The translations under genes and the position numbers were made by a program. From the NCBI GenBank assembly GCA_018712075.1, contig DVHN01000002.1, positions 7,222-71,221 on the forward strand: a stretch of DNA of 64,000 nucleotides. Direction: 5' to 3'. A model generated the notes under the pieces. The model was not told where the DNA came from. It saw only the letters and a program-made list of their open reading frames with translations, and did no database searches. Position 1 is the stretch's first letter; every line of letters begins with the position of its first letter. Origin of the DNA: Candidatus Fimimorpha faecalis. Its GTDB lineage: Bacteria > Bacillota > Clostridia > Lachnospirales > Lachnospiraceae. Positions 1 through 64,000 of this stretch are shown here, piece by piece.

Positions 1-2932
1 TCTTCTTTGTATCTTTCAGTGTTGCAACACCACCAAATTCGGTAATAATTGCAAGTCCCTTTGGTTTACGTGCTTCAAATAATTCTTCGACACGAGGAAG
101 ACCCTGTGTAATATCTCCACCAGCAACACCACCTGTATGGAATGTTCTCATTGTAAGCTGTGTACCAGGTTCACCAATGGATTGTGCCGCAATAATACCA
201 ACTGCTTCACCAACCTGCACCGACTGACCTGTAGCCATATTGGAACCATAACATTTTGCACAAACACCAATATGAGATTTACAGCTTAATACAGTACGAA
301 TCTTAACCGAATTTCTTCCAAGTTTATCTAATACTTTCATAATCGCAGCTGCACGTTTTGGTGTTACCATATGATTTGCTTTGATTACTACTTCCCCAGT
401 ATCTGGATCAGTAATCGTTTCTGCAATAAAACGTCCTGTTAAACGATCCTGTAAACTTTCAATCGTTTCCTGACCATCCATAAAGGCTTTGATTTCCATA
501 TAAGGAATTTCTTTTCCTTCACAACAATCTACTTCACGAATGATAACATCTTGGGAAACATCTACCAAACGTCTTGTCAAATAACCAGAGTCGGCAGTAC
601 GAAGTGCCGTATCGGACAAACCTTTACGAGCACCATGTGCAGAAATAAAATATTCCAATACATCCAGACCTTCACGGAAGTTCGATTTAATTGGAAGTTC
701 GATTGTATGACCAGTTGTATCCGCCATCAGACCACGCATACCTGCTAACTGCTTAATCTGCTTATCGGAACCACGGGCGCCTGAATCCGCCATCATATAA
801 ATATTATTGTATTTATCCAAACCATCCAACAGGGCTTTTGTCAAAATATTATCCGTCTCCTGCCATGTCTGAATTACTTCTTTATAACGTTCTTCTTCTG
901 TAATAAATCCACGCTTAAAGTTTTTCGCAATTAAGTCTACCGTATCCTGTGCCTTTTTAATCAGCTCTGGCTTTTGAGGTGGCACTGTCATATCGGAAAT
1001 TGATACCGTCATTGCTGCACGAGTGGAATATTTATATCCCATTGCCTTTACTGCATCCAATACTTCTGCGGTTGCAGTTGCACCATGTGTATTAATAACT
1101 TTTTCTAAGATTTGCTTTAATTGCTTCTTACCAACTAAGAAATCTACTTCTGGAACTAACTCATTACCAGGAATACTACGATCTACAAATCCAAGATCTT
1201 GTGGAATGATTTCATTAAAGATGAAGCGTCCTAATGTAGATTCCACAATACCAGATAACTTCGTACCATCTGACATTTCTTTCGTTACACGCACTTTAAT
1301 CTTAGAATGTAATGTAATTACTTCATTCTCATATGCTAAAATTGCTTCATTGACATTTCGGAAGAATTTGCCCTCTCCCTTTACTCCAGGCCGTTCCTGT
1401 GTCAAGTAATAAATACCAAGTACCATATCCTGCGAAGGAACTGCTACTGGACCACCATCGGATGGCTTTAACAAGTTGTTTGGAGACAGCAAAAGGAATC
1501 GGCATTCTGCCTGTGCCTCTACGGAAAGTGGTAAATGAACTGCCATCTGGTCACCATCGAAGTCTGCATTAAATGCAGTACATACAAGCGGATGAAGCTT
1601 AATTGCTTTACCTTCTACCAAAATTGGTTCAAATGCCTGAATACCAAGTCGATGCAATGTAGGAGCACGGTTTAACATAACTGGATGTTCTTTGATTACT
1701 TCTTCCAATACATCCCAAACTTCTGTCTGAAGGCGTTCTACCATCTTCTTTGCACTCTTAATATTATGGGCAGTTCCATTTGCAACTAATTCTTTCATAA
1801 CAAATGGCTTGAATAATTCAATTGCCATTTCTTTCGGAAGACCACATTGATAAATCTTCAATTCTGGTCCTACTACGATTACGGAACGGCCAGAGTAGTC
1901 CACACGCTTACCAAGTAAGTTCTGACGGAAACGTCCCTGTTTTCCTTTTAACATATCGGAAAGAGACTTTAACGCACGATTACCAGGACCAGTAACAGGA
2001 CGTCCTCTTCTTCCATTGTCAATTAACGCATCTACTGCTTCTTGAAGCATACGCTTTTCGTTACGTACAATAATGTCTGGTGCGCCCAGTTCTAACAAAC
2101 GAGCCAAACGATTGTTACGGTTAATAATTCTACGATAAAGATCATTTAAATCGGAAGTTGCAAAACGACCTCCATCTAATTGAACCATTGGACGCAAATC
2201 TGGAGGAATGACTGGAATTGCATCCATAATCATCCATTCTGGACGGTTGCCAGAGGCACGAAACGCCTCCACAACCTCTAATCTCTTAATAATACGGGCT
2301 CTCTTTTGACCAGAAGCATCTTTCAATGCCGTTCTAAGCTCTAAAGAATCTTTCTCTAAATCAATCGCTGTCAGCAGTTCCTTGATCGCTTCTGCACCCA
2401 TACCAACACGGAATGCACCTTCACCCCATTCTTCTACTGCATCACGATACTCTTTTTCAGAAAGTACTTGTTTATAAGAAAGATTTGTATTTCCTTCATC
2501 CAATACAATATAAGAAGCAAAATACAATACCTTATCCAGTGTTCTTGGAGATACATCCAGTACAAGTCCCATACGACTAGGGATTCCTTTAAAATACCAA
2601 ATATGAGAAACTGGAGCCGCTAATTCAATATGTCCCATACGTTCTCTACGCACATTGGACTTCGTTACTTCTACGCCGCATCGATCACAGATCACGCCTT
2701 TATAACGGATCTTTTTGTATTTACCGCAATGGCACTCCCAATCTTTCTGCGGCCCAAAAATACGCTCACAGAACAGACCATCTTTTTCTGGTTTTAAGGT
2801 TCTATAATTGATGGTCTCTGGTTTTGTTACTTTTCCTCTAGACCATTCTCTAATCTTTTCCGGTGAAGCCAAACCAATCTTAATTGAATCAAATGTCATT
2901 GGCTGATAGGTTTCATTATTTGTTTCAGGCAT
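1..2932 (-). CDS. rpoC: DNA-directed RNA polymerase beta-prime subunit, partial (C-terminus beyond window edge)
   Basis: The minus-strand frame is open from the ATG at 2932 to the window edge. It is missing from the ORF track because it is truncated. My translation of the 5' end reads [89 protein letters not shown], a canonical beta-prime N-terminus with the zinc-binding Cys cluster. An SD (AAGGGAGAG) lies 5 nt upstream, and the start is 18 nt downstream of the rpoB stop. Confidence 0.95.
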
Positions 2933-2950
2933 GTGTGGCTCTCCCTTCTA

Positions 2951-5900
2951 TTATTCCTCGGTGTAATCGTCATCTTCCAAATCATCAAAATCGTCATCGA
3001 AATCTAAAATGCTATCATCGTCATCATCTTCGATGTTAACGAATTCACCATCCGATACTTCTTGTTTGGTATAACCATAAGCACCGAATTCATCATCATT
3101 ATAATGGCGGTCATCGCCTTCCATAATGGAGCGGAAATCAGTATTACCATAATCTACATTTTCCATAATCTCAACTTCTGTATTGTCATCACGCAGCACT
3201 CTGACATCCAGTCCAAGTGACTGTAATTCTTTTAACAATACTTTGAACGATTCTGGAATACCTGGTTCTGGAATATTCTCGCCCTTGATAATTGCTTCAT
3301 AAGTCTTTACACGTCCAATTACATCATCTGATTTTACTGTCAGAATTTCCTGTAATGTGTAAGAAGCACCATAAGCCTCAAGAGCCCAAACTTCCATTTC
3401 TCCAAATCTCTGTCCACCAAACTGTGCCTTACCACCAAGTGGCTGCTGTGTTACTAACGAGTAAGGACCAGTGGAGCGGGCATGAATCTTATCATCAACT
3501 AAGTGATGGAGTTTCAAATAATGCATATGTCCAATTGTAACAGGACTGTCAAAATATTCTCCTGTACGTCCATCACGAAGCCTTACCTTACCGTCTCTGG
3601 AAATCGGAACACCCTTCCACAACTCCCTATGTTCCAAATGTTCTCCTAAATATTCCATAACTTCTGGCTTCAATATATCTTTATACTTTTCTTGGAAATC
3701 TTCCCAAGATGTATTTACATAATCATTTGCAAGATCCAAAGTGTCCATAATATCCACTTCGTTTGCACCATCAAACACTGGAGTTGCGATATTAAATCCA
3801 AGTGCTTTTGCAGCTAAACTTAAATGGATTTCCAACACCTGTCCGATATTCATACGAGAAGGCACACCAAGTGGATTTAATACGATATCCAAAGGACGTC
3901 CATTTGGCAAAAATGGCATATCTTCTACTGGAAGTACTCTGGAAACAACACCCTTGTTACCATGACGGCCAGCCATCTTATCCCCAACAGAAATCTTACG
4001 CTTCTGAGCAATATAGATACGTACTGTTTCATTTACACCTGGAGATAACTCATCGCTGTTCGCTCTTGTAAATACTTTCGCATCTACAATAATACCATAG
4101 GCGCCATGTGGCACTTTTAATGAAGTATCACGTACTTCTCTTGCTTTTTCACCAAAGATTGCACGAAGCAAACGTTCTTCCGCTGTCAGCTCTGTTTCTC
4201 CCTTTGGAGTAACTTTACCAACCAAAATATCTCCTGCACGTACTTCTGCACCGACACGGATAATACCTCTCTCATCCAAATCCTTGAGTGCATCATCACC
4301 AACACCAGGAACATCTCTTGTAATTTCTTCTGGTCCAAGCTTTGTATCTCTGGCCTCGGCTTCATACTCTTCAATATGAATGGAAGTATATACATCTTCC
4401 TGAACAAGACGTTCACTTAAAAGTACGGCATCTTCGTAATTATAACCTTCCCAAGTCATAAAACCAATTAATGGATTCTTACCAAGTGCAATTTCTCCCT
4501 GAGACGTGGAAGGACCATCTGCAATTACTTGCCCTGCCTTTACATATTCTCCTTTAAATACGATTGGCTTTTGATTATAACAGTTACTCTGATTGCTTCT
4601 GGCAAACTTTGTCAGGCGATATACGTCTTTCGTTCCATCCTCACATTTAATAATAATTTCTTTAGAAGCAGAACGTTCTACAATACCGTCATGTTTTGCC
4701 ACAACACATACACCTGAATCAACTGCTGTTTTATCTTCCATACCTGTTCCAACAACTGGAGCTTCTGTCAGCATAAGCGGTACTGCCTGACGCTGCATGT
4801 TGGAACCCATAAGTGCACGGTTCGCATCGTCATTTTCAAGGAAAGGAATCATAGAGGTCGCTACTGAGAATACCATCTTTGGAGAAACATCCATATAATC
4901 AATCTGTTTCTTTTCAAACTCAGAAGTTTCTTCACGGAAACGACCTGATACATTGTTATGAATAAAATGACCTTCTTCATCCAAAGGCTCATTCGCCTGT
5001 GCTACTACGTAATCATCTTCCTCATCTGCTGTCATATATACAACTTCGTCGGTTACAACTGGATTCTTTGGATCCGTTTTGTCTACTTTACGATATGGAG
5101 CCTCTACAAATCCATATGGATTTACCCTTGCATAAGTAGCCAAAGAGTTAATCAAACCGATGTTTGGACCTTCTGGTGTCTCAATTGGACACATTCTTCC
5201 ATAATGGGAATAGTGAACATCTCGAACCTCAAATCCTGCGCGATCTCTGGAAAGACCACCAGGTCCCAATGCAGAAAGACGTCTCTTATGTGTCAGTTCG
5301 GATAATGGATTGTTTTGATCCATAAACTGTGACAGCTGAGAACTTCCAAAGAATTCTTTTACAGCTGCTGTTACAGGCTTAATATTAATCAAAGACTGTG
5401 GAGTGATTCCGTCTACATCTTGTGTTGTCATACGTTCTCTTACAACACGTTCCATTCTGGAAAGACCAATACGGTATTGGTTCTGAAGCAATTCACCAAC
5501 CGCACGAATACGACGATTTCCTAAATGGTCAATATCATCGTTTGTACCAACTCCATACTCCAAATGAAGGCAATAGTTGATCGATGCAATAATATCTTCT
5601 TTTGTAATATGTTTTGGAACTAACTCTGCCATATTTTTATGAATGGCTGCTTTTATCTCTTCTTCCGTTTCATTCTCTTCTAAAATCTGTTTTAATAACG
5701 GATAAAATACTAATTCATGGATACCCGCTTCCTCTGGATTAAAATCCAAATACTCGGCAGCATCCACCATCATATTTGAAATCACTTTTACAACATGTTC
5801 TTCTGTCTGAATCATAACATATGGAACTGCTGCGTTTTGAATCACTGTGGCAGATTCACGGTTTAACAACGTACCTGCTTCTGCAATGATTTCTCCTGTC

Positions 5901-6805
5901 TCTGTATCTACTACATCCTCTGCCAAAATATGACCATTTAAGCGATTTCTAAAATGAAGTTTTTTATTAAATTTATAACGTCCTACCTTCGCCAAATCAT
6001 AACGTCTTGGGTCAAAAAACATACTGTTCAGCAAGCTTGCTGCACTATCTACAGATAATGGCTCACCTGGACGAATCTTTTTATATAATTCCAACAAACC
6101 ATCTTGGTAATTGTCGGACGTATCTTTTTGAATACTTGCCAGAATCTTCGGCTCTTCTCCAAATAAATCAATAATCTCCTGATTGGTTCCCCATCCAAGA
6201 GCACGGATCAGTACGGTAACTGGTACTTTACGAGTACGGTCCACACGTACGAAGAAAATATCATTTGAATCCGTATCATATTCCAACCATGCACCACGGT
6301 TTGGAATTACTTGTGAGGAAAACAGTTTCTTACCAACCTTATCATGAGCAATTGTATAATAGATGCCAGGGGAACGAACCAGCTGGCTTACAATAACTCG
6401 CTCTGCACCATTGATAACAAAAGAACCTGTATCAGTCATTAATGGAAGATCACCCATAAAAATTTCATGATCTTTAATTTCGTCTTTTTCTTTATTATAA
6501 AGCTTCACTTTAACCTTCAGCGGTGCAGCATAGGTTGCATCTCTTTCTTTGCACTCTTCAATTGTATACTTGATTTCATCAGTACAAAGTCGGAAGCCAC
6601 CAAATTCCAAACTTAAATGTCCACTATAATCAGCGATTGGAGAAATATCTTCAAATACTTCTTTTAATCCCTCATCGAGGAACCACTGATAGGAATCTTT
6701 CTGGATTGCAATCAGGTTTGGCATTTCCAATACTTCTTTTTGTCTGGCATAACTCATACGAATGCTTTTTCCTGATTTCACTGGTCGGATTCTGCTTTTT
6801 TCCAT
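2951..6805 (-). CDS. rpoB: DNA-directed RNA polymerase beta subunit (1284 aa) with a highly acidic C-terminal tail
   Basis: Full-length ORF with conserved beta-subunit blocks ([62 protein letters not shown]). ATG at 6805 with SD AGGGGTGA. It sits immediately upstream of rpoC. Confidence 0.98.
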
Positions 6806-6920
6806 TGACGTTTCACCCCTGTTTTTCTATAAAATTGAACGGCATACTTTGCCGTACCATAATCACGTGTTATAGCAAATTATATGCAAAAGCATAATCA
6901 GCCATAATAGTGCATCTACC

Positions 6921-6949
6921 ATAGTAACATATTCAAAATTTACTGTCAA
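6921..6949 (-). promoter_or_regulatory. Sigma-A type promoter for rpoBC (-35 TTGACA, 17-nt spacer, -10 TACTAT)
   Basis: On the minus strand, TTGACA lies at 6949..6944 and TACTAT at 6926..6921, with an exact 17-nt spacer. The -10 element lies about 115 nt upstream of the rpoB ATG. Confidence 0.6.
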
Positions 6950-6978
6950 CCTTTTTTTGAACTTTTTACCAGTATCCA

Positions 6979-8811
6979 TTATTTTTGATACACAATCATC
7001 TGCACTTGAGAATCATTTTTTTCTCCCTCAATTACGCTCTTTTCTTTATCGTGTTCAATTGGCGTTACCGTATTTAAATAAAGTGCTAATTTTGATTCGG
7101 TTTCCCGTGGTTCTATTTTAAATACCACTTCGTATACCTCATCCTTTTCTGTTGGAATTTCTCCAGTAAATAGCTGGATTAACTTACCATCCCACCAACC
7201 AGAAGCATTAAACGACTCAGTATATAGTTCTTTCCCCGTACTCTGCTCTCGCAATGTAACAACTAAATCTACATTATTTGCACGACCATTTGTCATAACA
7301 GGAAACTGAATTTGATCTAATATGCTTCCCTGACTAATAAATGGCTGAACAACTGAATCCTCCTGTTCGGAGAGAATTACCCCACTCGTCCCAGATTTCA
7401 CTTCATAAGTTGGCTGCGTTCCAACTTGGGATGCATAGAGGCAGAGAAAAGCTGGAACCACAAACATAGCCACACCCACCACAAAACGGGTACGAATCCA
7501 TCCCATACAATTCTCCTGTAAAGCAAATGACTCTGCACAGTACTTTGGATGCTTAAACAATGCATAGACAAGCATAATCATAGAAATCATAGAAAGGCAG
7601 ATCATTGGATCTAATTTGCCAATTAGATTTCCCATTGTCAGCTTTGTTCCAATCTCTCCATTCACCATTCCAGCGAAGATTCCATGATTGAACATTGCCT
7701 GATCCACATTGTTTGGTATCATCATAACATTAAAGATAGTAAAGAACATCATAAATAGAATATCAATAATCATAAAGATCTTCGTATCTCTATGAATAAA
7801 TGCACTGATTACCCAGAATGGAACTGCCATCAACAGCCATTGCGGATGCCATTTTGCAAGGCCAAATAATACAAATGACACTAAACAACATAAATATAAC
7901 ATCCATTTTATAAGTTCTTTCTTTTCTTTCACTCTTGTAAAATAAGCTAATGCACAAATAATTCCAAATCCCATAATTACAAGACTCACCGAAAACTGTA
8001 CTGTTCCTAGTTGGAATCCCGTAAATAACGTAGCATTAAAAATATAGCCCGTTGGGTTATCTCCGCTGCTTCCAATTCCAAACGCATAATTGGAAAACGC
8101 TTTGCTTCCTATATATAGTAGAAATTCAATTCCATATGGCACTGCGGCCGCAACACAGCTAAGTATAATTTTCCATACATTTTTCGTTTTTAGTAAAAGC
8201 AATGGTAAAAATATTAACAACGCCGAATATTTAAACGTAATTGCAATTGCAAACCAGAAAATAAAATAAAAATCTTTATTTTTTAGATAGAAGTAAACTC
8301 CAAGCAATATGCAAAGCACCATAAAAATATCATATTGTCCAAAAATAAATTGAGCATAAAATCCAATCGGCATAGTTAAACTTGCATAAGTACAAAGTTT
8401 CGATTTTTTTCTTCCCATTCCAATTTCCATACAAATCCCATAAATTACAAATCCAGAGATCATATATAAAATACATGGAAGCAACTTCGCCCACATAATG
8501 GCAATCAATGGAAGATTTTCCGTTGGAACTGTTACAATGCCTAGAATACGTATTGGAATATTCCAGATTGCAAATAATAAATACATACTTGGCATATAAC
8601 TCGGATGAATTTCAAATTCTCCACAATAATCATAAAAATCTAAAATATGTCCATTCAAATATCCATATGAACATCCAGCCGTATGTAATAGATCATTTTG
8701 TTGGAATGATAAAAAACAGATGCCTGCCAATATTAAAAAAATCAAATAATCCCAAAAACAGAGTTCTTTCCAAGTTTTGAAAAATCCCACTGTCTTTTTC
8801 TTTTCTCTCAT
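6979..8811 (-). CDS. Polytopic membrane protein, tentatively a GT-C-fold glycosyltransferase (ArnT/PMT/YfhO-like) with a C-terminal extracytoplasmic domain of about 140 aa
   Basis: 610 aa with about 13 hydrophobic segments. The first loop after TM1 contains an acidic DFYDY motif, and the soluble beta-rich C-terminal tail begins after residue ~470. ATG with SD GGAGGA. It is the last gene of the glycan operon. The family call is by architecture only. Confidence 0.55.
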   Translation of the reverse strand: MREKKKTVGFFKTWKELCFWDYLIFLILAGICFLSFQQNDLLHTAGCSYGYLNGHILDFYDYCGEFEIHPSYMPSMYLLFAIWNIPIRILGIVTVPTENLPLIAIMWAKLLPCILYMISGFVIYGICMEIGMGRKKSKLCTYASLTMPIGFYAQFIFGQYDIFMVLCILLGVYFYLKNKDFYFIFWFAIAITFKYSALLIFLPLLLLKTKNVWKIILSCVAAAVPYGIEFLLYIGSKAFSNYAFGIGSSGDNPTGYIFNATLFTGFQLGTVQFSVSLVIMGFGIICALAYFTRVKEKKELIKWMLYLCCLVSFVLFGLAKWHPQWLLMAVPFWVISAFIHRDTKIFMIIDILFMMFFTIFNVMMIPNNVDQAMFNHGIFAGMVNGEIGTKLTMGNLIGKLDPMICLSMISMIMLVYALFKHPKYCAESFALQENCMGWIRTRFVVGVAMFVVPAFLCLYASQVGTQPTYEVKSGTSGVILSEQEDSVVQPFISQGSILDQIQFPVMTNGRANNVDLVVTLREQSTGKELYTESFNASGWWDGKLIQLFTGEIPTEKDEVYEVVFKIEPRETESKLALYLNTVTPIEHDKEKSVIEGEKNDSQVQMIVYQK

Positions 8812-8842
8812 AGGTTTCCTCCATTATCATATTGTATTTAAA

Positions 8843-10060
8843 TTAATCCATTGTTTCTTTTTTCAATGCATAAAATCCCAATCCAGTTATAATGGCAAAT
8901 TTTAGAATATTAATAAGCAAAAGTCCAATTGCCATTCCCCAAAGTCCCCACACAAGCATAAATGGTACAATAATCGCAACAAACAATACGGTATAAATGG
9001 TCCCTATATAAATCTGATATTTTTCTGTTGCAAATCGCAGCACAACAACCATCATTGTGTTAGAAAGAAAGAAAAACACCTGTCCCGCATTGGCAATCCA
9101 AAATAACTTGCTTGCTGCTTCCACCACTTGTGAATTATAGAGAAATGGAATAATAATATAAGATCCTAATACACTTCCACATGTAAAGACAATTGCACAT
9201 GCCAGCAAAATTACCATTACTCCAGCAAACATTTTTCTTGTGATTTTTCCTTTATATCGAGACAAATGACCAATGATTACGCCATTCAGCGGAGTAGACA
9301 ATAGAGAAACCATCTTTCCCAAAAGTGTAGCCACATAAAATATTGTCGATGCTTCGTCTCCATTGACGATAAATAACGGAATCATTACACGATCTGCATA
9401 CGAAACAAAATCCGACATCAAATAGGCAGATGACAGATTCCACATTACTTTTGTGTTTTCCACAAAATGAGAAGAACGCTTAAAAAAGGGAGGATTAAAA
9501 ATAGTACCAACTACAGCAACATAAATCAAGCCAAAACATTCTCCGATAATAAAAATCATTGCCCAAGAGGATGTCCATCGATACACCAATACTCCTACTA
9601 CGTATCCAATTGTAACTAAAATATAGTACCAGAAAAACCGTTTATAGTTTAAATCCAATCGAAATTGTACATCGGCATAATAACGCAAGACCGTCACAAT
9701 AATTAAAATTGCAATGGTTACAACGGATGCTCCTGCACTATTTCTTTTAATTGTTGCTGCAATAATTGTCACAATAACTGCAATTCCTGCAACGGCAAGC
9801 AAAAACCAATTATAATCTCCATTTTGAGAATGCCTTATGGTAGAAATTTTCATACGGGCATAATTTGCTCCTGAACCAAATGCAGAAGCCATCAATCCCA
9901 TAATCGCCGTAAAAAATAAAACTTGTCCATTGGCTTCGTTTCCAAGTGTTCGATTAATAAACGGATAAACCAAAAAAGTAATTACGCCATTCAATGCTAC
10001 TAATGCAGCCGTACCATACAAAAAATCCAGTGCAAATCGTTTTATAGAGTCAAATTTCAT
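8843..10060 (-). CDS. Wzx-like (MOP/PST superfamily) polysaccharide or lipid-linked sugar flippase
   Basis: 405 aa with about 12 TM segments. The N-terminus (LNGVITFLVYPFINRTLGNEANGQV) is typical of PST-family polysaccharide biosynthesis proteins. SD GGAGGA. Located within the glycan operon. Confidence 0.65.
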   Translation of the reverse strand: MKFDSIKRFALDFLYGTAALVALNGVITFLVYPFINRTLGNEANGQVLFFTAIMGLMASAFGSGANYARMKISTIRHSQNGDYNWFLLAVAGIAVIVTIIAATIKRNSAGASVVTIAILIIVTVLRYYADVQFRLDLNYKRFFWYYILVTIGYVVGVLVYRWTSSWAMIFIIGECFGLIYVAVVGTIFNPPFFKRSSHFVENTKVMWNLSSAYLMSDFVSYADRVMIPLFIVNGDEASTIFYVATLLGKMVSLLSTPLNGVIIGHLSRYKGKITRKMFAGVMVILLACAIVFTCGSVLGSYIIIPFLYNSQVVEAASKLFWIANAGQVFFFLSNTMMVVVLRFATEKYQIYIGTIYTVLFVAIIVPFMLVWGLWGMAIGLLLINILKFAIITGLGFYALKKETMD

Positions 10061-10091
10061 GTTTTCCTCCTAATATCATATCTGCCACATC

Positions 10092-10961
10092 CTACTTTTT
10101 TTCTTGATACCATATTTTTACATAATCTGGATTACAATGTGTATTTACTCTTTTTTCCTCTGGAGGAAGCTGCATATAATCACCATAAATCGTCTTCAAT
10201 GCTCGATGCCATCCCTTTGGAGCAGGAAGTTCTACTCCATTCAATGTAACAGGAACTGTTTCTGCAAACCATCTTTTATCATAGATAAGCGCCACATCCT
10301 GAATCAAAAAATTCCCATAGAAACAGCGGTGCTTCTTTTTATTTTTTCCAGTTCCCATACGAGATGCCTTATCATACCATTGTATAATTTTTTCTGATGG
10401 AATATGTTTTCCAATCCCAGACAGAATTTTAACTACAAATCTAGATAGTCCGTTATAGTCATTCATATCCAATTGATAACGATGTCCCATTCCCAATCCA
10501 TAACAGACCAAAATTAATGCTCTGGAAAGCAAATGCATCCAGTTACAGTCGTTCACATCATCAATAATAAAAATATCTACCGATACATGATTATTCATTC
10601 CATTGCCATAAAACTTCTGTTCTTCATCTTCTGGCTGAATCTGAGAATCCAATAAAATAATTCGAGGCACAAAATCAAAAATTGCATTATTCCCCAGATC
10701 TTTTGGCTCCACATAAGCAAATCCAGGTGCTAATTCTTCTCTTACTACTTTTCTAAATTTTTCGAATTCACTGCGGAGCATTGCTGTGTCTGCATCATCA
10801 TCCCATGGGATTGCGGCCTTATGACGAATCGCTCCTAAAAGCGTTCCGCTTTCAATATAAAACATAATATGATGTTTTTTACAAATTCGCTCCATCTCTT
10901 TCATAATAATAATATGTGCGGCGTGAACCTGATCAATCGCCTTTTGCACTTCCTCTGTCAT
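10092..10961 (-). CDS. LicD-family phosphotransferase
   Basis: 289 aa containing the LicD signature block GTLLGAIRHKAAIPWDDDADTAM. The ATG at 10961 overlaps the GT2 stop by 29 nt, suggesting translational coupling. Confidence 0.85.
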   Translation of the reverse strand: MTEEVQKAIDQVHAAHIIIMKEMERICKKHHIMFYIESGTLLGAIRHKAAIPWDDDADTAMLRSEFEKFRKVVREELAPGFAYVEPKDLGNNAIFDFVPRIILLDSQIQPEDEEQKFYGNGMNNHVSVDIFIIDDVNDCNWMHLLSRALILVCYGLGMGHRYQLDMNDYNGLSRFVVKILSGIGKHIPSEKIIQWYDKASRMGTGKNKKKHRCFYGNFLIQDVALIYDKRWFAETVPVTLNGVELPAPKGWHRALKTIYGDYMQLPPEEKRVNTHCNPDYVKIWYQEKK

Positions 10962-11913
10962 CTGCTGTTTCCTCTCTTTCTGGAAAATTAATACGTTCTT
11001 CCTCCACTACAAGCGGACGACGCATCGTACGTGCATTAATACTTAATACATACTCTCCAATTAATCCAATAAAAAATAGCTGAATGGAACCTAACACAAA
11101 CATTCCAATTAAAACAGGCGCCATACCTGCTGCAAATCGATCCCAATAGATTAATTTCATTACTAAATATATAATTGCAATCAAAATACTTACTACGCTA
11201 CTAAACATTCCAAGCAATGTCGCAATCCGAAGCCCTACTTTTGTATATGACGTTACACTCAACATTGCCGCATCAAACAAACGATAAAAATTATTGCTTG
11301 TTTTTCCTGCACGGCGTTGTGGCTGGGTATATTCAATTTCTTTTCTGCGGAATCCCAGCTCTGCTACAATTCCACGCAAAAATGGAGTAGGATCATCTAA
11401 GTTTTGCAATACTTGGATAAACTTTTTATCATAAAGGCCAAACCCTGTGAAATGCTCAATTTGTTCTACATCGGAAAGTTTTTTAATCATCCGATAATAA
11501 CAGCTTCGCAAGAAATACATAATCTTGCTTTCTTTACTCTTCGTCTTAATACCAATTACAATTTTATATCCTTCTTCCCATCCATCCACAAATGGACGAA
11601 TCATTTCAACTGGATCTTGAAAATCCGCTGCCATTAAAATTGCACAGTCTCCAGTCGCCTGTAATAATCCATAATAAGGGGAATTAAACTGCCCAAAATT
11701 TTTGGCATTAAAAATAGCCCGAATACGGGGATTTTTTTCACAAAGTCTTCTTAAATATTCCCTTGTCCGATCTTTGGAGTCATTATCAATAAAAATTATT
11801 TCATAATTGTATTCTGGGAGTTTCTTTTCAAACTCCTGAATAATTGCCTCACTCAACGGTATTACATTCTCTTCTTCATTGTAACAAGGTACTACAATAC
11901 TTACTGTTTTCAT
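10933..11913 (-). CDS. GT2 polyprenyl-phosphate glycosyltransferase (GtrB/CsbB/ArnC-like)
   Basis: 326 aa. The N-terminus VSIVVPCYNEEENV and the DNDSKD (DxD-type) motif match GT-A family 2. Two C-terminal TM helices (VGLRIATLLGMF..., MAPVLIGMFVLGSIQLFFIGLIGEY) are typical of the bactoprenol-P glycosyltransferase subgroup. Confidence 0.85.
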   Translation of the reverse strand: MKTVSIVVPCYNEEENVIPLSEAIIQEFEKKLPEYNYEIIFIDNDSKDRTREYLRRLCEKNPRIRAIFNAKNFGQFNSPYYGLLQATGDCAILMAADFQDPVEMIRPFVDGWEEGYKIVIGIKTKSKESKIMYFLRSCYYRMIKKLSDVEQIEHFTGFGLYDKKFIQVLQNLDDPTPFLRGIVAELGFRRKEIEYTQPQRRAGKTSNNFYRLFDAAMLSVTSYTKVGLRIATLLGMFSSVVSILIAIIYLVMKLIYWDRFAAGMAPVLIGMFVLGSIQLFFIGLIGEYVLSINARTMRRPLVVEEERINFPEREETADDRGSAKGD

Positions 11914-11915
11914 TC

Positions 11916-12848
11916 CTACCTCTTTCTACACCATTGAACTGTTCTTTGAATTCCTTCTTCAAAAGAAACTTCTGGAACAAATCCAGTATCTTTTGTCAAT
12001 GTCTCAATATCTGCCTGTAAATACATAACCTGTCCTTCTGGATACGGGACTTCTCCCAAACCAATCGAGGCTTTTGGATCTACTGCATCTCTGATTGCTA
12101 AAATATACTCCCGTAGTGGTCGTACCATTCCGCTTCCAACACAATAAATTGCCTGATCTCTTCCTTTGCATCCAGCCAAATACAAGGCTCTTGCTGCATC
12201 TTCGGAATACAAATAATCCCATTTCTGTTCTCCCTTTGTATAAACTGGACGTTCTCCTCTCAATAATTTATATATTCCAGACATTACCATCGTATATTCC
12301 TGATCCATTGGTCCATAGACACTTAAAATTCTCGCCCATATATGGCGAATTCCTAACTGCTTACATAAATTTCGGCTCATTTGTCCAGCACAGAGTTTTC
12401 CAATTCCATAACCAGTTTCTGGAAAAGTTGGAGTATTTGGTGAAATTCTATCCCTGCACTTCCCGTATTCTGCCTGAGATCCAGCCCCTACAAACACTTC
12501 ACAGCCCAACTTATGGGCTAAGTGGACTGCATCCAATGTATTTTTTACATTTCTATTTTGCAAATATAGATCTTGTCTGCTCGATCCATAAGTGCCTTCC
12601 CATCCTAAATGAAAAAATGCGTCTGCTTTGGAAGGCAATTTTTCCATCTGCTGCATGAAATCATCCAAATGAGATAACTCTGCATCCACCAAATGTAATT
12701 TTTCATTTTTGGATAAGTTTCTTATTCGGGCAGAAGAGCGCCTTACAAGCGCCCACACTTCTGCTCCTTCTTTTAATAATACTTGTACAAGAGTTGCTCC
12801 AATCATTCCCGTTGCTCCAGTCAGCACTGCACGAGTTATTTTTTCCAT
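11916..12848 (-). CDS. NAD(P)-dependent epimerase/dehydratase-family SDR, candidate sugar 4-keto or side-chain reductase (YerF/RfbS/RfbJ-like)
   Basis: 310 aa with the Rossmann motif TGATGMIGATL near the N-terminus and a YxxxK-type block (YGIGK). Its stop lies 2 nt from the GT2 start. Confidence 0.8.
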   Translation of the reverse strand: MEKITRAVLTGATGMIGATLVQVLLKEGAEVWALVRRSSARIRNLSKNEKLHLVDAELSHLDDFMQQMEKLPSKADAFFHLGWEGTYGSSRQDLYLQNRNVKNTLDAVHLAHKLGCEVFVGAGSQAEYGKCRDRISPNTPTFPETGYGIGKLCAGQMSRNLCKQLGIRHIWARILSVYGPMDQEYTMVMSGIYKLLRGERPVYTKGEQKWDYLYSEDAARALYLAGCKGRDQAIYCVGSGMVRPLREYILAIRDAVDPKASIGLGEVPYPEGQVMYLQADIETLTKDTGFVPEVSFEEGIQRTVQWCRKR

Positions 12849-12888
12849 AATATTCTCCTAAACAAAAAGAATAGCCTTAACCGTCTTA

Positions 12889-14709
12889 TCACTCATCTAC
12901 AAGAGGAATAAACATATTCTTTTTCAATTCCTCTTTACTTAAAAACGGAGCTAAGTCTTCCAATGGAGCTGACACTAATGTTCCATCTTCCAGACGTTTT
13001 GTAGCAGACTTTGGTTCAAAATTCTGCTCGGTATCTACAAAAATCTCACAAATAGCAGGTCCCTTTTTTGCAAGTGTTTTACTTACTGCCCCATCTAAGT
13101 CTCGGTTATGGTGTACTGCTGTATAAGCAATTCCATATGCCCACGCTAATTTCTCCATATCTGGAAAGCTTAAATCTCCACTGTCTGCTCCAATTCCTAC
13201 GAATGGCCTTTGGAAAAAGTTACGCTGTGTCTGTCGGATGGAATGATATCCACAATTATTAATAAGGAAAATTTTAATTGGCATTTGATGATGAACAATT
13301 GTCTGCAATTCCTGCAAATTCATCTGAATGCTTCCTTCTCCTGTCACACAAATTAATTCCTGACCTTCACATGCCATCGCTGCTCCAATTACCGCTGGTA
13401 AATCATAACCCATGGAAGCAATTGCAGAGTTAATGATAAATCGTTGATTCTTTTTTATAATATAACTTTGACTTCCAACGACACAGGCAGATCCATTGCC
13501 AACTACCGTTACCTGTCCTTCTGGCAGTTTACTACTAATGGCATAAATTGCCGCATATACATTGGCATATCCATTGTCCTGATTCAAATGTTTTGGCTGC
13601 AATACCGGATAATCTTTCTTCCAATTCTGGCATACCGTAATCCAATCCTGATTCTGGAACAATTTTCCTTCTGGCAAACGTGCATCTAACTTCGTTAATA
13701 AGTCTTTTGCATCTGCCCAAATTGGCATATCTACATGGATCGTTGGTTTTTTTAATTCTTCGGAATCAATATCATTCACAATTACGTACGCTTCTCTTGC
13801 CCAAGTTTCATGATTAAATCCAACTTGCCGAATGCTAAGACGATTGCCAACTGCTAAAACTAAATCACTGTTTTGTACCGCAAAATTTCCAGCACGATCT
13901 CCCATACCGCCTGCTCTTCCAGTATACAGAGGATGATCTGTCTCAATTTCATCGATTCCATCCCATGTTGTAACAACTGGAATATTCATTTTCTCTACAA
14001 CAGAACGAAATTCTTGATATCCTCCTGAAATACGAATTCCATTTCCAGCATAAAATACTGGCCGCTTTGCCTGACGAATTTTCTCAATAATACAATCTAT
14101 GGTTTCCTCTTTTACCGCAGGAGGCAGCTCTTTTTTATAATCTTCTTCTGGAATATATCCCTCCAATTGTTCGGTTTCAATATAACTTCCCTGCACATTT
14201 AATGGAATATCCAGCCAGCATGGACCTGGACGGCCGTGTTTTGCAATATACATTGCCTTTTCCAAACAGTATTTAATCTTGTTTGGATCAATTACCATTT
14301 CACAATACTTGGTCATAGAATCTACTGCTTTGCAAATATCAAATTCCTGGTCTCCTACTGCCCGAAGGTTCAATCCAGTATAACGTGCCGTCGTATCGTA
14401 ACGAACCTGTCCCGATATTACAAGCATCGGAATGGAATCCAAATAGGCACCTACCACACCAGTCAATGCGTTGGTTCCCCCTGGCCCTGTTGTGACACAG
14501 AGCAAAGCCATTTTATTTTCCATTCTTGCATAGCTTTCTGCTGCAATTGCACATGCCTGTTCATGATGCTGGTATAAACATTTCAATCCCTCTTGATGTC
14601 CAAATGCATCATTCAAATGCATCGCTCCCCCGCCAGTTACTGTAAAAACATTGGTAATCCCATGTTCTACTAAAAACTGAGCAATATAATTCGACAATTT
14701 TATCCTCAT
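12889..14709 (-). CDS. Thiamine-diphosphate-dependent enzyme of the acetolactate synthase/YerE type
   Basis: 606 aa. N-terminal ThDP pyrimidine-binding region (GITNVFTVTGGGAMHLNDA, TGPGGTNALTGV) and a C-terminal GEGSIQMNLQEL ... NNCGY block (GDG-x-N-type ThDP/Mg motif). It lies between rfbH and the SDR. Confidence 0.85.
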   Translation of the reverse strand: MRIKLSNYIAQFLVEHGITNVFTVTGGGAMHLNDAFGHQEGLKCLYQHHEQACAIAAESYARMENKMALLCVTTGPGGTNALTGVVGAYLDSIPMLVISGQVRYDTTARYTGLNLRAVGDQEFDICKAVDSMTKYCEMVIDPNKIKYCLEKAMYIAKHGRPGPCWLDIPLNVQGSYIETEQLEGYIPEEDYKKELPPAVKEETIDCIIEKIRQAKRPVFYAGNGIRISGGYQEFRSVVEKMNIPVVTTWDGIDEIETDHPLYTGRAGGMGDRAGNFAVQNSDLVLAVGNRLSIRQVGFNHETWAREAYVIVNDIDSEELKKPTIHVDMPIWADAKDLLTKLDARLPEGKLFQNQDWITVCQNWKKDYPVLQPKHLNQDNGYANVYAAIYAISSKLPEGQVTVVGNGSACVVGSQSYIIKKNQRFIINSAIASMGYDLPAVIGAAMACEGQELICVTGEGSIQMNLQELQTIVHHQMPIKIFLINNCGYHSIRQTQRNFFQRPFVGIGADSGDLSFPDMEKLAWAYGIAYTAVHHNRDLDGAVSKTLAKKGPAICEIFVDTEQNFEPKSATKRLEDGTLVSAPLEDLAPFLSKEELKKNMFIPLVDE

Positions 14710-14728
14710 ATGATTACTCCCTTTTCTA

Positions 14729-16063
14729 TTACAGAGCCTCTTTTATTACTTTTGCCATATAGTCAATTTTTTCATCCGTCATACCTGGATATACGCCAAC
14801 CCAGAACGTATGATTCATAATACGATCGGTATTTTCCAGACTTCCTACTACTCGGTATCCTTCTCCTGACGCTCTCATTTGGTCAAAACATGGATGTTTG
14901 ATTAGATTACCCGAAAACAGCATACGTGTCTGAACTCCTCGCTGTTCCACATATTGTACTACTTTGTTACGGTCTACTCCTTCTTTACAAGTAATTAAAA
15001 ATCCAAACCAGCTTGGGGTAGAATTTGGACAAGCCTCTGGTAAAATTAACTTATCTTGACAATCTTCCAATGCAGCTCTTAAACGATTAAAGTTATGAAT
15101 TCTGCGCTCTACAAATGTTGGGAATTTCTTAATCTGAGCACATCCAATCGCAGCCTGCATATCCGTTGCCTTTAAATTATATCCAAAATGAGAATATACA
15201 TATTTATGATCGTATCCAATTGGTAATTCTCCATACTGTCTGTCAAAACGATGTCCACAAAGATTATCTCGTCCAGAAGGGCATACACAGTCTCGTCCCC
15301 AATCTCGGAATGAACGAATAATACGGTTTAAAAGCGGATTTTTTGTATAAACTGCTCCGCCTTCTCCCATCGTCATATGATGCGGAGGATAAAAACTAGA
15401 AGTTCCAATATCTCCAATCGTACCTGTGAATCGTTCTTCTCCATTGATTCTATATTTGGAACCAAGTGCATCACAGTTGTCTTCGATTAACCAAAGGTTA
15501 TGCTTATCACAAAATTGCTTTACCGCTTCCAAATCAAATGGATTACCAAGTGTATGTGCAATCATTACGGCTTTTGTTTTTTCTGAATAAGCTGCTTCTA
15601 ATTTTGTAACATCAATATTATATTGAGGGATTGTAACGTCCACAAACACTGGAACTGCTCCGTATTGAATGACTGGAGTAATCGTAGTCGGAAAACCCGC
15701 AGCGACCGTAATTACTTCGTCTCCTCGTTTTATCTGACGTTCCCCAAGTAAAGGAGAGGTTAATGTCATAAAAGCCACTAAATTTGCAGAAGAACCAGAA
15801 TTTACAAGGGCACAAAATGGTATATTCAAATACTGTGCAAATGCTTTTTCAAATTGATCCGTATAACGTCCAGCTGTCAGCCAAAATTCCAATGAACTAT
15901 CTACTAAATTTACCATTTCTTCATGGTCATAAACACGAGAAGCATAAGGAATTCTCTGTCCTTCTTCAAAAGGTTTTTCCTGATTATGATATTTATCACA
16001 ATATTCTGAAACCATGGAGAGAATTTGTTCTCTCGCTTCTTTTTCACTCATCTGTTCAAACAT
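14729..16063 (-). CDS. rfbH: CDP-4-keto-6-deoxy-D-glucose 3-dehydrase (E1; RfbH/DdhC/AscC family)
   Basis: 444 aa of DegT/DnrJ/EryC1 fold. SSFYPPHHMTMGEGG carries His-His where aminotransferases of this fold have the Schiff-base Lys, which is the hallmark of E1 dehydrases. It follows rfbF and rfbG. Confidence 0.85.
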   Translation of the reverse strand: MFEQMSEKEAREQILSMVSEYCDKYHNQEKPFEEGQRIPYASRVYDHEEMVNLVDSSLEFWLTAGRYTDQFEKAFAQYLNIPFCALVNSGSSANLVAFMTLTSPLLGERQIKRGDEVITVAAGFPTTITPVIQYGAVPVFVDVTIPQYNIDVTKLEAAYSEKTKAVMIAHTLGNPFDLEAVKQFCDKHNLWLIEDNCDALGSKYRINGEERFTGTIGDIGTSSFYPPHHMTMGEGGAVYTKNPLLNRIIRSFRDWGRDCVCPSGRDNLCGHRFDRQYGELPIGYDHKYVYSHFGYNLKATDMQAAIGCAQIKKFPTFVERRIHNFNRLRAALEDCQDKLILPEACPNSTPSWFGFLITCKEGVDRNKVVQYVEQRGVQTRMLFSGNLIKHPCFDQMRASGEGYRVVGSLENTDRIMNHTFWVGVYPGMTDEKIDYMAKVIKEAL

Positions 16064-16092
16064 TTTTTACCTTTACTCCTTTATTTCCTAAT

Positions 16093-17142
16093 CTATGCTA
16101 AAAATGATTTGATTTGTTCTTCCATACATGCAGCAACATCACCATTTTCTAACCATATCTTGGACCACTCTACCGTCTTTTGAACTGCCGTTTTTACATC
16201 CCATGTTGGTTTCCATCCAAATATATGTTTTACACGAGAACAGTCCAACTTTAGAAAGTTCGCTTCATGCGGGCCTCCATCCCAATGACTTTCCCAAGTC
16301 ATTCCATCTCCCCAAGATTCACAAAACAAATCGACCAGATTTCCTGTCGTCAAACAGTCTTTATCATCTGGACCTACATTATAATATCCCGCAAAATCAC
16401 TCGTTTCATACTGTTTCTGTACAATTGTAAGATATAACATCAATGGTTCCAATACATGCTGATACGGTCTGACGGAATGTGGATTTCTTACAATCATTGG
16501 CTGATTTGACGCAGCTGCCCGAACGCAGTCTGGAATAATACGATCCACAGCAAAATCTCCTCCTCCAATAACATTTCCTGCCCGTGCCGTTGAAACGGCT
16601 GGCATCCCATCCTTAAAGAAAGATAATTTATAACTATGTGTCACTAATTCCGAGCAGGATTTACTGTTAGAGTATGGATCATATCCATCTAACGGATCGT
16701 CTTCTCGATATCCCCATTCCCATTCTCTATTATAATATACTTTATCCGTGGTAACATTTAAGACAGAACGAACGCAAGGATGTAACCGTACCGCTTCCAG
16801 TAAGTGAACCGTTCCCATTACATTCGTCTCATAAGTTTCCAGCGGATCACGATACGATTGTCTTACAATCGGCTGCGCTGCCAAATGTATCACAATCTCA
16901 GGCTGTACCTGATCAAATACCTGCATAAGATGTTCAAAATCTCGAATATCTCCAATGATTGAATTTATTTTCTTTTCAATTCCTGAAAGCGTAAATAGAT
17001 TTGGGTCAGTTGGAGGCTTTAAAGAATAACCTGTTACAATTGCACCTGCATCGGATAAAATCTTACAAAGCCAAGATCCTTTAAAACCAGTATGCCCTGT
17101 TACAAGTATATTTTTATCTTTGAAAAAATTCAAATCTAACAT
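16093..17142 (-). CDS. rfbG: CDP-glucose 4,6-dehydratase
   Basis: Contains NILVTGHTGFKGSWL and a YSNSK catalytic block. I moved the start to the ATG at 17142 (MLDLNFF...), which has the SD GGAGG 5 nt upstream. The ORF-track start at 17193 would overlap rfbF. Confidence 0.9.
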   Translation of the reverse strand: MLDLNFFKDKNILVTGHTGFKGSWLCKILSDAGAIVTGYSLKPPTDPNLFTLSGIEKKINSIIGDIRDFEHLMQVFDQVQPEIVIHLAAQPIVRQSYRDPLETYETNVMGTVHLLEAVRLHPCVRSVLNVTTDKVYYNREWEWGYREDDPLDGYDPYSNSKSCSELVTHSYKLSFFKDGMPAVSTARAGNVIGGGDFAVDRIIPDCVRAAASNQPMIVRNPHSVRPYQHVLEPLMLYLTIVQKQYETSDFAGYYNVGPDDKDCLTTGNLVDLFCESWGDGMTWESHWDGGPHEANFLKLDCSRVKHIFGWKPTWDVKTAVQKTVEWSKIWLENGDVAACMEEQIKSFLA

Positions 17143-17164
17143 AAGATCCTCCATTCTTTTTTTC

Positions 17165-17944
17165 TTAATCATTCCAAACCTTCCATGGCGCACAATTGGA
17201 CTGCCACATTTCTTCTAAACTTTTCTTATCTCTTTGCGTATCCATACATTTCCAGAATCCTTTATGATAATACGCCATCAACTGTCCATCTCTTGCCAGA
17301 TTTTCCAACGGTTCTTTTTCAAATACTGTTTGATCTCCTTCAATATAATCAAACACTTCTGGATTCATGACCATATATCCGCCATTAATCATACTTCCAT
17401 CTTCATCATTTTTTTCACGGAAAGATTCAATTTGTCCTTCTTCGTTAATATCAATTACTCCAAAACGCTGCCCGATATTCACCGTTGTAATCGTTGCAAT
17501 TTTCCCATGCTTTTTATGGAATTCTGCCAGAGCCCGAATATCAATATCCGCAACTCCATCTCCATATGTAAGCATAAAGGTTTCATTTCCTACATAGTCT
17601 TTAATACGCTTTACTCTTCCTCCAGTCATTGTATTGAGACCTGTATCCACCAATGTAACCTTCCATGGTTCTGAAAAATTATTATGCACAATCATTTTAT
17701 TGTTTGCAAGATCAAATGTAATATCCGATGTATGCAAAAAATAATCTGAGAAAAATTCTTTTACTAAATGTTGTTTATATCCGAGACAAATGATAAACTC
17801 ATTAAATCCATAATGAGAATATTCTTTCATAATATGCCATAAAATCGGTCTTTCTCCAATTTCAATCATTGGTTTTGGCTTTAGATGACTTTCTTCACTA
17901 ATCCTCGTTCCAAACCCACCTGCTAGTATTACAACTTTCATCAT
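17165..17944 (-). CDS. rfbF: Glucose-1-phosphate cytidylyltransferase
   Basis: 259 aa. VVILAGGFGTRISEESHLKPKPMIEIGERPILWHIMK and the C-terminal FWKCMDTQRDK block are characteristic of RfbF/DdhA. It is the first gene of the operon. Confidence 0.93.
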   Translation of the reverse strand: MMKVVILAGGFGTRISEESHLKPKPMIEIGERPILWHIMKEYSHYGFNEFIICLGYKQHLVKEFFSDYFLHTSDITFDLANNKMIVHNNFSEPWKVTLVDTGLNTMTGGRVKRIKDYVGNETFMLTYGDGVADIDIRALAEFHKKHGKIATITTVNIGQRFGVIDINEEGQIESFREKNDEDGSMINGGYMVMNPEVFDYIEGDQTVFEKEPLENLARDGQLMAYYHKGFWKCMDTQRDKKSLEEMWQSNCAPWKVWND

Positions 17945-17994
17945 TATTTCCTTTCTCGTCTTAATCCAATCTCATAGCTTTGCTATGATCTTTT

Positions 17995-18023
17995 ATTTTA
18001 ACACAGAATATTTTAAATGTCAT
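17995..18023 (-). promoter_or_regulatory. Candidate promoter of the glycan operon (-35 ATGACA, 17 nt, extended -10 TGTTAAAAT)
   Basis: On the minus strand, ATGACA lies at 18023..18018 and TAAAAT at 18000..17995, preceded by TGT. The spacer is exactly 17 nt. The -10 element lies about 50 nt upstream of the rfbF ATG. Confidence 0.5.
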
Positions 18024-18153
18024 CCCTTTCCCAAGAACCTTTGCATTTTTCTATATTTTTAATATTTATTTAAAAAATCCTTCATAATATTGTAAGGAGT
18101 CCGTATTCGCAATTCAGGCAAATCCCTTAGCTGTCCGTCTATTGACGACACTT

Positions 18154-19374
18154 TTATAGTAAATACTTTTCAATATCAGGAAAAACTTTCAAACTTCTTT
18201 TTAAAATTCCATGAATATAGGCTATCATAATCCCATAATTCGTAATTGGTGTCTGCTGATCCATTGCAGATTGTTGACGATATTTCATTTCCTTTTCATT
18301 TAACATACAGCCCCCACAATGCACAATCATAGCATAACTTGTCACATCTTCTGGAAATTCTGTTCCTGATGAGAAGGAAAAATTCAACTTCTTTTTTGTA
18401 TAATTCCGAATCCATGCAGGCAATTTTTCCGTTCCAATGTCTCCACATTGTCTATGATGGGTACATCCTTCCGAAATCAAAACCGTATCTCCATCTTTTA
18501 ATGTTTCAATTGCCACGGCTCCTTTCACTGCCTGTTCTAAGTTTCCCTTATGACGCGCAAATAAAATGGAAAATGAAGTAAGTAAAATATCCTCTGGAGT
18601 CATCTGAGACACTTGACCAAATGCCTGACTGTCGGTAATTACAAGTTTTGGTTTTTTACTCAGACCAGCCAGCGTTTCTTTTAGTTCTGTTGGCTGGCAG
18701 ACTACCGCAACTGCTCCAGATTCTAAAATTTCTCGAATGGTTTGCTGCTGTGGTAAAATTAATCGTCCTTTTGGAGCAGCTGCATCAATTGGAATCACTA
18801 ATACAACAAAATCTCCCCCCTCGATTAAATCTTGTACAATTGGGAAATGAGGTTTCTCTTTTCCTGCCAGACGTCCAATCATCTCTTTTAATTCATAAAT
18901 GTTTTCCTTGGTTAATGCACTAACTGCAATTTTATTTTGAATGGACGTATCCTCTTTTATTTTTTCTGTCAAATCTGCTAAATCCGATTTATTGTACACA
19001 ACAATATATGGAAGTTGTTTTTGTTCAAATAATTGAATTAATTCCCGATCTTCTGGCATAATCCCTAATTGGGCATCCACAATTAAAACAGCCACATCGG
19101 TTTTATTTAATACTTGTTTTGTACGTTTCACACGCAAACTGCCTAGTTCTCCCTCATCGTCAATGCCAGGTGTATCAATAATTACAACTGGACCAATTGG
19201 AAGCAATTCCATTGCCTTTTGCACAGGGTCAGTAGTTGTTCCCTTTGTATCTGATACAATTGCTAAATTTTGCCCCGTCACTGCATTTACTACGCTGGAC
19301 TTTCCAGCATTTCTCTTTCCAAAAAATCCAATATGAACTCGATTTCCGCTTGGAATCTGATTTAAATTTGCCAT
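18154..19374 (-). CDS. hydF: [FeFe]-hydrogenase H-cluster maturation GTPase HydF
   Basis: 406 aa. P-loop GKRNAGKSS, a DTPG motif, and the C-terminal cluster ligands CTHH...HCGGC (the CxH...HCxxC pattern). Confidence 0.92.
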   Translation of the reverse strand: MANLNQIPSGNRVHIGFFGKRNAGKSSVVNAVTGQNLAIVSDTKGTTTDPVQKAMELLPIGPVVIIDTPGIDDEGELGSLRVKRTKQVLNKTDVAVLIVDAQLGIMPEDRELIQLFEQKQLPYIVVYNKSDLADLTEKIKEDTSIQNKIAVSALTKENIYELKEMIGRLAGKEKPHFPIVQDLIEGGDFVVLVIPIDAAAPKGRLILPQQQTIREILESGAVAVVCQPTELKETLAGLSKKPKLVITDSQAFGQVSQMTPEDILLTSFSILFARHKGNLEQAVKGAVAIETLKDGDTVLISEGCTHHRQCGDIGTEKLPAWIRNYTKKKLNFSFSSGTEFPEDVTSYAMIVHCGGCMLNEKEMKYRQQSAMDQQTPITNYGIMIAYIHGILKRSLKVFPDIEKYLL

Positions 19375-19418
19375 AATATTCCTCCATTTCTTTTTTGTAT
19401 TACGCTAAAATTAAGAAA

Positions 19419-19438
19419 GGGACAGACAAGCTGTCCCC
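19419..19438 (-). terminator. Hairpin between hydG and hydF (possible partial terminator)
   Basis: GGGACAG-ACAAG-CTGTCCC. On the minus strand it is followed by TTTCTTAATTTT. Confidence 0.45.
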
Positions 19439-19450
19439 ATTGAACTTTTA

Positions 19451-20869
19451 TTAGAATCGAAAATCTCTCTCTCCATTTGCAATTTTTTCTAATCGTTCGA
19501 TTACAATTTGACGCACTTTTTCTTTTGGAATATTTTTAATTTCTTTTAAGATTAATGCGTCTCCGACTGCCTTTGTTTCTGGACGAGCATAATCTTCCAA
19601 ATATTCCTTTAACGTCATTAATGCATTTGGATGACAGCAATTTTGAATCTGTCCGCTCTTACAAAGACTCATAAAACGGTCTCCTGTACGTCCTTCTCGA
19701 TAACATGCCGTACAGAAGCTTGGAATATAGCCAAGTTCCATCAACCACTTTACTACCTCATCCAACATTCTTGTATCACTTACTTCAAACTGAGAAGAAT
19801 CTTCTTCTTCTGGTTCTACATAACCACCAACACTTGTACGAGAACCTCCACTGATCTGAGATACACCTAAATGCAGTACACGCTCTCTGCATTTTTGACT
19901 TTCTCTTGTAGAAATAATCATTCCTGTATATGGAACTGCAATACGGATACATGCGACAAGTTTTGCAAAGGTATCATCATCAATACCATTATCAAACACA
20001 TCTGGATCGATATCATCGGCACGGCGAATTCGTGGTACACTAATTGTATGAGGTCCAACTCCAAACACTGCTTCTAAATGTTCTGCGTGCATTAAAAGAC
20101 CTGCAAACTCATAACGATACAATTCCAAACCAAAGAGTACTCCAATACCAACATCATCAATGCCGCCCTGCATTGCACGATCCATTGCCTCAGTGTGATA
20201 AGCATAATTATGTTTTGGTCCTGTTGGATGTAACTTCTCATAACTTTCTTTATGATAAGTTTCCTGGAATAAGATATAAGTTCCAATTCCAGCTTCTTTT
20301 AACTTGCGATAATTTTCAACCGTAGTAGCAGCGATATTCACATTTACACGGCGAATGGCCCCATTTTTGTGTTTAATGCTATAAATTGTCTTAATGGATT
20401 CCAATACATATTCAATTGGATTATTGATTGGATCTTCTCCAGTTTCCAAAGCCAATCGTTTATGTCCCATATCCTGCAATGCAATTACTTCTTGACGAAT
20501 TTCTTCCTGTGTCAGTTTTTTACGTGGAATATGTTTATTCTTTGCATGATATGGACAGTATACGCAGCCATTGACACAATAATTGGACAAATACAATGGT
20601 GCGAACATAACAATACGGTTTCCATAAAAATCCTTTTTAATCTGTTCTGCCAAAGCATAGATCTCTTCATTTTTTTCTGGAATTTGACAGGCAAGAAGAA
20701 CCGATGCTTCTCTATGCGTTAAGCCTTTGCGCAGTTTTGCCTTTTCAATTAATGAATCAATCAATGCCTCATTTGTTTTGTTCTGATCAGCATACTCTAA
20801 TGTTTCTAAAATTTCTTCATGATTAATAAATTCCTCCGCTTTGGAGGAGGCTGGATTATAAATTGCCAT
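19451..20869 (-). CDS. hydG: [FeFe]-hydrogenase maturase HydG (radical SAM tyrosine lyase)
   Basis: 472 aa. Radical-SAM motif CVNGCVYCPY and the C-terminal auxiliary-cluster motif CTACYREGRTGDRFMSLCKSGQIQNCC. Confidence 0.93.
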   Translation of the reverse strand: MAIYNPASSKAEEFINHEEILETLEYADQNKTNEALIDSLIEKAKLRKGLTHREASVLLACQIPEKNEEIYALAEQIKKDFYGNRIVMFAPLYLSNYCVNGCVYCPYHAKNKHIPRKKLTQEEIRQEVIALQDMGHKRLALETGEDPINNPIEYVLESIKTIYSIKHKNGAIRRVNVNIAATTVENYRKLKEAGIGTYILFQETYHKESYEKLHPTGPKHNYAYHTEAMDRAMQGGIDDVGIGVLFGLELYRYEFAGLLMHAEHLEAVFGVGPHTISVPRIRRADDIDPDVFDNGIDDDTFAKLVACIRIAVPYTGMIISTRESQKCRERVLHLGVSQISGGSRTSVGGYVEPEEEDSSQFEVSDTRMLDEVVKWLMELGYIPSFCTACYREGRTGDRFMSLCKSGQIQNCCHPNALMTLKEYLEDYARPETKAVGDALILKEIKNIPKEKVRQIVIERLEKIANGERDFRF

Positions 20870-20919
20870 TGTGTTCTCCTCTCTTACAGGTCAGAACGAC
20901 TTCCCTGTCAGTTATTTTT

Positions 20920-21960
20920 TTATTTATGAATAAAATCTCCACGGCTTGTCACAACTTCATAGCCTGCTTCTTTCATTGTCTGTTTTAAATGCTGAAGGCT
21001 TTCTGCTGCTTCATCTCCTGTGCAAATTTTATTATCGTACAGTAAATATTTTTCCCTTACATCAATTGGAGATAGGTTTGGCATCACAACATTGGCTCCT
21101 GCTGCCATTCCTTTTTCTCTTCCTCTCGGATGTAACGTTCCAAGTGCAGTCGTTGCAGGTAGTAAAAGGTTTGGTATCATAATCCGAAGTAATCCCAATA
21201 ACCTCAGTGTCAATGCAACACTTCCTCCCTCCATATCTGCAAACGGAGTTTGATGATGTGGAATAAATGGTCCAATTCCTACCATATGAGGCTGAAAATT
21301 TTGAATAAACATCATATCTTCCGCTAACGTATCAACCGTTTGATACGGAGATCCTACCATAAATCCACATCCTGTTTGGAACCCAATTTCTTTTAAATTC
21401 ATCAAACATTGAATTCTATTTTCTAATGTCAATTCTTCTGGATGCAATTTGCGGTAATGATTGGTATTTGCCGTTTCATGACGAAGTAAATAGCGATCCG
21501 CTCCTGCCTCAAAAAAAGCCTCATAACTTTCTTTCTTCTTCTCTCCAATGGAAAGTGTGACTGCACAATCTGGGTAAAGTGCTTTCATGGATCGTACTAG
21601 ATGAACGATTTTTTCATCGGTATAACCTGCGTCTTCTCCTCCTTGGAGCACAAAAGTACGAAATCCTAATTCATATCCAATATCACAGCAATCCAAAATC
21701 TGACTTTCCGTTAAACGATACCGTTCCAATTTTTTATTACTTCTGCGAATTCCACAATAATAGCAATCGTTCTTGCAATAATTTGTAAACTCAATCAATC
21801 CTCGAATATAAACTCTATTTCCATAATAAAATTCTCGTTCTGCTCTTGCCTTTTCAAAAATGTATTCATCTAAAGATGAATCTTCATTCCAAATTAAACG
21901 AATCCACTCTTGCTTTTCCAGCCTTCGCTCTGCCTGTAGTTTATCGACTAACTCCCTCAT
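20920..21960 (-). CDS. hydE: [FeFe]-hydrogenase maturase HydE (radical SAM)
   Basis: 346 aa with the CKNDCYYCGIRRSN motif and a BioB-like fold. It is adjacent to hydG and hydF. Confidence 0.9.
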   Translation of the reverse strand: MRELVDKLQAERRLEKQEWIRLIWNEDSSLDEYIFEKARAEREFYYGNRVYIRGLIEFTNYCKNDCYYCGIRRSNKKLERYRLTESQILDCCDIGYELGFRTFVLQGGEDAGYTDEKIVHLVRSMKALYPDCAVTLSIGEKKKESYEAFFEAGADRYLLRHETANTNHYRKLHPEELTLENRIQCLMNLKEIGFQTGCGFMVGSPYQTVDTLAEDMMFIQNFQPHMVGIGPFIPHHQTPFADMEGGSVALTLRLLGLLRIMIPNLLLPATTALGTLHPRGREKGMAAGANVVMPNLSPIDVREKYLLYDNKICTGDEAAESLQHLKQTMKEAGYEVVTSRGDFIHK

Positions 21961-21996
21961 TTCCTTCCTCCTAATGCTGCGCTGCTCACAACATAA

Positions 21997-22242
21997 CTAT
22001 AATTTTGAGTAAATCACTTTAGAACTTACACCAGGTAACCGTCCTAACTTCCCAGCCAATGCACTAATGACATCTGCTGGCGCATCAATCGCAATACTAA
22101 TAATATTCACTTGGCGCTTTGGATACGGAATACCCATTCTCCCTATAATATACTGACCATACTGATGTAGAATTTCATTAAACTGTTGAATAGACTGTTC
22201 ATTTTCTATTACAATTCCGATTAACGCCACCCTTGTATCCAT
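21997..22242 (-). CDS. TM1266-family putative iron-only hydrogenase system regulator (ACT/NikR-C-like, 81 aa)
   Basis: The size and sequence pattern (VALIGIVIEN...INEILHQYGQYIIGRMGIPY...ISIAIDAP...ISALAGKLGRLPGV) match the small protein usually encoded beside hydE/G/F. Confidence 0.75.
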   Translation of the reverse strand: MDTRVALIGIVIENEQSIQQFNEILHQYGQYIIGRMGIPYPKRQVNIISIAIDAPADVISALAGKLGRLPGVSSKVIYSKL

Positions 22243-22262
22243 AATTATTTCCCTTATTCCTT

Positions 22263-23324
22263 CTAATTTTCCAATGCCAACAACGCTCCTGCAATCATTT
22301 CATATCTCATCGAAAACGGAAGCGCTGGATTCGATGCATAGGCAGAACTAGCTGGTTTTGCAATTTTCTCTGCGCTTTCTCTCAAATTTCCTATTCCAAG
22401 ATCAGAAAGACAGACTGGAAGATTTAATGAACATAGAAAATTCTTCATCGTTTGAAATTCCTCTAAATTGCTGCCACTCATTATCATCTGTGCCAAAATT
22501 CCAATCGAAACACATTCCCCATGCAGCAAATCCAGTTCTTTTAAATGTGTCATTCCCTTTGCAATAGAATGCGCTGCCGCAAGTCCGCCATTTTCAAATC
22601 CAATTCCACTTAAATAAATATTTGCTTCAATAACCTTTTCTACCTCTTCACTGCATATATGATTTTTCACATCTTCCAATGCTTTTTGTCCATATGCAAG
22701 AATACTATTATAACTCTCTTTCGAAACTGCCATAACAGTAGCCGAAATTGTACCTTTCTTTATTCTTCCCTCTAGTTCTGACTGAAACAGAATTTTATTT
22801 TCCAAATAAGTGGCAATGGCATCTGCCATACCAGCTGCTAAATAACGAGGTGATGCTGCTGTAATCATTTCCGAATCTACAAGCACCATATCTGGGCAGT
22901 TTCCCAATCTTAACCGTTTATCAAAATGTCCGTTTTTAAATAATCCTGCAATGGAACTGCACGGTGCGTTAGAAGATGCAACAGTTGGAACAATTACGAC
23001 AGGTACGTCTGCATAATGTGCTGCTGCTTTTGCCAAATCTAATGCATCATTTTCTCCAATTCCTAAAATTGCTTCACATTCTGCTTCCATACAGTCATTG
23101 GCATACTGCATCGCTAACGCCTCCGTACATCTTCCTTCAAATACAACGTTTTTCCATTCAATTTCTGCTGCCTCTAAACTTCTTTTTATTTCACTGCCAA
23201 TCTGATCTGAAATTTTCTTCTCACAAATAACAAAAAATTTTTCGCTCACTGGGTAAACATATTCTCCAATTTGTTCAAGTAATCCCTTTTCCTGACGATA
23301 GACTCGTGGTGCTTTTATTCTCAT
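22263..23324 (-). CDS. Iron-containing (group III) alcohol/glycerol dehydrogenase family protein
   Basis: GldA-like metal-binding blocks (GGLAAAHSIAKGMTHL, LHGECVSIG). I moved the start to the ATG at 23324, which has the SD GGAGG. The ORF-track start at 23336 is a TTG lying inside that SD. Confidence 0.8.
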   Translation of the reverse strand: MRIKAPRVYRQEKGLLEQIGEYVYPVSEKFFVICEKKISDQIGSEIKRSLEAAEIEWKNVVFEGRCTEALAMQYANDCMEAECEAILGIGENDALDLAKAAAHYADVPVVIVPTVASSNAPCSSIAGLFKNGHFDKRLRLGNCPDMVLVDSEMITAASPRYLAAGMADAIATYLENKILFQSELEGRIKKGTISATVMAVSKESYNSILAYGQKALEDVKNHICSEEVEKVIEANIYLSGIGFENGGLAAAHSIAKGMTHLKELDLLHGECVSIGILAQMIMSGSNLEEFQTMKNFLCSLNLPVCLSDLGIGNLRESAEKIAKPASSAYASNPALPFSMRYEMIAGALLALEN

Positions 23325-23480
23325 AAAACCCTCCAATTATATTTTTGTTTCTAACTAATTTTACTTTTCAACACCTTACTTTGATTTTATCATACCATCT
23401 ATTTCAATTTTTTCAATGAAATCTTAATAAAATTTTGGATTTTTTCGCTTAATTAGAAATTCTATTATCTGTCACGATAA

Positions 23481-23511
23481 GAGAAAAGGTGCTGAATCAG
23501 CACCTTTTCTC
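23481..23511 (-). terminator. Intrinsic terminator after yajC (symmetric, could act in both directions)
   Basis: GAGAAAAGGTGCTGA-A-TCAGCACCTTTTCTC, a perfect long stem with A/T runs on both sides, directly abutting the yajC stop codon. Confidence 0.8.
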
Positions 23512-23823
23512 CTATTCTTCTTCTGCACCTGGCTTTTCTACCTGTACAATTGCCTTCTTTTGCATTGGAATACGGCAATTTTTATTGTTGCCAAATTCAA
23601 CAATAACCGTATCTTCTGTAATATCGATTACTGTTCCATAGAAACCTGAAGATGTTAAAACAATATCATTTACCTCCAGAGAATTTAACAAATTTTGATG
23701 CTCTTTTTCCTGTTTCTTTTGAGGACGAATTGTCATAAAATACATAATTACTCCAAAAACTACAACCCATCCTACAATCAAAAGCAGACTAGGTGCACCT
23801 GCTGTACCTGTTGCTGTTAACAT
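23512..23823 (-). CDS. yajC: Preprotein translocase subunit YajC
   Basis: MLTATGTAGAPSLLLIVGWVVVFGVIMYFMTIRPQKKQEKEH... shows the typical single-TM YajC pattern. I set the start at the ATG at 23823, 1 nt after the tgt stop, because the longer ORF-track start would overlap tgt. Confidence 0.88.
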   Translation of the reverse strand: MLTATGTAGAPSLLLIVGWVVVFGVIMYFMTIRPQKKQEKEHQNLLNSLEVNDIVLTSSGFYGTVIDITEDTVIVEFGNNKNCRIPMQKKAIVQVEKPGAEEE

Positions 23824-23824
23824 A

Positions 23825-24973
23825 TTATTTTCCTCCTGTTTCTCCTGCTGCCATCGAAGCAAGCATATTATGTTTATACTCTTTATAACAATGTTTGTCA
23901 ATGGCTTCTCGAATTTCAGTCATTAAATTATTATAAAAATATAAATTATGAAGCACACAAAGACGCATTCCTAACATTTCTTTTGCTTTCAGTAAATGCC
24001 GAATATAGGCTCTGCTATAACTGCGGCATGCAGGACAATTACATCCTTCCTCAATTGGACGTTCATCCAATTCATACTTTGCGTTAAATAGATTTCGCTT
24101 TCCATGTTTTGTATATACATGTCCATGTCTTCCATTTCTAGATGGGTAAACACAATCAAAGAAATCTACGCCTCGATCGACTGCTTCCAAAATATTGGCT
24201 GGAGTTCCAACTCCCATCAAATAAGTTGGCTTGTTTTGCGGCAAAAATGGAACGACTGCATCTAAAATTCGATACATTTCCTCATGTGTCTCTCCAACTG
24301 CCAACCCTCCAATTGCATATCCGTCCAAATCCATATCGGTAATTCGTTTTGCATGTTCAATACGAATATCTTCAAAAATTGCTCCTTGATTAATTCCAAA
24401 CAATAATTGTTCTTTATTAATTGTATCATCCAACTGATTCAGGCGCTGCATTTCTTCTTTACAGCGTTTTAACCAACGAGCAGTACGATCTACACTTGCT
24501 TGAATATAAGAGCGTTCCGCTACCGAAGATGGGCATTCATCAAATGCCATTGCAATCGTAGAAGCTAAGTTAGACTGAATTTGCATACTTTCCTCTGGTC
24601 CCATAAAAATCTTTCTTCCATCAATATGAGAATTAAAATAAACTCCCTCTTCTTTGATTTTTCTAAGACCAGTTAAAGAAAATACTTGAAAGCCTCCTGA
24701 ATCGGTTAAAATTGGTCTGTCCCAGTTCATAAAACGATGAAGACCGCCAAGTTGCCGAATAATCTTATCACCTGGACGCACATGCAAATGATACGTATTG
24801 GATAATTCCACTTGCGTACCAATTTCTTTTAAATCCATTGTAGAAACAGCTCCTTTAATCGCCGCAACTGTTCCTACATTCATAAATACAGGGGTTTGAA
24901 TGGTGCCATGTACGGTTTCATACTCCGCACGTTTTGCCCTGCCATCCGTTGTTAAAATCGTATATTTTGCCAT
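23825..24973 (-). CDS. tgt: Queuine tRNA-ribosyltransferase
   Basis: 382 aa with TPVFMNVGT, DSGGFQ, and the zinc site CNCPACRSYSRAYIRHL. The start ATG shares one nucleotide with the secDF stop (TAATG). Confidence 0.96.
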   Translation of the reverse strand: MAKYTILTTDGRAKRAEYETVHGTIQTPVFMNVGTVAAIKGAVSTMDLKEIGTQVELSNTYHLHVRPGDKIIRQLGGLHRFMNWDRPILTDSGGFQVFSLTGLRKIKEEGVYFNSHIDGRKIFMGPEESMQIQSNLASTIAMAFDECPSSVAERSYIQASVDRTARWLKRCKEEMQRLNQLDDTINKEQLLFGINQGAIFEDIRIEHAKRITDMDLDGYAIGGLAVGETHEEMYRILDAVVPFLPQNKPTYLMGVGTPANILEAVDRGVDFFDCVYPSRNGRHGHVYTKHGKRNLFNAKYELDERPIEEGCNCPACRSYSRAYIRHLLKAKEMLGMRLCVLHNLYFYNNLMTEIREAIDKHCYKEYKHNMLASMAAGETGGK

Positions 24974-27141
24974 TATTTTTTACTCTTTTTTCCAAATTTC
25001 GTTGTGAAAACATACCAAAATGCACTTGCCAGACAAACAGAGGAGTATGTACCTGCCGTAATACCTACAATCAATGGCAATGCAAATTCTCGAATGGATG
25101 TTACACCAAGAATAAATAATACAATTACCATTATCACAGTAGTAAGAGAGGTATTAATACTTCTGGATAAAGTCTGACTAATGGAGACATTAACAATCTT
25201 CTCCAAAGGTTCTTTTTTCATTGCTTTTAAGTTTTCTCGGATACGGTCGAAAATAACAATCGTTGCATTAATCGAATATCCGACAATCGTAAGCATACAT
25301 GCAATAAATGTATTGCCCACAGACCAGCGAAATATTGCATAACATGCTAATACAACAAGTACATCGTGCATCAATGCCAAAACGGATGCTGATGCCAGAC
25401 GAATATCTTTGAATCGGAACCAGATATATAATAACATAAATACTGCTGCAATCAATACTGCTTTAATTGCAGAAGATTTCATTTCATTACTAACCGTTGC
25501 ACTAATATTTTCATTTGTAATTAACGTTTTATCTACACCAAATTTTTCTTCCAATGTATCATATAACGCTGTTCTCTGCTCCAATGTCAATTCTGGAGTT
25601 TTAAATATAACCTCATTGCTATCCTGCACTGGAGAGACTTGAATATCATTGCTTCCGATTACTTCTGCAATAACTGGATTGACTTCCTTCTCCAGACGAG
25701 ATGCATCGTAGTTTTCATTAAATGTTACGCTTGTGGATGTACCACCTTTAAAATCTTGGCTGTATGCAAGTGCGTCTCCATTGAATCCATGGTAAATCAT
25801 TGTTCCAATTCCAGCTAAAATAACAATTGCGGATAAGCAGAAGCAAAGATTCTTCTTTCCAAGGAAATTAATTACTTTAACATTTACCGTCTTTCCATAG
25901 AATTTCTCATGCTGAATTCCCAATGCATAGAACGATTTTAAAATTAACCTTGTTACGAACAAAGCAGTAATCATAGATAAGACGATACCAAGCGCCAATG
26001 TCTGAGCAAATCCTCTTACTGTACCAGAACCTAAAATATAAAGAACGGCTGCTGCAATTAATGTCGTAACATTACCATCAATAATTGCAGACAACGCCTT
26101 GGAAAATCCAGTATCAATCGCTGTTGCAACACTTCTTCCTTTTCCAATTTCCTCTCGCATACGGGCAAAAATAATAACATTCGCATCAACCGCCATACCG
26201 ATGCCAAGTATAATACCTGCAATTCCAGGCAGTGTCAAAGTAATTTCCTCTCGGAACGCACTCAACAATACTACAATTGTACCAGTATATAAAAGTAATG
26301 CCAAAGATGCAGCCAATCCTGGAATTCGATACACCACAATCATAAATACAAATACAATGGCTAAACCAATTGCACCAGCCAGTAAACTTGTCTGAACTGC
26401 TTCTTCTCCTAATTTTGCACCTACGACATTGGAGCGAAGTTCTTTTAATTCAACTGGAAGCGCACCAATACGAATCGTAGAAGCCAAGTCTTCTGCTGCC
26501 TCTAAACTTTCCATTCCGTCAATCGAACAAGTATCTCCTGTAATATGGCTTTTCACACTCGGTGCACTAATTACTTCTCCATCATAGATAATATAAATAG
26601 GAGCATTTGTTTCTACGAGTTTTGCCGTTGCCTCTGAAAAGGCTTGCTGTCCTTCTGCCGTCATTGTCAACTGTACAATATACTCTGCCGTTCCTGCCGT
26701 TGCTTCTCTTGAACCAGCCTGTGCACTTTCTATCTGGTTTCCATCCATTACCTTTGTGCCTTCTGGATCATTCATATCAGTACAAAAGATCAAAGAACCA
26801 GGCTTTCCAAGCTCTTCTAAAATTGCATTGGCATCCGTTGCTCCTGGAATATCAATCGTAATTCGATCTGCTCCTTCTCGATACACTTGAGCTTCTGTCG
26901 ATTTACTCTCCACACGTTTTTGCATTTTATTTCGTGTATCTTCCATATCCTGATCCGATGGAGTCTCTTCTCCAACTGCCTGATATGTAATACTAACACC
27001 ACCTCTTAAATCTAAGCCGAGGTTTACATCGTACACACTTCCAGACTGATCGCTTCCTAAACCAAACACTGCCGTATAAGCCATGAAAGCCATTACAAGC
27101 AATACTGCAATCAGACGAATTACTGCACTTCTTTTCTTCAT
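24973..27141 (-). CDS. secDF: Protein translocase subunit SecDF (fused)
   Basis: 722 aa. SecD-type periplasmic domain and TM bundle (LDLRGGVS..., GIGMAVDANVIIFARMREE) followed by a SecF-type half (GYSINATIVIFDRIREN). Confidence 0.93.
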   Translation of the reverse strand: MKKRSAVIRLIAVLLVMAFMAYTAVFGLGSDQSGSVYDVNLGLDLRGGVSITYQAVGEETPSDQDMEDTRNKMQKRVESKSTEAQVYREGADRITIDIPGATDANAILEELGKPGSLIFCTDMNDPEGTKVMDGNQIESAQAGSREATAGTAEYIVQLTMTAEGQQAFSEATAKLVETNAPIYIIYDGEVISAPSVKSHITGDTCSIDGMESLEAAEDLASTIRIGALPVELKELRSNVVGAKLGEEAVQTSLLAGAIGLAIVFVFMIVVYRIPGLAASLALLLYTGTIVVLLSAFREEITLTLPGIAGIILGIGMAVDANVIIFARMREEIGKGRSVATAIDTGFSKALSAIIDGNVTTLIAAAVLYILGSGTVRGFAQTLALGIVLSMITALFVTRLILKSFYALGIQHEKFYGKTVNVKVINFLGKKNLCFCLSAIVILAGIGTMIYHGFNGDALAYSQDFKGGTSTSVTFNENYDASRLEKEVNPVIAEVIGSNDIQVSPVQDSNEVIFKTPELTLEQRTALYDTLEEKFGVDKTLITNENISATVSNEMKSSAIKAVLIAAVFMLLYIWFRFKDIRLASASVLALMHDVLVVLACYAIFRWSVGNTFIACMLTIVGYSINATIVIFDRIRENLKAMKKEPLEKIVNVSISQTLSRSINTSLTTVIMVIVLFILGVTSIREFALPLIVGITAGTYSSVCLASAFWYVFTTKFGKKSKK

Positions 27142-27161
27142 TGCACTCTTCTCCTTGTTTC

Positions 27162-28565
27162 TTAGTTTTGCTCATCTGCGAGAGCTGCTTTAATCATAAT
27201 CGCACATTCAATGCGTTTTTTCTGCATTTCGCATCCAATCTCATATGCATCGGTAATAGAACCATGAAATTGATAAGAATTCGCAGCACATCCACCACTG
27301 CAATAAAACTTAGCAAAACAGTTTTGACATTTTTCCTTTGCATAGACATTACATAATTTAAACTCATTTCGACATGCTTCATTGACAATTCCATCATCCA
27401 CATTTCCGAGTAAAAACTCTTCTCGTCCAACGAACTGATGACATGGATACAGATCTCCCCATGGTGTTACTGCTAAATATTCGGTTCCAGACCCACAACC
27501 AGATAAACGTTTTGCAACACATGGTCCCTGCTCTAAATCAATCATAAAATGGAAGAAATTAAATCCTCGTCCTTCTTTCTTCCGTTTGATATATTCAACT
27601 GCCAGCTTATCATATTCCTCCATGATTACTGGAAGATCTTCCTCACGAATTGCATAAGGCTCTTCTGGTAATCCCACTACTGGTTCAATCGACATCTGTT
27701 TAAATCCCAAATCTGCAAAATGGATCACATCTTTGGAAAAATCCAAATTTTCTCTCGTAAATGTACCACGGACATAATAATTCGTCTGATTTCGACTTTC
27801 TGCAAATTTCTGGAATTTTGGAACAATTAGATCGTAACTTCCTTTTCCATTGCGGAATGGCCGCATTTTATCATTTACTTCTTTTCTTCCATCCAGGCTA
27901 AGTACAACATTGCTCATCTCTTTGTTACAAAATTCCATAACTTCATCATTCAGCAATACACCATTCGTTGTTAACGTAAAGCGAAACTTCTTATTATGAA
28001 TTTTTTCCTGAGAACGTCCATATTCCACAAGACGTTTTACGACATCCCAATTCATCAAAGGCTCTCCGCCAAAGAAGTCCACTTCCAAATTAATGCGGTT
28101 CCCCGAATTGGCAATTAAGAAATCCAATGCTTTTTTCCCAACTTCAAAGCTCATCAAAGCCCTTCTGCCATGATATTCTCCTTCTTCTGCAAAGCAATAT
28201 TTACATGCTAAATTACAATCATGTGCAATATGCAAACAGAGTGCCTTTACTACTGTTTTTCTCTGTTTAAAGTCAGTAATATAATTTCTGTAAATATCTG
28301 GAGTAAACAATAACTCCTCTTCTTTTAACGTATTTACTTCCTCCCAAGCTTCCTCAATTTCTTGTTTGGAATAACATTCTTCTAATTTTGTTACAATTTC
28401 TTGTTTTGTATTCGTTTCAAATAATGGAACGATATCATACACTACATCATCTACTACATGGACAGAGCCAGAATTGACATCTAATATAATATTATATCCA
28501 TTATTCTTATATTGATGAATCAATTTCATTCTCCCTTCTCGATTATGATGTGCATTACACATCAC
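27162..28565 (-). CDS. scfB: SCIFF radical-SAM/SPASM thioether-forming maturase
   Basis: Radical-SAM motif CNLACKYCF and a C-terminal SPASM Cys-rich region (CGSGTEYLAVTPWGDLYPCH..., CQNCFAKFYCSGGCAA). It lies directly downstream of a SCIFF precursor. The start is ambiguous: GTG 28565, ATG 28562, or an internal ATG at 28529 giving MKLIHQYKNNGYNI. Confidence 0.88.
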   Translation of the reverse strand: MMCNAHHNREGRMKLIHQYKNNGYNIILDVNSGSVHVVDDVVYDIVPLFETNTKQEIVTKLEECYSKQEIEEAWEEVNTLKEEELLFTPDIYRNYITDFKQRKTVVKALCLHIAHDCNLACKYCFAEEGEYHGRRALMSFEVGKKALDFLIANSGNRINLEVDFFGGEPLMNWDVVKRLVEYGRSQEKIHNKKFRFTLTTNGVLLNDEVMEFCNKEMSNVVLSLDGRKEVNDKMRPFRNGKGSYDLIVPKFQKFAESRNQTNYYVRGTFTRENLDFSKDVIHFADLGFKQMSIEPVVGLPEEPYAIREEDLPVIMEEYDKLAVEYIKRKKEGRGFNFFHFMIDLEQGPCVAKRLSGCGSGTEYLAVTPWGDLYPCHQFVGREEFLLGNVDDGIVNEACRNEFKLCNVYAKEKCQNCFAKFYCSGGCAANSYQFHGSITDAYEIGCEMQKKRIECAIMIKAALADEQN

Positions 28566-28620
28566 CTATTAACTTCTCCCAATAATAGGAAAATTTTTGC
28601 ACTCCATAGCGCATTGAAAG

Positions 28621-28640
28621 CCGAGGAGAAATCCCCTCGG
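28621..28640 (-). terminator. Hairpin between SCIFF precursor and maturase (candidate attenuator / partial terminator)
   Basis: CCGAGG-AGAAATCC-CCTCGG, 13 nt after the scfA stop. Only a weak U-tract follows on the minus strand. Confidence 0.5.
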
Positions 28641-28653
28641 CTCCTGCTCAAAA

Positions 28654-28797
28654 TTATCGATTATTTTCACAGCTCTGATTTCCTACTGTACAGGAAGTCT
28701 TACAAGCGGATTGGCAGGATGTCTGACATTCTCCACATCCGCCCTTTTTCATTGTATTTTTCAGAGTTTTTGTCGTTAAAGTCTTTACTCTCTTCAT
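28654..28797 (-). CDS. scfA: SCIFF (six-cysteines-in-forty-five) ribosomal peptide precursor, 47 aa
   Basis: Hand translation gives MKRVKTLTTKTLKNTMKKGGCGECQTSCQSACKTSCTVGNQSCENNR. It has six Cys in the C-terminal half and the conserved GGCGECQTSCQSACKTSC core. SD AGGAGG lies 8 nt upstream. It is below the ORF-track length cutoff. Confidence 0.92.
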   Translation of the reverse strand: MKRVKTLTTKTLKNTMKKGGCGECQTSCQSACKTSCTVGNQSCENNR

Positions 28798-28874
28798 GAA
28801 TCATTCCTCCTATTTACTTATTCTCACTTGAGCTATCATAACATAAAATAAACAAAAAGAAAAGTGCTTTTCTT

Positions 28875-30170
28875 TTAATTTTCTGCTTCAGAAGTTCCGT
28901 CTTCTGGTATATCAAATTCAGGATGAATGGTCAATTGAATTCGATCTATTCGATTCTTTTCCACTTGAAGAACTTTAAATGTCATATTACGATAAGAGAC
29001 TTCTTCCCCTTCCTTCGGAAGACGATCTAACAACTCAATAATAAATCCTCCAAGACTATCATAATCATCTGAGTGAATATTCAGTTCCAAAATCTCATTG
29101 ATATCATCCAACTTCATAGAAGCTTCAATATTATATTGATTCTCTCCAGTTTTTTGGAAAGCTTCTATCTCATTTTCATCATACTCGTCACGGATCTCAC
29201 CGACGATTTCTTCCAGTAAATCTTCCAGCGTAATCATTCCGACTGTTGCACCATATTCGTCCAAAACAATCGTTACATTTGATGAAGTTTCTCTCATTTC
29301 CTGCAACAGTTCCAGCGTAGAACTATGTTCATAAGTAAAATGAACTTCTCTTAAATAATTCCGAATTGAGAATGGTGTCTGATGATCATAGAGCAACACA
29401 TCTTTCATATTAATTACGCCAATTACATCATCCGTGCTCTCTTCATAGACAGGAAACCTCGTAAACATATCCTCACGAAAGATCTCCAACAGTTCATTGT
29501 ATGTGGCATCTACCTGTATAAAAGTAACGTCTACACGTGGAATCATAATATCTTTTGCCTGCGAATCACCAAAATCAAATACATTGGTAATCATTTTTCG
29601 TTCATCGCTTTCCAGTACCCCTTCTTCATGGCTGACATCTACCATGGCTCGAAGTTCACTTTCTGTAATCGTTTCAGGTTTGGCATCTGGGTCCACTCTA
29701 AGCAAAAATAATACGCCCCTTGACAGTATACCAACGAGAAAAATAACAGGAGTTAACACGATCATTAATCCATGAATAAAATTATAATACATCAATGCCA
29801 GTTTATCCGCAGATATCGTAGCAAAAGACTTTGGAGTAATCTCACCAAAAATCAAAACCAATAAGGTAATCACTCCTGTAGCAATACCAGCTCCACTACT
29901 GCCTAATAACTTTGTAGCTAGTACGGTTGCAAGAGAAGATGCGGATAAATTTACTACATTATTCCCTATCAATATGGCACTCAACATCTTGTCGGTACTG
30001 TTCTCTACCATATCTAAAACTTTTCCTGCTTTTTTGTTTCCCTCATTTTCCATTGAACGTAAACGAATACGATTACATGTCATTAATGCAGTTTCCGCAG
30101 ATGAAAATATTGCCGAAAAACCAATTAAAATGAGCAACATAATCAATTGTATGACGTCACCCGAATCCAA
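28875..30170 (-). CDS. CNNM/TlyC-type hemolysin-family protein (DUF21 membrane domain + CBS pair + CorC_HlyC)
   Basis: 431 aa. N-terminal four-TM DUF21 pattern (FSSAETALM...), a CBS pair region, and a C-terminal transporter-associated domain. TTG start with SD GGAGAG. Confidence 0.85.
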   Translation of the reverse strand: MDSGDVIQLIMLLILIGFSAIFSSAETALMTCNRIRLRSMENEGNKKAGKVLDMVENSTDKMLSAILIGNNVVNLSASSLATVLATKLLGSSGAGIATGVITLLVLIFGEITPKSFATISADKLALMYYNFIHGLMIVLTPVIFLVGILSRGVLFLLRVDPDAKPETITESELRAMVDVSHEEGVLESDERKMITNVFDFGDSQAKDIMIPRVDVTFIQVDATYNELLEIFREDMFTRFPVYEESTDDVIGVINMKDVLLYDHQTPFSIRNYLREVHFTYEHSSTLELLQEMRETSSNVTIVLDEYGATVGMITLEDLLEEIVGEIRDEYDENEIEAFQKTGENQYNIEASMKLDDINEILELNIHSDDYDSLGGFIIELLDRLPKEGEEVSYRNMTFKVLQVEKNRIDRIQLTIHPEFDIPEDGTSEAEN

Positions 30171-30250
30171 AGTAAATCACTCTCCATTTTTTATTATTTT
30201 ACTCTGTATTTCATACCTGACTTCTTGGTCTAAAAATACAGTTTGAAAAT

Positions 30251-30279
30251 ATTTTACACGAAACCCTTTGCTCTGTCAA
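30251..30279 (-). promoter_or_regulatory. Sigma-A type promoter for the CNNM/TlyC gene (-35 TTGACA, 17 nt, -10 TGTAAAAT)
   Basis: On the minus strand, TTGACA lies at 30279..30274 and TAAAAT at 30256..30251, preceded by TG. The spacer is exactly 17 nt. Confidence 0.6.
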
Positions 30280-30348
30280 GATTTTGTCTCTAAACTTTAA
30301 AAATCAGGTATTTTATACAGCCCCATTCTATCAGGTTTGTATTCATTA

Positions 30349-33300
30349 TTAATCATCTAATATTTCCAGCTCTCTCTTATCCACTGACTTCATTTGCTTT
30401 CTTGCAAAAATATCGTACATAACTGGAATTACAAACAATGTCATGATCGTTGCATAAGTCAGACCTCCAACAGTAACAATTGCAATCGGCTGCATCATAT
30501 CGGCTCCGCTGCCGATTCCCATTGCCATTGTCATAAGTCCCAGTATTGTTGTAATTGCAGTCATTAAAATTGGACGCATACGAGTCTTTCCTGCTTCTAT
30601 AATAGCTTCTCTTCGCTCCCATCCTTCTAATCGAAGTTGATTAATATAATCTACTAATACAATACCATTATTTACAACGACTCCAGATAACATAATAAAT
30701 CCAATTGCCGCAATGACACTAATTTCATTTCCAGTCAAAAATAATCCTAAAAAACCTCCTGTAAATGCAAGTGGAATCGTAAACATAACAATAAACGGAG
30801 ATAAAAACGATTGAAATTGTGCTACCATAATAAAATAAATCATAATAACACCTAGTAACATCATCTGTATTAGCTGTTCCATTGCATCATTGATTGTTAC
30901 ATTTTCTCCAGATACTTCAATCTTGCATCCGTCTGGCGGTTCATATTCCTCCAACGCTTTATTTAAGTCTTCACTGACTAAACCAATATTGTATCCGTCT
31001 GCGATGGATGCAGAAACTGTTAATACCCGCTTTTGCTGTTCTCGATTAATGGAGGATAATGTCTCCGTTTCCTCTATTTTCGCAACATCTTTTAATGCAA
31101 TCGCTTTTGTTGTACCATCTGCCTGTGTTACAGTAAATTCATAGTTTTCCAAATCTTCTGGTGTCATAGTATTTGTTCCATCTGATACAATTGTAGAATA
31201 GGATTGACCATCCTCTTCAATATCTGTGGAAGAAGTTGGATCTGCTAACTCCGTCTTCAAATCCATATAGGCTTGCGCTACAGTTAATCCTGACTCCATT
31301 GCTTTTTCTTTATCAATAATAATACGAAGTTCTGGAATTGGATCATTGATTCCATTGGACACGTCTTCGGTTCCTTCTATATCAGCCACAATTTCTGCTA
31401 TTTCACTTGCAGCTTCTTTTAACGTATCAATCTCTTCACCAAATACTTTTATTGAAATTCCAGAACCACCCAAAGCGCTCAAATCCATATTGGACCCCGT
31501 CGCAGTTACTTCCCCGTCCAGGTCTTGACAAGCTTCTTCAATTTGAACTGCAATTTCCTGACTTGTATCGTTTCTCTTTTCCTCTAACACAACATAAAAC
31601 GTAACTGAGCGAGTATTCGTTCCCCCTCCGCTCATTAAACTATTGGAGCTCATAATTGCCCCAACGGTATTTACACCTTCAATTTCCTGAATTCGCTGTG
31701 TTACTTCGTCTGCCATGGCAGTTGTATCCTCTAATTTTGCTTCTTTTGGCATTGTCAGAGTTGCAGTTAGCTGATTACTGTCCGATTCTGGCATAAATGC
31801 AGTGCCTCTGGAAAACGATGCAGCAACGCTTCCTGCTAAAATTAATACTACGAGAACGATGACCAGCCATTTATGAATCAAACATTTCTCTACTAACTTT
31901 TCATAACGATCCAGCATCTTATCGAAAAGAACTTGTTTTTTCAAAGATGCTTTTTTTAATAAACCAACGGACATCGTTGGTACTAGCGTCAAGGCAATCA
32001 CTAAACTTGCAAGTAAGGAATATGCAATGGTTAATCCCATATCTACGAATAACTGCCTTGTAATTCCCTCTACAAATACAATTGGTAAGAAAACACAAAT
32101 CGTTGTTAATGTAGAAGAAGTAATTGCTCCTGCCACTTGGGCGGCTCCCGATACAGCTGCTTGAATTATCGTTGCTCCCTTACTTTTTAACCGATAAATA
32201 TTTTCAATTACTACAACGGAATTATCTACCAGCATTCCAACTCCAACAGCCAGACCAGAAAGCGAAATTACATTTAACGTTACCCCTGAAAAATACATTA
32301 ATACAATTGCAAAAATTACACTGACAGGGATGGAACATGCAATAATCATAGTAGGTTTGATATCCTTCAAGAATAGAATCAAAATTGCAATTGCCAACAA
32401 TCCGCCCATAATCAGATTATCCAGTACGGAATCTACAACTAAATTAATATAAACACCTTGATCCATTAGATTTGTAAAACGTAATCCTGGATATTGTTCT
32501 TCTAACTCTCGGAATGTCTGATTGAGTTGTTCCGATACCTCTGTAGTAGAATATGTATTTTGTTTTTGTATGGACAAAATCAAACTATCATTCCCATTTA
32601 CTTTTGCATAAGAAGCTGCTGAATGGTCTACATAGGAAATTTCTGCCACATCTTCTAACATAATTGGGTCAATTCCTTCTATCTTTGGATCAAATAATAG
32701 CAATTTTTTCATTTCCGAAATATCGGTAATTTTATCCCCAACTCGTACTAAGTAAGAAGTATCTCCTTCTTTCACATATCCAGCAGGCATATTAAAGTTT
32801 TGTGCCTGAAGCAGGGACCGAATCGCTTCGTTTGTGATCTTTCCATCTAGAGTCGCTTCTTCTAATGCTTTTGCTTCGGCCTCCTCCAACGCTTCTCTTT
32901 GCTCCTGTAACTGTGCTTCGGCTTCTTTCATCTGTTCATTTGCCTCATCCAGTTGCTTTTGTGCTTCCTGCTGCTGTTTTGTCAATTCTTTTTCCTGTGT
33001 ATTTAACTCATCCTGATTATCGGTAACCGTTGTTTCCCCACTTTGAATTTGTTGTCTTGCCGTATTTAATGCTTGTTTTGCCTGTTCCAACTGCGTTTTG
33101 GATAAATTTAGCTGCGCTTCAAACTGAGCCGTCACATTTTTAGAAGTGTCTACCGAAACCCTTGCACTTTCTGCTACCGATTGTTTCATCTCATAAGAAA
33201 CTTTATTTAACGCCAACTCTTGTTCCTTGGCAACTACTTCTTGTAATTGCTCTTCTAACTGACTCAGCTGTGTTAAAATGGAATCTTGCTCGGAATAATC

Positions 33301-34584
33301 TACTGATTGAACCGATTTTGCTGCCATTTTTTTAATAGGCTCATCTACTTTTTCCGTTTTCTCCTTTTTTATTTCTTCCTTTGTTGTGGACTCCTTTTCT
33401 TTTGTTTTTTCCTCTGACTCCGTTGTGGACTCTTTTGTCTGTTCTTTGGATTCCTTTGAGGTTTCTTTGGAAGTTTCTTTAGAAGGAATTTCTTCTTTCT
33501 CTGTAGCTTCTTCACTAGTACTTGGTTTTATCTCAAAACTTGGAGTTTCTAGTTCTAAATTAGTCAACTGTTCCTTTAATTCTGCAATTTGAGCTTCCAG
33601 TTGAGCCCGTTCTTGTTTTAACTCTATTTCCTTTTGCTCATTTTCTGCTTTTAATTGTGCTGCTTCCTGTTCCAACGCCACTGCCTGCGCCTCTGCCTGC
33701 GCATTCTCTTCATTCGCAGCTGCCACTGCTTTTTCCAGTTCTTTTATTACTATTTCCAATTGCTGAATTTCCGTTTCTTTTTCCTGCAATTCACTTTCCA
33801 TCTGTGCCATTTGAATTTCTGACTTCAGCAATTCTAACTTTCCACTTAACATCCCTTGACTAAAATCAATCGATCCATCTGAAAACATACTCAATTGATT
33901 ATTTAGCTCTTGTTTTCCAGTTTCCAGCTCACTTTCCGCTGCATCCAGCTGCTCTCTGGCCTCACTCATCTGTTTTTGTATTGCTTCTTTTATTTTCTCG
34001 TTGATCTGCTCAATTTTCTCTTGATCCAGCACAACTTGAATTTCCTTTTCAATATCTCCACTGATTGAAACACTTGCAACTCCGCTTACGCCTTCTAATT
34101 TGGATAACAGTTCATTATTTACAATCGAACTTAACTCTTCTGTTGATTTTTGCTCCATATCGACAGCTGCCGTTATAATTGGAAGCATATCGGGACTTAC
34201 CTTCGTAATAATCGGATTGCTAACCGACTCTGTCCAATAAGAAGACAGTAAATCCAACTTCTCTCTTGTATCAATTGTAGCAGATTCCATATTAACAGAA
34301 TCATCAAATTCCAATATAACCGTAGATTGTCCCTGCGAGGAAACAGATGTTACATTTTCAATATGGTCCAATGTTGCCATCGCCTGTTCAATTGGTTTGG
34401 TAACAATTAGTTCTACTTCTTCTGGACTTCCTCCCTCATAACTTGTTACAACAACCATATATGGAAGACTAATCTCAGGAAGTAGATCTGTAGTCATTTT
34501 CGTCCAGGACACAATCCCCAATACTAAAATCATCAACACTGCCACAATGACTGTATATGGTTTTTTCACACTATATTTCCACAT
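30349..34584 (-). CDS. RND-superfamily efflux permease (AcrB/HAE-type) with a coiled-coil insertion of about 390 aa in the first extracytoplasmic loop
   Basis: N-terminal RND block (KKPYTVIVAVLMILVLGIVSWTKMTTDLLPEISLPYMVVVTSYEGGSPEEVE), two 6-TM bundles, and a C-terminal block (MRPILMTAITTILGLMTMAMG...VIPVMYDIF). I set the start at the ATG at 34584 (MWKYSV), which has the SD GGGAG. Typical family members are about 1000-1050 aa. Confidence 0.9.
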   Translation of the reverse strand: MWKYSVKKPYTVIVAVLMILVLGIVSWTKMTTDLLPEISLPYMVVVTSYEGGSPEEVELIVTKPIEQAMATLDHIENVTSVSSQGQSTVILEFDDSVNMESATIDTREKLDLLSSYWTESVSNPIITKVSPDMLPIITAAVDMEQKSTEELSSIVNNELLSKLEGVSGVASVSISGDIEKEIQVVLDQEKIEQINEKIKEAIQKQMSEAREQLDAAESELETGKQELNNQLSMFSDGSIDFSQGMLSGKLELLKSEIQMAQMESELQEKETEIQQLEIVIKELEKAVAAANEENAQAEAQAVALEQEAAQLKAENEQKEIELKQERAQLEAQIAELKEQLTNLELETPSFEIKPSTSEEATEKEEIPSKETSKETSKESKEQTKESTTESEEKTKEKESTTKEEIKKEKTEKVDEPIKKMAAKSVQSVDYSEQDSILTQLSQLEEQLQEVVAKEQELALNKVSYEMKQSVAESARVSVDTSKNVTAQFEAQLNLSKTQLEQAKQALNTARQQIQSGETTVTDNQDELNTQEKELTKQQQEAQKQLDEANEQMKEAEAQLQEQREALEEAEAKALEEATLDGKITNEAIRSLLQAQNFNMPAGYVKEGDTSYLVRVGDKITDISEMKKLLLFDPKIEGIDPIMLEDVAEISYVDHSAASYAKVNGNDSLILSIQKQNTYSTTEVSEQLNQTFRELEEQYPGLRFTNLMDQGVYINLVVDSVLDNLIMGGLLAIAILILFLKDIKPTMIIACSIPVSVIFAIVLMYFSGVTLNVISLSGLAVGVGMLVDNSVVVIENIYRLKSKGATIIQAAVSGAAQVAGAITSSTLTTICVFLPIVFVEGITRQLFVDMGLTIAYSLLASLVIALTLVPTMSVGLLKKASLKKQVLFDKMLDRYEKLVEKCLIHKWLVIVLVVLILAGSVAASFSRGTAFMPESDSNQLTATLTMPKEAKLEDTTAMADEVTQRIQEIEGVNTVGAIMSSNSLMSGGGTNTRSVTFYVVLEEKRNDTSQEIAVQIEEACQDLDGEVTATGSNMDLSALGGSGISIKVFGEEIDTLKEAASEIAEIVADIEGTEDVSNGINDPIPELRIIIDKEKAMESGLTVAQAYMDLKTELADPTSSTDIEEDGQSYSTIVSDGTNTMTPEDLENYEFTVTQADGTTKAIALKDVAKIEETETLSSINREQQKRVLTVSASIADGYNIGLVSEDLNKALEEYEPPDGCKIEVSGENVTINDAMEQLIQMMLLGVIMIYFIMVAQFQSFLSPFIVMFTIPLAFTGGFLGLFLTGNEISVIAAIGFIMLSGVVVNNGIVLVDYINQLRLEGWERREAIIEAGKTRMRPILMTAITTILGLMTMAMGIGSGADMMQPIAIVTVGGLTYATIMTLFVIPVMYDIFARKQMKSVDKRELEILDD

Positions 34585-34617
34585 AACTTCTCCCATCCAT
34601 AAATAGAGTAAATTTCC

Positions 34618-35256
34618 CTAATTTATTTCCCTTTCACGAAGCATTGCCTCTTTTTTCGAATATACACAACCACAGAAATTTTGTCGGTATAATTGATATT
34701 CCTGCGACAACTGTATCGAACGCTTATATCCATCCTTTTTCTTAAAATCAGAATATAAATAACTTACTTGGTACTCTTGTTCTAATTTACGTCCAATTTC
34801 ATTTAGCTTTTCTGCTTTTTTTAACGGACTAATGGAAAGCGTTGTCGTAAAGTAATCAAAACCTTTTTGCTTTGCAAGGATCGCCGTCTCTCTAAGCCGA
34901 AGTTCATAACACCGAAAGCATCGCTCCCCTCCTTCTGGAATATCTTCCAACCCTTTTGACGCCTCAAAAAATCGTTCTGGCTCGTATTTTCCTACAATAC
35001 AATCTACAGGATTTTTAAAAGACATGGATGCAATCAATCTCTGCTGCTCTTTTACTCTTTTTTCAAATTCTTCTTTTGGTGAAATATTAGGATTATAATA
35101 AAATATAGTAATCGAAAAATAATTCGACAAATATTCCAGCACATAGCTGCTGCATGGAGCACAGCAACTATGAAGCAGCAATTTAGGAACAATCTGCTCT
35201 TTTTGTAATTGTTCTAATTTCCGTTCCAATTCTTTTTGATAATTTACTTTCTGCAT
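34618..35256 (-). CDS. queH: Epoxyqueuosine reductase QueH (DUF208)
   Basis: 212 aa with LLLHSCCAPCSSYVLEYL and later CxxC/C motifs (CFRCYELRL, FCGCVYS) typical of QueH. Confidence 0.88.
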   Translation of the reverse strand: MQKVNYQKELERKLEQLQKEQIVPKLLLHSCCAPCSSYVLEYLSNYFSITIFYYNPNISPKEEFEKRVKEQQRLIASMSFKNPVDCIVGKYEPERFFEASKGLEDIPEGGERCFRCYELRLRETAILAKQKGFDYFTTTLSISPLKKAEKLNEIGRKLEQEYQVSYLYSDFKKKDGYKRSIQLSQEYQLYRQNFCGCVYSKKEAMLREREIN

Positions 35257-35315
35257 AAGCTCCCCCTTAATTCTATGACATTGTTAATACTACATTTTCT
35301 CACAGAGAAACGAAC

Positions 35316-35340
35316 AAGGGCATCTGAAGATGCCTCTTCA
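35316..35340 (-). terminator. Candidate terminator after rpoD
   Basis: Imperfect hairpin AAGGGCATC-TGAA-GATGCCTCTT, about 30 nt after the rpoD stop. A T-rich tail follows on the minus strand. Confidence 0.45.
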
Positions 35341-35368
35341 AATACCCTTCCCATTCCAACTTTATTAT

Positions 35369-36484
35369 TTAAAGAAAGTCACGAATTCGTTTGCTTCTAA
35401 CAGGGTTACGAAGTTTACGTAACGCTTTTGCTTCGATCTGACGAATACGTTCTCTTGTGACATTAAATTCTTTTCCAACTTCTTCCAATGTCCGAGGATG
35501 TCCATCTTCCAAGCCAAAGCGCAATACAATTACCTGACGTTCTCTTTCTTTTAAATCTTCCAGTAAAGAATCAATATGCTCACGCAGCATAACCGATTCT
35601 ACATTTCCTTCTGGTGTTACTGCATTATTGTCTGCTACAAAATCTCCTAAATTTGAATCATCTTCTTCCCCAATTGGTGTTTCCAATGATGCTGGTTCTC
35701 TTGCAATCTGCATAATTTCCATAACCTTGTCTTCTGACATATCCAATGCTTTCGCAAGTTCTGTTACAGACGGCTCATATCCAAGATCCAATGTCAATTT
35801 ACGCTGCATCTTAGACATCTTATTAATTGTTTCAACCATATGAACTGGTACACGGATTGTCCTTGCCTGATCTGCCAATGCTCTTGTCACAGACTGGCGA
35901 ATCCACCATGTCGCATATGTACTTAACTTATATCCTTTTGTATAGTCAAATTTTTCTACGCCTTTGATCAGTCCAAGATTTCCTTCCTGAACTAAATCTA
36001 AAAAACTCATACCTCTTCCAGTGTAACGTTTCGCAATACTGACCACGAGACGAAGGTTCGCTTCAATTAACCGTTCCTTCGCATACGTACTTCCTTCTGC
36101 CTTTTTCTTTGCAAGATCCAGCTCTTCCTCTGCACTTAAAAGTGGAACGGTTCCAATCTCCTTTAAATACATACGTACTGGATCCTCTGTTCCGATCCCT
36201 TCTAACAGATCAATGGCATCCAAATCAATCTCTTCTTCTTCTGCGGAAAAATCAATATCTTTGTCCAGTAATAATGCATCATCTGCTGCCATATCGTCAT
36301 CCATAGGACGAAGTACATCAATCTTTTTCGCTTCCAGATAGCTATAAACATACTCCCATTCTTCTGGTGTCAATACTTCGCCAACGAAAAAATCATTAAT
36401 GTCATTGAAATCCAGAGCTTTATTTTTTCCATTTCCAATTTCGACAAGTTTTCCCAGACGTTCGTTTAAAATCTCTTTTTCCAT
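35369..36484 (-). CDS. rpoD: Primary RNA polymerase sigma factor (sigma-70/SigA)
   Basis: 371 aa. Contains regions 1.2 to 4.2, including [45 protein letters not shown] and [28 protein letters not shown]. Confidence 0.96.
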
Positions 36485-36671
36485 CGCACATTGTCCTTTC
36501 TGTTTATAGGCCTCATAACGTATCCGTATCCATAATGTCTGTTTTCATCCTTATTATTATATGACAGTTTACAAATATTTTCTGCAAAATTCTGCCCGTT
36601 TTTTTATAACAGAACATACTTCCACAAATTAGTATTATACTATATTATTTCCGCTTTGTAAAGTATTTATG

Positions 36672-37565
36672 TCAGTTTTTTTTTAAGCTTGCAATACAAA
36701 CTGCTTCTTTATGTATTACTACATCTGTATCGCAACAATCTCCTCCAAATTCACCATCTAACGTCCAACTCACTGGTTCATCACTGTGAATTTTTAGTTC
36801 TGCACATTTAAATGTTACAATATATTTTGGATCTTTTTCTTTTGATAATAAATTAGAAAGGATCATTGGAAATTCTATCGGATTTTCTGGATGTTTCACA
36901 AGCATAACTTCAAATAATCCATCGTCCATACTAACATTACTTCCGACAATCCCTTTTATTCCTCCAACACTTGTCGCATTTGAAATCATTCCAAAAAGAT
37001 AATCACCTTCTACGACTTGATCGTTATATTCCATTAACATATGAATCGGCTTAATGGTACCAATTTTTTTCATTGCTTCCAATACATATGCCTGATGACC
37101 AATTAGATTTTTTGTTTGTTGTGGTGTCATATAAGACACATCAGAAAACGCACCAAATGCTGCAACATATACAAAATATCGGTTTCCAAACTGTCCAACA
37201 TCGTATGGATTCCATTCTCCTTTCATAACGATTTCAGCTGCACGCATCACATTTTTCGGAAGTCCTATGCTTGCTCCAAAATCATTTGTGGAACCCGCTG
37301 GAATATAGCCAACTGGAGGTTTCTTTTTCAAAGTCATTAATCCAGAAACAACTTCATTTAATGTACCATCACCACCACTACAGACGATTAGATCATACTT
37401 TGAGCCTTTTTTAGCTACAATTGATGTTGCTTCTTCCTTACACTGGGTTGCCTGTATTGTAATTTCATATCCATTTTGATTGAATAAATAAATAACATCG
37501 CTTAAACGGTTTTTAATCTTTCCCTTTCCAGAAAATGGATTAAAAATAAATAGTAATTTTTTCAA
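36672..37565 (-). CDS. Diacylglycerol/lipid kinase family protein (YegS/DagK/BmrU type)
   Basis: 297 aa with FNPFSGKGK and the catalytic GGDGTLNEV motif. TTG start with SD GGGAGGA. Confidence 0.88.
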   Translation of the reverse strand: MKKLLFIFNPFSGKGKIKNRLSDVIYLFNQNGYEITIQATQCKEEATSIVAKKGSKYDLIVCSGGDGTLNEVVSGLMTLKKKPPVGYIPAGSTNDFGASIGLPKNVMRAAEIVMKGEWNPYDVGQFGNRYFVYVAAFGAFSDVSYMTPQQTKNLIGHQAYVLEAMKKIGTIKPIHMLMEYNDQVVEGDYLFGMISNATSVGGIKGIVGSNVSMDDGLFEVMLVKHPENPIEFPMILSNLLSKEKDPKYIVTFKCAELKIHSDEPVSWTLDGEFGGDCCDTDVVIHKEAVCIASLKKN

Positions 37566-37732
37566 GAGTGATTCCTCCCTTTTTATTTATCTTTTTATGT
37601 TACCATAATGTACTCTATTTTTCCAGATAAATTTTTATAACAAGATTTTGTAATTTTTTAACTAAATATTAATTTTTAATTGAGTTTCTTTTATTTTATA
37701 GGAATTCTGTCAATTTAATCTTAAAAATTATA

Positions 37733-37761
37733 TTGACTTTTTTAACAAATCCACCGATACT
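37733..37761 (+). promoter_or_regulatory. Candidate promoter (-35 TTGACT, 17 nt, -10 GATACT)
   Basis: The hexamers lie at 37733..37738 and 37756..37761, about 40 nt upstream of the TTG start of the 154-aa gene. Confidence 0.4.
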
Positions 37762-37802
37762 AAATTTATCTTATCATCTTATTATAGAAAGGAGACTGTA
37801 AC

Positions 37803-38267
37803 TTGAAAAAACTCAAAAAACAATTTTTATTATTACTCTCATTTATTGCATCTGTAATAGCTCTAATTATCACTTTTCAAACAAAAGGACGATTAAAAGA
37901 ATCCATTCCTTTCGCTGGATATACCCACAGCCATTTAACCAAAAAAACTTCCGAGTATATAATCGCTTCAAAACCAAAACAATTTCAAAAAGGAATCTTA
38001 AAAATAATCTTTGGCACATTAACTTATGATATGAGTCACCTTCAGTTTCCAGATGTTTCTTATTTGGAATGTGATGTGCATCTCGGAACTCTTACTATTT
38101 TAGTACCTCCTAATGTAAACGTTATATTAGAAGGTAACTCTATTTTGGGAAATTGTGCATCACTTACAGGACATTATTTAAACGATGATATCCCTCAGCT
38201 TCATATAAAAGCTCACGCTTACATTGCCAATGTTTCTATTCGTTGTATTGACGATTTTCAGTCCTAG
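37803..38267 (+). CDS. Small membrane-anchored protein with a LiaF-C-terminal-like (DUF2154-like) beta domain, tentative
   Basis: 154 aa with an N-terminal TM helix (LLLLSFIASVIALIITF). The C-terminal repetitive beta pattern (GTLTILVPPNVNVILEGNSILGN) resembles cell-wall-stress LiaF-type domains. TTG start with SD AAAGGAG. Confidence 0.5.
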   Translation: MKKLKKQFLLLLSFIASVIALIITFQTKGRLKESIPFAGYTHSHLTKKTSEYIIASKPKQFQKGILKIIFGTLTYDMSHLQFPDVSYLECDVHLGTLTILVPPNVNVILEGNSILGNCASLTGHYLNDDIPQLHIKAHAYIANVSIRCIDDFQS

Positions 38268-38366
38268 ATGACTCAAAATTTTATTCATAATGATTGCATA
38301 TTCTCAAGGATATGTTATAATAAATATGTACTTTTTTAGGATTACCTATGCTTGATAATCCAAAAC

Positions 38367-38395
38367 AAAAAGAACCTCTACTAGAGTTTCTTTTT
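38367..38395 (+). terminator. Candidate terminator after the 154-aa gene
   Basis: Hairpin AAAGAA-C-CTCT-ACT-AGAG-T-TTCTTT followed by TT. It has one mismatch and modest strength. Confidence 0.4.
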
Positions 38396-38477
38396 GTATA
38401 TTACAATAATAAAACCATTACGTGAACGGATAACTCTTATCTTTATTTCCCGTTCCAGATAATTATGAGGCAAAACT

Positions 38478-39932
38478 ATGAGCAGAAATCTTACTTTATT
38501 AACGGATCTTTATGAACTAACAATGATGCAGGGATATTTTATGCAAGGCAATAATGAGCGTGTTGTATTCGATGCCTTTTATCGAAAAAATCCTTGTGAC
38601 AATGGATTTGCAGTCTGTGCTGGACTAGATCAAATTATTCAATATATCAAAGAGCTTTCTTTTAACTATGATGATATTGAATATTTAAGAAATACGGGAC
38701 TATTTACAGAATCGTTTTTAGATTATTTAAGAAGTTACCATTTTACTGGAGATATTTATGCCATTCCTGAAGGCTCCGTAATATTTCCAAAAGAACCAAT
38801 GGTAAAAGTAATTGCTCCAATTATGGAAGCCCAGCTTGTGGAAACTGCGATTTTAAATATTATCAATCACCAAAGTTTGATCGCTACTAAAACAGCACGT
38901 ATTGTTCATGCCGCACAGGGCGATGGTGTGATGGAATTTGGTCTTCGCCGTGCCCAGGGTCCTGATGCTGGTATTTATGGTGCCAGAGCTGCAATGATTG
39001 CTGGCTGTATTGGAACATCTAACGTACTGGCTGGAAAAATGTTTGATGTTCCAGTGAAGGGGACACATGCCCATAGCTGGATTATGAGTTTTCCAGATGA
39101 ACTCTCTGCATTTCGTACCTATGCACAACTTTATCCATCTGCATGTATTTTACTTGTCGATACGTATGATACCCTACGTTCTGGAGTTCCTCATGCAATT
39201 CAGGTATTTACAGAGATGAGAAATGCTGGTATTCCTCTTACGTTTTATGGAATTCGGCTAGATAGCGGTGACCTCGCCTATTTATCAAAAGAAGCAAAGA
39301 AAATGCTGGATAATGCTGGATTTACTGATGCAGTTATTTCCGCATCGAGCGATTTGGATGAATATTTGATTAATAGTTTAAAAAATCAAGGAGCTGCGAT
39401 TAACTCTTGGGGAGTAGGTACCAACTTAATTACATCCAAAGATTGCCCTGCATTTGGAGGCGTTTATAAACTTGCAGCTATCCAAGATTTAGAAACAAAG
39501 CGTTTTATTCCAAAGATCAAACTTTCCGAAAATACAGAGAAAGTAACCAATCCAGGAAATAAAACGGTTTATCGTATTTATAACCGCACAAATAATAAGA
39601 TTATCGCAGATGTTATCTGTCTTGCAGATGAAGTTTTCGATCCTTCTCAGCCATTGACTCTTTTTGATCCAGTTGATACATGGAAACGAACTTATTTAGA
39701 GGCAGATACTTATACAGTAAAGGAACTTATTATTCCAATCTTTATTAACGGAAAATGTGTTTACCAAAGTCCATCTGTTATGGACATCCAGGCATATTGC
39801 AAAGAAGAATTAGAAACACTATGGCCAGAAACTCGCCGTCTTATTAATCCTCATAGAGTTCACATCGATCTTTCTGACAAACTTTATCAGCTGAAAAATC
39901 GGCTGTTAGATGAAATGACAAAAAAGAAATAG
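38478..39932 (+). CDS. pncB: Nicotinate phosphoribosyltransferase
   Basis: 484 aa with TDLYELTMMQGYF, EFGLRRAQG, GTSN and the HSWIMSF block typical of the Firmicute PncB type. Confidence 0.93.
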   Translation: MSRNLTLLTDLYELTMMQGYFMQGNNERVVFDAFYRKNPCDNGFAVCAGLDQIIQYIKELSFNYDDIEYLRNTGLFTESFLDYLRSYHFTGDIYAIPEGSVIFPKEPMVKVIAPIMEAQLVETAILNIINHQSLIATKTARIVHAAQGDGVMEFGLRRAQGPDAGIYGARAAMIAGCIGTSNVLAGKMFDVPVKGTHAHSWIMSFPDELSAFRTYAQLYPSACILLVDTYDTLRSGVPHAIQVFTEMRNAGIPLTFYGIRLDSGDLAYLSKEAKKMLDNAGFTDAVISASSDLDEYLINSLKNQGAAINSWGVGTNLITSKDCPAFGGVYKLAAIQDLETKRFIPKIKLSENTEKVTNPGNKTVYRIYNRTNNKIIADVICLADEVFDPSQPLTLFDPVDTWKRTYLEADTYTVKELIIPIFINGKCVYQSPSVMDIQAYCKEELETLWPETRRLINPHRVHIDLSDKLYQLKNRLLDEMTKKK

Positions 39933-39943
39933 GAGGTTCTTAT

Positions 39944-41581
39944 ATGGCAGTACAAGAACGTTTTTCTGGAATTCTGGCACATCCAACCAGTTTTCCATCC
40001 CGTTACGGAATTGGCGACTTTGGAAAAGGAGCCTATGATTTTATTGACTTTTTAGAGAAAGCTGGACAAAAACTCTGGCAAATTCTCCCTCTTGGACCAA
40101 CTGGATATGGTGACTCCCCTTATCAGTCCTTTTCTGCATTTGCAGGTCAGCCACTACTCATTAGTCCAGAATTATTAATCCAAGATCACTTATTAGCTGG
40201 TCCTGATTTTTTTAAAGTACCTGATTTTAATCTGGATCATGTGGATTATGGTTATGTCATTCCAGTAAAGACAGAATTACTAAAACTTGCTCATCAACAT
40301 TTTTTACTGCATTATAATACTGCTTTAGAAGCAGAATATGAAACATTCTGCCAACAAGAAGCAGAATGGCTGGATGATTATGCTTTGTTCATGGCTGGAA
40401 AAGATGCTCATGGAGGTGTTTGTTGGTTAGATTGGGAAGACGATTTGAGAGATCCTACTCCTGAAATTAAAGAAAAATGGACTGAACAGCTTTCCGATTC
40501 TGTGTCCTATTATAAATTCATTCAATTTTTATTTTTCCGTCAATGGAATCAACTTCGAGAATATGCCCACTCCAAAGGCATCCAAATTATCGGTGATATC
40601 CCAATCTTTGTTTCTATGGATAGTGCTGATGTGTGGGCAAACCGTGAATTATTTTTATTAGATACAAAAGGATATCCGCTTGTCATTGCTGGAGTACCAC
40701 CAGATTATTTCTCCGCAACAGGACAATTATGGGGCAATCCTTTATATGACTGGGCATACCACAAGAAAACAAATTTTGACTGGTGGATGAAGAGAATTCA
40801 AGGCCAGCTCGCCCTTGTGGATTTCTTACGTATTGACCATTTCCGTGGTTTTGAAGCCTATTATGCAATTCCTTATGGTGAAACAACTGCATTAAACGGA
40901 TGTTGGTGTAAAGGTCCTGGAGCAGATTTATTCCATCGAATCCAAGAAATTTTTGGTAAAGATCTTCCAATTTGGGCAGAAGATCTTGGAATCATTACAC
41001 CAGGAGTTGAAAAATTACGTGATGATTTTAACCTTCCGGGTATGAAAGTATTACAGTTTGCATTTGGCGATTTAGATGATAACGATTTACTTCCTCATCA
41101 TTTCCATACAAGCAATTGTATTTGTTATACTGGAACTCATGATAATGCTACTACGGTCGGCTGGTATTTTGAAGATTTAAATCCAAAAAAACAAGACCGA
41201 CTCCGCCGTTATTTAAATACGGATGCACGTGCAATCCATATGGATATGATCCGTGCTGCTATGTCCAGTATTGCGAAATATTGTATTTTCCCAATTCAAG
41301 ATGCACTTGGATTTGGCAACGACTGCCGTATGAATACTCCATCCGTTGCCTCTGGAAATTGGGGATTCCGTTTCCGTCCAAGTCATTTAAGCGATGATTT
41401 GGCAAAACAATTAAAGTCCATGACTGAATTATATGGACGCGGAGAGATCGTTCCAAAGAAAGAAGAAGAAATTGATGGCACGCCCCAAGATTTTTCACTC
41501 GATTTATTAGAATCTTTAAAAGCTAAGATTGAGGAGAAAAAGAAAGAAGAGGAGGCCATCCCAGCGGAGGCAAATCAATGA
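39944..41581 (+). CDS. malQ: 4-alpha-glucanotransferase (amylomaltase, GH77) with a charged C-terminal extension
   Basis: 545 aa with GILAHPTSFPS, GDSPYQSFSAFAGQPLLISPE, LRIDHFRGF, EDLG and GTHDN blocks. SD AGGAGG. Confidence 0.93.
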   Translation: MAVQERFSGILAHPTSFPSRYGIGDFGKGAYDFIDFLEKAGQKLWQILPLGPTGYGDSPYQSFSAFAGQPLLISPELLIQDHLLAGPDFFKVPDFNLDHVDYGYVIPVKTELLKLAHQHFLLHYNTALEAEYETFCQQEAEWLDDYALFMAGKDAHGGVCWLDWEDDLRDPTPEIKEKWTEQLSDSVSYYKFIQFLFFRQWNQLREYAHSKGIQIIGDIPIFVSMDSADVWANRELFLLDTKGYPLVIAGVPPDYFSATGQLWGNPLYDWAYHKKTNFDWWMKRIQGQLALVDFLRIDHFRGFEAYYAIPYGETTALNGCWCKGPGADLFHRIQEIFGKDLPIWAEDLGIITPGVEKLRDDFNLPGMKVLQFAFGDLDDNDLLPHHFHTSNCICYTGTHDNATTVGWYFEDLNPKKQDRLRRYLNTDARAIHMDMIRAAMSSIAKYCIFPIQDALGFGNDCRMNTPSVASGNWGFRFRPSHLSDDLAKQLKSMTELYGRGEIVPKKEEEIDGTPQDFSLDLLESLKAKIEEKKKEEEAIPAEANQ

Positions 41582-42309
41582 TTCGTTTCATTATTGTTGT
41601 ATTAATTGTTGTTTTATATCTTGTGATTGGCATTATACCAGAAATTATTCTCTGGATTGTCGGCAAATTTAATCGTCCATTAAAGGATCATATTTCACTC
41701 ACTATGGTTCAAACCGCTTTTCGCCTAATTCTTTGGGTGGCGGGTGTAAAACTTACGATTAAAGGAAAAGAAAATATTCCAACCGATCGTCCCGTCCTTT
41801 ATGTGGGCAACCATCGCAGTTATTTTGACATCCTAATTGGTTATACCAATGTAACAGGCTTGACAGGATTTGTAGCAAAGAAGGAAATGGAAAAAGCTCC
41901 TCTTCTTAGTAACTGGATGAGAAAACTATATTGTCTTTTTTTGGACAGAGATAATCTAAAAGAAGGAATGAAAACCATTCTTCAAGGAATTGATTATATC
42001 AAACAAGGTGTTTCTATTTGGATTTTTCCAGAGGGAACCCGAAATAAAAATGAAGATGAAACACAGTTATTGCCATTTAAAGAAGGAAGTCTCAAAATGG
42101 CCGAAAAGACAGGATGTCCAATTATTCCAGTTGCAATGAGAGGAACCATTAATATTTTTGAAAAACAATTCCCTAAAATTCGTCCACAACATATTTTTGT
42201 AGAATTTGGACAGCCAATTTATCTCAAGGAATTGAGCAAAGAGGAACGTAAATTTGCAGGTGCTTATACACAACATATAATCGAACATATGCTAAAAAGT
42301 GATTTTTAG
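41578..42309 (+). CDS. plsC: 1-acyl-sn-glycerol-3-phosphate acyltransferase
   Basis: 243 aa with the HX4D motif (NHRSYFD), FPEGTR and an N-terminal TM helix. The ATG overlaps the malQ stop (ATGA). Confidence 0.9.
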   Translation: MIRFIIVVLIVVLYLVIGIIPEIILWIVGKFNRPLKDHISLTMVQTAFRLILWVAGVKLTIKGKENIPTDRPVLYVGNHRSYFDILIGYTNVTGLTGFVAKKEMEKAPLLSNWMRKLYCLFLDRDNLKEGMKTILQGIDYIKQGVSIWIFPEGTRNKNEDETQLLPFKEGSLKMAEKTGCPIIPVAMRGTINIFEKQFPKIRPQHIFVEFGQPIYLKELSKEERKFAGAYTQHIIEHMLKSDF

Positions 42310-42322
42310 ATTCCTAATCCAA

Positions 42323-42395
42323 CAATAGCAAAAGGCTATTGCACCTACTATCACCTAATCTTGGTGAAGAAATTGTGCAATAGCCTTTTTATTGT
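42323..42395. terminator. Bidirectional terminator between convergent plsC and ppiB
   Basis: Perfect 15-bp arms AAAAGGCTATTGCAC (42330..42344) and GTGCAATAGCCTTTT (42375..42389), with alternative local hairpins and A/T runs on both sides. Confidence 0.75.
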
Positions 42396-42415
42396 TATAT
42401 AAAAGAACCTCTAAT

Positions 42416-42949
42416 TTAGCATTTTTCTGGTTCTGGATAATCCATTCCAAATGTTTCTACTGTTACTTTTTTTATCTTTTGCTCTTCCATAGGGCAATCA
42501 CGGAAATCTGTACGCACTTCTGCAATTTTATTAACAACATCCATTCCTTCAATCACTTTTCCAAATGCTGCATATGCCCCATCTAAATGAGGTGATGTTT
42601 TATGCATAATAAAGAACTGGCTTCCCGCAGAATTTGGATCCATCGTACGTGCCATAGAAATGACTCCAGGTGTATGGGAAAGATTATTTTGGAATCCATT
42701 TTGCCAAAATTCACCTTTGATGGAATATCCTGGTCCACCTGTTCCTGTTCCCTTCGGATCACCACCTTGAATCATAAATCCAGCAATGACACGGTGAAAT
42801 GTAACTCCGTCATAAAAGTTTTTCTTAATTAGGCTAATAAAATTATTTACTGTATTGGGAGCTACTTCAGGATAAAGCTCTAGTTTTACAATATCTCCAT
42901 CCATCATTTCCATTGTTACAATTGGGTTTTTCTTTTCCATTTTTATCAT
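42416..42949 (-). CDS. ppiB: Cyclophilin-type peptidyl-prolyl cis-trans isomerase
   Basis: 177 aa with FHRVIAGFMIQGGDP and the SMARTMDPNSAGSQFFI blocks. Confidence 0.93.
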   Translation of the reverse strand: MIKMEKKNPIVTMEMMDGDIVKLELYPEVAPNTVNNFISLIKKNFYDGVTFHRVIAGFMIQGGDPKGTGTGGPGYSIKGEFWQNGFQNNLSHTPGVISMARTMDPNSAGSQFFIMHKTSPHLDGAYAAFGKVIEGMDVVNKIAEVRTDFRDCPMEEQKIKKVTVETFGMDYPEPEKC

Positions 42950-43264
42950 CCTTTCCTTATCCGTAATTGACTCTTATATTATAATAATACTTGCAAAGCA
43001 AGCATAGGAGCTCTAATTAAAAATCTTTCCATTCTATTTTCATTCCATAAACTTTTTCTATTCATTTTCTATTTGCAACTCATTCTTTTTTATTTTATCA
43101 AATATTAAATGCATTGTCTAGAAAAATGTAGTCTATATTTGATTAAATATCCTTTATAAGTAATAAATAGCTAAAATGCACTTTTTTATTTATCAATACA
43201 GAGAAATTGTTCTTTCTTTTATAAATAACAGCTCTAAAAATCACCTTTTATCTAAATATAATTC

Positions 43265-43312
43265 AAAAAGCTGCCAGGCAACAGTAATAATTTTTAACCG
43301 TTGTCTGACAGC
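43265..43312 (-). terminator. Intrinsic terminator after the LytTR regulator gene
   Basis: On the minus strand, GCTGTCAGACAAC ... GTTGCCTGGCAGC (13-bp stem with one mismatch and one G-U) is followed by TTTTT. It starts 6 nt after the stop codon. Confidence 0.65.
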
Positions 43313-43317
43313 TATTT

Positions 43318-44106
43318 TTATCTCTTTTTTGGTACTGTAGCTTCTTTTTTTAGCATCTGTTCTCTCAGGCGGTATAAACGATCTTGAAATCTGGCCTGAA
43401 CTTCTTTTTGATATTTTCTGCTCACAGGAACTCTAATATGTCCTGCAAAACAAACACTATTTCTTTCGACTTCTTTTATCTTTGGAAATTGAACGATAAA
43501 TCCCTGATGTACATACATAAATTTGTTATTATCTAGTTTCTCATATAGCTGAGATAATGTTTCATAACAAGAATAATCTCCATCTTCCGTATGAATTAAA
43601 CTTTGATTTCTCCGTTTTTCAATATAGAGAATTTTGGAGATTTCTACATTAACCTTATCATAATCCACAATAATGGGAAGATAGCGATTTGCTGATTTCT
43701 GATAATCCAACACATAATCTACTTGAATAATTGCCTTCGCCATAACTCTGCGCAGCTGGTCTAATTGTACTGGCTTTACCAGATAATCAATCGCATCAAC
43801 TCGATAAGCATCTAAAGCATACTTTTCATAATTTGTAATAAAAATAATAATTACATCTGGATTTTGTTCTCTTATTTTCTCTGCTGTCTGTACCCCATTC
43901 ATACCATCGGGTACATCCACATCTAACATTAATATATCATACGGACATTTTCCATTATGAAAACTGTCAATTAATTCTTCCCCACGATGAAAAATCCGAA
44001 CTCCTAATTGATTTTTACTCTCCGCTTGATATGCGGTTAAAAGCTTTTTTAAACTTTCACAAAAAATCGGTTCATCATCGCAAATACCTATTTTATAAGT
44101 ATACAT
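43318..44106 (-). CDS. LytTR-family (LytR/AlgR) response regulator; no adjacent histidine kinase
   Basis: 262 aa. REC domain with acidic pocket CDDE, phospho-acceptor LMLDVDVPDGMNG, and conserved T and K (FITNY, VKP). The C-terminal LytTR DNA-binding domain includes ILYIEKRRNQSLIHTEDGDY...VHQGFIV. Confidence 0.9.
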   Translation of the reverse strand: MYTYKIGICDDEPIFCESLKKLLTAYQAESKNQLGVRIFHRGEELIDSFHNGKCPYDILMLDVDVPDGMNGVQTAEKIREQNPDVIIIFITNYEKYALDAYRVDAIDYLVKPVQLDQLRRVMAKAIIQVDYVLDYQKSANRYLPIIVDYDKVNVEISKILYIEKRRNQSLIHTEDGDYSCYETLSQLYEKLDNNKFMYVHQGFIVQFPKIKEVERNSVCFAGHIRVPVSRKYQKEVQARFQDRLYRLREQMLKKEATVPKKR

Positions 44107-44136
44107 TGTATCCTAATATATTTTGATTTGTATTCC

Positions 44137-44364
44137 TTATGCAACCTCATAGCGGTTCAATACACATTCAAAATTGTCATCTTGTCCCTGATACTTTACA
44201 GTCAGGCAATGACTTAAATCCAAACTAAAAACGCCCATAATAGACTTTGCATCTACAGTAATGCGTCCATAACAGACATCAATATCAAATTCACATTTAC
44301 TAGCGGCATTTACAAATTCTCCTACAGATTCCTGAGATAAACGAATATTTCTTTGATACATCAT
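44137..44364 (-). CDS. HPr-like small protein lacking the His15 phosphorylation loop
   Basis: 75 aa counted from the ATG at 44364 (SD AGAGGAG 8 nt upstream). It shares the HPr core VDAKSIMGVFSL, corresponding to the Ser46 region (N-L-K-S-I-M-G-V) of HPr. The region corresponding to GIHARPA is shortened and has no His. Confidence 0.7.
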   Translation of the reverse strand: MMYQRNIRLSQESVGEFVNAASKCEFDIDVCYGRITVDAKSIMGVFSLDLSHCLTVKYQGQDDNFECVLNRYEVA

Positions 44365-44804
44365 AATTAACACTCCTCTTTGTTGATGGATGCTTTAGAA
44401 ACATCAGTCAATAGGTATCTTCAGTGCCACTTGGCCAACTGATAGTTTATGTATATCATATCGACATTTTTTTGTCAAATTTGATTCATCGCATTAAAGT
44501 GTTAAATTTTATAGGTATATTATACAAATATTTTTAATGAAATAACGAATCTTTTAGGAGATACTGTGAATTTATTTTTTTTACAATTCGATTATTTTTC
44601 ATGTAACCTATGTAATTCTTCTCTCATTCGTTTTAGATTCAAGTCACTTTCCACAAAATTTTCTGAGTGATTTTGATTGAAATTGAATTATTTCTGAAAA
44701 ATTTCTCTCACCACTTTCCAAAATTCTTCAGAAATCCCGCTCAAACTTAATCATTTTTCAAGACTCACTCGGGAGCTTTCTTCCCATCTGATAAATAGCA
44801 ACAT

Positions 44805-44829
44805 GGGCGACCTTTTTATAAGGACGCCC
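44805..44829 (-). terminator. Candidate terminator after gpmI
   Basis: GGGCGACCTT-TTTAT-AAGGACGCCC (one A-A mismatch), about 10 nt after the gpmI stop. The U-tract is poor. Confidence 0.45.
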
Positions 44830-44838
44830 GTCTTGCCA

Positions 44839-46380
44839 TTATTTTATTAACAAACTCTTTCCCGTCATTTCCTTTGGCTGCTGTAAGCCCATTAATTCAA
44901 TTAAAGTAGGGGCAATATCGGCAAGGCATCCTCCATCTCTTAATTTATAAGAAGGATCTGCGTTCACCAGTAAGAATGGTACTGGGTTAGTTGTATGAGC
45001 CGTAAATGGAGCTCCAGTTTCTTCGTCAATCAATTGTTCTGCATTTCCATGATCGGCACAAATGAACATCTGTCCATTTACTTCTTTAATTGCTTCTACT
45101 GCCTTTCCTACACATTGATCGACTGCTTCGATTGCTTTAATTGCAGCAGCCTCCACACCTGTATGACCTACCATATCTGGATTTGCAAAGTTAATAATAA
45201 TTACATCATACTTTTGAGACTTAATTGCTTCTACTAATTTATCTGCAACAGTAAATGCACTCATTTCTGGCTGCAAATCATAAGTTGCTACCTTTGGAGA
45301 ATTAACCAGAATTCTATCTTCTCCTTCATTTGGCTTTTCTACACCACCATTGAAGAAGAATGTTACATGTGCATACTTTTCTGTTTCTGCAATACGTGCT
45401 TGTTTTAAACCATTTGCTGCTAAAAATTCCCCAAATGTATTTGTAATCTCAACTTTATGGAACGCAACTAATTTATTTGGAATGGTTGCATCATAATCGG
45501 TAAAGCATACATATACAACGTCTGGTTTACTTCCTCTATCAAAACCAGTAAACTCATTGTCACAAAATACATGTGTCATTTCTCTCGCACGGTCTGGACG
45601 GAAATTAAAGAAAATAATGGAATCTTTATCCTGAATTGGACCAACTGCCTTTCCATCTTCTCCTACTACTACAGTAGGAACCACGAATTCATCTGTCTTA
45701 CCTTCATCATAAGAATTCTGAATTGCACATGCGCCACATGCAGCTGTTTTTCCCTCTCCATAACGAAGTGCACGATATGCCAATTCAATTCGATCCCAAC
45801 GGTTATCTCTGTCCATTGCATAGTAACGTCCCATAACGGAAGCTACTTGACCAACACCGATTTCCTTACACTTATCCATTAATTCTTCTACATAGCCCTT
45901 ACCAGAAGCAGGCGGTGTATCACGGCCATCCAAAAAGCAATGAACAAATACCTTTGTGAGCCCTGCTCGTTTTGCTAATTCTAATAATGCATAAATATGT
46001 GTATTATGGCTATGAACTCCACCATCTGATACAAGACCGTATAAATGCAATGCAGAATCATTTTTCTTGCAATTATCTACTGCTGCTTTAAACGCTTCAT
46101 TTTCAAAGAAAACTCCATCCTGAATTTCCTTTGTAATTCTGGTCAGCTCCTGATAAACGATTCTTCCTGCTCCCATATTGAGATGACCAACTTCAGAATT
46201 ACCCATCTGACCATCTGGAAGACCAACTGCCATACCACTGGCATATCCTTTTACAAATGGATATTCTGCCTTTAATTGATCCATAACCGGTGTATTTGCT
46301 TCTGCAACTGCATTTCCTTTGATTTCATCGCTTAATCCATAACCGTCTAAAATCATTAAAACTGTAGGTTTCTTACTCAT
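44839..46380 (-). CDS. gpmI: 2,3-bisphosphoglycerate-independent phosphoglycerate mutase
   Basis: 513 aa with LMILDGYG, GNSEVGHLNMGAGR, SDGGVHSH and ADHGNAE blocks. Confidence 0.96.
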   Translation of the reverse strand: MSKKPTVLMILDGYGLSDEIKGNAVAEANTPVMDQLKAEYPFVKGYASGMAVGLPDGQMGNSEVGHLNMGAGRIVYQELTRITKEIQDGVFFENEAFKAAVDNCKKNDSALHLYGLVSDGGVHSHNTHIYALLELAKRAGLTKVFVHCFLDGRDTPPASGKGYVEELMDKCKEIGVGQVASVMGRYYAMDRDNRWDRIELAYRALRYGEGKTAACGACAIQNSYDEGKTDEFVVPTVVVGEDGKAVGPIQDKDSIIFFNFRPDRAREMTHVFCDNEFTGFDRGSKPDVVYVCFTDYDATIPNKLVAFHKVEITNTFGEFLAANGLKQARIAETEKYAHVTFFFNGGVEKPNEGEDRILVNSPKVATYDLQPEMSAFTVADKLVEAIKSQKYDVIIINFANPDMVGHTGVEAAAIKAIEAVDQCVGKAVEAIKEVNGQMFICADHGNAEQLIDEETGAPFTAHTTNPVPFLLVNADPSYKLRDGGCLADIAPTLIELMGLQQPKEMTGKSLLIK

Positions 46381-46552
46381 AATCGTTCCTCCAAAATCTG
46401 CATTTCTACAGATAGTCTTTAACTAAAAAGGACTGCTGCTAACTATATAAGACTTCCCTTCATTGTCTGTATCCGCCAAGATAAATCTACAAATAATACA
46501 ACAATACGGTAAAGTCTCCAAAATAATTGCGCAACAGTCCCCCAAAAGTCAA

Positions 46553-47302
46553 TTATTTATTATAGTTTACAATTTTACCAAAATCTGGCTTTAAGGAAGC
46601 ACCACCAACTAAGCCGCCATCGATATCTGCCTGTGCAAATAACTCTGGAGCACTTGCTGCACTAACACTTCCGCCATACTGAATTCGGATAGCTGCTGCT
46701 GTTGCTTCATCATAAATTTCAGCAATACAAGCACGAATTGCACTGCAAACTTCCTGTGCCTGCTCTGTCGTAGCAACCTTTCCTGTTCCAATTGCCCAAA
46801 TTGGTTCATAAGCAATTACTGCTGTTGCTGCCTGCTCTGCTGTTACATTCTGGAACGCAATCTTAATCTGCTGGCGAATCCAATCAATTGTGATTCCCTG
46901 CTCTCTCTGTGTCAAAGATTCTCCACAGCAAATGATTGGTGTAATACCATATTCAAATGCCTTCAAAATCTTCTTATTTACTGTTTCATCTGTCTCTGCA
47001 AAATATTCTCTTCTCTCAGAATGTCCAATAATAACATATTTAACGCCTGCATCTACTAACATCTCTGGAGAAATTTCGCCAGTATAGGCACCCTTATCTT
47101 CAAAGTACATATTCTCAGCACCAACTTGAATATTGGTACCCTTTGTAGCTTCCATTACTGGAATAATGTCAATCGCTGGAACACAGAAAACAACATCAAC
47201 TTCATCGTTTACTACTAATGGCTTTAATTCATTTACTAAATCAACTGCTTTGGAAGGTGTCATATTCATCTTCCAATTACCTGCAATAATTTTTTTACGC
47301 AT
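46553..47302 (-). CDS. tpiA: Triose-phosphate isomerase
   Basis: [13 protein letters not shown]..., IGHSERR, and [13 protein letters not shown] set the start at the ATG at 47302, which has the SD AGAGG. The ORF-track TTG start at 47380 adds 26 non-homologous residues. Confidence 0.95.
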
Positions 47303-47328
47303 AATGCTACCTCTTTTTTCATTGTTAT

Positions 47329-47472
47329 GGGTTTGGTTCATTAAGTGATCCGTCTCGTAACTTCTGCTCTCTAAGCTCAACTGCTTCCTTTGGATTTGTT
47401 TCGCTAAGTTCGCACAAGTAAGTTCTCACTAAACTCACGCTTCGCCCTTTGGGCTTGGTTCGTTAAGTGATC
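47329..47472. repeat. Pair of 22-nt direct repeats (20/22 identical) bracketing the pgk-tpiA spacer
   Basis: GGGTTTGGTTCATTAAGTGATC at 47329..47350 and GGGCTTGGTTCGTTAAGTGATC at 47451..47472, 122 nt apart. The second copy overlaps the pgk stop codon. A TAAG(C/T)TC..CAC motif occurs three times between them. Confidence 0.85.
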
Positions 47473-48664
47473 ACTTATCGTTAGCAGCTACTACTCCTGG
47501 TAATTCTTTTCCTTCTAAGAATTCCATGGATGCTCCACCACCTGTGGAAATATGGCTCATCTTATCACCAAATCCTAAAATGTTAACTGCTGCTGCGGAA
47601 TCGCCGCCACCGATAATTGTTGTTCCGTCGATTTCAGCTAAAGCCTTTGCTACAGCAATTGTACCTTCTGCAAAGTTTGGCATCTCAAATACACCCATTG
47701 GTCCATTCCAAACAACTGTTTTTGCATCTTTTACTGCATCTGCAAATAATGCTCTTGTCTTTGGTCCAATATCCAATCCCATTTCATCTGGCTGAATATC
47801 GCCTCTTTCTGCAACACGGCTTGGAGAATCGTTCTTAAATTCTTTTGCAACTACTGTATCAACTGGAATTAAGAACTTAACACCTTTTTCTGCTGCCTTA
47901 GCTTCCATTTCTTTTGCGTAATCTAAATAATCATCTTCTACTAAAGATGTACCGATTTCTTCGCCATTTGCTTTCATAAATGTATAAGCCATACCACCGC
48001 CAATGATTAATGTATCAACCTTGTCTAATAAGTTATTGATAACAGAAATCTTGGAAGAAACTTTAGAACCACCTAAAATAGCAACTAATGGACGAACTGG
48101 ATTATTAACAGCATTTCCTAAATAATCAATTTCCTTCTGCATTAAGTAACCAACAACTGCTGTATCCACATACTTTGTAACACCTACGTTAGAGCAGTGT
48201 GCACGATGAGCAGTACCAAATGCATCATTTACGAATACATCACATAAAGAAGCTAATTCTTCACTGAATGTATCCACATTCTTTGTTTCTTCTTTACGAT
48301 AACGTGTGTTTTCTAATAAAACAACATCGCCATCTTTCATAGCAGCAACAGCAGCCTTAGCGTTTTCGCCTACAACTTCTGGATCTGCTGCAAATTTTAC
48401 TTCCTGTCCTAATAATTCAGACAGACGTACAGCAACTGGAGCTAAAGATAATTCTGGCTTTGGTTCTCCCTTTGGTTTTCCTAAATGAGAGCAAAGAATT
48501 ACCTTTCCTCCATCATTAATTAATTTCTTGATTGTTGGAAGAGCGGCTACTAAACGATTTTCGTCAGTAATCTTTCCATCTTGTAACGGAACGTTGAAAT
48601 CACAGCGAACTAAAACTCTTTTACCTTTCACATTAATGTCATCAACAGATTTTTTGTTAAGCAT
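47471..48664 (-). CDS. pgk: Phosphoglycerate kinase
   Basis: 397 aa with [11 protein letters not shown], a [14 protein letters not shown] block, and GGGDSAAA...[14 protein letters not shown]. Confidence 0.97.
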
Positions 48665-48695
48665 AGCTAAAAAATGCTCCTTTCAAATAAATTCA

Positions 48696-48721
48696 GGGTC
48701 CGGTCCAAATAGACCGGACCC
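48696..48721 (-). terminator. Strong GC hairpin between gap and pgk (candidate intra-operon attenuator)
   Basis: GGGTCCGGTC-CAAATA-GACCGGACCC, a perfect 10-bp stem. On the minus strand it is followed by TGAATTTATTTG. Confidence 0.6.
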
Positions 48722-48767
48722 CATCTAGGTCATTTGATACGTTATCGTATCGGATTCATAATTAAAA

Positions 48768-49784
48768 TTAAGCTAATTCAGCAAAATACTTGATTGTACG
48801 AACCATCTGGCTTGTGTAGGAGTTTTCATTGTCATACCAAGAAACTACCTGTACCTGATATAAATCGTCATCAATCTTTGTAACCATTGTCTGAGTTGCA
48901 TCAAATAAAGAACCATATGTGATACCAATAATATCAGAGGATACCAACTGTTCTTCTGTGTAACCAAAGGAATCGGAAGCTGCTGCCTTCATAGCTGCAT
49001 TGATACCTTCTTTTGTTACATCTGCACCCTTAACAACTGCAACTAAAATAGTTGTGGAACCGGTTGGAACTGGAACTCTCTGTGCAGAACCGATTAACTT
49101 ACCATTTAATTCTGGGATAACTAAACCGATTGCCTTAGCAGCACCTGTAGAGTTAGGTACGATATTAACAGCAGCAGCACGAGCTCTTCTTAAATCACCT
49201 TTTCTATGTGGTCCATCAAGTACCATTTGATCACCTGTAAATGCATGAACGGTTGTCATAATACCACTCTGAATTGGAGCGTAATCGTTTAATGCCTTAG
49301 CCATAGGAGCTAAACAGTTTGTTGTACAAGATGCAGCAGAGATAATCTTATCTTCTGTTGTCAAAGTATTTTCATTTACGCTATAAACGATTGTCTTAAG
49401 ATCATTTCCTGCTGGAGCAGAAATAACAACCTTTTTAGCGCCTGCATCAATATGAGCCTGGCTCTTAGCCTTAGATGTATAGAATCCTGTACATTCCAGA
49501 ACTACGTCAACACCAATTTCTCCCCATGGAAGTTCAGCAGCGTTAGCCTTTGCATAAATTGTGATCTTCTTTCCGTCTACCATGATGTAGTCATCACCAG
49601 CTTCTACCTTATCAGCTAAAGCATATCTTCCCTGTGCGGAATCATACTTTAATAAGTGAGCTAGCATTGCAGGACTTGTTAAGTCGTTGATTGCTACTAC
49701 TTCATATCCTTCTGCTCCAAACATTTGTCTGAATGCAAGACGTCCAATACGTCCAAAACCATTAATTGCAACTTTTACTGCCAT
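48768..49784 (-). CDS. gap: Type I glyceraldehyde-3-phosphate dehydrogenase
   Basis: 338 aa with INGFGRIGR, the catalytic SCTTNCLAP, and WYDNE. SD GGAGGA. Confidence 0.97.
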
Positions 49785-49820
49785 GATTTCATTCCTCCTA
49801 AAGAAATTTAATTGTTTATA

Positions 49821-49842
49821 TAAACTGTTTAGAAACAGTTTA
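49821..49842. promoter_or_regulatory. Perfect 10+10 inverted repeat upstream of gap (candidate operator)
   Basis: TAAACTGTTT-AG-AAACAGTTTA lies 37-58 nt upstream of the gap ATG. It overlaps the only plausible -10 region (TATATAAA on the minus strand). Confidence 0.5.
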
Positions 49843-50054
49843 AATCTGATTAATTAATAACAACAGCTTGTCCATAAGATTGTTAAATAATAATCACTAC
49901 TCTACTTATTCTACTCTGTTTATGCAAAAAACGCAAGCGTTTTCTTTAATATTTATCTATTTTTTACATTTTCTCATACTACGTCAAAAAAACTTATCAT
50001 ATCTTAACATTTTGCACAATTCTTTAACATTTTGTACAAAAATATGCAGTTCTT

Positions 50055-51737
50055 TTACAGTTCATCTCTAACATAACCTACAATATTCGTTGCATGATCA
50101 GAAATTCTTTCTAAGTTGCCAATAATATCTAAAAATACCACGCCAGAAGATGGATCGCATTCTCCTGCTGAAAGCCTTTGAATATGCTTTGCACGTAAGT
50201 CTTCTTCCAATGTATCGACATCATCTTCCAAGTTAATTACCTTGCGCAGCGCTTCTTTACTATTCTTTTCCCGACATTCAATAGAATATGCAAATGCTTT
50301 TGCAGCAGTATTTCCAATATCTTGAATATCTTTTTTTCCAGTTTCAGAGAAGTGAATCTGATTATTAATCATATATTCTACTTGTTCTGCGATATTTTCT
50401 GTATGGTCTCCAACACGTTCAATATCATTTACCGTATAAAACAAGTTGCTTACAATCAAATGCTGATGGTCTGTTAAGGAAAGATTATTCACTTTTACCA
50501 GATATTCTGTTAGCATTTTTTCTAAATTATTAATCGTCTTTTCATTTTCATAAACTTTTTGCACCATGTCCATTTCCTGCGTAGTAATTGCTTCTAATGC
50601 GAGTCTTGTATTTTGCAATGTGATTTCTCCCATATGTACAACCTCTCTGGAAGCAGCTTCTACTGCAAATGCAGGTGATTCTAAAATACGTTTATCTAAA
50701 TGACGAAGTGCTGCATTTTCCTCACTATTTGAGTCTTGTTTTTGCTCCATAGCCTCTTCTTTCTTTGGTACTACAATGTCTGAAATTTTAACAAGTACAT
50801 TTGCAAATGGGAATAATAAAATCGTACAAATTATATTAAATACCGTATGGAAAATAGAAATTCCTACACTGGTAATTGGAGCAACTCTCAATGTCTGATT
50901 GAGCAGAAATACAATATAGAGTACTGTTCCAAATAAAATTGTTCCAACTATATTAAATGTCAAATGCATGACCGCAGTACGTTTTGCATTACGAGTCGTT
51001 CCCATACTGGACAAAAGCGCTGTAACACAAGATCCAATATTCGATCCTAAACTAATATAGATTGCCGATGCAGCTGTCACCACACCTCCCGTAGATGCCA
51101 ACATCTGTAAAATTCCTACTGCGGCAGAGGAACTTTGCATAATTGCTGTAACGATCATACCAATTGCGATACCAAGAATTGGATTTGCGGAAAAGAGTTG
51201 AAATGCAGTCGTAAAAATAGGAAGATCTGTATATTCTCCTGCCCCATTCTTCATAAAATCAAGTCCTAAAAACAGAAGTCCTAAACCAATTAAAATATTT
51301 CCTACATCTTTTCTTCCATTTTTCTTGGAAAACATGATTAAAAATGCACCAATACATATAATCAGTGGCGCATACAGTGTTGGAGACATTGCTTTGAATG
51401 CATCACCTAAAGACTCCATGGATACAATCCATGCAGTAATACAGGTACCAATATTGGCTCCCATAATAACACCTACCACCTGAGTCAACGTCATCAATCC
51501 TGCATTTACAAATCCTACAACCATAACCGTTGTTGCTCCACTGCTTTGAATAATTGCCGTAATTAAAGCACCTACCAATACTGCGGTTAAACGATTATTG
51601 GTCAGAATTCCTAATAAATTCTTCATTTTTTCTCCTGCGGAACGTTGAATACCATCTGACATGACGTGCATGCCATATAAAAACATTCCCAATCCTCCGC
51701 AAAAAGTAAATAAATTCGACACGTCTGCTATTGACAT
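50055..51737 (-). CDS. Na+/phosphate cotransporter family protein (NptA/YjbB type) with a C-terminal PhoU-like domain
   Basis: 560 aa. Duplicated Na_Pi_cotrans membrane repeats (QSSGATTVMVVGFVNAG and QSSSAAVGILQ) and a C-terminal soluble helical region with repeated RVGDHTENIAE / RISDHATNI PhoU-type motifs. Confidence 0.9.
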   Translation of the reverse strand: MSIADVSNLFTFCGGLGMFLYGMHVMSDGIQRSAGEKMKNLLGILTNNRLTAVLVGALITAIIQSSGATTVMVVGFVNAGLMTLTQVVGVIMGANIGTCITAWIVSMESLGDAFKAMSPTLYAPLIICIGAFLIMFSKKNGRKDVGNILIGLGLLFLGLDFMKNGAGEYTDLPIFTTAFQLFSANPILGIAIGMIVTAIMQSSSAAVGILQMLASTGGVVTAASAIYISLGSNIGSCVTALLSSMGTTRNAKRTAVMHLTFNIVGTILFGTVLYIVFLLNQTLRVAPITSVGISIFHTVFNIICTILLFPFANVLVKISDIVVPKKEEAMEQKQDSNSEENAALRHLDKRILESPAFAVEAASREVVHMGEITLQNTRLALEAITTQEMDMVQKVYENEKTINNLEKMLTEYLVKVNNLSLTDHQHLIVSNLFYTVNDIERVGDHTENIAEQVEYMINNQIHFSETGKKDIQDIGNTAAKAFAYSIECREKNSKEALRKVINLEDDVDTLEEDLRAKHIQRLSAGECDPSSGVVFLDIIGNLERISDHATNIVGYVRDEL

Positions 51738-51988
51738 TTCTTTTTCCCTCCCAAATATGGTATTTTCTTGTGTTTCAGCTGTCTGCTTTGTAAAATTTAT
51801 GTTAGATTTGTAAAATTCCTGTATAGCAAACTAATTTCATTGTACTTGAAAACCATTTCATTGTAAAGGAAATCCGATTATATTTTTTTACAGTTGATAT
51901 ATTTTACATTCACTTGAAAACTCTATAGACATTCGTTATTTTTTTTATTATGATGGAAAGTAAGTAAATCACTCAGAAAGGAACTACT

Positions 51989-52789
51989 ATGATTATTGCA
52001 GACTACCATACTCATACCTATTTTTCTTCTGATTCAAATACCGAACCAGAAGCTCAAATACAATCGGCTCTAAAAAAAGGGCTCTCCTATCTTTGTTTTA
52101 CCGATCATGAAGATATGGATTACTGTTATCCTGACGAATTTCAACTTGACCTTCCATCTTATACTGCTTCTATGGAAAAATTACGCAATCGCTATCAAAA
52201 CCAAATTCAGCTTGGAATTGGAATCGAAATTGGACTTCAGCCACACCTTTCTCAAAAACTTTCCGACTTTGTTTCTGGCTATCCATTTGATTTTATTATC
52301 GGCTCTTCCCATATGGTTCAGCATATGGATCCCTATTTTCCTGAATTTTGGAATGGGCGAAGCCAAAAGGACTGTATTCTCGCCTATTATGAAGACACTC
52401 TGAAAAATATTCAGCAGTTTGATTGTTTCGATGTTTATGGACATATCGATTATATTATTCGATATCGACCAGATAAAACACAACCTTACCATTATCTTGA
52501 TTATTCGGACATTCTAGATGAAATACTCAAAACGTTAATTCAAAAGGGCAAAGGGATCGAATGCAACACCGCTGGTTTTAAATATGGACTCAATCAACCA
52601 AATCCAGAACGTGCTTTATTAACCCGTTACAAAGAACTGGGAGGGGAGATTCTTACGATTGGCTCCGATGCTCATAAACCAATGCATATTGCCTATGATT
52701 TTGAAAAACTTCCTGCATTATTAAACGAATGCGGTTTTCAATACTATACTATTTTTCATAATCGCAGTCCTAAATTTCTTCCCATATAG
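51989..52789 (+). CDS. Histidinol-phosphatase HisJ-family PHP-domain phosphoesterase
   Basis: 266 aa with an N-terminal DYHTHTYFSSDS metal-binding motif, later GSSH and HIDY motifs, and GSDAH near the C-terminus. Confidence 0.85.
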   Translation: MIIADYHTHTYFSSDSNTEPEAQIQSALKKGLSYLCFTDHEDMDYCYPDEFQLDLPSYTASMEKLRNRYQNQIQLGIGIEIGLQPHLSQKLSDFVSGYPFDFIIGSSHMVQHMDPYFPEFWNGRSQKDCILAYYEDTLKNIQQFDCFDVYGHIDYIIRYRPDKTQPYHYLDYSDILDEILKTLIQKGKGIECNTAGFKYGLNQPNPERALLTRYKELGGEILTIGSDAHKPMHIAYDFEKLPALLNECGFQYYTIFHNRSPKFLPI

Positions 52790-52840
52790 GGATCTAATCG
52801 TTCATACTTTGTTCATACACAATTTAAAAAACGGTTACAT

Positions 52841-52872
52841 GAAGAACATGATTTTTTCATGTTCTTTCTTTA
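52841..52872 (+). terminator. Intrinsic terminator after the PHP phosphatase gene
   Basis: AAGAACATGA-TTTTT-TCATGTTCTT followed by TCTTTAT. It is nested inside an outer GGTTACA...TGTAACC pairing (52833..52882). Confidence 0.65.
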
Positions 52873-53006
52873 TACTGTAACCATAGTAAAAAATACTTAT
52901 CATTACTAGCTAATTACAATTATTTGTTTTTCAATAATTTTTTCATAATACAGGCTAATGCAATTTGCATTAGCTCTCCTCCCTTTCTTTAGTAAATAAA
53001 CAGCAG

Positions 53007-53039
53007 AAAAGGGGATGTCTTAATGACATCCCCCTTTTT
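53007..53039. terminator. Bidirectional intrinsic terminator (serves the minus-strand membrane-protein gene)
   Basis: AAAA-GGGGATGTC-TTAAT-GACATCCCC-CTTTTT, a perfect 9-bp GC-rich stem flanked by an A-run and a T-run. Confidence 0.8.
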
Positions 53040-53090
53040 GTACAATAAACCCGTCTAGATAAAATCTTCCCTACTCGATTGCAATTGTTT

Positions 53091-54032
53091 TCAATCTTTT
53101 GGCATAACAATTTTTGGCATTTTCTTTGGTTGATTGTTCTTTTTTTGCTTATTTTTTCCTGATAGGAAATCCTTCCAATCATCTGCAAGTTCATTCTTTA
53201 ATACTGTATAAGTATAATACATTGCAACTGCTGTCACAACTACAAATGCAATTTCTACTGCCACTCTTGACGGAACAATTTGTACACCATAAAGAGCAAT
53301 CGGAACATTGTAAAGAACTAATATTAATAATGCAATCCATAAGTTTTGTTTTCCACTTTTACGAACAAGTGATGTATAAATTAAAATACAACAGCAAATT
53401 CTTATTAAAAATAGTACAAGACAATTAATTCCATCAATCAAAAACTCCACTGGATGCGCGGATAACACGCTTTGATATGCCTGAACTGCCATATCCACAT
53501 CCGTATCTGGAATTTGAGCAAAAATCGCTGTTAATCCCTGTGTGTTAATCATGATGCAATTGATCAACATTGCCAACGACTGCGCAATTGTTTCCGTTAA
53601 AATAATAATACAGGAATATCCTAAAAGAAACATAACGCAGTCATTAAATGTTAACTGCTTGCGTCTCATCCACATCATACCGAGCAAAATAGCTAAAAAT
53701 TCCATTGCAACGGAGAGTATTACACTAATTGATTGGCTTACAAACATATTTGCCTGCATATACGCCTGAACACCTGGAATCATTAAAATTAAAATTCCTA
53801 CCAAATTGAGCATAATTTGGTTCATAAAAATATAAACCAATCCTCCTATTAGTATTCCTTTTAAGTCCAACTTCGCATGTTTTCTCAAATAAATAAAAAA
53901 TACGACTGGAATTGCAATTGTAATAAGAAGATTCAATCCAACAAATATCAAAGATGGCATTGACATTTTTTGATTCAAATCAAATCCAGTCGGAATAACA
54001 GATGTCAAGAAACTCTGTAATTCAAAACCCAT
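53091..54032 (-). CDS. Polytopic membrane protein, tentatively YhfC-like
   Basis: 313 aa counted from the ATG at 54032 (SD GGAGGA 7 nt upstream), with 7-8 TM segments. The N-terminal pattern (IAIPVVFFIYLRKHAKLDLKGILIGGLVYIF) resembles YhfC-family proteins from memory. I did not see a convincing catalytic motif. The C-terminus is lysine-rich. Confidence 0.45.
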   Translation of the reverse strand: MGFELQSFLTSVIPTGFDLNQKMSMPSLIFVGLNLLITIAIPVVFFIYLRKHAKLDLKGILIGGLVYIFMNQIMLNLVGILILMIPGVQAYMQANMFVSQSISVILSVAMEFLAILLGMMWMRRKQLTFNDCVMFLLGYSCIIILTETIAQSLAMLINCIMINTQGLTAIFAQIPDTDVDMAVQAYQSVLSAHPVEFLIDGINCLVLFLIRICCCILIYTSLVRKSGKQNLWIALLILVLYNVPIALYGVQIVPSRVAVEIAFVVVTAVAMYYTYTVLKNELADDWKDFLSGKNKQKKNNQPKKMPKIVMPKD

Positions 54033-54200
54033 TTTTTCTTCCTCCATGAGCATAAATATTTTCCCTGTAATCATAGCAAAGTTACAAATCTATGTCAAGA
54101 AAAGACGAATATTTCTATTTTTTTCACAATATTTTTATAAATATTTTATGGGAATATGAATATATAGTAAAAATCTGCGCTGAAAATCAATTTTTATTCG

Positions 54201-54229
54201 TTGACATTCTTTATTAATTATGTTATTGT
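54201..54229 (+). promoter_or_regulatory. Candidate promoter for the cold-shock gene (-35 TTGACA, 17 nt, extended -10 TGTTATTGT)
   Basis: TTGACA at 54201..54206 and TATTGT at 54224..54229, preceded by TGT. This implies a 5' UTR of about 50 nt. Confidence 0.5.
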
Positions 54230-54284
54230 TATTGTAGTGATTTTTCGTCACACTAATTTTTTTATTTATTTTGGAGGTAATAAC

Positions 54285-54485
54285 ATGAACAAAGGTACCG
54301 TTAAGTGGTTTAATAACCAGAAAGGTTACGGTTTCATTTCTGATGAGTCTGGAAAGGAAGTATTTGTACACTACTCTGGATTAAATATGGAGGGATTTAA
54401 GTCCTTAGAAGAGGGAGCCTCTGTTGAATTCGACATTATTGAAGGTACAAAAGGACCTCAGGCTGTCAATGTAACCAAACTTTAA
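54285..54485 (+). CDS. Cold-shock protein (CspA family, 66 aa)
   Basis: [33 protein letters not shown]... contains the RNP1 (KGYGFI) and RNP2 (VFVHY) motifs. ATG at 54285 with SD GGAGG. The longer ORF-track start is upstream of the SD. Confidence 0.95.
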
Positions 54486-54580
54486 TTTCATCCAACCACG
54501 TACCTTTTTTCGTCAAATAAATATGTTCCACCTTTTATTTAAGAATAAAGTATTGGTTTCACATGAGATTATATAAAAGA

Positions 54581-54628
54581 AATGTCTCACTATTCAAAGT
54601 TCGGATTTTGGATAGCGAGACATTTTTT
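54581..54628. terminator. Bidirectional terminator between convergent csp and hslO
   Basis: AATGTCTCACTAT ... ATAGCGAGACATT (13-bp stem, one mismatch) followed by TTTTT on the plus strand and a T-rich stretch on the minus strand. Confidence 0.65.
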
Positions 54629-54658
54629 ATTTCATAAGAACTACTATTCTAAATTGGA

Positions 54659-55546
54659 TCATTGATTCTGCATTTTCTTATCGAGCATTTCCTGTAATTC
54701 CTCAGGAGAAAAGACATATGTTTTATTGCAGAAATGACAGCTTACTTCAATTGGTTTATTGTCTTGAATCATTTCTTGAATATCCTTTGGATCAATACTT
54801 GCAATCGCTGCTTCGACTCTTTGCTTACTGCAATTACATTGGAACTGTACTGGCATTTTATCCATAATTTCTAATCCCATATCTCCAAGTAATTCATTTA
54901 AAATATCTTCTGGTGTCATTCCCCTATCCAATAACGATGTAATCGAAGTAATCGCCTGAATTCTCTGCTCCAGCTTACCAATCACTTCTTCGGATGCATC
55001 TGGCATTAATTGCAAAATAAATCCTCCCGCCTGACGCACTGTATTATCCTTATTCATTAATACTCCCAGGGCAACGGAAGACGGTGTCTGCTCCGAAGTT
55101 GCATAATAGTAAGTAAGATCTTCGGCAATTTCACTCGTTACAAGAATCGTTTGCCCTACATAAGGCTCCTTTAATCCAATATCTTTGATTACACTTAAAA
55201 CGCCAATTCCAATCGCTCCTGCCACATCTAATTTTCCTTTTGCATTTGGAGGAAGCATTACTTCTGGATGATTCACATACCCTTTTACATTACCAATGGA
55301 ATCGGCTGTTACAGTAATTGCCTCAATTGGTCCATCTCCTTGAATTTTCAAAGTCAGCAAATCGCTCTCACTCTTCATCATAGATCCCATCATAACTCCA
55401 GCTGTCAAAAGTCTTCCCAATGCAGCTGTAGCAACTGGACTTGTGTTATGGGATGCACGTGCATATTCTACTAGATCTTTTGTTGTAACTGCAAAAGCTC
55501 GAATTTGATGATCCCCAGCCGTTGCACGAACCATATAATCTGACAT
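54659..55546 (-). CDS. hslO: Redox-regulated chaperone Hsp33
   Basis: 295 aa with the C-terminal zinc centre CNCSKQR ... CHFCNKTY (CxC...CxxC). Confidence 0.93.
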   Translation of the reverse strand: MSDYMVRATAGDHQIRAFAVTTKDLVEYARASHNTSPVATAALGRLLTAGVMMGSMMKSESDLLTLKIQGDGPIEAITVTADSIGNVKGYVNHPEVMLPPNAKGKLDVAGAIGIGVLSVIKDIGLKEPYVGQTILVTSEIAEDLTYYYATSEQTPSSVALGVLMNKDNTVRQAGGFILQLMPDASEEVIGKLEQRIQAITSITSLLDRGMTPEDILNELLGDMGLEIMDKMPVQFQCNCSKQRVEAAIASIDPKDIQEMIQDNKPIEVSCHFCNKTYVFSPEELQEMLDKKMQNQ

Positions 55547-55564
55547 AATTATTCCTCTTTTCTT

Positions 55565-56317
55565 TTATTTTCCAGATTCTCTCGCAACAATATAAATACG
55601 CTCACTCGTTTCCTTTGGAGTTTCATTGCTGCCTTCCTCATAGGCGGCAATAAATTCCATCCCCGCACGAGCCAATGCCTGACAGACTTCATTCAAATCA
55701 TAGGCTCTCTGATAATGAACTTCCTCTGATTTCCGATATAAGTCTCCCTCTTCCTTTGTAAAAATCGTTAGGGCATATTCATTGATCTTTTCTTCTTCAT
55801 AATAATAATTTTCCCAAATAAAGCTGCTGTCTTCTTGGTTTTCTCCAAAAATCTGGTCTCCTGTATCATTGCGATAATAATAATCCGTTTTTAAATCAAA
55901 AATAAAAATTCCTTTTGGATCCAAATAATTATTTACTAGCCGAAATACTTGTTCTAACTCTCCTTCTTCCAATAAATAATTCATCGAATCACAAACACTC
56001 ACCACAGCCCGAACGGTACCATAGAGTTCAAATTCTCTCATATCTTGCAGCAAGTATAAAATTCCCTGTGGATTTGTTCTCTCTTTTTCCATCGCAACTT
56101 CCAACATTGCTTCCGAGTTATCGACTCCAATCATATCATATCCTTTGGATGCCAAACGTTTCGTTAAGTTTCCCGTTCCGCATCCAAGTTCCAATACAAT
56201 CCCATCCATAATTCCATATTTGTGCAGCAAATCAGTAATATAATTACACCATTGTTCATATGGAATATCCTGCATAAATAAATCGTATACTTCTGCAAAT
56301 TTACTATATGCTTCCAT
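55565..56317 (-). CDS. Class I SAM-dependent methyltransferase
   Basis: 250 aa with the SAM-binding motif I VLELGCGTGNLT and an acidic post-I residue (GVDNS). The substrate is not inferable. Confidence 0.85.
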   Translation of the reverse strand: MEAYSKFAEVYDLFMQDIPYEQWCNYITDLLHKYGIMDGIVLELGCGTGNLTKRLASKGYDMIGVDNSEAMLEVAMEKERTNPQGILYLLQDMREFELYGTVRAVVSVCDSMNYLLEEGELEQVFRLVNNYLDPKGIFIFDLKTDYYYRNDTGDQIFGENQEDSSFIWENYYYEEEKINEYALTIFTKEEGDLYRKSEEVHYQRAYDLNEVCQALARAGMEFIAAYEEGSNETPKETSERIYIVARESGK

Positions 56318-56496
56318 TTTTCCTCCAATCCCCTACTTACTGTAGTAAAAATCTAAGGTTAGAATTCTCCATTCTTTACCCCAATCTATGTTATCAAGAA
56401 ATTACAAGAATTGCAAGCTTGATCTTTCCTTCGTCTTCGAATATAATAATGCCAGAGTCAAACTAATTTTAATCTCATATTGGAACAGGAGTTTTT

Positions 56497-57528
56497 ATGC
56501 AAACAAATACGAACAATATTACTCAATACATTCGCCGCAGTCAATGTCAGCAAATCATTTACCCAATTATTTTACTCCTATTAACAGTTATCATTACCGT
56601 GCAGCAGCCGATTTTTGACTATCTGCACTTAAGCTCTGCCGATCCAACCGTTCCGCTTTCTTCGGTTGTTTCAAACGAACATTCTTATATTAACATAGAA
56701 CATGCCAATTTATATTATACGGGGCAAGACTATTGGCTAAACGGCGAATTAACTGGACATTATTATTACGAACTTGCAGACAATTACTGCCGTTTTTATA
56801 TTCTCCCTGCCTCATCTGGAATTCCTGCAACTCCTCATTTGGAGGATATTACCATAAGGGGGCGAGCCATTTCTTTTGCAGATACAACCGATGAAATTTT
56901 ATCTGTGATGGCGCAAAAGCTTAATTGGAATAAAGAGGGTCTTAGTGAAATTACAGATTCATACATTATCAATACCCTTGTCTACCTTCCACTGCGAGAA
57001 CAAATTTTATTTATTGCTTTACTTATCTGTATCGTAATTAGTTTTCTTTCGATTATACGAATGCTTATTTATATTATTAATCCGCTGGAATCGCCTGCCT
57101 GTCGTCGCCTTCGGAAATATGGAAATTCTTCCAAAATCCTTACACAAGTAGAGCAGGAATTAAATCATAACTGTATCATTCGTACAAGTAATATGGCGCT
57201 TACTCCAAATTACTTAATCGAATTCTCCGAAGACGTCAGTGCCATTATTCCACTTGTTTCCGTCCTTTGGACTTATAAACACGGGGATTTAAAACGAAAT
57301 TGGAAACTTCAAAAAAAGATGCGTTATTCGCTTCATGTTATAACAAATAAAGGAGATACTTTTACTTTTAAAAACAAACAATCTTCCGATGTTGAACAGA
57401 TACTCAATGAGCTAATCAATCGTTATCCAAGTTTCTTTTATGGATATTCCGAAGAACATCTAGAGCTTGTGAACCATATTTTAAAAGACTTAAAAATGAA
57501 ACGCAGAAAAAAAAGAAAAACTTTTTAA
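56497..57528 (+). CDS. Hypothetical two-TM membrane protein of unknown function with a polybasic C-terminus
   Basis: 343 aa with SD ACAGGAG. TM segments lie at about aa 21-36 and 168-190. It ends in KMKRRKKRKTF. I recognised no catalytic motif. Confidence 0.6.
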   Translation: MQTNTNNITQYIRRSQCQQIIYPIILLLLTVIITVQQPIFDYLHLSSADPTVPLSSVVSNEHSYINIEHANLYYTGQDYWLNGELTGHYYYELADNYCRFYILPASSGIPATPHLEDITIRGRAISFADTTDEILSVMAQKLNWNKEGLSEITDSYIINTLVYLPLREQILFIALLICIVISFLSIIRMLIYIINPLESPACRRLRKYGNSSKILTQVEQELNHNCIIRTSNMALTPNYLIEFSEDVSAIIPLVSVLWTYKHGDLKRNWKLQKKMRYSLHVITNKGDTFTFKNKQSSDVEQILNELINRYPSFFYGYSEEHLELVNHILKDLKMKRRKKRKTF

Positions 57529-57679
57529 AAAAAATGAATACTTACCCAGAAAATGCACATAATAGAAATAGTTCTTCAAAAGAGTCGATTTGAAGAACAG
57601 TCAATTGGACTCCCCCTCCAAGTGACAAAAAGTATTTTTCGGATACAAATGATGAGAATACTTATCCTCCCCTTTTTTT

Positions 57680-57722
57680 ACGCCCTCTGGTAGCTTCGTG
57701 CAGCAGAGGGCGTACTTCTTTT
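57680..57722 (+). terminator. Intrinsic terminator (plus orientation) downstream of the 343-aa gene
   Basis: ACGCCCTCTG-(14-nt loop)-CAGAGGGCGT followed by ACTTCTTTTTT. Confidence 0.65.
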
Positions 57723-57728
57723 TTATGC

Positions 57729-57758
57729 AAAAGAAACCTCCAAAGGAAGTTTCTTTTT
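57729..57758 (-). terminator. Terminator after the flavodiiron gene
   Basis: AAAAGAAACCTCC-AAA-GGAAGTTTCTTTT (one mismatch), 8 nt after the stop codon on the minus strand, with T-rich flanks. Confidence 0.6.
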
Positions 57759-57765
57759 CTGTTTT

Positions 57766-59601
57766 TTATAACCGTTCAAAATCGTCTGCTCCATGTTTAC
57801 ATAGCGGACAGATAAAGTCTTCTGGAAGTTCATCTCCTTCATAAACATAACCACAGATTTTACAAATAAAGCCTTCTTTCTTTTCTAAGTTCAATGGCTT
57901 TGGTTTTACATGATCGAAGTAATACGCATAGGTAACGGAAGGATCATTGGTCAATACTTTTGCTTCTGTCACGTCTGCAACAAATAATGTATGGGTACCA
58001 AAGTCCATACTGGAAATTACCTTTCCAGATAAAAATGCATTTGTATACTCATTTAAATAAAGCAATCCATTCTGGCTTCTCTGTGCCTGACTCCAAGTTT
58101 CAAACTTATCTACATCCTTGCCACTCTGGAATCCAAAATGCTGGAATACGCTGAATGGTACATCCGTAGAGAGAACCGATACATTAAATTCACCTGTCTC
58201 CATAATCATATCATGGGTATAATTCGCTTTATTAACCGCAATCGTAATACGCTTTGGAATGTCGGTTAACTGTGTCACCGTATTGATGATACATCCATTA
58301 TCTCCCTTTTCATTCTTTGCTGTTAAAACGAATAATCCATAACTCAATTTAAACATTGCATTGACTTCTACATCTGATCCGTCATGTGCAACAACCGAAT
58401 GATCTGGAACAGATGCCACAATTTCCTCTACTAACGCATTTAGATTATCCAATTGATTTTCTTTTAAAGAAGATTTCACAGTTAATGTATTTTCCAGGAA
58501 ATTCATATTTTCGCACTTGGAAAGTTCTTCCTTCATCAACTCTCCTGCGGTTGGCGTCCAAGAACCATTTTCTACAATTGCAATGGTTCTATTTTGTAAA
58601 TTATGGTTTACAACATCATGGATGAAGTTTTCCATATTAATAAAGATACCCGCATTATACGTAGTAGAAACAAACACAATATGACTGTACTTAAATGCTT
58701 CCGCAATCAAATAGGAAGAATGTGTCACAGATACATCGTATACAACCACTTTTCTTCCAGCATCTGCGATCTTCGATGCCAGAATGTTCGCAACATTTTC
58801 TGTATTTCCATATACAGAAGCGTACACAATTAAAACTCCATCTACTTCTGGAGTATAGGTTCCCCAATGAACGTATTTTTCTAAGAAATATCCAATATTT
58901 TTACGCCATACAAATCCATGCAGCGGACAAATCATATTAATCTCGATGGATGCCGCTTTTTGTAACGCAGCCTGTACCTGTGTTGCATATTTTCCTACAA
59001 TGTTTGTATAATACCTTCTTGCCTCATCCAAATAATCTCTGTCAAAATCTACTTCATCTGCAAAGAGTTGTCCATTTAATGCTCCAAACGTTCCAAATGC
59101 ATCGGCAGAAAACAAAATTTTATTGGTTACTTCATAAGTCATCATAACTTCTGGCCAGTGTACCATTGGAGCCATTACAAACGTGAATGTATGCTGTCCT
59201 GTTGAAATCGTATCTCCTTCCTTTACAATAATGGTTCGGCTGTCCACATCAAACGTAAAAAATTGCTTCATCATCTCAGCAATTTTTTCATTACAAATAA
59301 TTTGTACTTCTGGATAACGTAATACAAACTCATCAATAACTGCTGCATGATCTGGTTCCATATGATTGACTACAAGATAGTCCATCTTACGTCCATTCCG
59401 CACACTCTCAATATTTTCAAAAAATTGTCCGCTTACGGACTTATCTACTGTATCCAATACCATTGTCTTTTCATCGGATACAAAATAGGAATTATAAGAA
59501 ACTCCCATTGGAATTGGATACACACTCTCAAACAAAGCTAATCGACGATCATTGCCTCCAATCCATGTAATATGTTCTGTCACTTTTTTTGTGCAATACA
59601 T
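57766..59601 (-). CDS. Multidomain flavodiiron protein: metallo-beta-lactamase-like diiron domain + flavodoxin + flavin-reductase-like domain + rubredoxin
   Basis: 611 aa. Diiron ligand motif VNHMEPDH, flavodoxin segment VLIVYASVYGNTE, a flavin-reductase-like segment (FKLSYGLFVLTAK...GCIINTVTQ), and the C-terminal rubredoxin CKICGYVYEG...CPLCKHG. Confidence 0.88.
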   Translation of the reverse strand: MYCTKKVTEHITWIGGNDRRLALFESVYPIPMGVSYNSYFVSDEKTMVLDTVDKSVSGQFFENIESVRNGRKMDYLVVNHMEPDHAAVIDEFVLRYPEVQIICNEKIAEMMKQFFTFDVDSRTIIVKEGDTISTGQHTFTFVMAPMVHWPEVMMTYEVTNKILFSADAFGTFGALNGQLFADEVDFDRDYLDEARRYYTNIVGKYATQVQAALQKAASIEINMICPLHGFVWRKNIGYFLEKYVHWGTYTPEVDGVLIVYASVYGNTENVANILASKIADAGRKVVVYDVSVTHSSYLIAEAFKYSHIVFVSTTYNAGIFINMENFIHDVVNHNLQNRTIAIVENGSWTPTAGELMKEELSKCENMNFLENTLTVKSSLKENQLDNLNALVEEIVASVPDHSVVAHDGSDVEVNAMFKLSYGLFVLTAKNEKGDNGCIINTVTQLTDIPKRITIAVNKANYTHDMIMETGEFNVSVLSTDVPFSVFQHFGFQSGKDVDKFETWSQAQRSQNGLLYLNEYTNAFLSGKVISSMDFGTHTLFVADVTEAKVLTNDPSVTYAYYFDHVKPKPLNLEKKEGFICKICGYVYEGDELPEDFICPLCKHGADDFERL

Positions 59602-59786
59602 ATTTTTTCTCCTTTCAGATTTCCTACGAATTTATTGCAAAAAGCCTATGCTATCTGCTATTCATTTTATTTTACTATAATTTTTTTATAATATCCAGTA
59701 AATTCTCTATTAATTTTTGTATTGGAGTGTTTTTTCTGTTATAGGATTATTCCTTCCATCTTTTAATTCAAAATAATATTCCTATT

Positions 59787-59837
59787 AAAAAATCTTCCTA
59801 GCCAAATAGGAGTTTCCAATAAGCTAAGAAGATTTTT
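59787..59837 (-). terminator. Terminator after the YesL-like gene
   Basis: A 15-bp stem AAAAATCTTCCTAGC / GCTAAGAAGATTTTT (one mismatch, 20-nt loop), with a T-run after it on the minus strand. Confidence 0.6.
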
Positions 59838-59844
59838 CAATGGA

Positions 59845-60525
59845 TTATCCGTTCGTTTCTTTTTCTACTTTGGAACATTCCAGTTCCTTGTTATTTTCCA
59901 TCGGCTCTATGATTTTTTCGTTCTCAAATATTTTTTTCAATACTGCTGCATGAAGAACTGCTGCCATAGAACCGCCCATTAAAATTTGAATCAATAACCC
60001 AATCGCCCAAATTTTCCCAATCATCCATAGAATTCCAATCCACACAGCCATATAAATCGTTTTTGGCAAATATTTAAATGCGAGCAACGCAGAATTTTGA
60101 ATTGTTAATTTTACTCCTGTCTCCATATGTACTGTCAATGGATAGCTATAGATCGAAAGGAAAAGATAGAGCATTCCAATTACAAGCACCAATCCTTTCA
60201 TCGTATCTGCAACGACTCCATTTATTTGCTGCCAGAACATCACGTCCATATAAATTCCAATTCCAACAACAAAAAGCGGAATCCATAACTTGGTTGCCTT
60301 TTTCCAATTTTTCCGAAATGCTTTATAAAATGATGGAACAATATATCCTTCCTCACCATTTAAAATTTGGAGTGCTATTTCATGGAGAGCTGCATTCGCC
60401 GCTCCGATTGTAACAATTGGAATACAGAACAAAATCCAAATCATATTTAATTTTACTAAATTGACGATTTTTTCCACGATCTGATATAGTTTACTATCTG
60501 CTCGGAATACACCTTCCATATCCAT
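59845..60525 (-). CDS. YesL-family (DUF624) membrane protein
   Basis: 226 aa with 5-6 TM segments and the N-terminal pattern LYQIVEKIVNLVKLNMIWILFCIPIVTIGAANAAL. It sits at the end of a sugar ABC operon, as is usual for DUF624. Confidence 0.75.
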   Translation of the reverse strand: MDMEGVFRADSKLYQIVEKIVNLVKLNMIWILFCIPIVTIGAANAALHEIALQILNGEEGYIVPSFYKAFRKNWKKATKLWIPLFVVGIGIYMDVMFWQQINGVVADTMKGLVLVIGMLYLFLSIYSYPLTVHMETGVKLTIQNSALLAFKYLPKTIYMAVWIGILWMIGKIWAIGLLIQILMGGSMAAVLHAAVLKKIFENEKIIEPMENNKELECSKVEKETNG

Positions 60526-60543
60526 ATCCTCCTAACTGATGTT

Positions 60544-61386
60544 TTATCCCTTTATACCTGTAGATGCAATACCTTCTACATAATATTTTTGAAGTACAAT
60601 GAACATAATTAACATTGGAATGGCAGAAATTGTCAGGGAAGCCATAATTGGGGCATAATTGATTGGCTTCGATCCAAAGAAAGTCTGGATGGCAAGCTGA
60701 ATCGTTCTCTTTTCCTCCCCTGTTACAACAAGCAGCGGCCACATAAAATCATTCCAATGCGCTACAAAGTCTAAAATAAAAATGGTTGCATAAACGGTAC
60801 CAGAAATCGGCATTACAACACGGAAAAATGTCTTAATCGGTCCGCATCCATCAATTGATGCAGCTTCCAATAAATCATTTGGAATATCCAGGAAGAATTG
60901 ACGAAACATATAGATACTAAAACATTTTGCAATAAATGGTACAATTAAACCAGCCCATTCATTAATCCATCCTAAATCTGCAACTTCTCGATATAAAGGA
61001 AGCATAATTGCTTCTGCTGGGAATACCATCAAACTAATTACTAGAGTCAGCAATGCATTTCTGCCTCGAAATTCAAATTTAGCCAGCGCATATCCACAAA
61101 TCGAATTGACAATCAAATCCAGTATAATAATAACAAAAACATAAAATAAGCTGTTTAAAATATATTTCCACATATCAATTCTCTGAAATACTTCCAGATA
61201 ATTGTCAAACGACGCATTCGATGGAATGAAGGTAGAAAGAGAATTCAAGTTTTTAAAGATCTCCGCTTCTGGCTTCAAAGAAGAAGCAACCATCCAAATC
61301 AATGGAGAGACAAAGATTAATCCAATCACTGTGTTTCCTACATAAAACGCTACATTTCCAAGTATTTTTTTCTGTTTCTGATTCAT
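60544..61386 (-). CDS. Carbohydrate ABC transporter permease (MalG/CUT1 type)
   Basis: 280 aa with the EAA loop LEAASIDGCGPIKTFFRVVMP. Confidence 0.92.
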   Translation of the reverse strand: MNQKQKKILGNVAFYVGNTVIGLIFVSPLIWMVASSLKPEAEIFKNLNSLSTFIPSNASFDNYLEVFQRIDMWKYILNSLFYVFVIIILDLIVNSICGYALAKFEFRGRNALLTLVISLMVFPAEAIMLPLYREVADLGWINEWAGLIVPFIAKCFSIYMFRQFFLDIPNDLLEAASIDGCGPIKTFFRVVMPISGTVYATIFILDFVAHWNDFMWPLLVVTGEEKRTIQLAIQTFFGSKPINYAPIMASLTISAIPMLIMFIVLQKYYVEGIASTGIKG

Positions 61387-61400
61387 ACGGCTCCTCCTTC

Positions 61401-62285
61401 CTAATCGGCTTTGATTAATTTTTTCATACCAAGTGATAAGATAACAACGATAACAAAGAAAATCGCTGCTACTGCACAGGCATATCCAAAGTTTCTCTTT
61501 TGAAGTCCCTGCTCATATACATAGTAAACCATCGTTCTCGTAGAGTTTTGAGGACCTCCTTTTGTCATAACATATGGCTGTGTAAATAACTTCATCGCTT
61601 GAATTACTGTGATCATAACAACATATTTAATTACATTTTTCAAACCAGGAAGTGTCACATACAAGAAACTCTTTAATTTTCCTGCTCCATCAATGGAAGC
61701 TGCCTCATACTGATCTCTCGGAATTCCTTGTAATCCTGCTAAGAAAATCATCATTTGATACCCAGCACCTTGCCACGCCGACATAAAGATAATCGAATTC
61801 ATTGCAGTATCTGGATCATTTAAAAATCCACTTGGCTCAAATCCGAGTTTTACTAACAATGCATTTAATAAACCACTTTCTGGATTGGAGTTGTACATAA
61901 CCGTCCAAAGAATTGCAACTACTACCATGGATGTAACCTGTGGACTAAAATATGCGGCACGGAAAATGGAAACTCCCTTTCTTCTTGAAGAAATTAATAA
62001 CGCCAGCGCCAATGCTAACACGGTCTGAAATGGCACAACGAGTACTGTAAAGTATAACGTATTCGTAAATGCTTTCCAAAAATCTTTATCTTGGAAAATT
62101 TCAATAAAGTTATCCAAACCACAAAATGTAATTCGATCTGGACGCATAATATTGTAGTTTGTAAATGCATAGCGCACCGTCTGCAATGCTGGGTAAATCA
62201 AAAATGCTGCTAATAAGATGACTGCTGGCAAAACAAAAATATAGGCTGCCGTTCTTTCACTCTTTTTTCCTACTGCTTTTTTCAT
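61401..62285 (-). CDS. Carbohydrate ABC transporter permease (MalF/CUT1 type)
   Basis: EAA loop YEAASIDGAGKLKSFLYVTLPGL. I set the start at the ATG at 62285 (MKKAVGKK), which has the SD GGAGGAAG. The ORF-track start would overlap the SBP gene. Confidence 0.92.
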   Translation of the reverse strand: MKKAVGKKSERTAAYIFVLPAVILLAAFLIYPALQTVRYAFTNYNIMRPDRITFCGLDNFIEIFQDKDFWKAFTNTLYFTVLVVPFQTVLALALALLISSRRKGVSIFRAAYFSPQVTSMVVVAILWTVMYNSNPESGLLNALLVKLGFEPSGFLNDPDTAMNSIIFMSAWQGAGYQMMIFLAGLQGIPRDQYEAASIDGAGKLKSFLYVTLPGLKNVIKYVVMITVIQAMKLFTQPYVMTKGGPQNSTRTMVYYVYEQGLQKRNFGYACAVAAIFFVIVVILSLGMKKLIKAD

Positions 62286-62304
62286 TATATCTTCCTCCTC
62301 TCCC

Positions 62305-63594
62305 TTAATTATTTGCATAATATTTTTGGTAATCTCGATCGGTCTTTTCTGCTACTTCATCCAACGCTTCCTGTGGATCAACTCCAGTAAAAATATTTAC
62401 CATCGCTTCTGCATAGGATGCCGACAGCACGCTGTAAGATGGCGTTCTTGGTCTTGGATGTCCTGTTTCCATCAATTGCTGTTTGAATAACGAACGTGGA
62501 TATTCATTGTATTCTGGCAGTACCTCATAACTGGAATTTCTAGTTGGAGGTTTTGCAATCGCCTGTGCATAGGTAGCAACATTTTCTTTTGACATTAAGA
62601 AATTCATTACTTCCTTTGCTGCCTCCAAATCTTGTACATCTCTTGTAACCGCAGCTGCCCAGTCTCCTGTTGGAGAAGTAGGAATTCCTCCGTCTGCCAC
62701 AGGGAAATAGGTAACTCCCCAGTTTAAATCTGGATAATCCTTTTCTAATGTAGCAACTTCCCAAGATCCGCCTAACATCGTAGCGGCTTTTCCATTGTGG
62801 AATTCTTTTTGAATTGGATCAATATTAGCATATCCTTCTTGAATCAGACTATTTAAAAATGCAGCAGCTTCTACCCCTTCTGGACTATTTACATATCCAT
62901 TTGCAGTACTTCCGTCTTCACTCACAAAGTCAGTTCCATTAGAAATCCAAAACTGTTCCAACACATATGGAAGACCTTCGCCTTTATCCATAATAATATT
63001 CGTTCCTACTACCCCATCCTTCGTCAATGCTTTTACAATCTCTTTGAATTCCGACCAAGTCCATGCATCCTCCAGTTTATCTGGTGCCGTCACGCCAATA
63101 CTGTCCAACATATCTTTGTTATAGTAGAGTGCAACCGAACTTTCTGTTGCACCAATGGCATAGATTTTCCCATTATAAGTTCCCTGTTCTTTGTTGGAAT
63201 CTAAAAAATCATCCCAATCTTCCTGTGTAAACATATCGTCCAATGGCTGAATAATTTCATTTGCTGCATAAACCGATACCGTTGGACCATCCACATAGAG
63301 AATATCTGGTAAATCATTGGAAGTAATTGCCGCATTGATCTTATCTTCATATGCATAGGAATCCGCACGTACAATTGCTTCTCTGCGCAGTTCAATGCTT
63401 CCTTCATGAGCCGCATTAAACTCATTAATTTTATCCACCCACCACTGTTCAATTGCTGGTTCGTCGCTCGGACTCCATACGGTAATGACCGATTCCCCAT
63501 CTGCGTTTACTCGTTCCTCTGCGTCTTTGCATCCTGTCAGCATTATCCCCATCATCGAAACCGCTGACAATAATACAATTGCCCTCTTCTTCAT
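62305..63594 (-). CDS. Extracellular sugar-binding lipoprotein of a CUT1 ABC transporter
   Basis: I set the start at the ATG at 63594 (SD GGAAAGGAGA). The lipoprotein signal peptide is MKKRAIVLLSAVSMMGIMLTGC with lipobox LTGC. The remainder is a typical family-1 SBP. Confidence 0.9.
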   Translation of the reverse strand: MKKRAIVLLSAVSMMGIMLTGCKDAEERVNADGESVITVWSPSDEPAIEQWWVDKINEFNAAHEGSIELRREAIVRADSYAYEDKINAAITSNDLPDILYVDGPTVSVYAANEIIQPLDDMFTQEDWDDFLDSNKEQGTYNGKIYAIGATESSVALYYNKDMLDSIGVTAPDKLEDAWTWSEFKEIVKALTKDGVVGTNIIMDKGEGLPYVLEQFWISNGTDFVSEDGSTANGYVNSPEGVEAAAFLNSLIQEGYANIDPIQKEFHNGKAATMLGGSWEVATLEKDYPDLNWGVTYFPVADGGIPTSPTGDWAAAVTRDVQDLEAAKEVMNFLMSKENVATYAQAIAKPPTRNSSYEVLPEYNEYPRSLFKQQLMETGHPRPRTPSYSVLSASYAEAMVNIFTGVDPQEALDEVAEKTDRDYQKYYANN

Positions 63595-63626
63595 AAAAAT
63601 TCTCCTTTCCCTTTCTTTATTTATAC

Positions 63627-64000
63627 TTAATGCCAGATAGAACGCATTGTATATACTTCCGCATAAGAAACTGCCTGCATATCCGCCCCATCCAGAATAA
63701 AGCATCCATTTTTATCCGAGTGGTAAAAGATTTTTGTTCCAACTGCTTCCCCATCATTGATATACACTTCTACCAATCTCCGATCAACAAAGAGTTCCAA
63801 TTCCTTCACTTCTGTCACATCTGCTTGAAATTTAATGCCTTCTGTCTTTACTCCATATGTTTCCATTCGGACTCCTTCCGAATCATTCTTTAAATAAATC
63901 GTTTTCTCCCCTTCTTTTCCAAGTAAAATTGAAAAATCGGTATTTTTCTCAAAGTGAATTTTTGCATAATAACAATTACCTGTAATCTCATCCAATTGAA
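63627..64000 (-). CDS. GH32 (sucrose-6-phosphate hydrolase / fructanase) C-terminal beta-sandwich, partial (N-terminus beyond window edge)
   Basis: The frame is open to the window edge. LELFVDRRLVEVYINDGEAV is the characteristic GH32 C-terminal motif. It lies upstream of the sugar ABC genes. Confidence 0.7.
   Translation of the reverse strand, partial: QLDEITGNCYYAKIHFEKNTDFSILLGKEGEKTIYLKNDSEGVRMETYGVKTEGIKFQADVTEVKELELFVDRRLVEVYINDGEAVGTKIFYHSDKNGCFILDGADMQAVSYAEVYTMRSIWH

Follow-up and report, generated by a model that had tools for sequence, protein, structure and literature searches.

The window analysed here, a 64,000-nt stretch of a Candidatus Fimimorpha faecalis contig, carries on its reverse strand an operon of nine genes, which opens with enzymes of CDP-hexose synthesis. 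The first gene, rfbF/ddhA (17165–17944), encodes a glucose-1-phosphate cytidylyltransferase, which makes CDP-glucose (TIGR02623, 410.6 bits, cut-off 300). It is followed by rfbG/ddhB (16093–17193), encoding a CDP-glucose 4,6-dehydratase with CDP-4-keto-6-deoxyglucose as its product (TIGR02622, 444.7 bits, cut-off 278), and by rfbH/ddhC (14729–16063), encoding an E1-type PMP/[2Fe-2S] CDP-4-keto-6-deoxyglucose 3-dehydrase (NF011936, 732.8 bits, cut-off 423). Next comes the gene for a 606-aa protein (12889–14709), which its domains, PDB match, tree position and synteny place in the JanthE-type "YerE-like" family of ThDP carboligases, with a predicted role in sugar C-branching, and then the gene for a 310-aa extended SDR (11916–12848; Pfam Epimerase, 132 bits), a predicted branch-carbonyl reductase in a YerF-like role. 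The remaining genes encode a GT2 of the GtrB/ArnC/PgfS type, predicted to be a polyprenyl-phosphate sugar transferase (10933–11913; PF00535 with two C-terminal TM helices), a LicD-family phosphotransferase whose gene overlaps that of the GT2 by 29 nt (10092–10961; PF04991, 91.8 bits), a 405-aa polytopic membrane protein with about nine TM helices by TM count, possibly a Wzx-like flippase (8843–10060), and, as a predicted extracytoplasmic transferase, a 610-aa GT-C-like membrane protein that matches GT87 and has 11 or more TM helices (6979–8811).

The ThDP gene is separated by 19 nt from rfbH and by 40 nt from the SDR gene in the ORF listing, exactly the arrangement given in the preliminary description of this DNA. 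A promoter-like site on the same strand (ATGACA-17-TAAAAT with an extended TG; 17995–18023) occupies the gap between hydF and rfbF; it is a pattern match from a consensus scan in which the total count of such sites across the region was not above that of shuffled sequence. Contigs from chicken-gut metatranscriptome libraries of three studies cover the operon sequence, and one of these, of 11,151 nt, spans positions 6796–17946. Because DNA carry-over into such libraries is possible, the contigs are a hint of expression in the chicken gut rather than proof that the operon is transcribed, and the depth of the RNA libraries is unusable for ranking expression.

All three domains of ThDP enzymes (PF02776, PF00205 and PF02775, corresponding to the N, M and C domains) are present in the 606-aa protein with E values of 1e-32 to 1e-34, which bears out the ThDP-binding motifs claimed for it earlier. 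Its top NCBIfam matches are AHAS models, all of them below cut-off: TIGR00118 reaches 351 of the 538 bits required, the other AHAS models fall far under theirs, and comparison with catabolic ALS yields only about 100–117 bits. As had also been noted, ilv genes are absent from the vicinity; the ORF listing and Pfam annotation of the neighbourhood contain neither a small regulatory subunit nor any other ilv gene, the direct neighbours being rfbH and the SDR, and the genome's true ilvB (762 bits) lies on a separate contig (G000:C174) beside an ilvD-like ORF. The named AHAS genes fetched for comparison adjoin ilvM or ACT-subunit genes, ilvD or ilvC. In the tree, a branch with 100% SH-aLRT support parts six AHAS from 47 family rows that include the JanthE cluster, whose representative (P0212) is nested within the family of the 606-aa protein. 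A search of 72,556 plasmid records matched the protein to AHAS only, at no more than 33% identity. We rejected a biosynthetic AHAS (IlvB/IlvG/IlvI) as its identity on the basis of the sub-cut-off scores, the lack of ilv context and the position outside the AHAS clade; the clustering with acetolactate synthases that the preliminary description had named as grounds for refuting its reading is likewise absent.

The relationship to JanthE is considerably closer. In the PDB search, JanthE (8rph) was matched at 435.6 bits (E 2.4e-129) over its full length (residues 2–599 against 6–600), compared with at most 237 bits for AHAS, and the family profile scores JanthE at 729 bits but AHAS and PpYerE at 441–455 bits. 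JanthE, from Janthinobacterium sp. HH01 (PDB: 8rph, 8rpi, 8rpj), is a ketone-accepting YerE-like carboligase (PMC12188165, PMC12247030) with the same three-domain layout as the window protein, and both share a C-terminal tail (PK...DG..VS.PLED..P) that the AHAS and PpYerE alignments stop short of. In addition to this family-specific tail, the alignments identify in the window protein the catalytic Glu50, which is invariant in the aligned family, the stretch G457-E458-G459...N484-N485, and the invariant K567, a lysine equivalent to K567 of JanthE. The canonical G-D-G motif is altered in both enzymes, to GEG in the window protein (a variant carried by 14 of the 158 aligned family members, and a detail that the preliminary description does not mention) and to CDG in JanthE. 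The two also differ at Y268, P293 and V121 of JanthE, positions that are discussed in PMC12188165 and at which, counted from the alignment, the window protein has M, R and D. Work on JanthE has concerned its use in biocatalysis. The window protein is predicted to ligate a 2-oxo-acid donor to a ketone acceptor in the form of a keto-sugar. Overall, we assign a probability of roughly 60% to the 606-aa protein being a ThDP carboligase that branches a nucleotide sugar, and not an acetolactate synthase of an amino-acid pathway. The adjacent SDR, which matches Pfam Epimerase/GDP_Man_Dehyd, retains both an intact cofactor motif (GxxGxxG at 11–17) and an intact catalytic Y147xxxK; the PDB search found no close solved relative for it.

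Kinship with YerE itself is more distant. As a proxy for YpYerE we used PDB entry 5ahk, which we take to be the PpYerE of Hampel et al. 2018. It scored 237.4 bits in the PDB search with the 606-aa protein, compared with 232.2 bits for E. coli AHAS I, and 454.7 bits with the family profile, compared with 440.9 bits for AHAS, and its alignment stops at residue 566, without the family tail. PpYerE is 59% identical to YerE (PMC8541089). Since PpYerE is no nearer than AHAS, we rejected the 606-aa protein as a YerE orthologue, and because it falls outside the clade of YerE proper, pyruvate specificity is not transferable to it by orthology. In a sample of 400 gammaproteobacterial genomes, only two of 11 rfbH loci have a ThDP gene nearby. 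One of these (L157) encodes a protein with 43% identity to the window protein, and the other (L158) encodes a protein for which JanthE is the only strong PDB match; by this check of L158, no sequence of YerE proper was recovered from the sample.

The logic of the operon nevertheless parallels that of YerE/YerF in Yersinia pseudotuberculosis O:VI, where the yersiniose A pathway (DdhA-D) likewise proceeds from CDP-glucose genes through E1 to a ThDP enzyme and a reductase (PMC9306805), and the lack of a donor-making gene in the window operon would fit pyruvate, as with YerE. In contrast to the window genome, the yersiniose A pathway includes the reductase DdhD/E3, and the window host is a member of the Gram-positive-type Clostridia and not an O-antigen producer. 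Of the YerE/YerF-type branching logic put forward in the preliminary description, the kinship with JanthE and the linkage to CDP-hexose genes uphold the general scheme, whereas YerE orthology and an E3 partner are missing.

The association of these genes extends well beyond the window. We compared 100 homologue loci, widened or fetched, of which 20 came from a sample of the order and 80, nearly all from Clostridia, were the best 80 matches of a scan of genome contigs. In the order sample, rfbF lies within 10 kb of the ThDP gene in 17–18 of the 20 widened loci. Among the best 80 named loci, an SDR is found in 63, a GT2 homologue in 56, rfbH in 45, rfbG in 37 and rfbF in 36, with an SDR homologue directly following the ThDP gene in about 60. 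In this set gene orders are shuffled and some members belong to other phyla. The arrangement in the window, with rfbF, rfbG and rfbH upstream of the ThDP gene and the SDR downstream, is kept in relatives as a linkage between the ThDP–SDR pair and CDP-hexose genes that spans many families and some other phyla. Three types of locus can be distinguished among the relatives: simple loci, loci with a C-methyltransferase, and aldolase-fed loci. Cultured carriers include Gemmiger formicilis An723 (L097) for the simple type, and Lachnospiraceae bacterium AM48-27BH (L064) and Clostridium sp. AT4 (L070) for the methyltransferase type. The pathway, with several variants of its architecture, was present in 35 of the 301 genomes sampled from the order.

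The genes downstream of the SDR are consistent with transfer of a sugar through a lipid carrier. The GT2 combines the PF00535 catalytic domain with two C-terminal TM segments and is predicted to be a polyprenyl-phosphate transferase of the GtrB/ArnC/PgfS type, although it scores under the cut-offs of both the PgfS model (186 against 500 bits) and the ArnC model (112 against 529 bits). The 405-aa membrane protein has no Pfam or NCBIfam match; its language-model neighbours are named flippases or polysaccharide-biosynthesis proteins, which makes its assignment as a flippase a lead only. The 610-aa protein matches GT87 at 31.8 bits, above the cut-off of 25, and EpsG at 26.7 bits, below cut-off. 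Like GtrA/GtrB/GtrC, CsbB/GtcA/YfhO and PgfS/PgfM, the window has a TM-tailed GT2, here one resembling PgfS and ArnC, together with two further membrane proteins, one polytopic and the other large and GT-C-like. To our knowledge, however, the known three-component lipid-carrier glycosylation systems use UDP-sugars, whereas the donor in the window would be a CDP-sugar, for which we found no GtrB-like precedent in the literature searched. Among the best 80 related loci, GtrA genes occur in seven and a LicD-family gene in only five.

Several other explanations of this locus need to be weighed. The 606-aa protein might be a ThDP enzyme of general metabolism (a synthase of acetolactate or acetoin, for example, or a glyoxylate carboligase) that stands beside glycan genes by chance. 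We regard this as highly improbable, given that every AHAS cut-off is missed, that neither an ilv gene nor a small subunit is nearby while the true ilvB sits elsewhere in the genome, that the tree sets the family apart from AHAS, that its members have a C-terminal tail of their own with an invariant lysine, and that the linkage to CDP-sugar genes is kept across phyla; in its favor are the source names of cluster members ("acetolactate synthase large subunit") and the rank of AHAS models as the best NCBIfam matches. A different question is raised by the acceptor. The product of rfbH has the equivalog score of an E1 (RfbH/DdhC/AscC), a His-His pair at 228–229 in place of the PLP lysine of aminotransferases, and a cysteine cluster (Cys197-x61-Cys259-x-Cys261-x7-Cys269) with a spacing that is presumably the E1 iron-sulfur motif. 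Its canonical partner in 3-deoxygenation is missing, as no E3/DdhD-like reductase was found in the genome or in related loci: PF00970 is unmatched in the 99.95%-complete genome, PF00175 has just three small matches there, in open frames of 257–311 aa, and the conserved gene families of the neighbourhood in the best 80 related loci do not include an E3 reductase. A search for a plant-type ferredoxin motif combined with an RxYS motif returned no protein from the genome or any locus, and is without a positive control since the proteobacterial loci were blank too. If E1 were unable to turn over without an E3 reductase, then the branch would be placed on a sugar that retains its 3-OH (CDP-4-keto-6-deoxyglucose or an E1-bound shunt product), yielding a branched 6-deoxyhexose and not a 3,6-dideoxyhexose. 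Three loci (L116, L134 and L137) carry rfbF, rfbG, the ThDP gene and the SDR without rfbH, so the family is evidently able to use a 4-keto-6-deoxy acceptor. On the other hand, rfbH in the window is intact, with its equivalog score, Fe-S cysteines and His signature all kept, and where rfbH is retained among the best 80 loci it mostly directly precedes the ThDP gene. Moreover, E1 homologues such as SpnQ operate without E3 on general ferredoxin or flavodoxin systems. A product that keeps the 3-OH therefore appears quite unlikely.

The identity of the donor leaves more room for variation. The window protein belongs to a 24-row subclade (SH-aLRT 89) that comprises only simple and C-methyltransferase architectures, and because this subclade has no aldolase-linked member, a pyruvate-derived two-carbon branch is plausible from sequence. 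Within the nine-gene operon, Pfam and NCBIfam identify no gene for making a keto acid, whether of aldolase, NeuB-like or other type, and no keto-acid-forming gene was found within 7 kb of the ThDP gene in the 23 other subclade members. These observations argue against the possibility that the enzyme catalyzes the same reaction with a donor other than pyruvate, either another common 2-oxo acid (such as 2-oxobutyrate or hydroxypyruvate) or one made elsewhere in the genome. With such a donor, the branch would differ from the two-carbon hydroxyethyl group that yersiniose carries. Elsewhere in the family, an HMGL-like or HpcH-type aldolase stands beside the ThDP gene in 23 of the best 80 relatives, and donor choice looks labile, since the family tree shows 10 or more changes in the linkage to an aldolase. 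No alignment column separates simple from aldolase-linked enzymes, which precludes a sequence-based prediction of the donor. The donors of characterised relatives also differ widely, with ErwE rejecting pyruvate, JanthE taking C3 to C6 donors, and the range of JanthE and MyGE also given as C3 to C8 (PMC9306805, PMC12247030). Like the window, the clusters for erwiniose (ErwE/ErwF/ErwI/ErwJ of Pectobacterium atrosepticum) and for caryophyllose and gastriose (MMAR_2332, MyGE) pair a ThDP carboligase with a reductase acting on CDP-4-keto-3,6-dideoxyglucose within a surface-glycan cluster (PMC9306805); ErwE, MMAR_2332 and MyGE are compared here by their published description. Unlike the window operon and its subclade, these clusters include the gene of an aldolase, by which a long, hydroxylated 2-oxo acid is assembled as the donor. 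On balance, we consider a donor other than pyruvate rather doubtful, if a serious contender. The yersiniose-like 4-C-branched 3,6-dideoxyhexose of the preliminary description draws support from the enzyme family and the CDP-sugar linkage, whereas its two-carbon length depends solely on the absence of a donor-making gene from operon and subclade, and its 3-deoxygenation would involve an E1 without E3.

We favor, with about the same confidence as the enzyme assignment, a route to a CDP-yersiniose-like sugar that would begin with the formation of CDP-glucose by RfbF and its conversion by RfbG to CDP-4-keto-6-deoxyglucose. RfbH (E1) would strip the 3-OH to give CDP-4-keto-3,6-dideoxyglucose, and because no E3 was found, it would rely for electrons on a donor in general use, of the ferredoxin or flavodoxin type. 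The ThDP enzyme would decarboxylate a 2-oxo acid, most likely pyruvate given that operon and subclade encode no donor-making enzyme, and the resulting acyl-anion equivalent would join the C-4 carbonyl to form a tertiary alcohol that bears an acetyl branch. Reduction of the branch carbonyl by the adjacent SDR would yield the CDP-yersiniose-like sugar, a 4-C-(1-hydroxyethyl)-3,6-dideoxyhexose. The GtrB/ArnC-like GT2 would then load this sugar onto undecaprenyl phosphate, the membrane protein would flip the lipid-linked sugar, and the GT-C-like protein would attach it to either a polymer of the wall or a protein of the surface. The analysis shows directly the identities of the genes, the placement of the family, the conservation of the linkage and the occurrence of the sequence in RNA libraries; for the route, both the acceptor and the donor, the length of the branch, the stereochemistry, the source of electrons and the final acceptor are inferred.

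Pathways of this kind are already known, and the window represents a further member. YerE-like clusters have been mined before, with more than 200 reported according to a citation in PMC12247030, so there is nothing conceptually new in the pathway itself. YerE-like enzymes are sought for the preparation of chiral tertiary alcohols (PMC12247030), and for biocatalysis the present family is a source of numerous natural variants, among them enzymes with the GEG motif. The window protein and thousands of its relatives from metagenomes go under the names "acetolactate synthase" or "thiamine pyrophosphate-binding protein", which misleads metabolic reconstructions of gut Clostridia.

A literature search found no branched dideoxyhexose from Clostridia or Gram-positive walls, which is weak evidence of absence as subscription journals were mostly uncovered. 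In Gram-negative O-antigens, 3,6-dideoxy sugars and branched sugars act as strong antigenic determinants. It is conceivable, at slightly less than even odds in our judgment, that the Gram-positive-type envelopes of many Lachnospiraceae and Oscillospiraceae of the gut are decorated with C-branched 3,6-dideoxyhexoses made by an E3-independent E1 and a JanthE-type carboligase, and exported on a lipid carrier by way of a GtrB-like GT2 that uses a CDP-sugar. The pathway's presence in 35 of 301 genomes of the order suggests unexplored surface-glycan diversity in gut commensals, which may matter for recognition involving phages and the host.

The operon lies on the reverse strand, with hydF, hydG and hydE upstream and rpoB after its last gene. 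It opens with rfbF (17165-17944), rfbG (16093-17193) and rfbH (14729-16063), for CDP-glucose synthesis, 4,6-dehydration and the E1 3-dehydrase, all three of which pass their NCBIfam equivalog cut-offs. A 606-aa ThDP enzyme carrying all three ThDP-enzyme domains (12889-14709) and an extended SDR of 310 aa (11916-12848) follow, and the open-frame coordinates bear out the gaps of 19 nt to rfbH and 40 nt to the SDR gene reported in the preliminary description. Next come a GT2 protein (10933-11913), a LicD-family gene (10092-10961), and two membrane proteins of 405 aa (8843-10060) and 610 aa (6979-8811). The LicD frame opens within the GT2 gene, so that the two overlap by 29 nt (10933-10961).

By a wide margin, the solved structures closest to the ThDP enzyme are 8rph, 8rpi and 8rpj (435.6 bits, residues 2-599 against 6-600), which represent JanthE from Janthinobacterium sp. 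HH01; this characterised ThDP enzyme is described as "YerE-like" and joins 2-oxo acids to ketone acceptors (PMC12188165, PMC12247030). When 1.84 billion representatives were searched exhaustively, 150 clusters (50% identity) were listed, none below 394 bits; among the clusters listed, one (P0212) scores 1060 bits against JanthE and branches from within the family in the tree. A family profile of 27 sequences gives 729 bits for JanthE, 455 for PpYerE (which we take to be PDB 5ahk) and 441 for E. coli AHAS I, and in single-protein comparisons with the ThDP enzyme PpYerE and E. coli AHAS I score 237 and 232 bits. Because PpYerE scores much as acetolactate synthases (AHAS) do and JanthE far higher, the placement of the window protein in a JanthE-type rather than a YerE/PpYerE subfamily holds at the level of sequence comparison, and it is "YerE-like" by functional class rather than by orthology. 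Orthology to YerE was rejected on the showing of PpYerE, a proxy 59% identical to Yersinia YerE (PMC8541089), which scores scarcely above AHAS I and far below JanthE. The earlier proposal of YerE/YerF-type two-carbon branching of a CDP-3,6-dideoxy-4-keto-hexose by the ThDP enzyme and SDR keeps its pathway logic, backed by family placement and conserved synteny. The kind of system to which the operon belongs is already known; as cited in PMC12247030, more than 200 YerE-like clusters have been surveyed in silico.

The ThDP enzyme scores 351 bits against TIGR00118, versus a cut-off of 538, and falls far short of what each of the other AHAS models requires. The true ilvB of this 99.95% complete genome (762 bits) is on another contig, adjoining an ilvD-like open frame. 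In a maximum-likelihood tree, a branch with 100% SH-aLRT splits 47 family members from six AHAS (the genome's own ilvB, three named enzymes and two from Proteobacteria), so that the phylogeny proposed earlier places the ThDP enzyme outside IlvB-type AHAS. Catabolic acetolactate synthases of the PDB reach merely ~100-117 bits, and tblastn against 72,556 plasmid records matched only annotated ilvB, ilvG and ilvI, at 33% identity or less. On the sub-cut-off scores, the separate ilvB and the tree split, identity as an acetolactate synthase was rejected.

A C-terminal tail of ~40 residues (566-606, positions 12892-13014) is specific to the family; the alignment with PpYerE runs only to residue 566 and those with AHAS mostly to ~561-567, short of this tail. 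The tail's Pro-Lys is unchanged in 79 of 80 relatives, and a conserved DG...S.PLED..P stretch comes after it. The lysine, Lys567, aligns with JanthE K567, a hotspot for the acceptance of ketones (PMC12188165); taking this JanthE residue away raises activity on artificial ketones. Lys567 may bind the CDP-sugar diphosphate. At residues 457-459 (13333-13341) the enzyme reads GEG: the Asp that binds the metal in the ThDP motif GDG...NN is replaced by Glu, as it is in 14 of 158 aligned family members and in 7 of the 80 named relatives. Since an 88%-identical relative has GDG and JanthE has CDG, this position looks unusually tolerant in the JanthE-type family. Natural fusions also occur (P0145, P0150, P0161, P0192, P0259, P0156 and P0213): five of these seven proteins have N-terminal extensions of ~205-265 aa, two of the five with a cupin domain (one below the Pfam cut-off), while one fusion protein carries a C-terminal HAD phosphatase and another a C-terminal methyltransferase.

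Homologues at E 1e-100 or better are present in 35 of 301 sampled genomes of the order and 14 of 31 of the family. In 17-18 of 20 loci, each widened to 20 kb, rfbF lies within 10 kb, mostly together with rfbG and rfbH. The best 80 loci from a scan of genome contigs are chiefly from Lachnospiraceae, Oscillospiraceae and other Clostridia, and also include Treponema, a Legionellaceae MAG, a Gammaproteobacteria MAG and Sulfurirhabdus at about 50-56% identity. Homologues of the SDR recur in 63 of these 80, of GT2 in 56, rfbH in 45, rfbG in 37 and rfbF in 36, with LicD and the 405-aa and 610-aa proteins each in 5. Because gene order differs among loci, this linkage favours functional coupling over mere common descent. 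Among 400 sampled Gammaproteobacteria genomes, 11 have RfbH, two of them with a ThDP gene within 10 kb; one of these two ThDP enzymes (L157) is 43% identical to the window protein, and the other (L158) has JanthE as its sole strong PDB match.

Several loci stand apart. In one genus of the window's family (L044, L046, L047, L051), rfbF abuts the ThDP gene and rfbG and rfbH are absent within 10 kb. Five homologues (L015, L017, L023, L024, L035) contain a single in-frame TGA or TAA and may be pseudogenes, sequencing errors or recoded. Near-identical ThDP genes (end branches ~0.1) occur across different families (L089, Desulfosporosinus sp. BG; L097, Gemmiger formicilis), and Clostridia-like copies in bins that carry a Bacteroidota or Spirochaetota label (L067 and L088, labelled Bacteroides/Bacteroidaceae MAGs; L108, Treponema); both patterns suggest either horizontal transfer in recent times or contigs that are contaminated or wrongly binned.

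Clustering the neighbours of the best 80 loci and annotating recurrent families yielded a simple architecture, rfbFGH-(GtrA)-ThDP-SDR-GT2 (30 loci), one with a sugar C-methyltransferase (18) and one with an aldolase (23, HMGL-like in 17 and HpcH-type in 6), the last often accompanied by a DHQ-synthase-like protein and a short SDR. In the erwiniose and caryophyllose pathways an aldolase builds a long donor, and the gene layout of the aldolase-type relatives fits the same logic (PMC9306805). Of the three, the window operon shows the simple layout. A tree of 81 enzymes puts its ThDP enzyme in a 24-row subclade (SH-aLRT 89) whose other rows are 5 simple, 17 methyltransferase and 1 unclassified locus, none of them aldolase-linked; hence pyruvate, giving a two-carbon branch, is the most economical donor, as argued from the absence of an aldolase. 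In this tree aldolase linkage switches no fewer than 10 times, and we found no alignment columns separating the architecture classes of the enzymes; the branch length is one we infer.

One of the nearest relatives, L062 (an Acetatifactor MAG), has the same nine genes with a C-methyltransferase and a Zn-ADH between SDR and GT2. The C-methyltransferase is inserted after the SDR in 18 loci (L062, L063, L064 and L070 among them), 6 of which, L062 included, also have the Zn-dependent alcohol dehydrogenase; rfbF, rfbG and rfbH are absent within 10 kb in many. A DHQ-synthase-like and short classical SDR module adjoins the ThDP gene in 12 loci (L102, L108, L111, L113, L116, L119, L123, L125-L127, L129, L137), with an HMGL-like or HpcH-type aldolase in all except L127 (11 of 12) and an FGGY kinase or HAD phosphatase in some. 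The module has the look of an as yet undescribed route to the donor of a longer branch.

Deoxygenation at C3 would require an electron donor for E1. FAD_binding_6 has no match in the genome and NAD_binding_1 just three small ones (open frames of 257-311 aa), and no protein combines plant-type ferredoxin and FNR motifs by a pattern used without a positive control; nor is there an E3 (DdhD-type) reductase among the recurrent neighbour families of the best 80 loci (L058-L137). E1 throughout this group must accordingly draw on a general electron donor, as SpnQ reportedly does with cellular ferredoxin or flavodoxin systems. Alternatively, 3-deoxygenation does not occur and a 6-deoxy-4-keto sugar is branched instead, as some relatives lacking rfbH evidently do; however, RfbH keeps the E1 hallmarks, with His-His at residues 228-229 where the Schiff-base Lys would be and a Cys cluster, C-x61-C-x-C-x7-C, presumably the E1 iron-sulfur motif. 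We infer 3-deoxygenation in the window pathway.

Downstream, GT2 resembles PgfS and ArnC, below both cut-offs, and ends in two C-terminal TM helices; the 405-aa protein has ~9 TM helices and, as a lead only, flippase-like neighbours in the ESM Atlas; and the 610-aa protein, with 11 or more TM helices, matches GT87 above cut-off. Taken together, these features suggest a route in which a GtrB-like step, a flippase and a GT-C enzyme would successively deliver the sugar to a wall polymer or surface protein as the putative final acceptor. LicD enzymes use CDP-activated donors, and the sugar is the operon's sole CDP-activated product; sugar-phosphate transfer by LicD is conceivable.

Near-identical DNA occurs in chicken-gut and faecal metagenomes and in six metatranscriptome runs from three studies. 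Contigs from four of these RNA libraries cover the whole operon, one of them (11,151 nt) spanning 6796-17946, from roughly where rfbF begins to a little beyond the last gene; they are compatible with operon transcription and no proof of it. In all four RNA-library runs examined, other contigs diverge exactly at the operon ends, at ~6789-6830, just before rpoB, and 18120-18163, within the gap that separates hydF from rfbF. In strains that co-occur with this one, the space between hydF and rpoB may hold another cassette or lack one altogether; if so, the operon would be a strain-variable glycan island.

Follow-up and report, generated by a model that had tools for sequence, protein, structure and literature searches.

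A stand-alone AcrB-type RND permease of gut Clostridia with a long predicted helical hairpin in its docking subdomain

The window, the whole 64,000-nucleotide stretch of DNA that we analysed, encodes an RND permease flanked by queH and a CNNM-family membrane protein (Table 1). Both neighbours had been named in a preliminary description made from the sequence alone, and Pfam agrees on both. They are given for context only, neither being part of the system.

Table 1. Features at the permease locus, with positions in the window and residue numbers of the permease
Feature	Position	Strand	Basis
RND permease gene, whole ORF including stop codon	30349..34596	-	1415 aa; ORF list and translation
TM1, PN1, part of PN2 and first DN strand (184-190); aa 1-191	34024..34596	-	MdtB alignment, AF2
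Predicted hairpin arm 1, outgoing helix; aa 192-349, 158 residues	33550..34023	-	AF2, heptads, conservation
Predicted hairpin tip, low-complexity Glu/Lys/Thr/Ser loop; aa 350-433, 84 residues	33298..33549	-	pLDDT, composition
Imperfect 33-bp and 12-bp tandem DNA repeats (KETS/KES) in the tip-loop coding region	33396..33485	.	Tandem Repeats Finder
Predicted hairpin arm 2, returning helix; aa 434-581, 148 residues	32854..33297	-	AF2, heptads, conservation
Rest of DN, PN2, TM2-TM12 and second extracytoplasmic loop; aa 582-1415	30349..32853	-	Pfam profile 197-1020, MdtB 208-1026
Asp791 codon, TM4 motif GMLVDNSVVVIEN, candidate proton-relay carboxylate	32224..32226	-	Homologue columns, MdtB alignment
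queH, upstream neighbour	34618..35256	-	Pfam QueH, E=3e-73
CNNM/CBS/CorC_HlyC membrane protein, downstream neighbour	28875..30170	-	Pfam CNNM, E=2.2e-53

The permease is a stand-alone AcrB-type (ACR_tran) RND pump of a Lachnospiraceae-like gut Clostridia bacterium with a single membrane. The AcrB-type assignment, already made by eye, is borne out by the Pfam ACR_tran match (E=1.9e-208), which comes in two stretches, the second aligning query 586-1397 with profile positions 197-1020. The score is 695 bits for ACR_tran versus 43 bits for MMPL, and the family is also backed by NCBIfam and by PDB sequence matches (MdtB, ZneA, AcrB and MexB). A Foldseek search with the AF2 model of aa 1-900 matched AcrB, AdeJ and MdtB at E about 1e-20. 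The reading frame runs without interruption in the ORF list and the translation.

The two ends of the protein are those of an ordinary pump. In the AF2 model, TM1 is the helix 13-33, followed by beta/alpha modules and by a strand at 184-190 immediately N-terminal to the first long helix, and TM2-TM7 are helices within 713-899. The DN helix 589-600 bears the invariant motif AQNF.MPAGY. D791 and N792 are invariant in 72 homologues and align with 'VDDAIVVIEN' of MdtB, the second Asp of the AcrB 'DD' in TM4 being Asn here. The DN inter-protomer loop is apparently kept, as query 588-619 aligns with residues 199-236 of MexB/AcrB.

Between these ends lie about 390 extra residues (aa 196-586, window about 32839-34011), placed inside the first extracytoplasmic loop by the Pfam and MdtB alignments. 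The ACR_tran match is interrupted between profile positions 196 and 197, and residues 18-203 and 208-1026 of MdtB (PDB 9lyq) align with query 11-195 and 587-1401, respectively. Both confirm the size and position given in the preliminary description, internal to the docking region. In the AF2 model the extra segment is flanked directly by strand 184-190 and helix 589-600, both of DN. On that model, the insert expands the DN docking (funnel) subdomain at its first junction of strand and helix.

Two AF2 runs, both monomer models and the second a fragment model, predict a helix at aa 192-349, a disordered segment at 350-433 and a second helix at 434-581, with pLDDT reaching 97 in the fragment model. 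In model 2 each arm is one unbroken helix, with pLDDT of 84-97 in arm 1 and 91-96 in arm 2. In model 1, arm 1 consists of two helices, 192-240 and 251-348, which are separated by a stretch of low confidence, and arm 2 of helices 435-530 and 540-581. These breaks are in register across the arms, with 49 vs 42 residues on the proximal side and 98 vs 96 on the distal side. The pTM is low (0.47-0.48), and the models differ on the hinge at aa 241-250 and 531-539. The tip loop has pLDDT of only 25-39 in both. The two helices correspond to the arms of about 150 residues, rich in Glu, Gln, Lys, Ala and Leu, that had been proposed at aa 197-345 and 435-585, and a straight helix of that length at 0.148 nm per residue spans about 22 nm, as had been estimated.

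The arms are dominated by Glu, Gln, Ala and Leu (21, 14, 13 and 11% in arm 1; 17, 17, 12 and 11% in arm 2), and carry net charges of -21 and -17, respectively. The tip is made of Glu, Lys, Thr and Ser (26, 20, 13 and 13%), in line with the low-complexity linker noticed earlier. In the whole insert Met is about 2% and Cys is absent. Against 2000 composition-preserving shuffles, heptad periodicity is significant in arm 1 (z=3.5, p=0.0025) and arm 2 (z=4.2, p=0.0015), and is absent from the tip linker by the same test.

Across the 72 homologues, arm 1 has Leu/Ile conserved every 7 residues with Ala/Gly at +3, and arm 2 shows the conserved pattern G..QL..AK.QI...K.QI..GK..L. The arms thus share one pattern, with Leu/Ile at 'a' and Ala/Gly at 'd'. 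Conservation drops symmetrically away from the base in both arms, the pump-proximal part being the most conserved, and the Leu and Gly/Ala positions are kept over the proximal 90 residues. The tip loop is the least conserved part and nearly unalignable (occupancy 0.27, information 0.47 bits). Relatives lack the tip or have Pro/Thr/Glu/Ala-rich repeats such as PETPAAAPETP in its place. Sequences of this kind are typical of the wall-spanning regions of Gram-positive surface proteins.

Since the insert leaves and rejoins the DN fold at neighbouring points, the chain must run out and return. The best long Foldseek alignments of the insert, although weak, are with the intramolecular antiparallel coiled coils of Rad50 and Smc. 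As modelled, the insert is a long, strongly acidic antiparallel alpha-helical hairpin capped by a disordered loop. One large hydrophobic and one Ala/Gly residue per heptad would fit a tight two-helix hairpin of the Alacoil type better than a barrel, because a six-helix barrel needs a second hydrophobic seam and one seam is conserved.

The insert is no peculiarity of this gene. Each of the best 120 homologues carries it (120/120, 1276-1521 aa long), the protein belongs to a 99%-identical cluster of 315 member sequences, and the isolate genome Clostridiales bacterium CHKCI001 encodes a protein of 94% identity under the annotation 'Swarming motility protein SwrC'. The inserts of the 72 aligned homologues are of 250-504 aa. 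Among 129 cluster representatives they range over 2-686 aa, always at the same site (target position about 192), and the helical heptad-phased character is retained in over 100 clusters formed at 50% identity. Judged from these sequences, the hairpin is shared lineage-wide among Firmicute RND pumps, with a freely variable length and a constant site. The insert-bearing permease is a real and widespread pump variant with hundreds of relatives, and is apparently undescribed.

An assembly chimera or a frameshift artefact, a concern raised at the outset, has a practically negligible probability. Low-complexity repeats can break assemblies, and in one homologue, P0138 (L011), a stretch of N interrupts the coiled coil and splits the protein. 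However, the unbroken frame, the 315-member cluster, the CHKCI001 match and the hundreds of homologues with an insert at the same site led us to reject it.

The preliminary description had seen no adaptor or outer-membrane factor gene nearby, and our searches agree. No MFP or OEP family was found by Pfam in the 31 of 44 window ORFs of at least 150 aa that were scanned, and tblastn with two Firmicute MFPs and an OEP as queries found none anywhere in the window. There is also none near the insert-bearing homologues in the loci L001-L010, which make up seven independent contexts, and no conserved partner gene adjoins the pump across these. A TetR gene adjoins it in the relatives' loci L003, L004, L008, L011, L017 and L018, which is consistent with a role in the efflux of toxic compounds.

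The further idea that the adaptor function had been fused into the pump fared less well. The closest insert-less relatives found (P0258, P0263 and P0269, whose cores are 37-39% identical to that of the permease and which have about 4 extra residues at the insertion point) all have an MFP gene immediately upstream, and one of them an OEP gene too (L014). However, relatives with merely 12-100 extra residues are also without MFP, so the adaptor loss is not tied to the long hairpin. Nor does the insert have significant homology to the MFP or TolC hairpins. Its best match, to Pfam OEP, reaches 17.6 bits against a cut-off of 22, and an HMM of the insert scores a sub-threshold 14.5 bits against an MFP hairpin. 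Of seven other inserts, only that of the closest relative gives the OEP signal as well; as the profile matches a genuine MFP hairpin too, the signal is a generic coiled-coil one. That the hairpin replaced an adaptor is only weakly supported.

AcrB-type RND pumps act as trimers, in which the funnel domain is the exit for substrates. The AcrB funnel has been described (PMC8277102). In a trimeric pump with this exit, three hairpins would rise from the exit face. They would most likely associate round the three-fold axis into a helical stalk. This would bring the pump's exit side into the peptidoglycan zone or right through it, and the unstructured tips would lie in the wall. Such a stalk would work like the coiled-coil tube of the mycobacterial MmpL4/5/10. 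On the models and this analogy, we give an even chance to the reading that the permease is a stand-alone pump whose DN hairpins form a stalk towards the wall.

The stalk might conduct nothing. The hairpins would then clamp the trimer together, or, being anchored in the wall, serve as a stiff acidic spacer that keeps wall polymers off the exit funnel or positions the pump relative to the wall, or both. The Alacoil-like core, the free length and the variable, low-complexity, wall-spanning-like tips all suit this version; strong acidity would repel anionic wall polymers, and the MmpL10 coiled coil drives oligomerisation, namely trimerisation (PMC12183618). We hold it possible but doubtful, as AcrB-type pumps already trimerise via the DN inter-protomer loop apparently retained here, and the insert-less and short-insert stand-alone relatives make a stalk dispensable for the basic function. 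Conversely, the three hairpins could form a hollow barrel of six helices that prolongs the funnel, a closed duct inside which substrates cross the peptidoglycan. This has been proposed for MmpL5, a precedent in another RND family (PMC12501195, PMC12183618), and agrees with the placement of the insert in the subdomain of substrate exit (PMC8277102), with the small proximal residues that allow close helix packing and with the absence of adaptor and channel genes nearby. Still, a closed duct is unlikely. Each helix has just one conserved hydrophobic seam, no Met-lined or other lumen stripe stands out among the conserved insert positions, unlike in MmpL5, and Met is scarce. The negative charges of the arms disfavour tight bundling without counter-ions, three disordered tip loops would crowd any exit, and the continuous range of insert lengths argues against a precisely dimensioned docking assembly.

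There are two other readings. The hairpin could be an MFP-like docking arm that recruits a partner, either a protein that is secreted or associated with the wall, or a TolC-like helical protein whose gene lies elsewhere in the genome. The single-membrane C. difficile is reported to have AcrA-like and TolC-like genes beside an RND gene (PMC11170357), and the conserved proximal residues and the sub-threshold likeness to efflux hairpins point the same way. It is nonetheless decidedly improbable, as a conserved partner gene appears in 0/7 contexts, the OEP signal is generic, and the tip, which bears the conserved interaction surface in MFPs and MmpL5, is the least conserved part. Alternatively, the insert could be low-complexity growth tolerated at a permissive surface loop without any specific function. 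The length continuum, the poorly conserved distal arms and tip, and the tandem repeats in the tip DNA are what such neutral expansion would leave. However, the maintenance of heptad-phased helices across so many clusters, the conserved Leu and Gly/Ala of both arms, the near-equal arm lengths and the cost of making 300-400 extra residues per subunit render it very improbable.

Compared with known systems, the proposed stand-alone pump with a stalk shares with AcrAB-TolC and MexAB-OprM (HAE-1) a homologous fold with porter and funnel domains, and the notion that a long conduit of helices stands above the funnel. Their conduit is of separate proteins (six MFP hairpins and TolC), whereas that of the permease would be of its own helices. 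The proton relay also differs, being 'DD' in TM4 and 'K' in TM10 of AcrB but 'DN' and 'N' here. The insert-less Firmicute pumps P0258, P0263 and P0269, and the C. difficile CD630_24070 locus, have an MFP lipoprotein and share the DN motif and the TM motifs with the permease.

SwrC (YerP) of Bacillus subtilis and FemT of Staphylococcus aureus are likewise stand-alone ACR_tran pumps of single-membrane Firmicutes with no MFP or OMF. Both have an ordinary length (about 1050-1065 aa) and are not known to carry the hairpin. Their predicted structures closely resemble the Gram-negative pumps (bioRxiv 10.64898/2026.08.10.744025). Their substrates (surfactin for SwrC; a proposed lipid-homeostasis role for FemT) are not transferable to the permease.

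The preliminary description knew of no characterised example, which is outdated by the mycobacterial tube. MmpL4, MmpL5 and MmpL10 have a built-in antiparallel coiled-coil domain that is modelled as a trimeric six-helix tube and needed for efflux, and the tube of an M. smegmatis MmpL homologue is reported resolved by cryo-EM (PMC12501195, PMC11850643, PMC12183618). In MmpL5 the insertion is of 196 aa and the tube, essential for efflux, is modelled at about 13 nm (PMC12501195). These proteins (HAE-2, 'cluster I') and the permease belong to different RND families, and mycobacteria have a mycomembrane whereas the host of the permease has a single membrane. The insertion site is DN in loop 1 for the permease but PD2 in loop 2 for MmpL5, and, at 390 against 196 aa, the insert of the permease has about double the length. 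The MmpL5 tip is compact, disulfide-bonded and hydrophobic, in contrast to the disordered 84 aa here, and no MmpS-like partner gene is seen at the permease locus. Nevertheless, both are RND proteins with a long antiparallel hairpin in the extracytoplasmic domain and no TolC-type partner encoded nearby, and the MmpL hairpin points from the membrane towards the wall, as we propose for that of the permease. The closest characterised analogue of the hairpin is the MmpL4/5/10 coiled-coil tube, described in 2025.

The pump, an AcrB-type RND permease of 1415 aa, is encoded by one uninterrupted ORF and matches the Pfam family ACR_tran (PF00873) with E=1.9e-208 and 695 bits at a cut-off of 28. Two stretches on either side of the insert together cover the profile up to position 1020 of 1021, the second pairing pump residues 586–1397 with profile positions 197–1020. 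The MdtB sequence of a solved structure is split alike, with residues 11–195 aligned to MdtB 18–203 and residues 587–1401 to 208–1026. The NCBIfam model RND_permease_2 gives 608 bits and does not reach the strict cut-off of 1250 set for its subfamily. Besides the full-length profile match, the pump has the family's architecture of 12 TM helices and two extracytoplasmic porter/docking loops.

Two AlphaFold2 monomer predictions were run on an alignment of 72 sequences, one for aa 1–900 and the other for aa 150–660. The aa 1–900 model, with a mean pLDDT of 74, contains TM1, the beta/alpha porter modules and the TM2–TM7 helices. Foldseek returned only AcrB-type cores for it (AcrB, AdeJ and MdtB at E ~1e-20), their TM-score of ~0.5 being normalised by a query length that includes the insert. 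The equivalent of AcrB's inter-protomer DN loop (pump residues ~601–625) appears to be retained.

The insert is ~390 residues long (aa 196–586) and enters at a single point in an otherwise complete permease. The profile split at 196/197 corresponds to AcrB/MexB ~193–198, with pump residue 588 aligned to MexB 199, and falls where the first strand of the docking subdomain, DN, gives way to its first helix. Drugs on their way out are collected by the distal 30-Angstrom funnel (docking) domain (PMC8277102), of which DN is a part, so the insert lies on the pump's exit side.

Glu, Gln, Ala, Leu and Lys predominate in both arms of the insert; between the arms, 26% of the residues are Glu, 20% Lys, 13% Thr and 13% Ser. 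In the aa 1–900 model, a strand at 184–190 is followed by helices 192–240 and 251–348, a disordered stretch at 349–434 (pLDDT 25–39), helices 435–530 and 540–581 and the conserved DN helix 589–600. In the aa 150–660 model, the helices are continuous over 192–349 (pLDDT 84–97) and 434–581 (pLDDT 91–96), with aa 351–433 disordered. The arms of 158 and 148 residues would each extend ~22 nm at ~0.148 nm per residue. The low-confidence breaks of the aa 1–900 model are in register on both sides (49 vs 42 and 98 vs 96 residues), as expected if the two helices pair in antiparallel fashion and perhaps share a hinge; the hinge is uncertain, being absent from the aa 150–660 model.

Heptad periodicity was assessed by a shuffle-controlled statistic and a profile averaged over the alignment, an earlier FFT in 42-residue windows having been uninformative. 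It exceeds that of 2000 shuffles with z=3.5 for arm 1 and z=4.2 for arm 2, and the linker shows none. Across the 72 homologues, both arms have a Leu/Ile conserved at heptad intervals, each followed at +3 by a conserved Ala/Gly, a pattern that we take to be the 'Alacoil' type of close antiparallel packing. Conservation falls symmetrically from the base, from 2.0–3.0 bits over the first ~90 residues of each arm to 1.3–1.6 bits in the distal arms and 0.47 bits at the tip, the least conserved part. The net charge is -21 for arm 1 and -17 for arm 2 (family mean -0.09 per residue), and the insert contains no Cys.

Because the DN fold places both ends of the insert side by side, the polypeptide must run out and back; the pairing and direction of the arm helices are inferred. 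The predicted helices, the heptad statistics and the symmetric conservation all describe an antiparallel coiled-coil hairpin in the extracytoplasmic domain, and the insert is very probably a helical hairpin. The preliminary description, which had reported ~390 extra residues within an RND permease, is borne out at the same coordinates by the split ACR_tran match and the MdtB alignment. Its composition of the arms (Glu/Gln/Lys/Ala/Leu) and the linker (Ser/Thr/Glu/Lys) and its placement of the insert on the exit side hold as well, and the monomer modelling that it had proposed predicts two helices of near-equal length rather than a globular or fully disordered segment.

The hairpin is a family trait. 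The best 120 homologues are all 1276–1521 aa long, and the 99%-identical protein cluster of the pump has 315 members. Sources of the homologues include Clostridiales bacterium CHKCI001 (94% identical), Oliverpabstia, Anaeromicropila populeti, Lachnospiraceae bacterium KM106-2 and Eubacterium ramulus, and four diverse members split the profile at the same place as the pump. Given the uninterrupted frame, the 315-member cluster and the hundreds of homologues with an insert at the same site, a misassembly is rejected.

The insert spans 250–504 aa in the 72 aligned homologues. The post-insert core was searched against 1.84 billion cluster representatives and both flanks were then located in each match. 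The insert starts at residue ~192 in all 129 representatives, and its length is continuous from 2 to 686 aa with a main mode of 200–350 aa, so that the 391 aa of the pump is long, not extreme. Genuine short forms carry 12, 23, 42, 62, 88 and 100 extra residues.

Calls of insert-less relatives were checked by the N-termini and both flanks, since length alone misleads. One candidate, the homologue P0138, was dropped because a stretch of N within the coiled-coil region breaks its gene into ORFs of 269 and 1026 aa. Low-complexity inserts are fragile in assemblies, and sorting by length alone miscalls such genes as insert-less.

The tip varies among the homologues. It is absent in some (P0025, P0028 and P0029), Ser/Thr/Glu/Lys-rich in the pump and Pro/Thr/Glu/Ala-rich in others, such as P0095 with its PETPAAAPETP repeats. 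The insert has 391 aa here vs 393 in the 94%-identical and 385 in an 88%-identical homologue; together with tandem repeats in the tip-coding DNA (table), this suggests that the tip loop varies in length between strains through repeat slippage. The longest inserts of 538–686 aa (P0155, P0177, P0191 and P0199) share a conserved non-helical arm-2 motif, 'GI(I/L)PGG.(I/V)EG(I/M)DEDT', and all of these except P0191 have Pro/Thr/Ala-rich tips. This motif, absent from the pump, may form a knob or a binding site.

Features of the window and of loci carrying homologues (coordinates in the window unless a locus is named)
Feature	Coordinates	Strand	Remarks
RND permease (pump) gene	30349..34596	-	one uninterrupted ORF, 1415 aa
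Insert	~32839-34011		aa 196-586
Imperfect 33-bp and 12-bp tandem repeats	33396-33485		code for the KETS/KES-rich tip
Codon of TM4 Asp791	32224-32226
Annotated pump start	34585-34596		MGEVMWKYSVKK
Candidate pump start	34584		Met5
Queuosine genes tgt and queH	23825-28565 and 34618-35256		bracketing; secDF and a radical-SAM/SPASM gene between
DAGK_cat/YegS_C gene	36672-37565	-	diacylglycerol-kinase family; two genes upstream of the pump gene
Three genes resembling an [FeFe]-hydrogenase maturation set	18154-21960	-	HydF-like GTPase (HydF dimer and tetramer domains); radical-SAM with BATS (HydG/HydE-like); second radical-SAM
Cell-surface glycopolymer gene cluster	6979-17944	-	GT87/EpsG-like membrane protein, LicD, GT2, two epimerase/dehydratases, TPP-dependent enzyme, DegT aminotransferase, nucleotidyltransferase
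ORF	8843-10060		no Pfam match
rpoB	2951-6805		beside the glycopolymer cluster
MFP-RND operon with P0263	L014:4862-10462		OEP gene; SLH-domain neighbours
MFP-RND operon of an insert-less relative	L015:4702-9138		MarR gene upstream, YunB sporulation gene nearby
P0138 gene	L011:803-4637		two ORFs around a run of N

In the membrane domain, TM4 has D791-N792 at the place of Asp-Asp in AcrB, and the TM10 motif VNNGIVLVDY near aa 1300 has Asn in place of the AcrB Lys; both are invariant in the 72 homologues. The conserved Asp of the TM10 'LVDY' and the conserved TM11 Arg ('RMRPILMT') suggest that this Firmicute clade uses a different relay; a variant proton relay is plausible. The annotated start adds 4 residues to the family consensus start MLSKFSVKK, and the true start may be at Met5.

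The pump gene is flanked by queH and a CNNM/CorC gene. Neither a membrane fusion (adaptor) protein (HlyD/MFP) nor an outer-membrane factor of the TolC family (OEP) was found by Pfam in 31 of the 44 window ORFs of at least 150 aa, nor did tblastn over the entire window, with two Firmicute MFPs and one OEP as queries, find an adaptor or outer-membrane factor gene. Within these searches, the window has neither the adjacent MFP gene nor the outer-membrane factor gene of a tripartite HAE-1 system. No MmpS-like small gene was recognised among the pump's neighbours in the window and in CHKCI001. The closest genome, CHKCI001 (Bacillota, Clostridia), belongs to a group known to have a single membrane.

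A scan of genome contigs gave 5 loci only, so contexts were taken from the contigs encoding the homologues. The insert-bearing genes occupy unrelated housekeeping neighbourhoods: queH-RND-CNNM in the window and CHKCI001, SpoU-RND-NfeD in loci L006 and L008, Amidase_2-RND-PRC in L009 and others in L003–L005. Loci L001–L010 have no tblastn match to the two Firmicute MFPs, the neighbour genes in L003–L005 include no MFP, and no MFP or OEP gene was found by Pfam or tblastn in 7 independent contexts. A TetR regulator gene directly adjoins the pump gene in six loci (L003, L004, L008, L011, L017 and L018), and in L004 a MATE pump gene comes after. Such adjacent TetR and MATE genes are typical of loci for the efflux of drugs or toxic compounds.

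Several other features of the window are listed in the table. The RND and CNNM genes lie inside an otherwise housekeeping tgt-queH block. An Rfam scan of the window gave no matches. The diacylglycerol-kinase family gene lies two genes upstream of the pump gene in CHKCI001 likewise, and B. subtilis swrC reportedly has dgkB next downstream (bioRxiv 10.64898/2026.08.10.744025). The proximity may be coincidental, or it may reflect a conserved connection with the metabolism of lipids or lipoteichoic acid.

Relatives with ~4 residues at the site (P0258, P0263 and P0269) have an MFP lipoprotein gene immediately upstream in 3/3 cases. The host of the P0263 locus, where an OEP gene accompanies the operon, possibly has two membranes. 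The L015 host is probably a single-membrane spore former that still keeps the MFP lipoprotein. The contrast between insert-less pumps with an MFP and insert-bearing pumps without one is suggestive. However, the idea that the long insert replaces the MFP is weakened by the relatives with 12-, 23-, 88- and 100-aa inserts, which have no adjacent MFP gene either. Hence, the stand-alone operation is independent of the long hairpin.

As to sequence homology, the top Pfam match of the insert is OEP, with 17.6 bits and E=0.0035 against a cut-off of 22, the helical part of the profile being matched to aa 195–280. Among 7 other inserts, the signal recurs only in the 70%-identical one of L002. Since a true MFP hairpin is matched by the OEP profile as well, what this profile picks up is a generic efflux/coiled-coil pattern. 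A local HMM of the insert scored the MFP hairpin of L014 at 14.5 bits and an OEP at 13 bits, ranking both above ~1000 background ORF fragments, with a heavy compositional bias. We regard this similarity as a lead and not as a result. No lipoyl or beta-barrel adaptor domain was found in the pump.

A PDB sequence search with the insert gave Smc as the sole match (E=0.057). A Foldseek comparison of the hairpin fragment with PDB structures gave nothing significant, with Rad50 and Smc best at E=0.3–0.7; the longest weak matches are the intramolecular antiparallel coiled coils of these two proteins. An adaptor fusion by homology was set aside, because the Pfam matches of the insert amount to generic coiled-coil noise, the OEP score is below the cut-off and recurs in the closest relative only, and the HMM matches are laden with bias. 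By its sequence, the insert is probably not a captured adaptor or TolC hairpin. The preliminary description is right about the queH and CNNM flanks and the missing adaptor and outer-membrane factor genes, but its adaptor function fused into the pump finds no significant MFP/OEP homology and is further weakened by the MFP-lacking short-insert relatives.

AcrB-type pumps function as trimers and their substrates exit via the funnel. Three hairpins would then project from the exit face of the pump and probably associate into a stalk that enters the peptidoglycan zone, ~22 nm beyond the headpiece of ~7 nm. In their low complexity, the tips resemble the wall-spanning segments of Gram-positive surface proteins. 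We put the chance of a projecting trimeric stalk of some kind at about even. What such a stalk would do is a separate matter, and a solid spacer or clamp, although rather doubtful, is one candidate. A docking arm for some partner is improbable, and a neutral expansion of the loop is very improbable.

Another candidate is a hollow substrate duct through the trimer of hairpins, which has a precedent in MmpL5 (PMC12501195) and a second example in MmpL10 (PMC12183618). Against it, each helix has one conserved hydrophobic seam only and a conserved lumen stripe is absent. Moreover, the arms are strongly negative, the tip loops are disordered and bulky, and the insert length is unconstrained. We consider the duct unlikely. 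Equally unlikely is the fuller proposal that AcrB-type pumps of single-membrane Clostridia have an independently evolved six-helix exit tube through the peptidoglycan, tuned in length to the wall thickness, convergent with MmpL and making a separate adaptor or channel unnecessary.

How RND pumps release substrates past the wall without an outer membrane is poorly understood, and the MmpL coiled coil, reported in 2025, is so far the sole characterised built-in extension. Here, a second and unrelated RND lineage, AcrB-type and abundant in gut Lachnospiraceae, carries a hairpin of 2–686 residues whose site in the funnel domain is fixed, which suggests convergent evolution of pump-borne stalks. 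The family offers a natural length series for testing the duct, spacer and clamp roles. These efflux pumps of gut commensals, some of them beside TetR genes, form a class that has gone unstudied and may matter for drug and bile tolerance.

Among the characterised Gram-positive relatives, SwrC and FemT are reported to be very similar to the Gram-negative pumps, with no such extension mentioned (bioRxiv 10.64898/2026.08.10.744025). Our literature search found no Firmicute AcrB-type pump with a coiled-coil insert, within an incomplete coverage that makes an earlier description possible. The MMPL family (PF03176) gives 42.8 bits on the C-terminal TM bundle of the pump vs 695 for ACR_tran. The pump is an ACR_tran member by sequence and fold, and not an MmpL, a tripartite system or a demonstrable adaptor fusion.

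The 196-aa insertion of MmpL5 is modelled as a 13-nm six-helix tube lined with Met and is needed for efflux (PMC12501195). It sits in PD2 of loop 2 (PMC12501195), whereas that of the pump sits in DN of loop 1. The compact tip, the conserved disulfide and the hydrophobic surface of the MmpL coiled coil are not in the pump, which has a disordered, charged tip of 84 aa instead. The hairpin-bearing pump architecture is real, widespread and testable. By analogy, the coiled-coil pumps MmpL4/5/10 would be its closest counterparts in working, but its insertion arose in a different family, a different loop and a different type of envelope.
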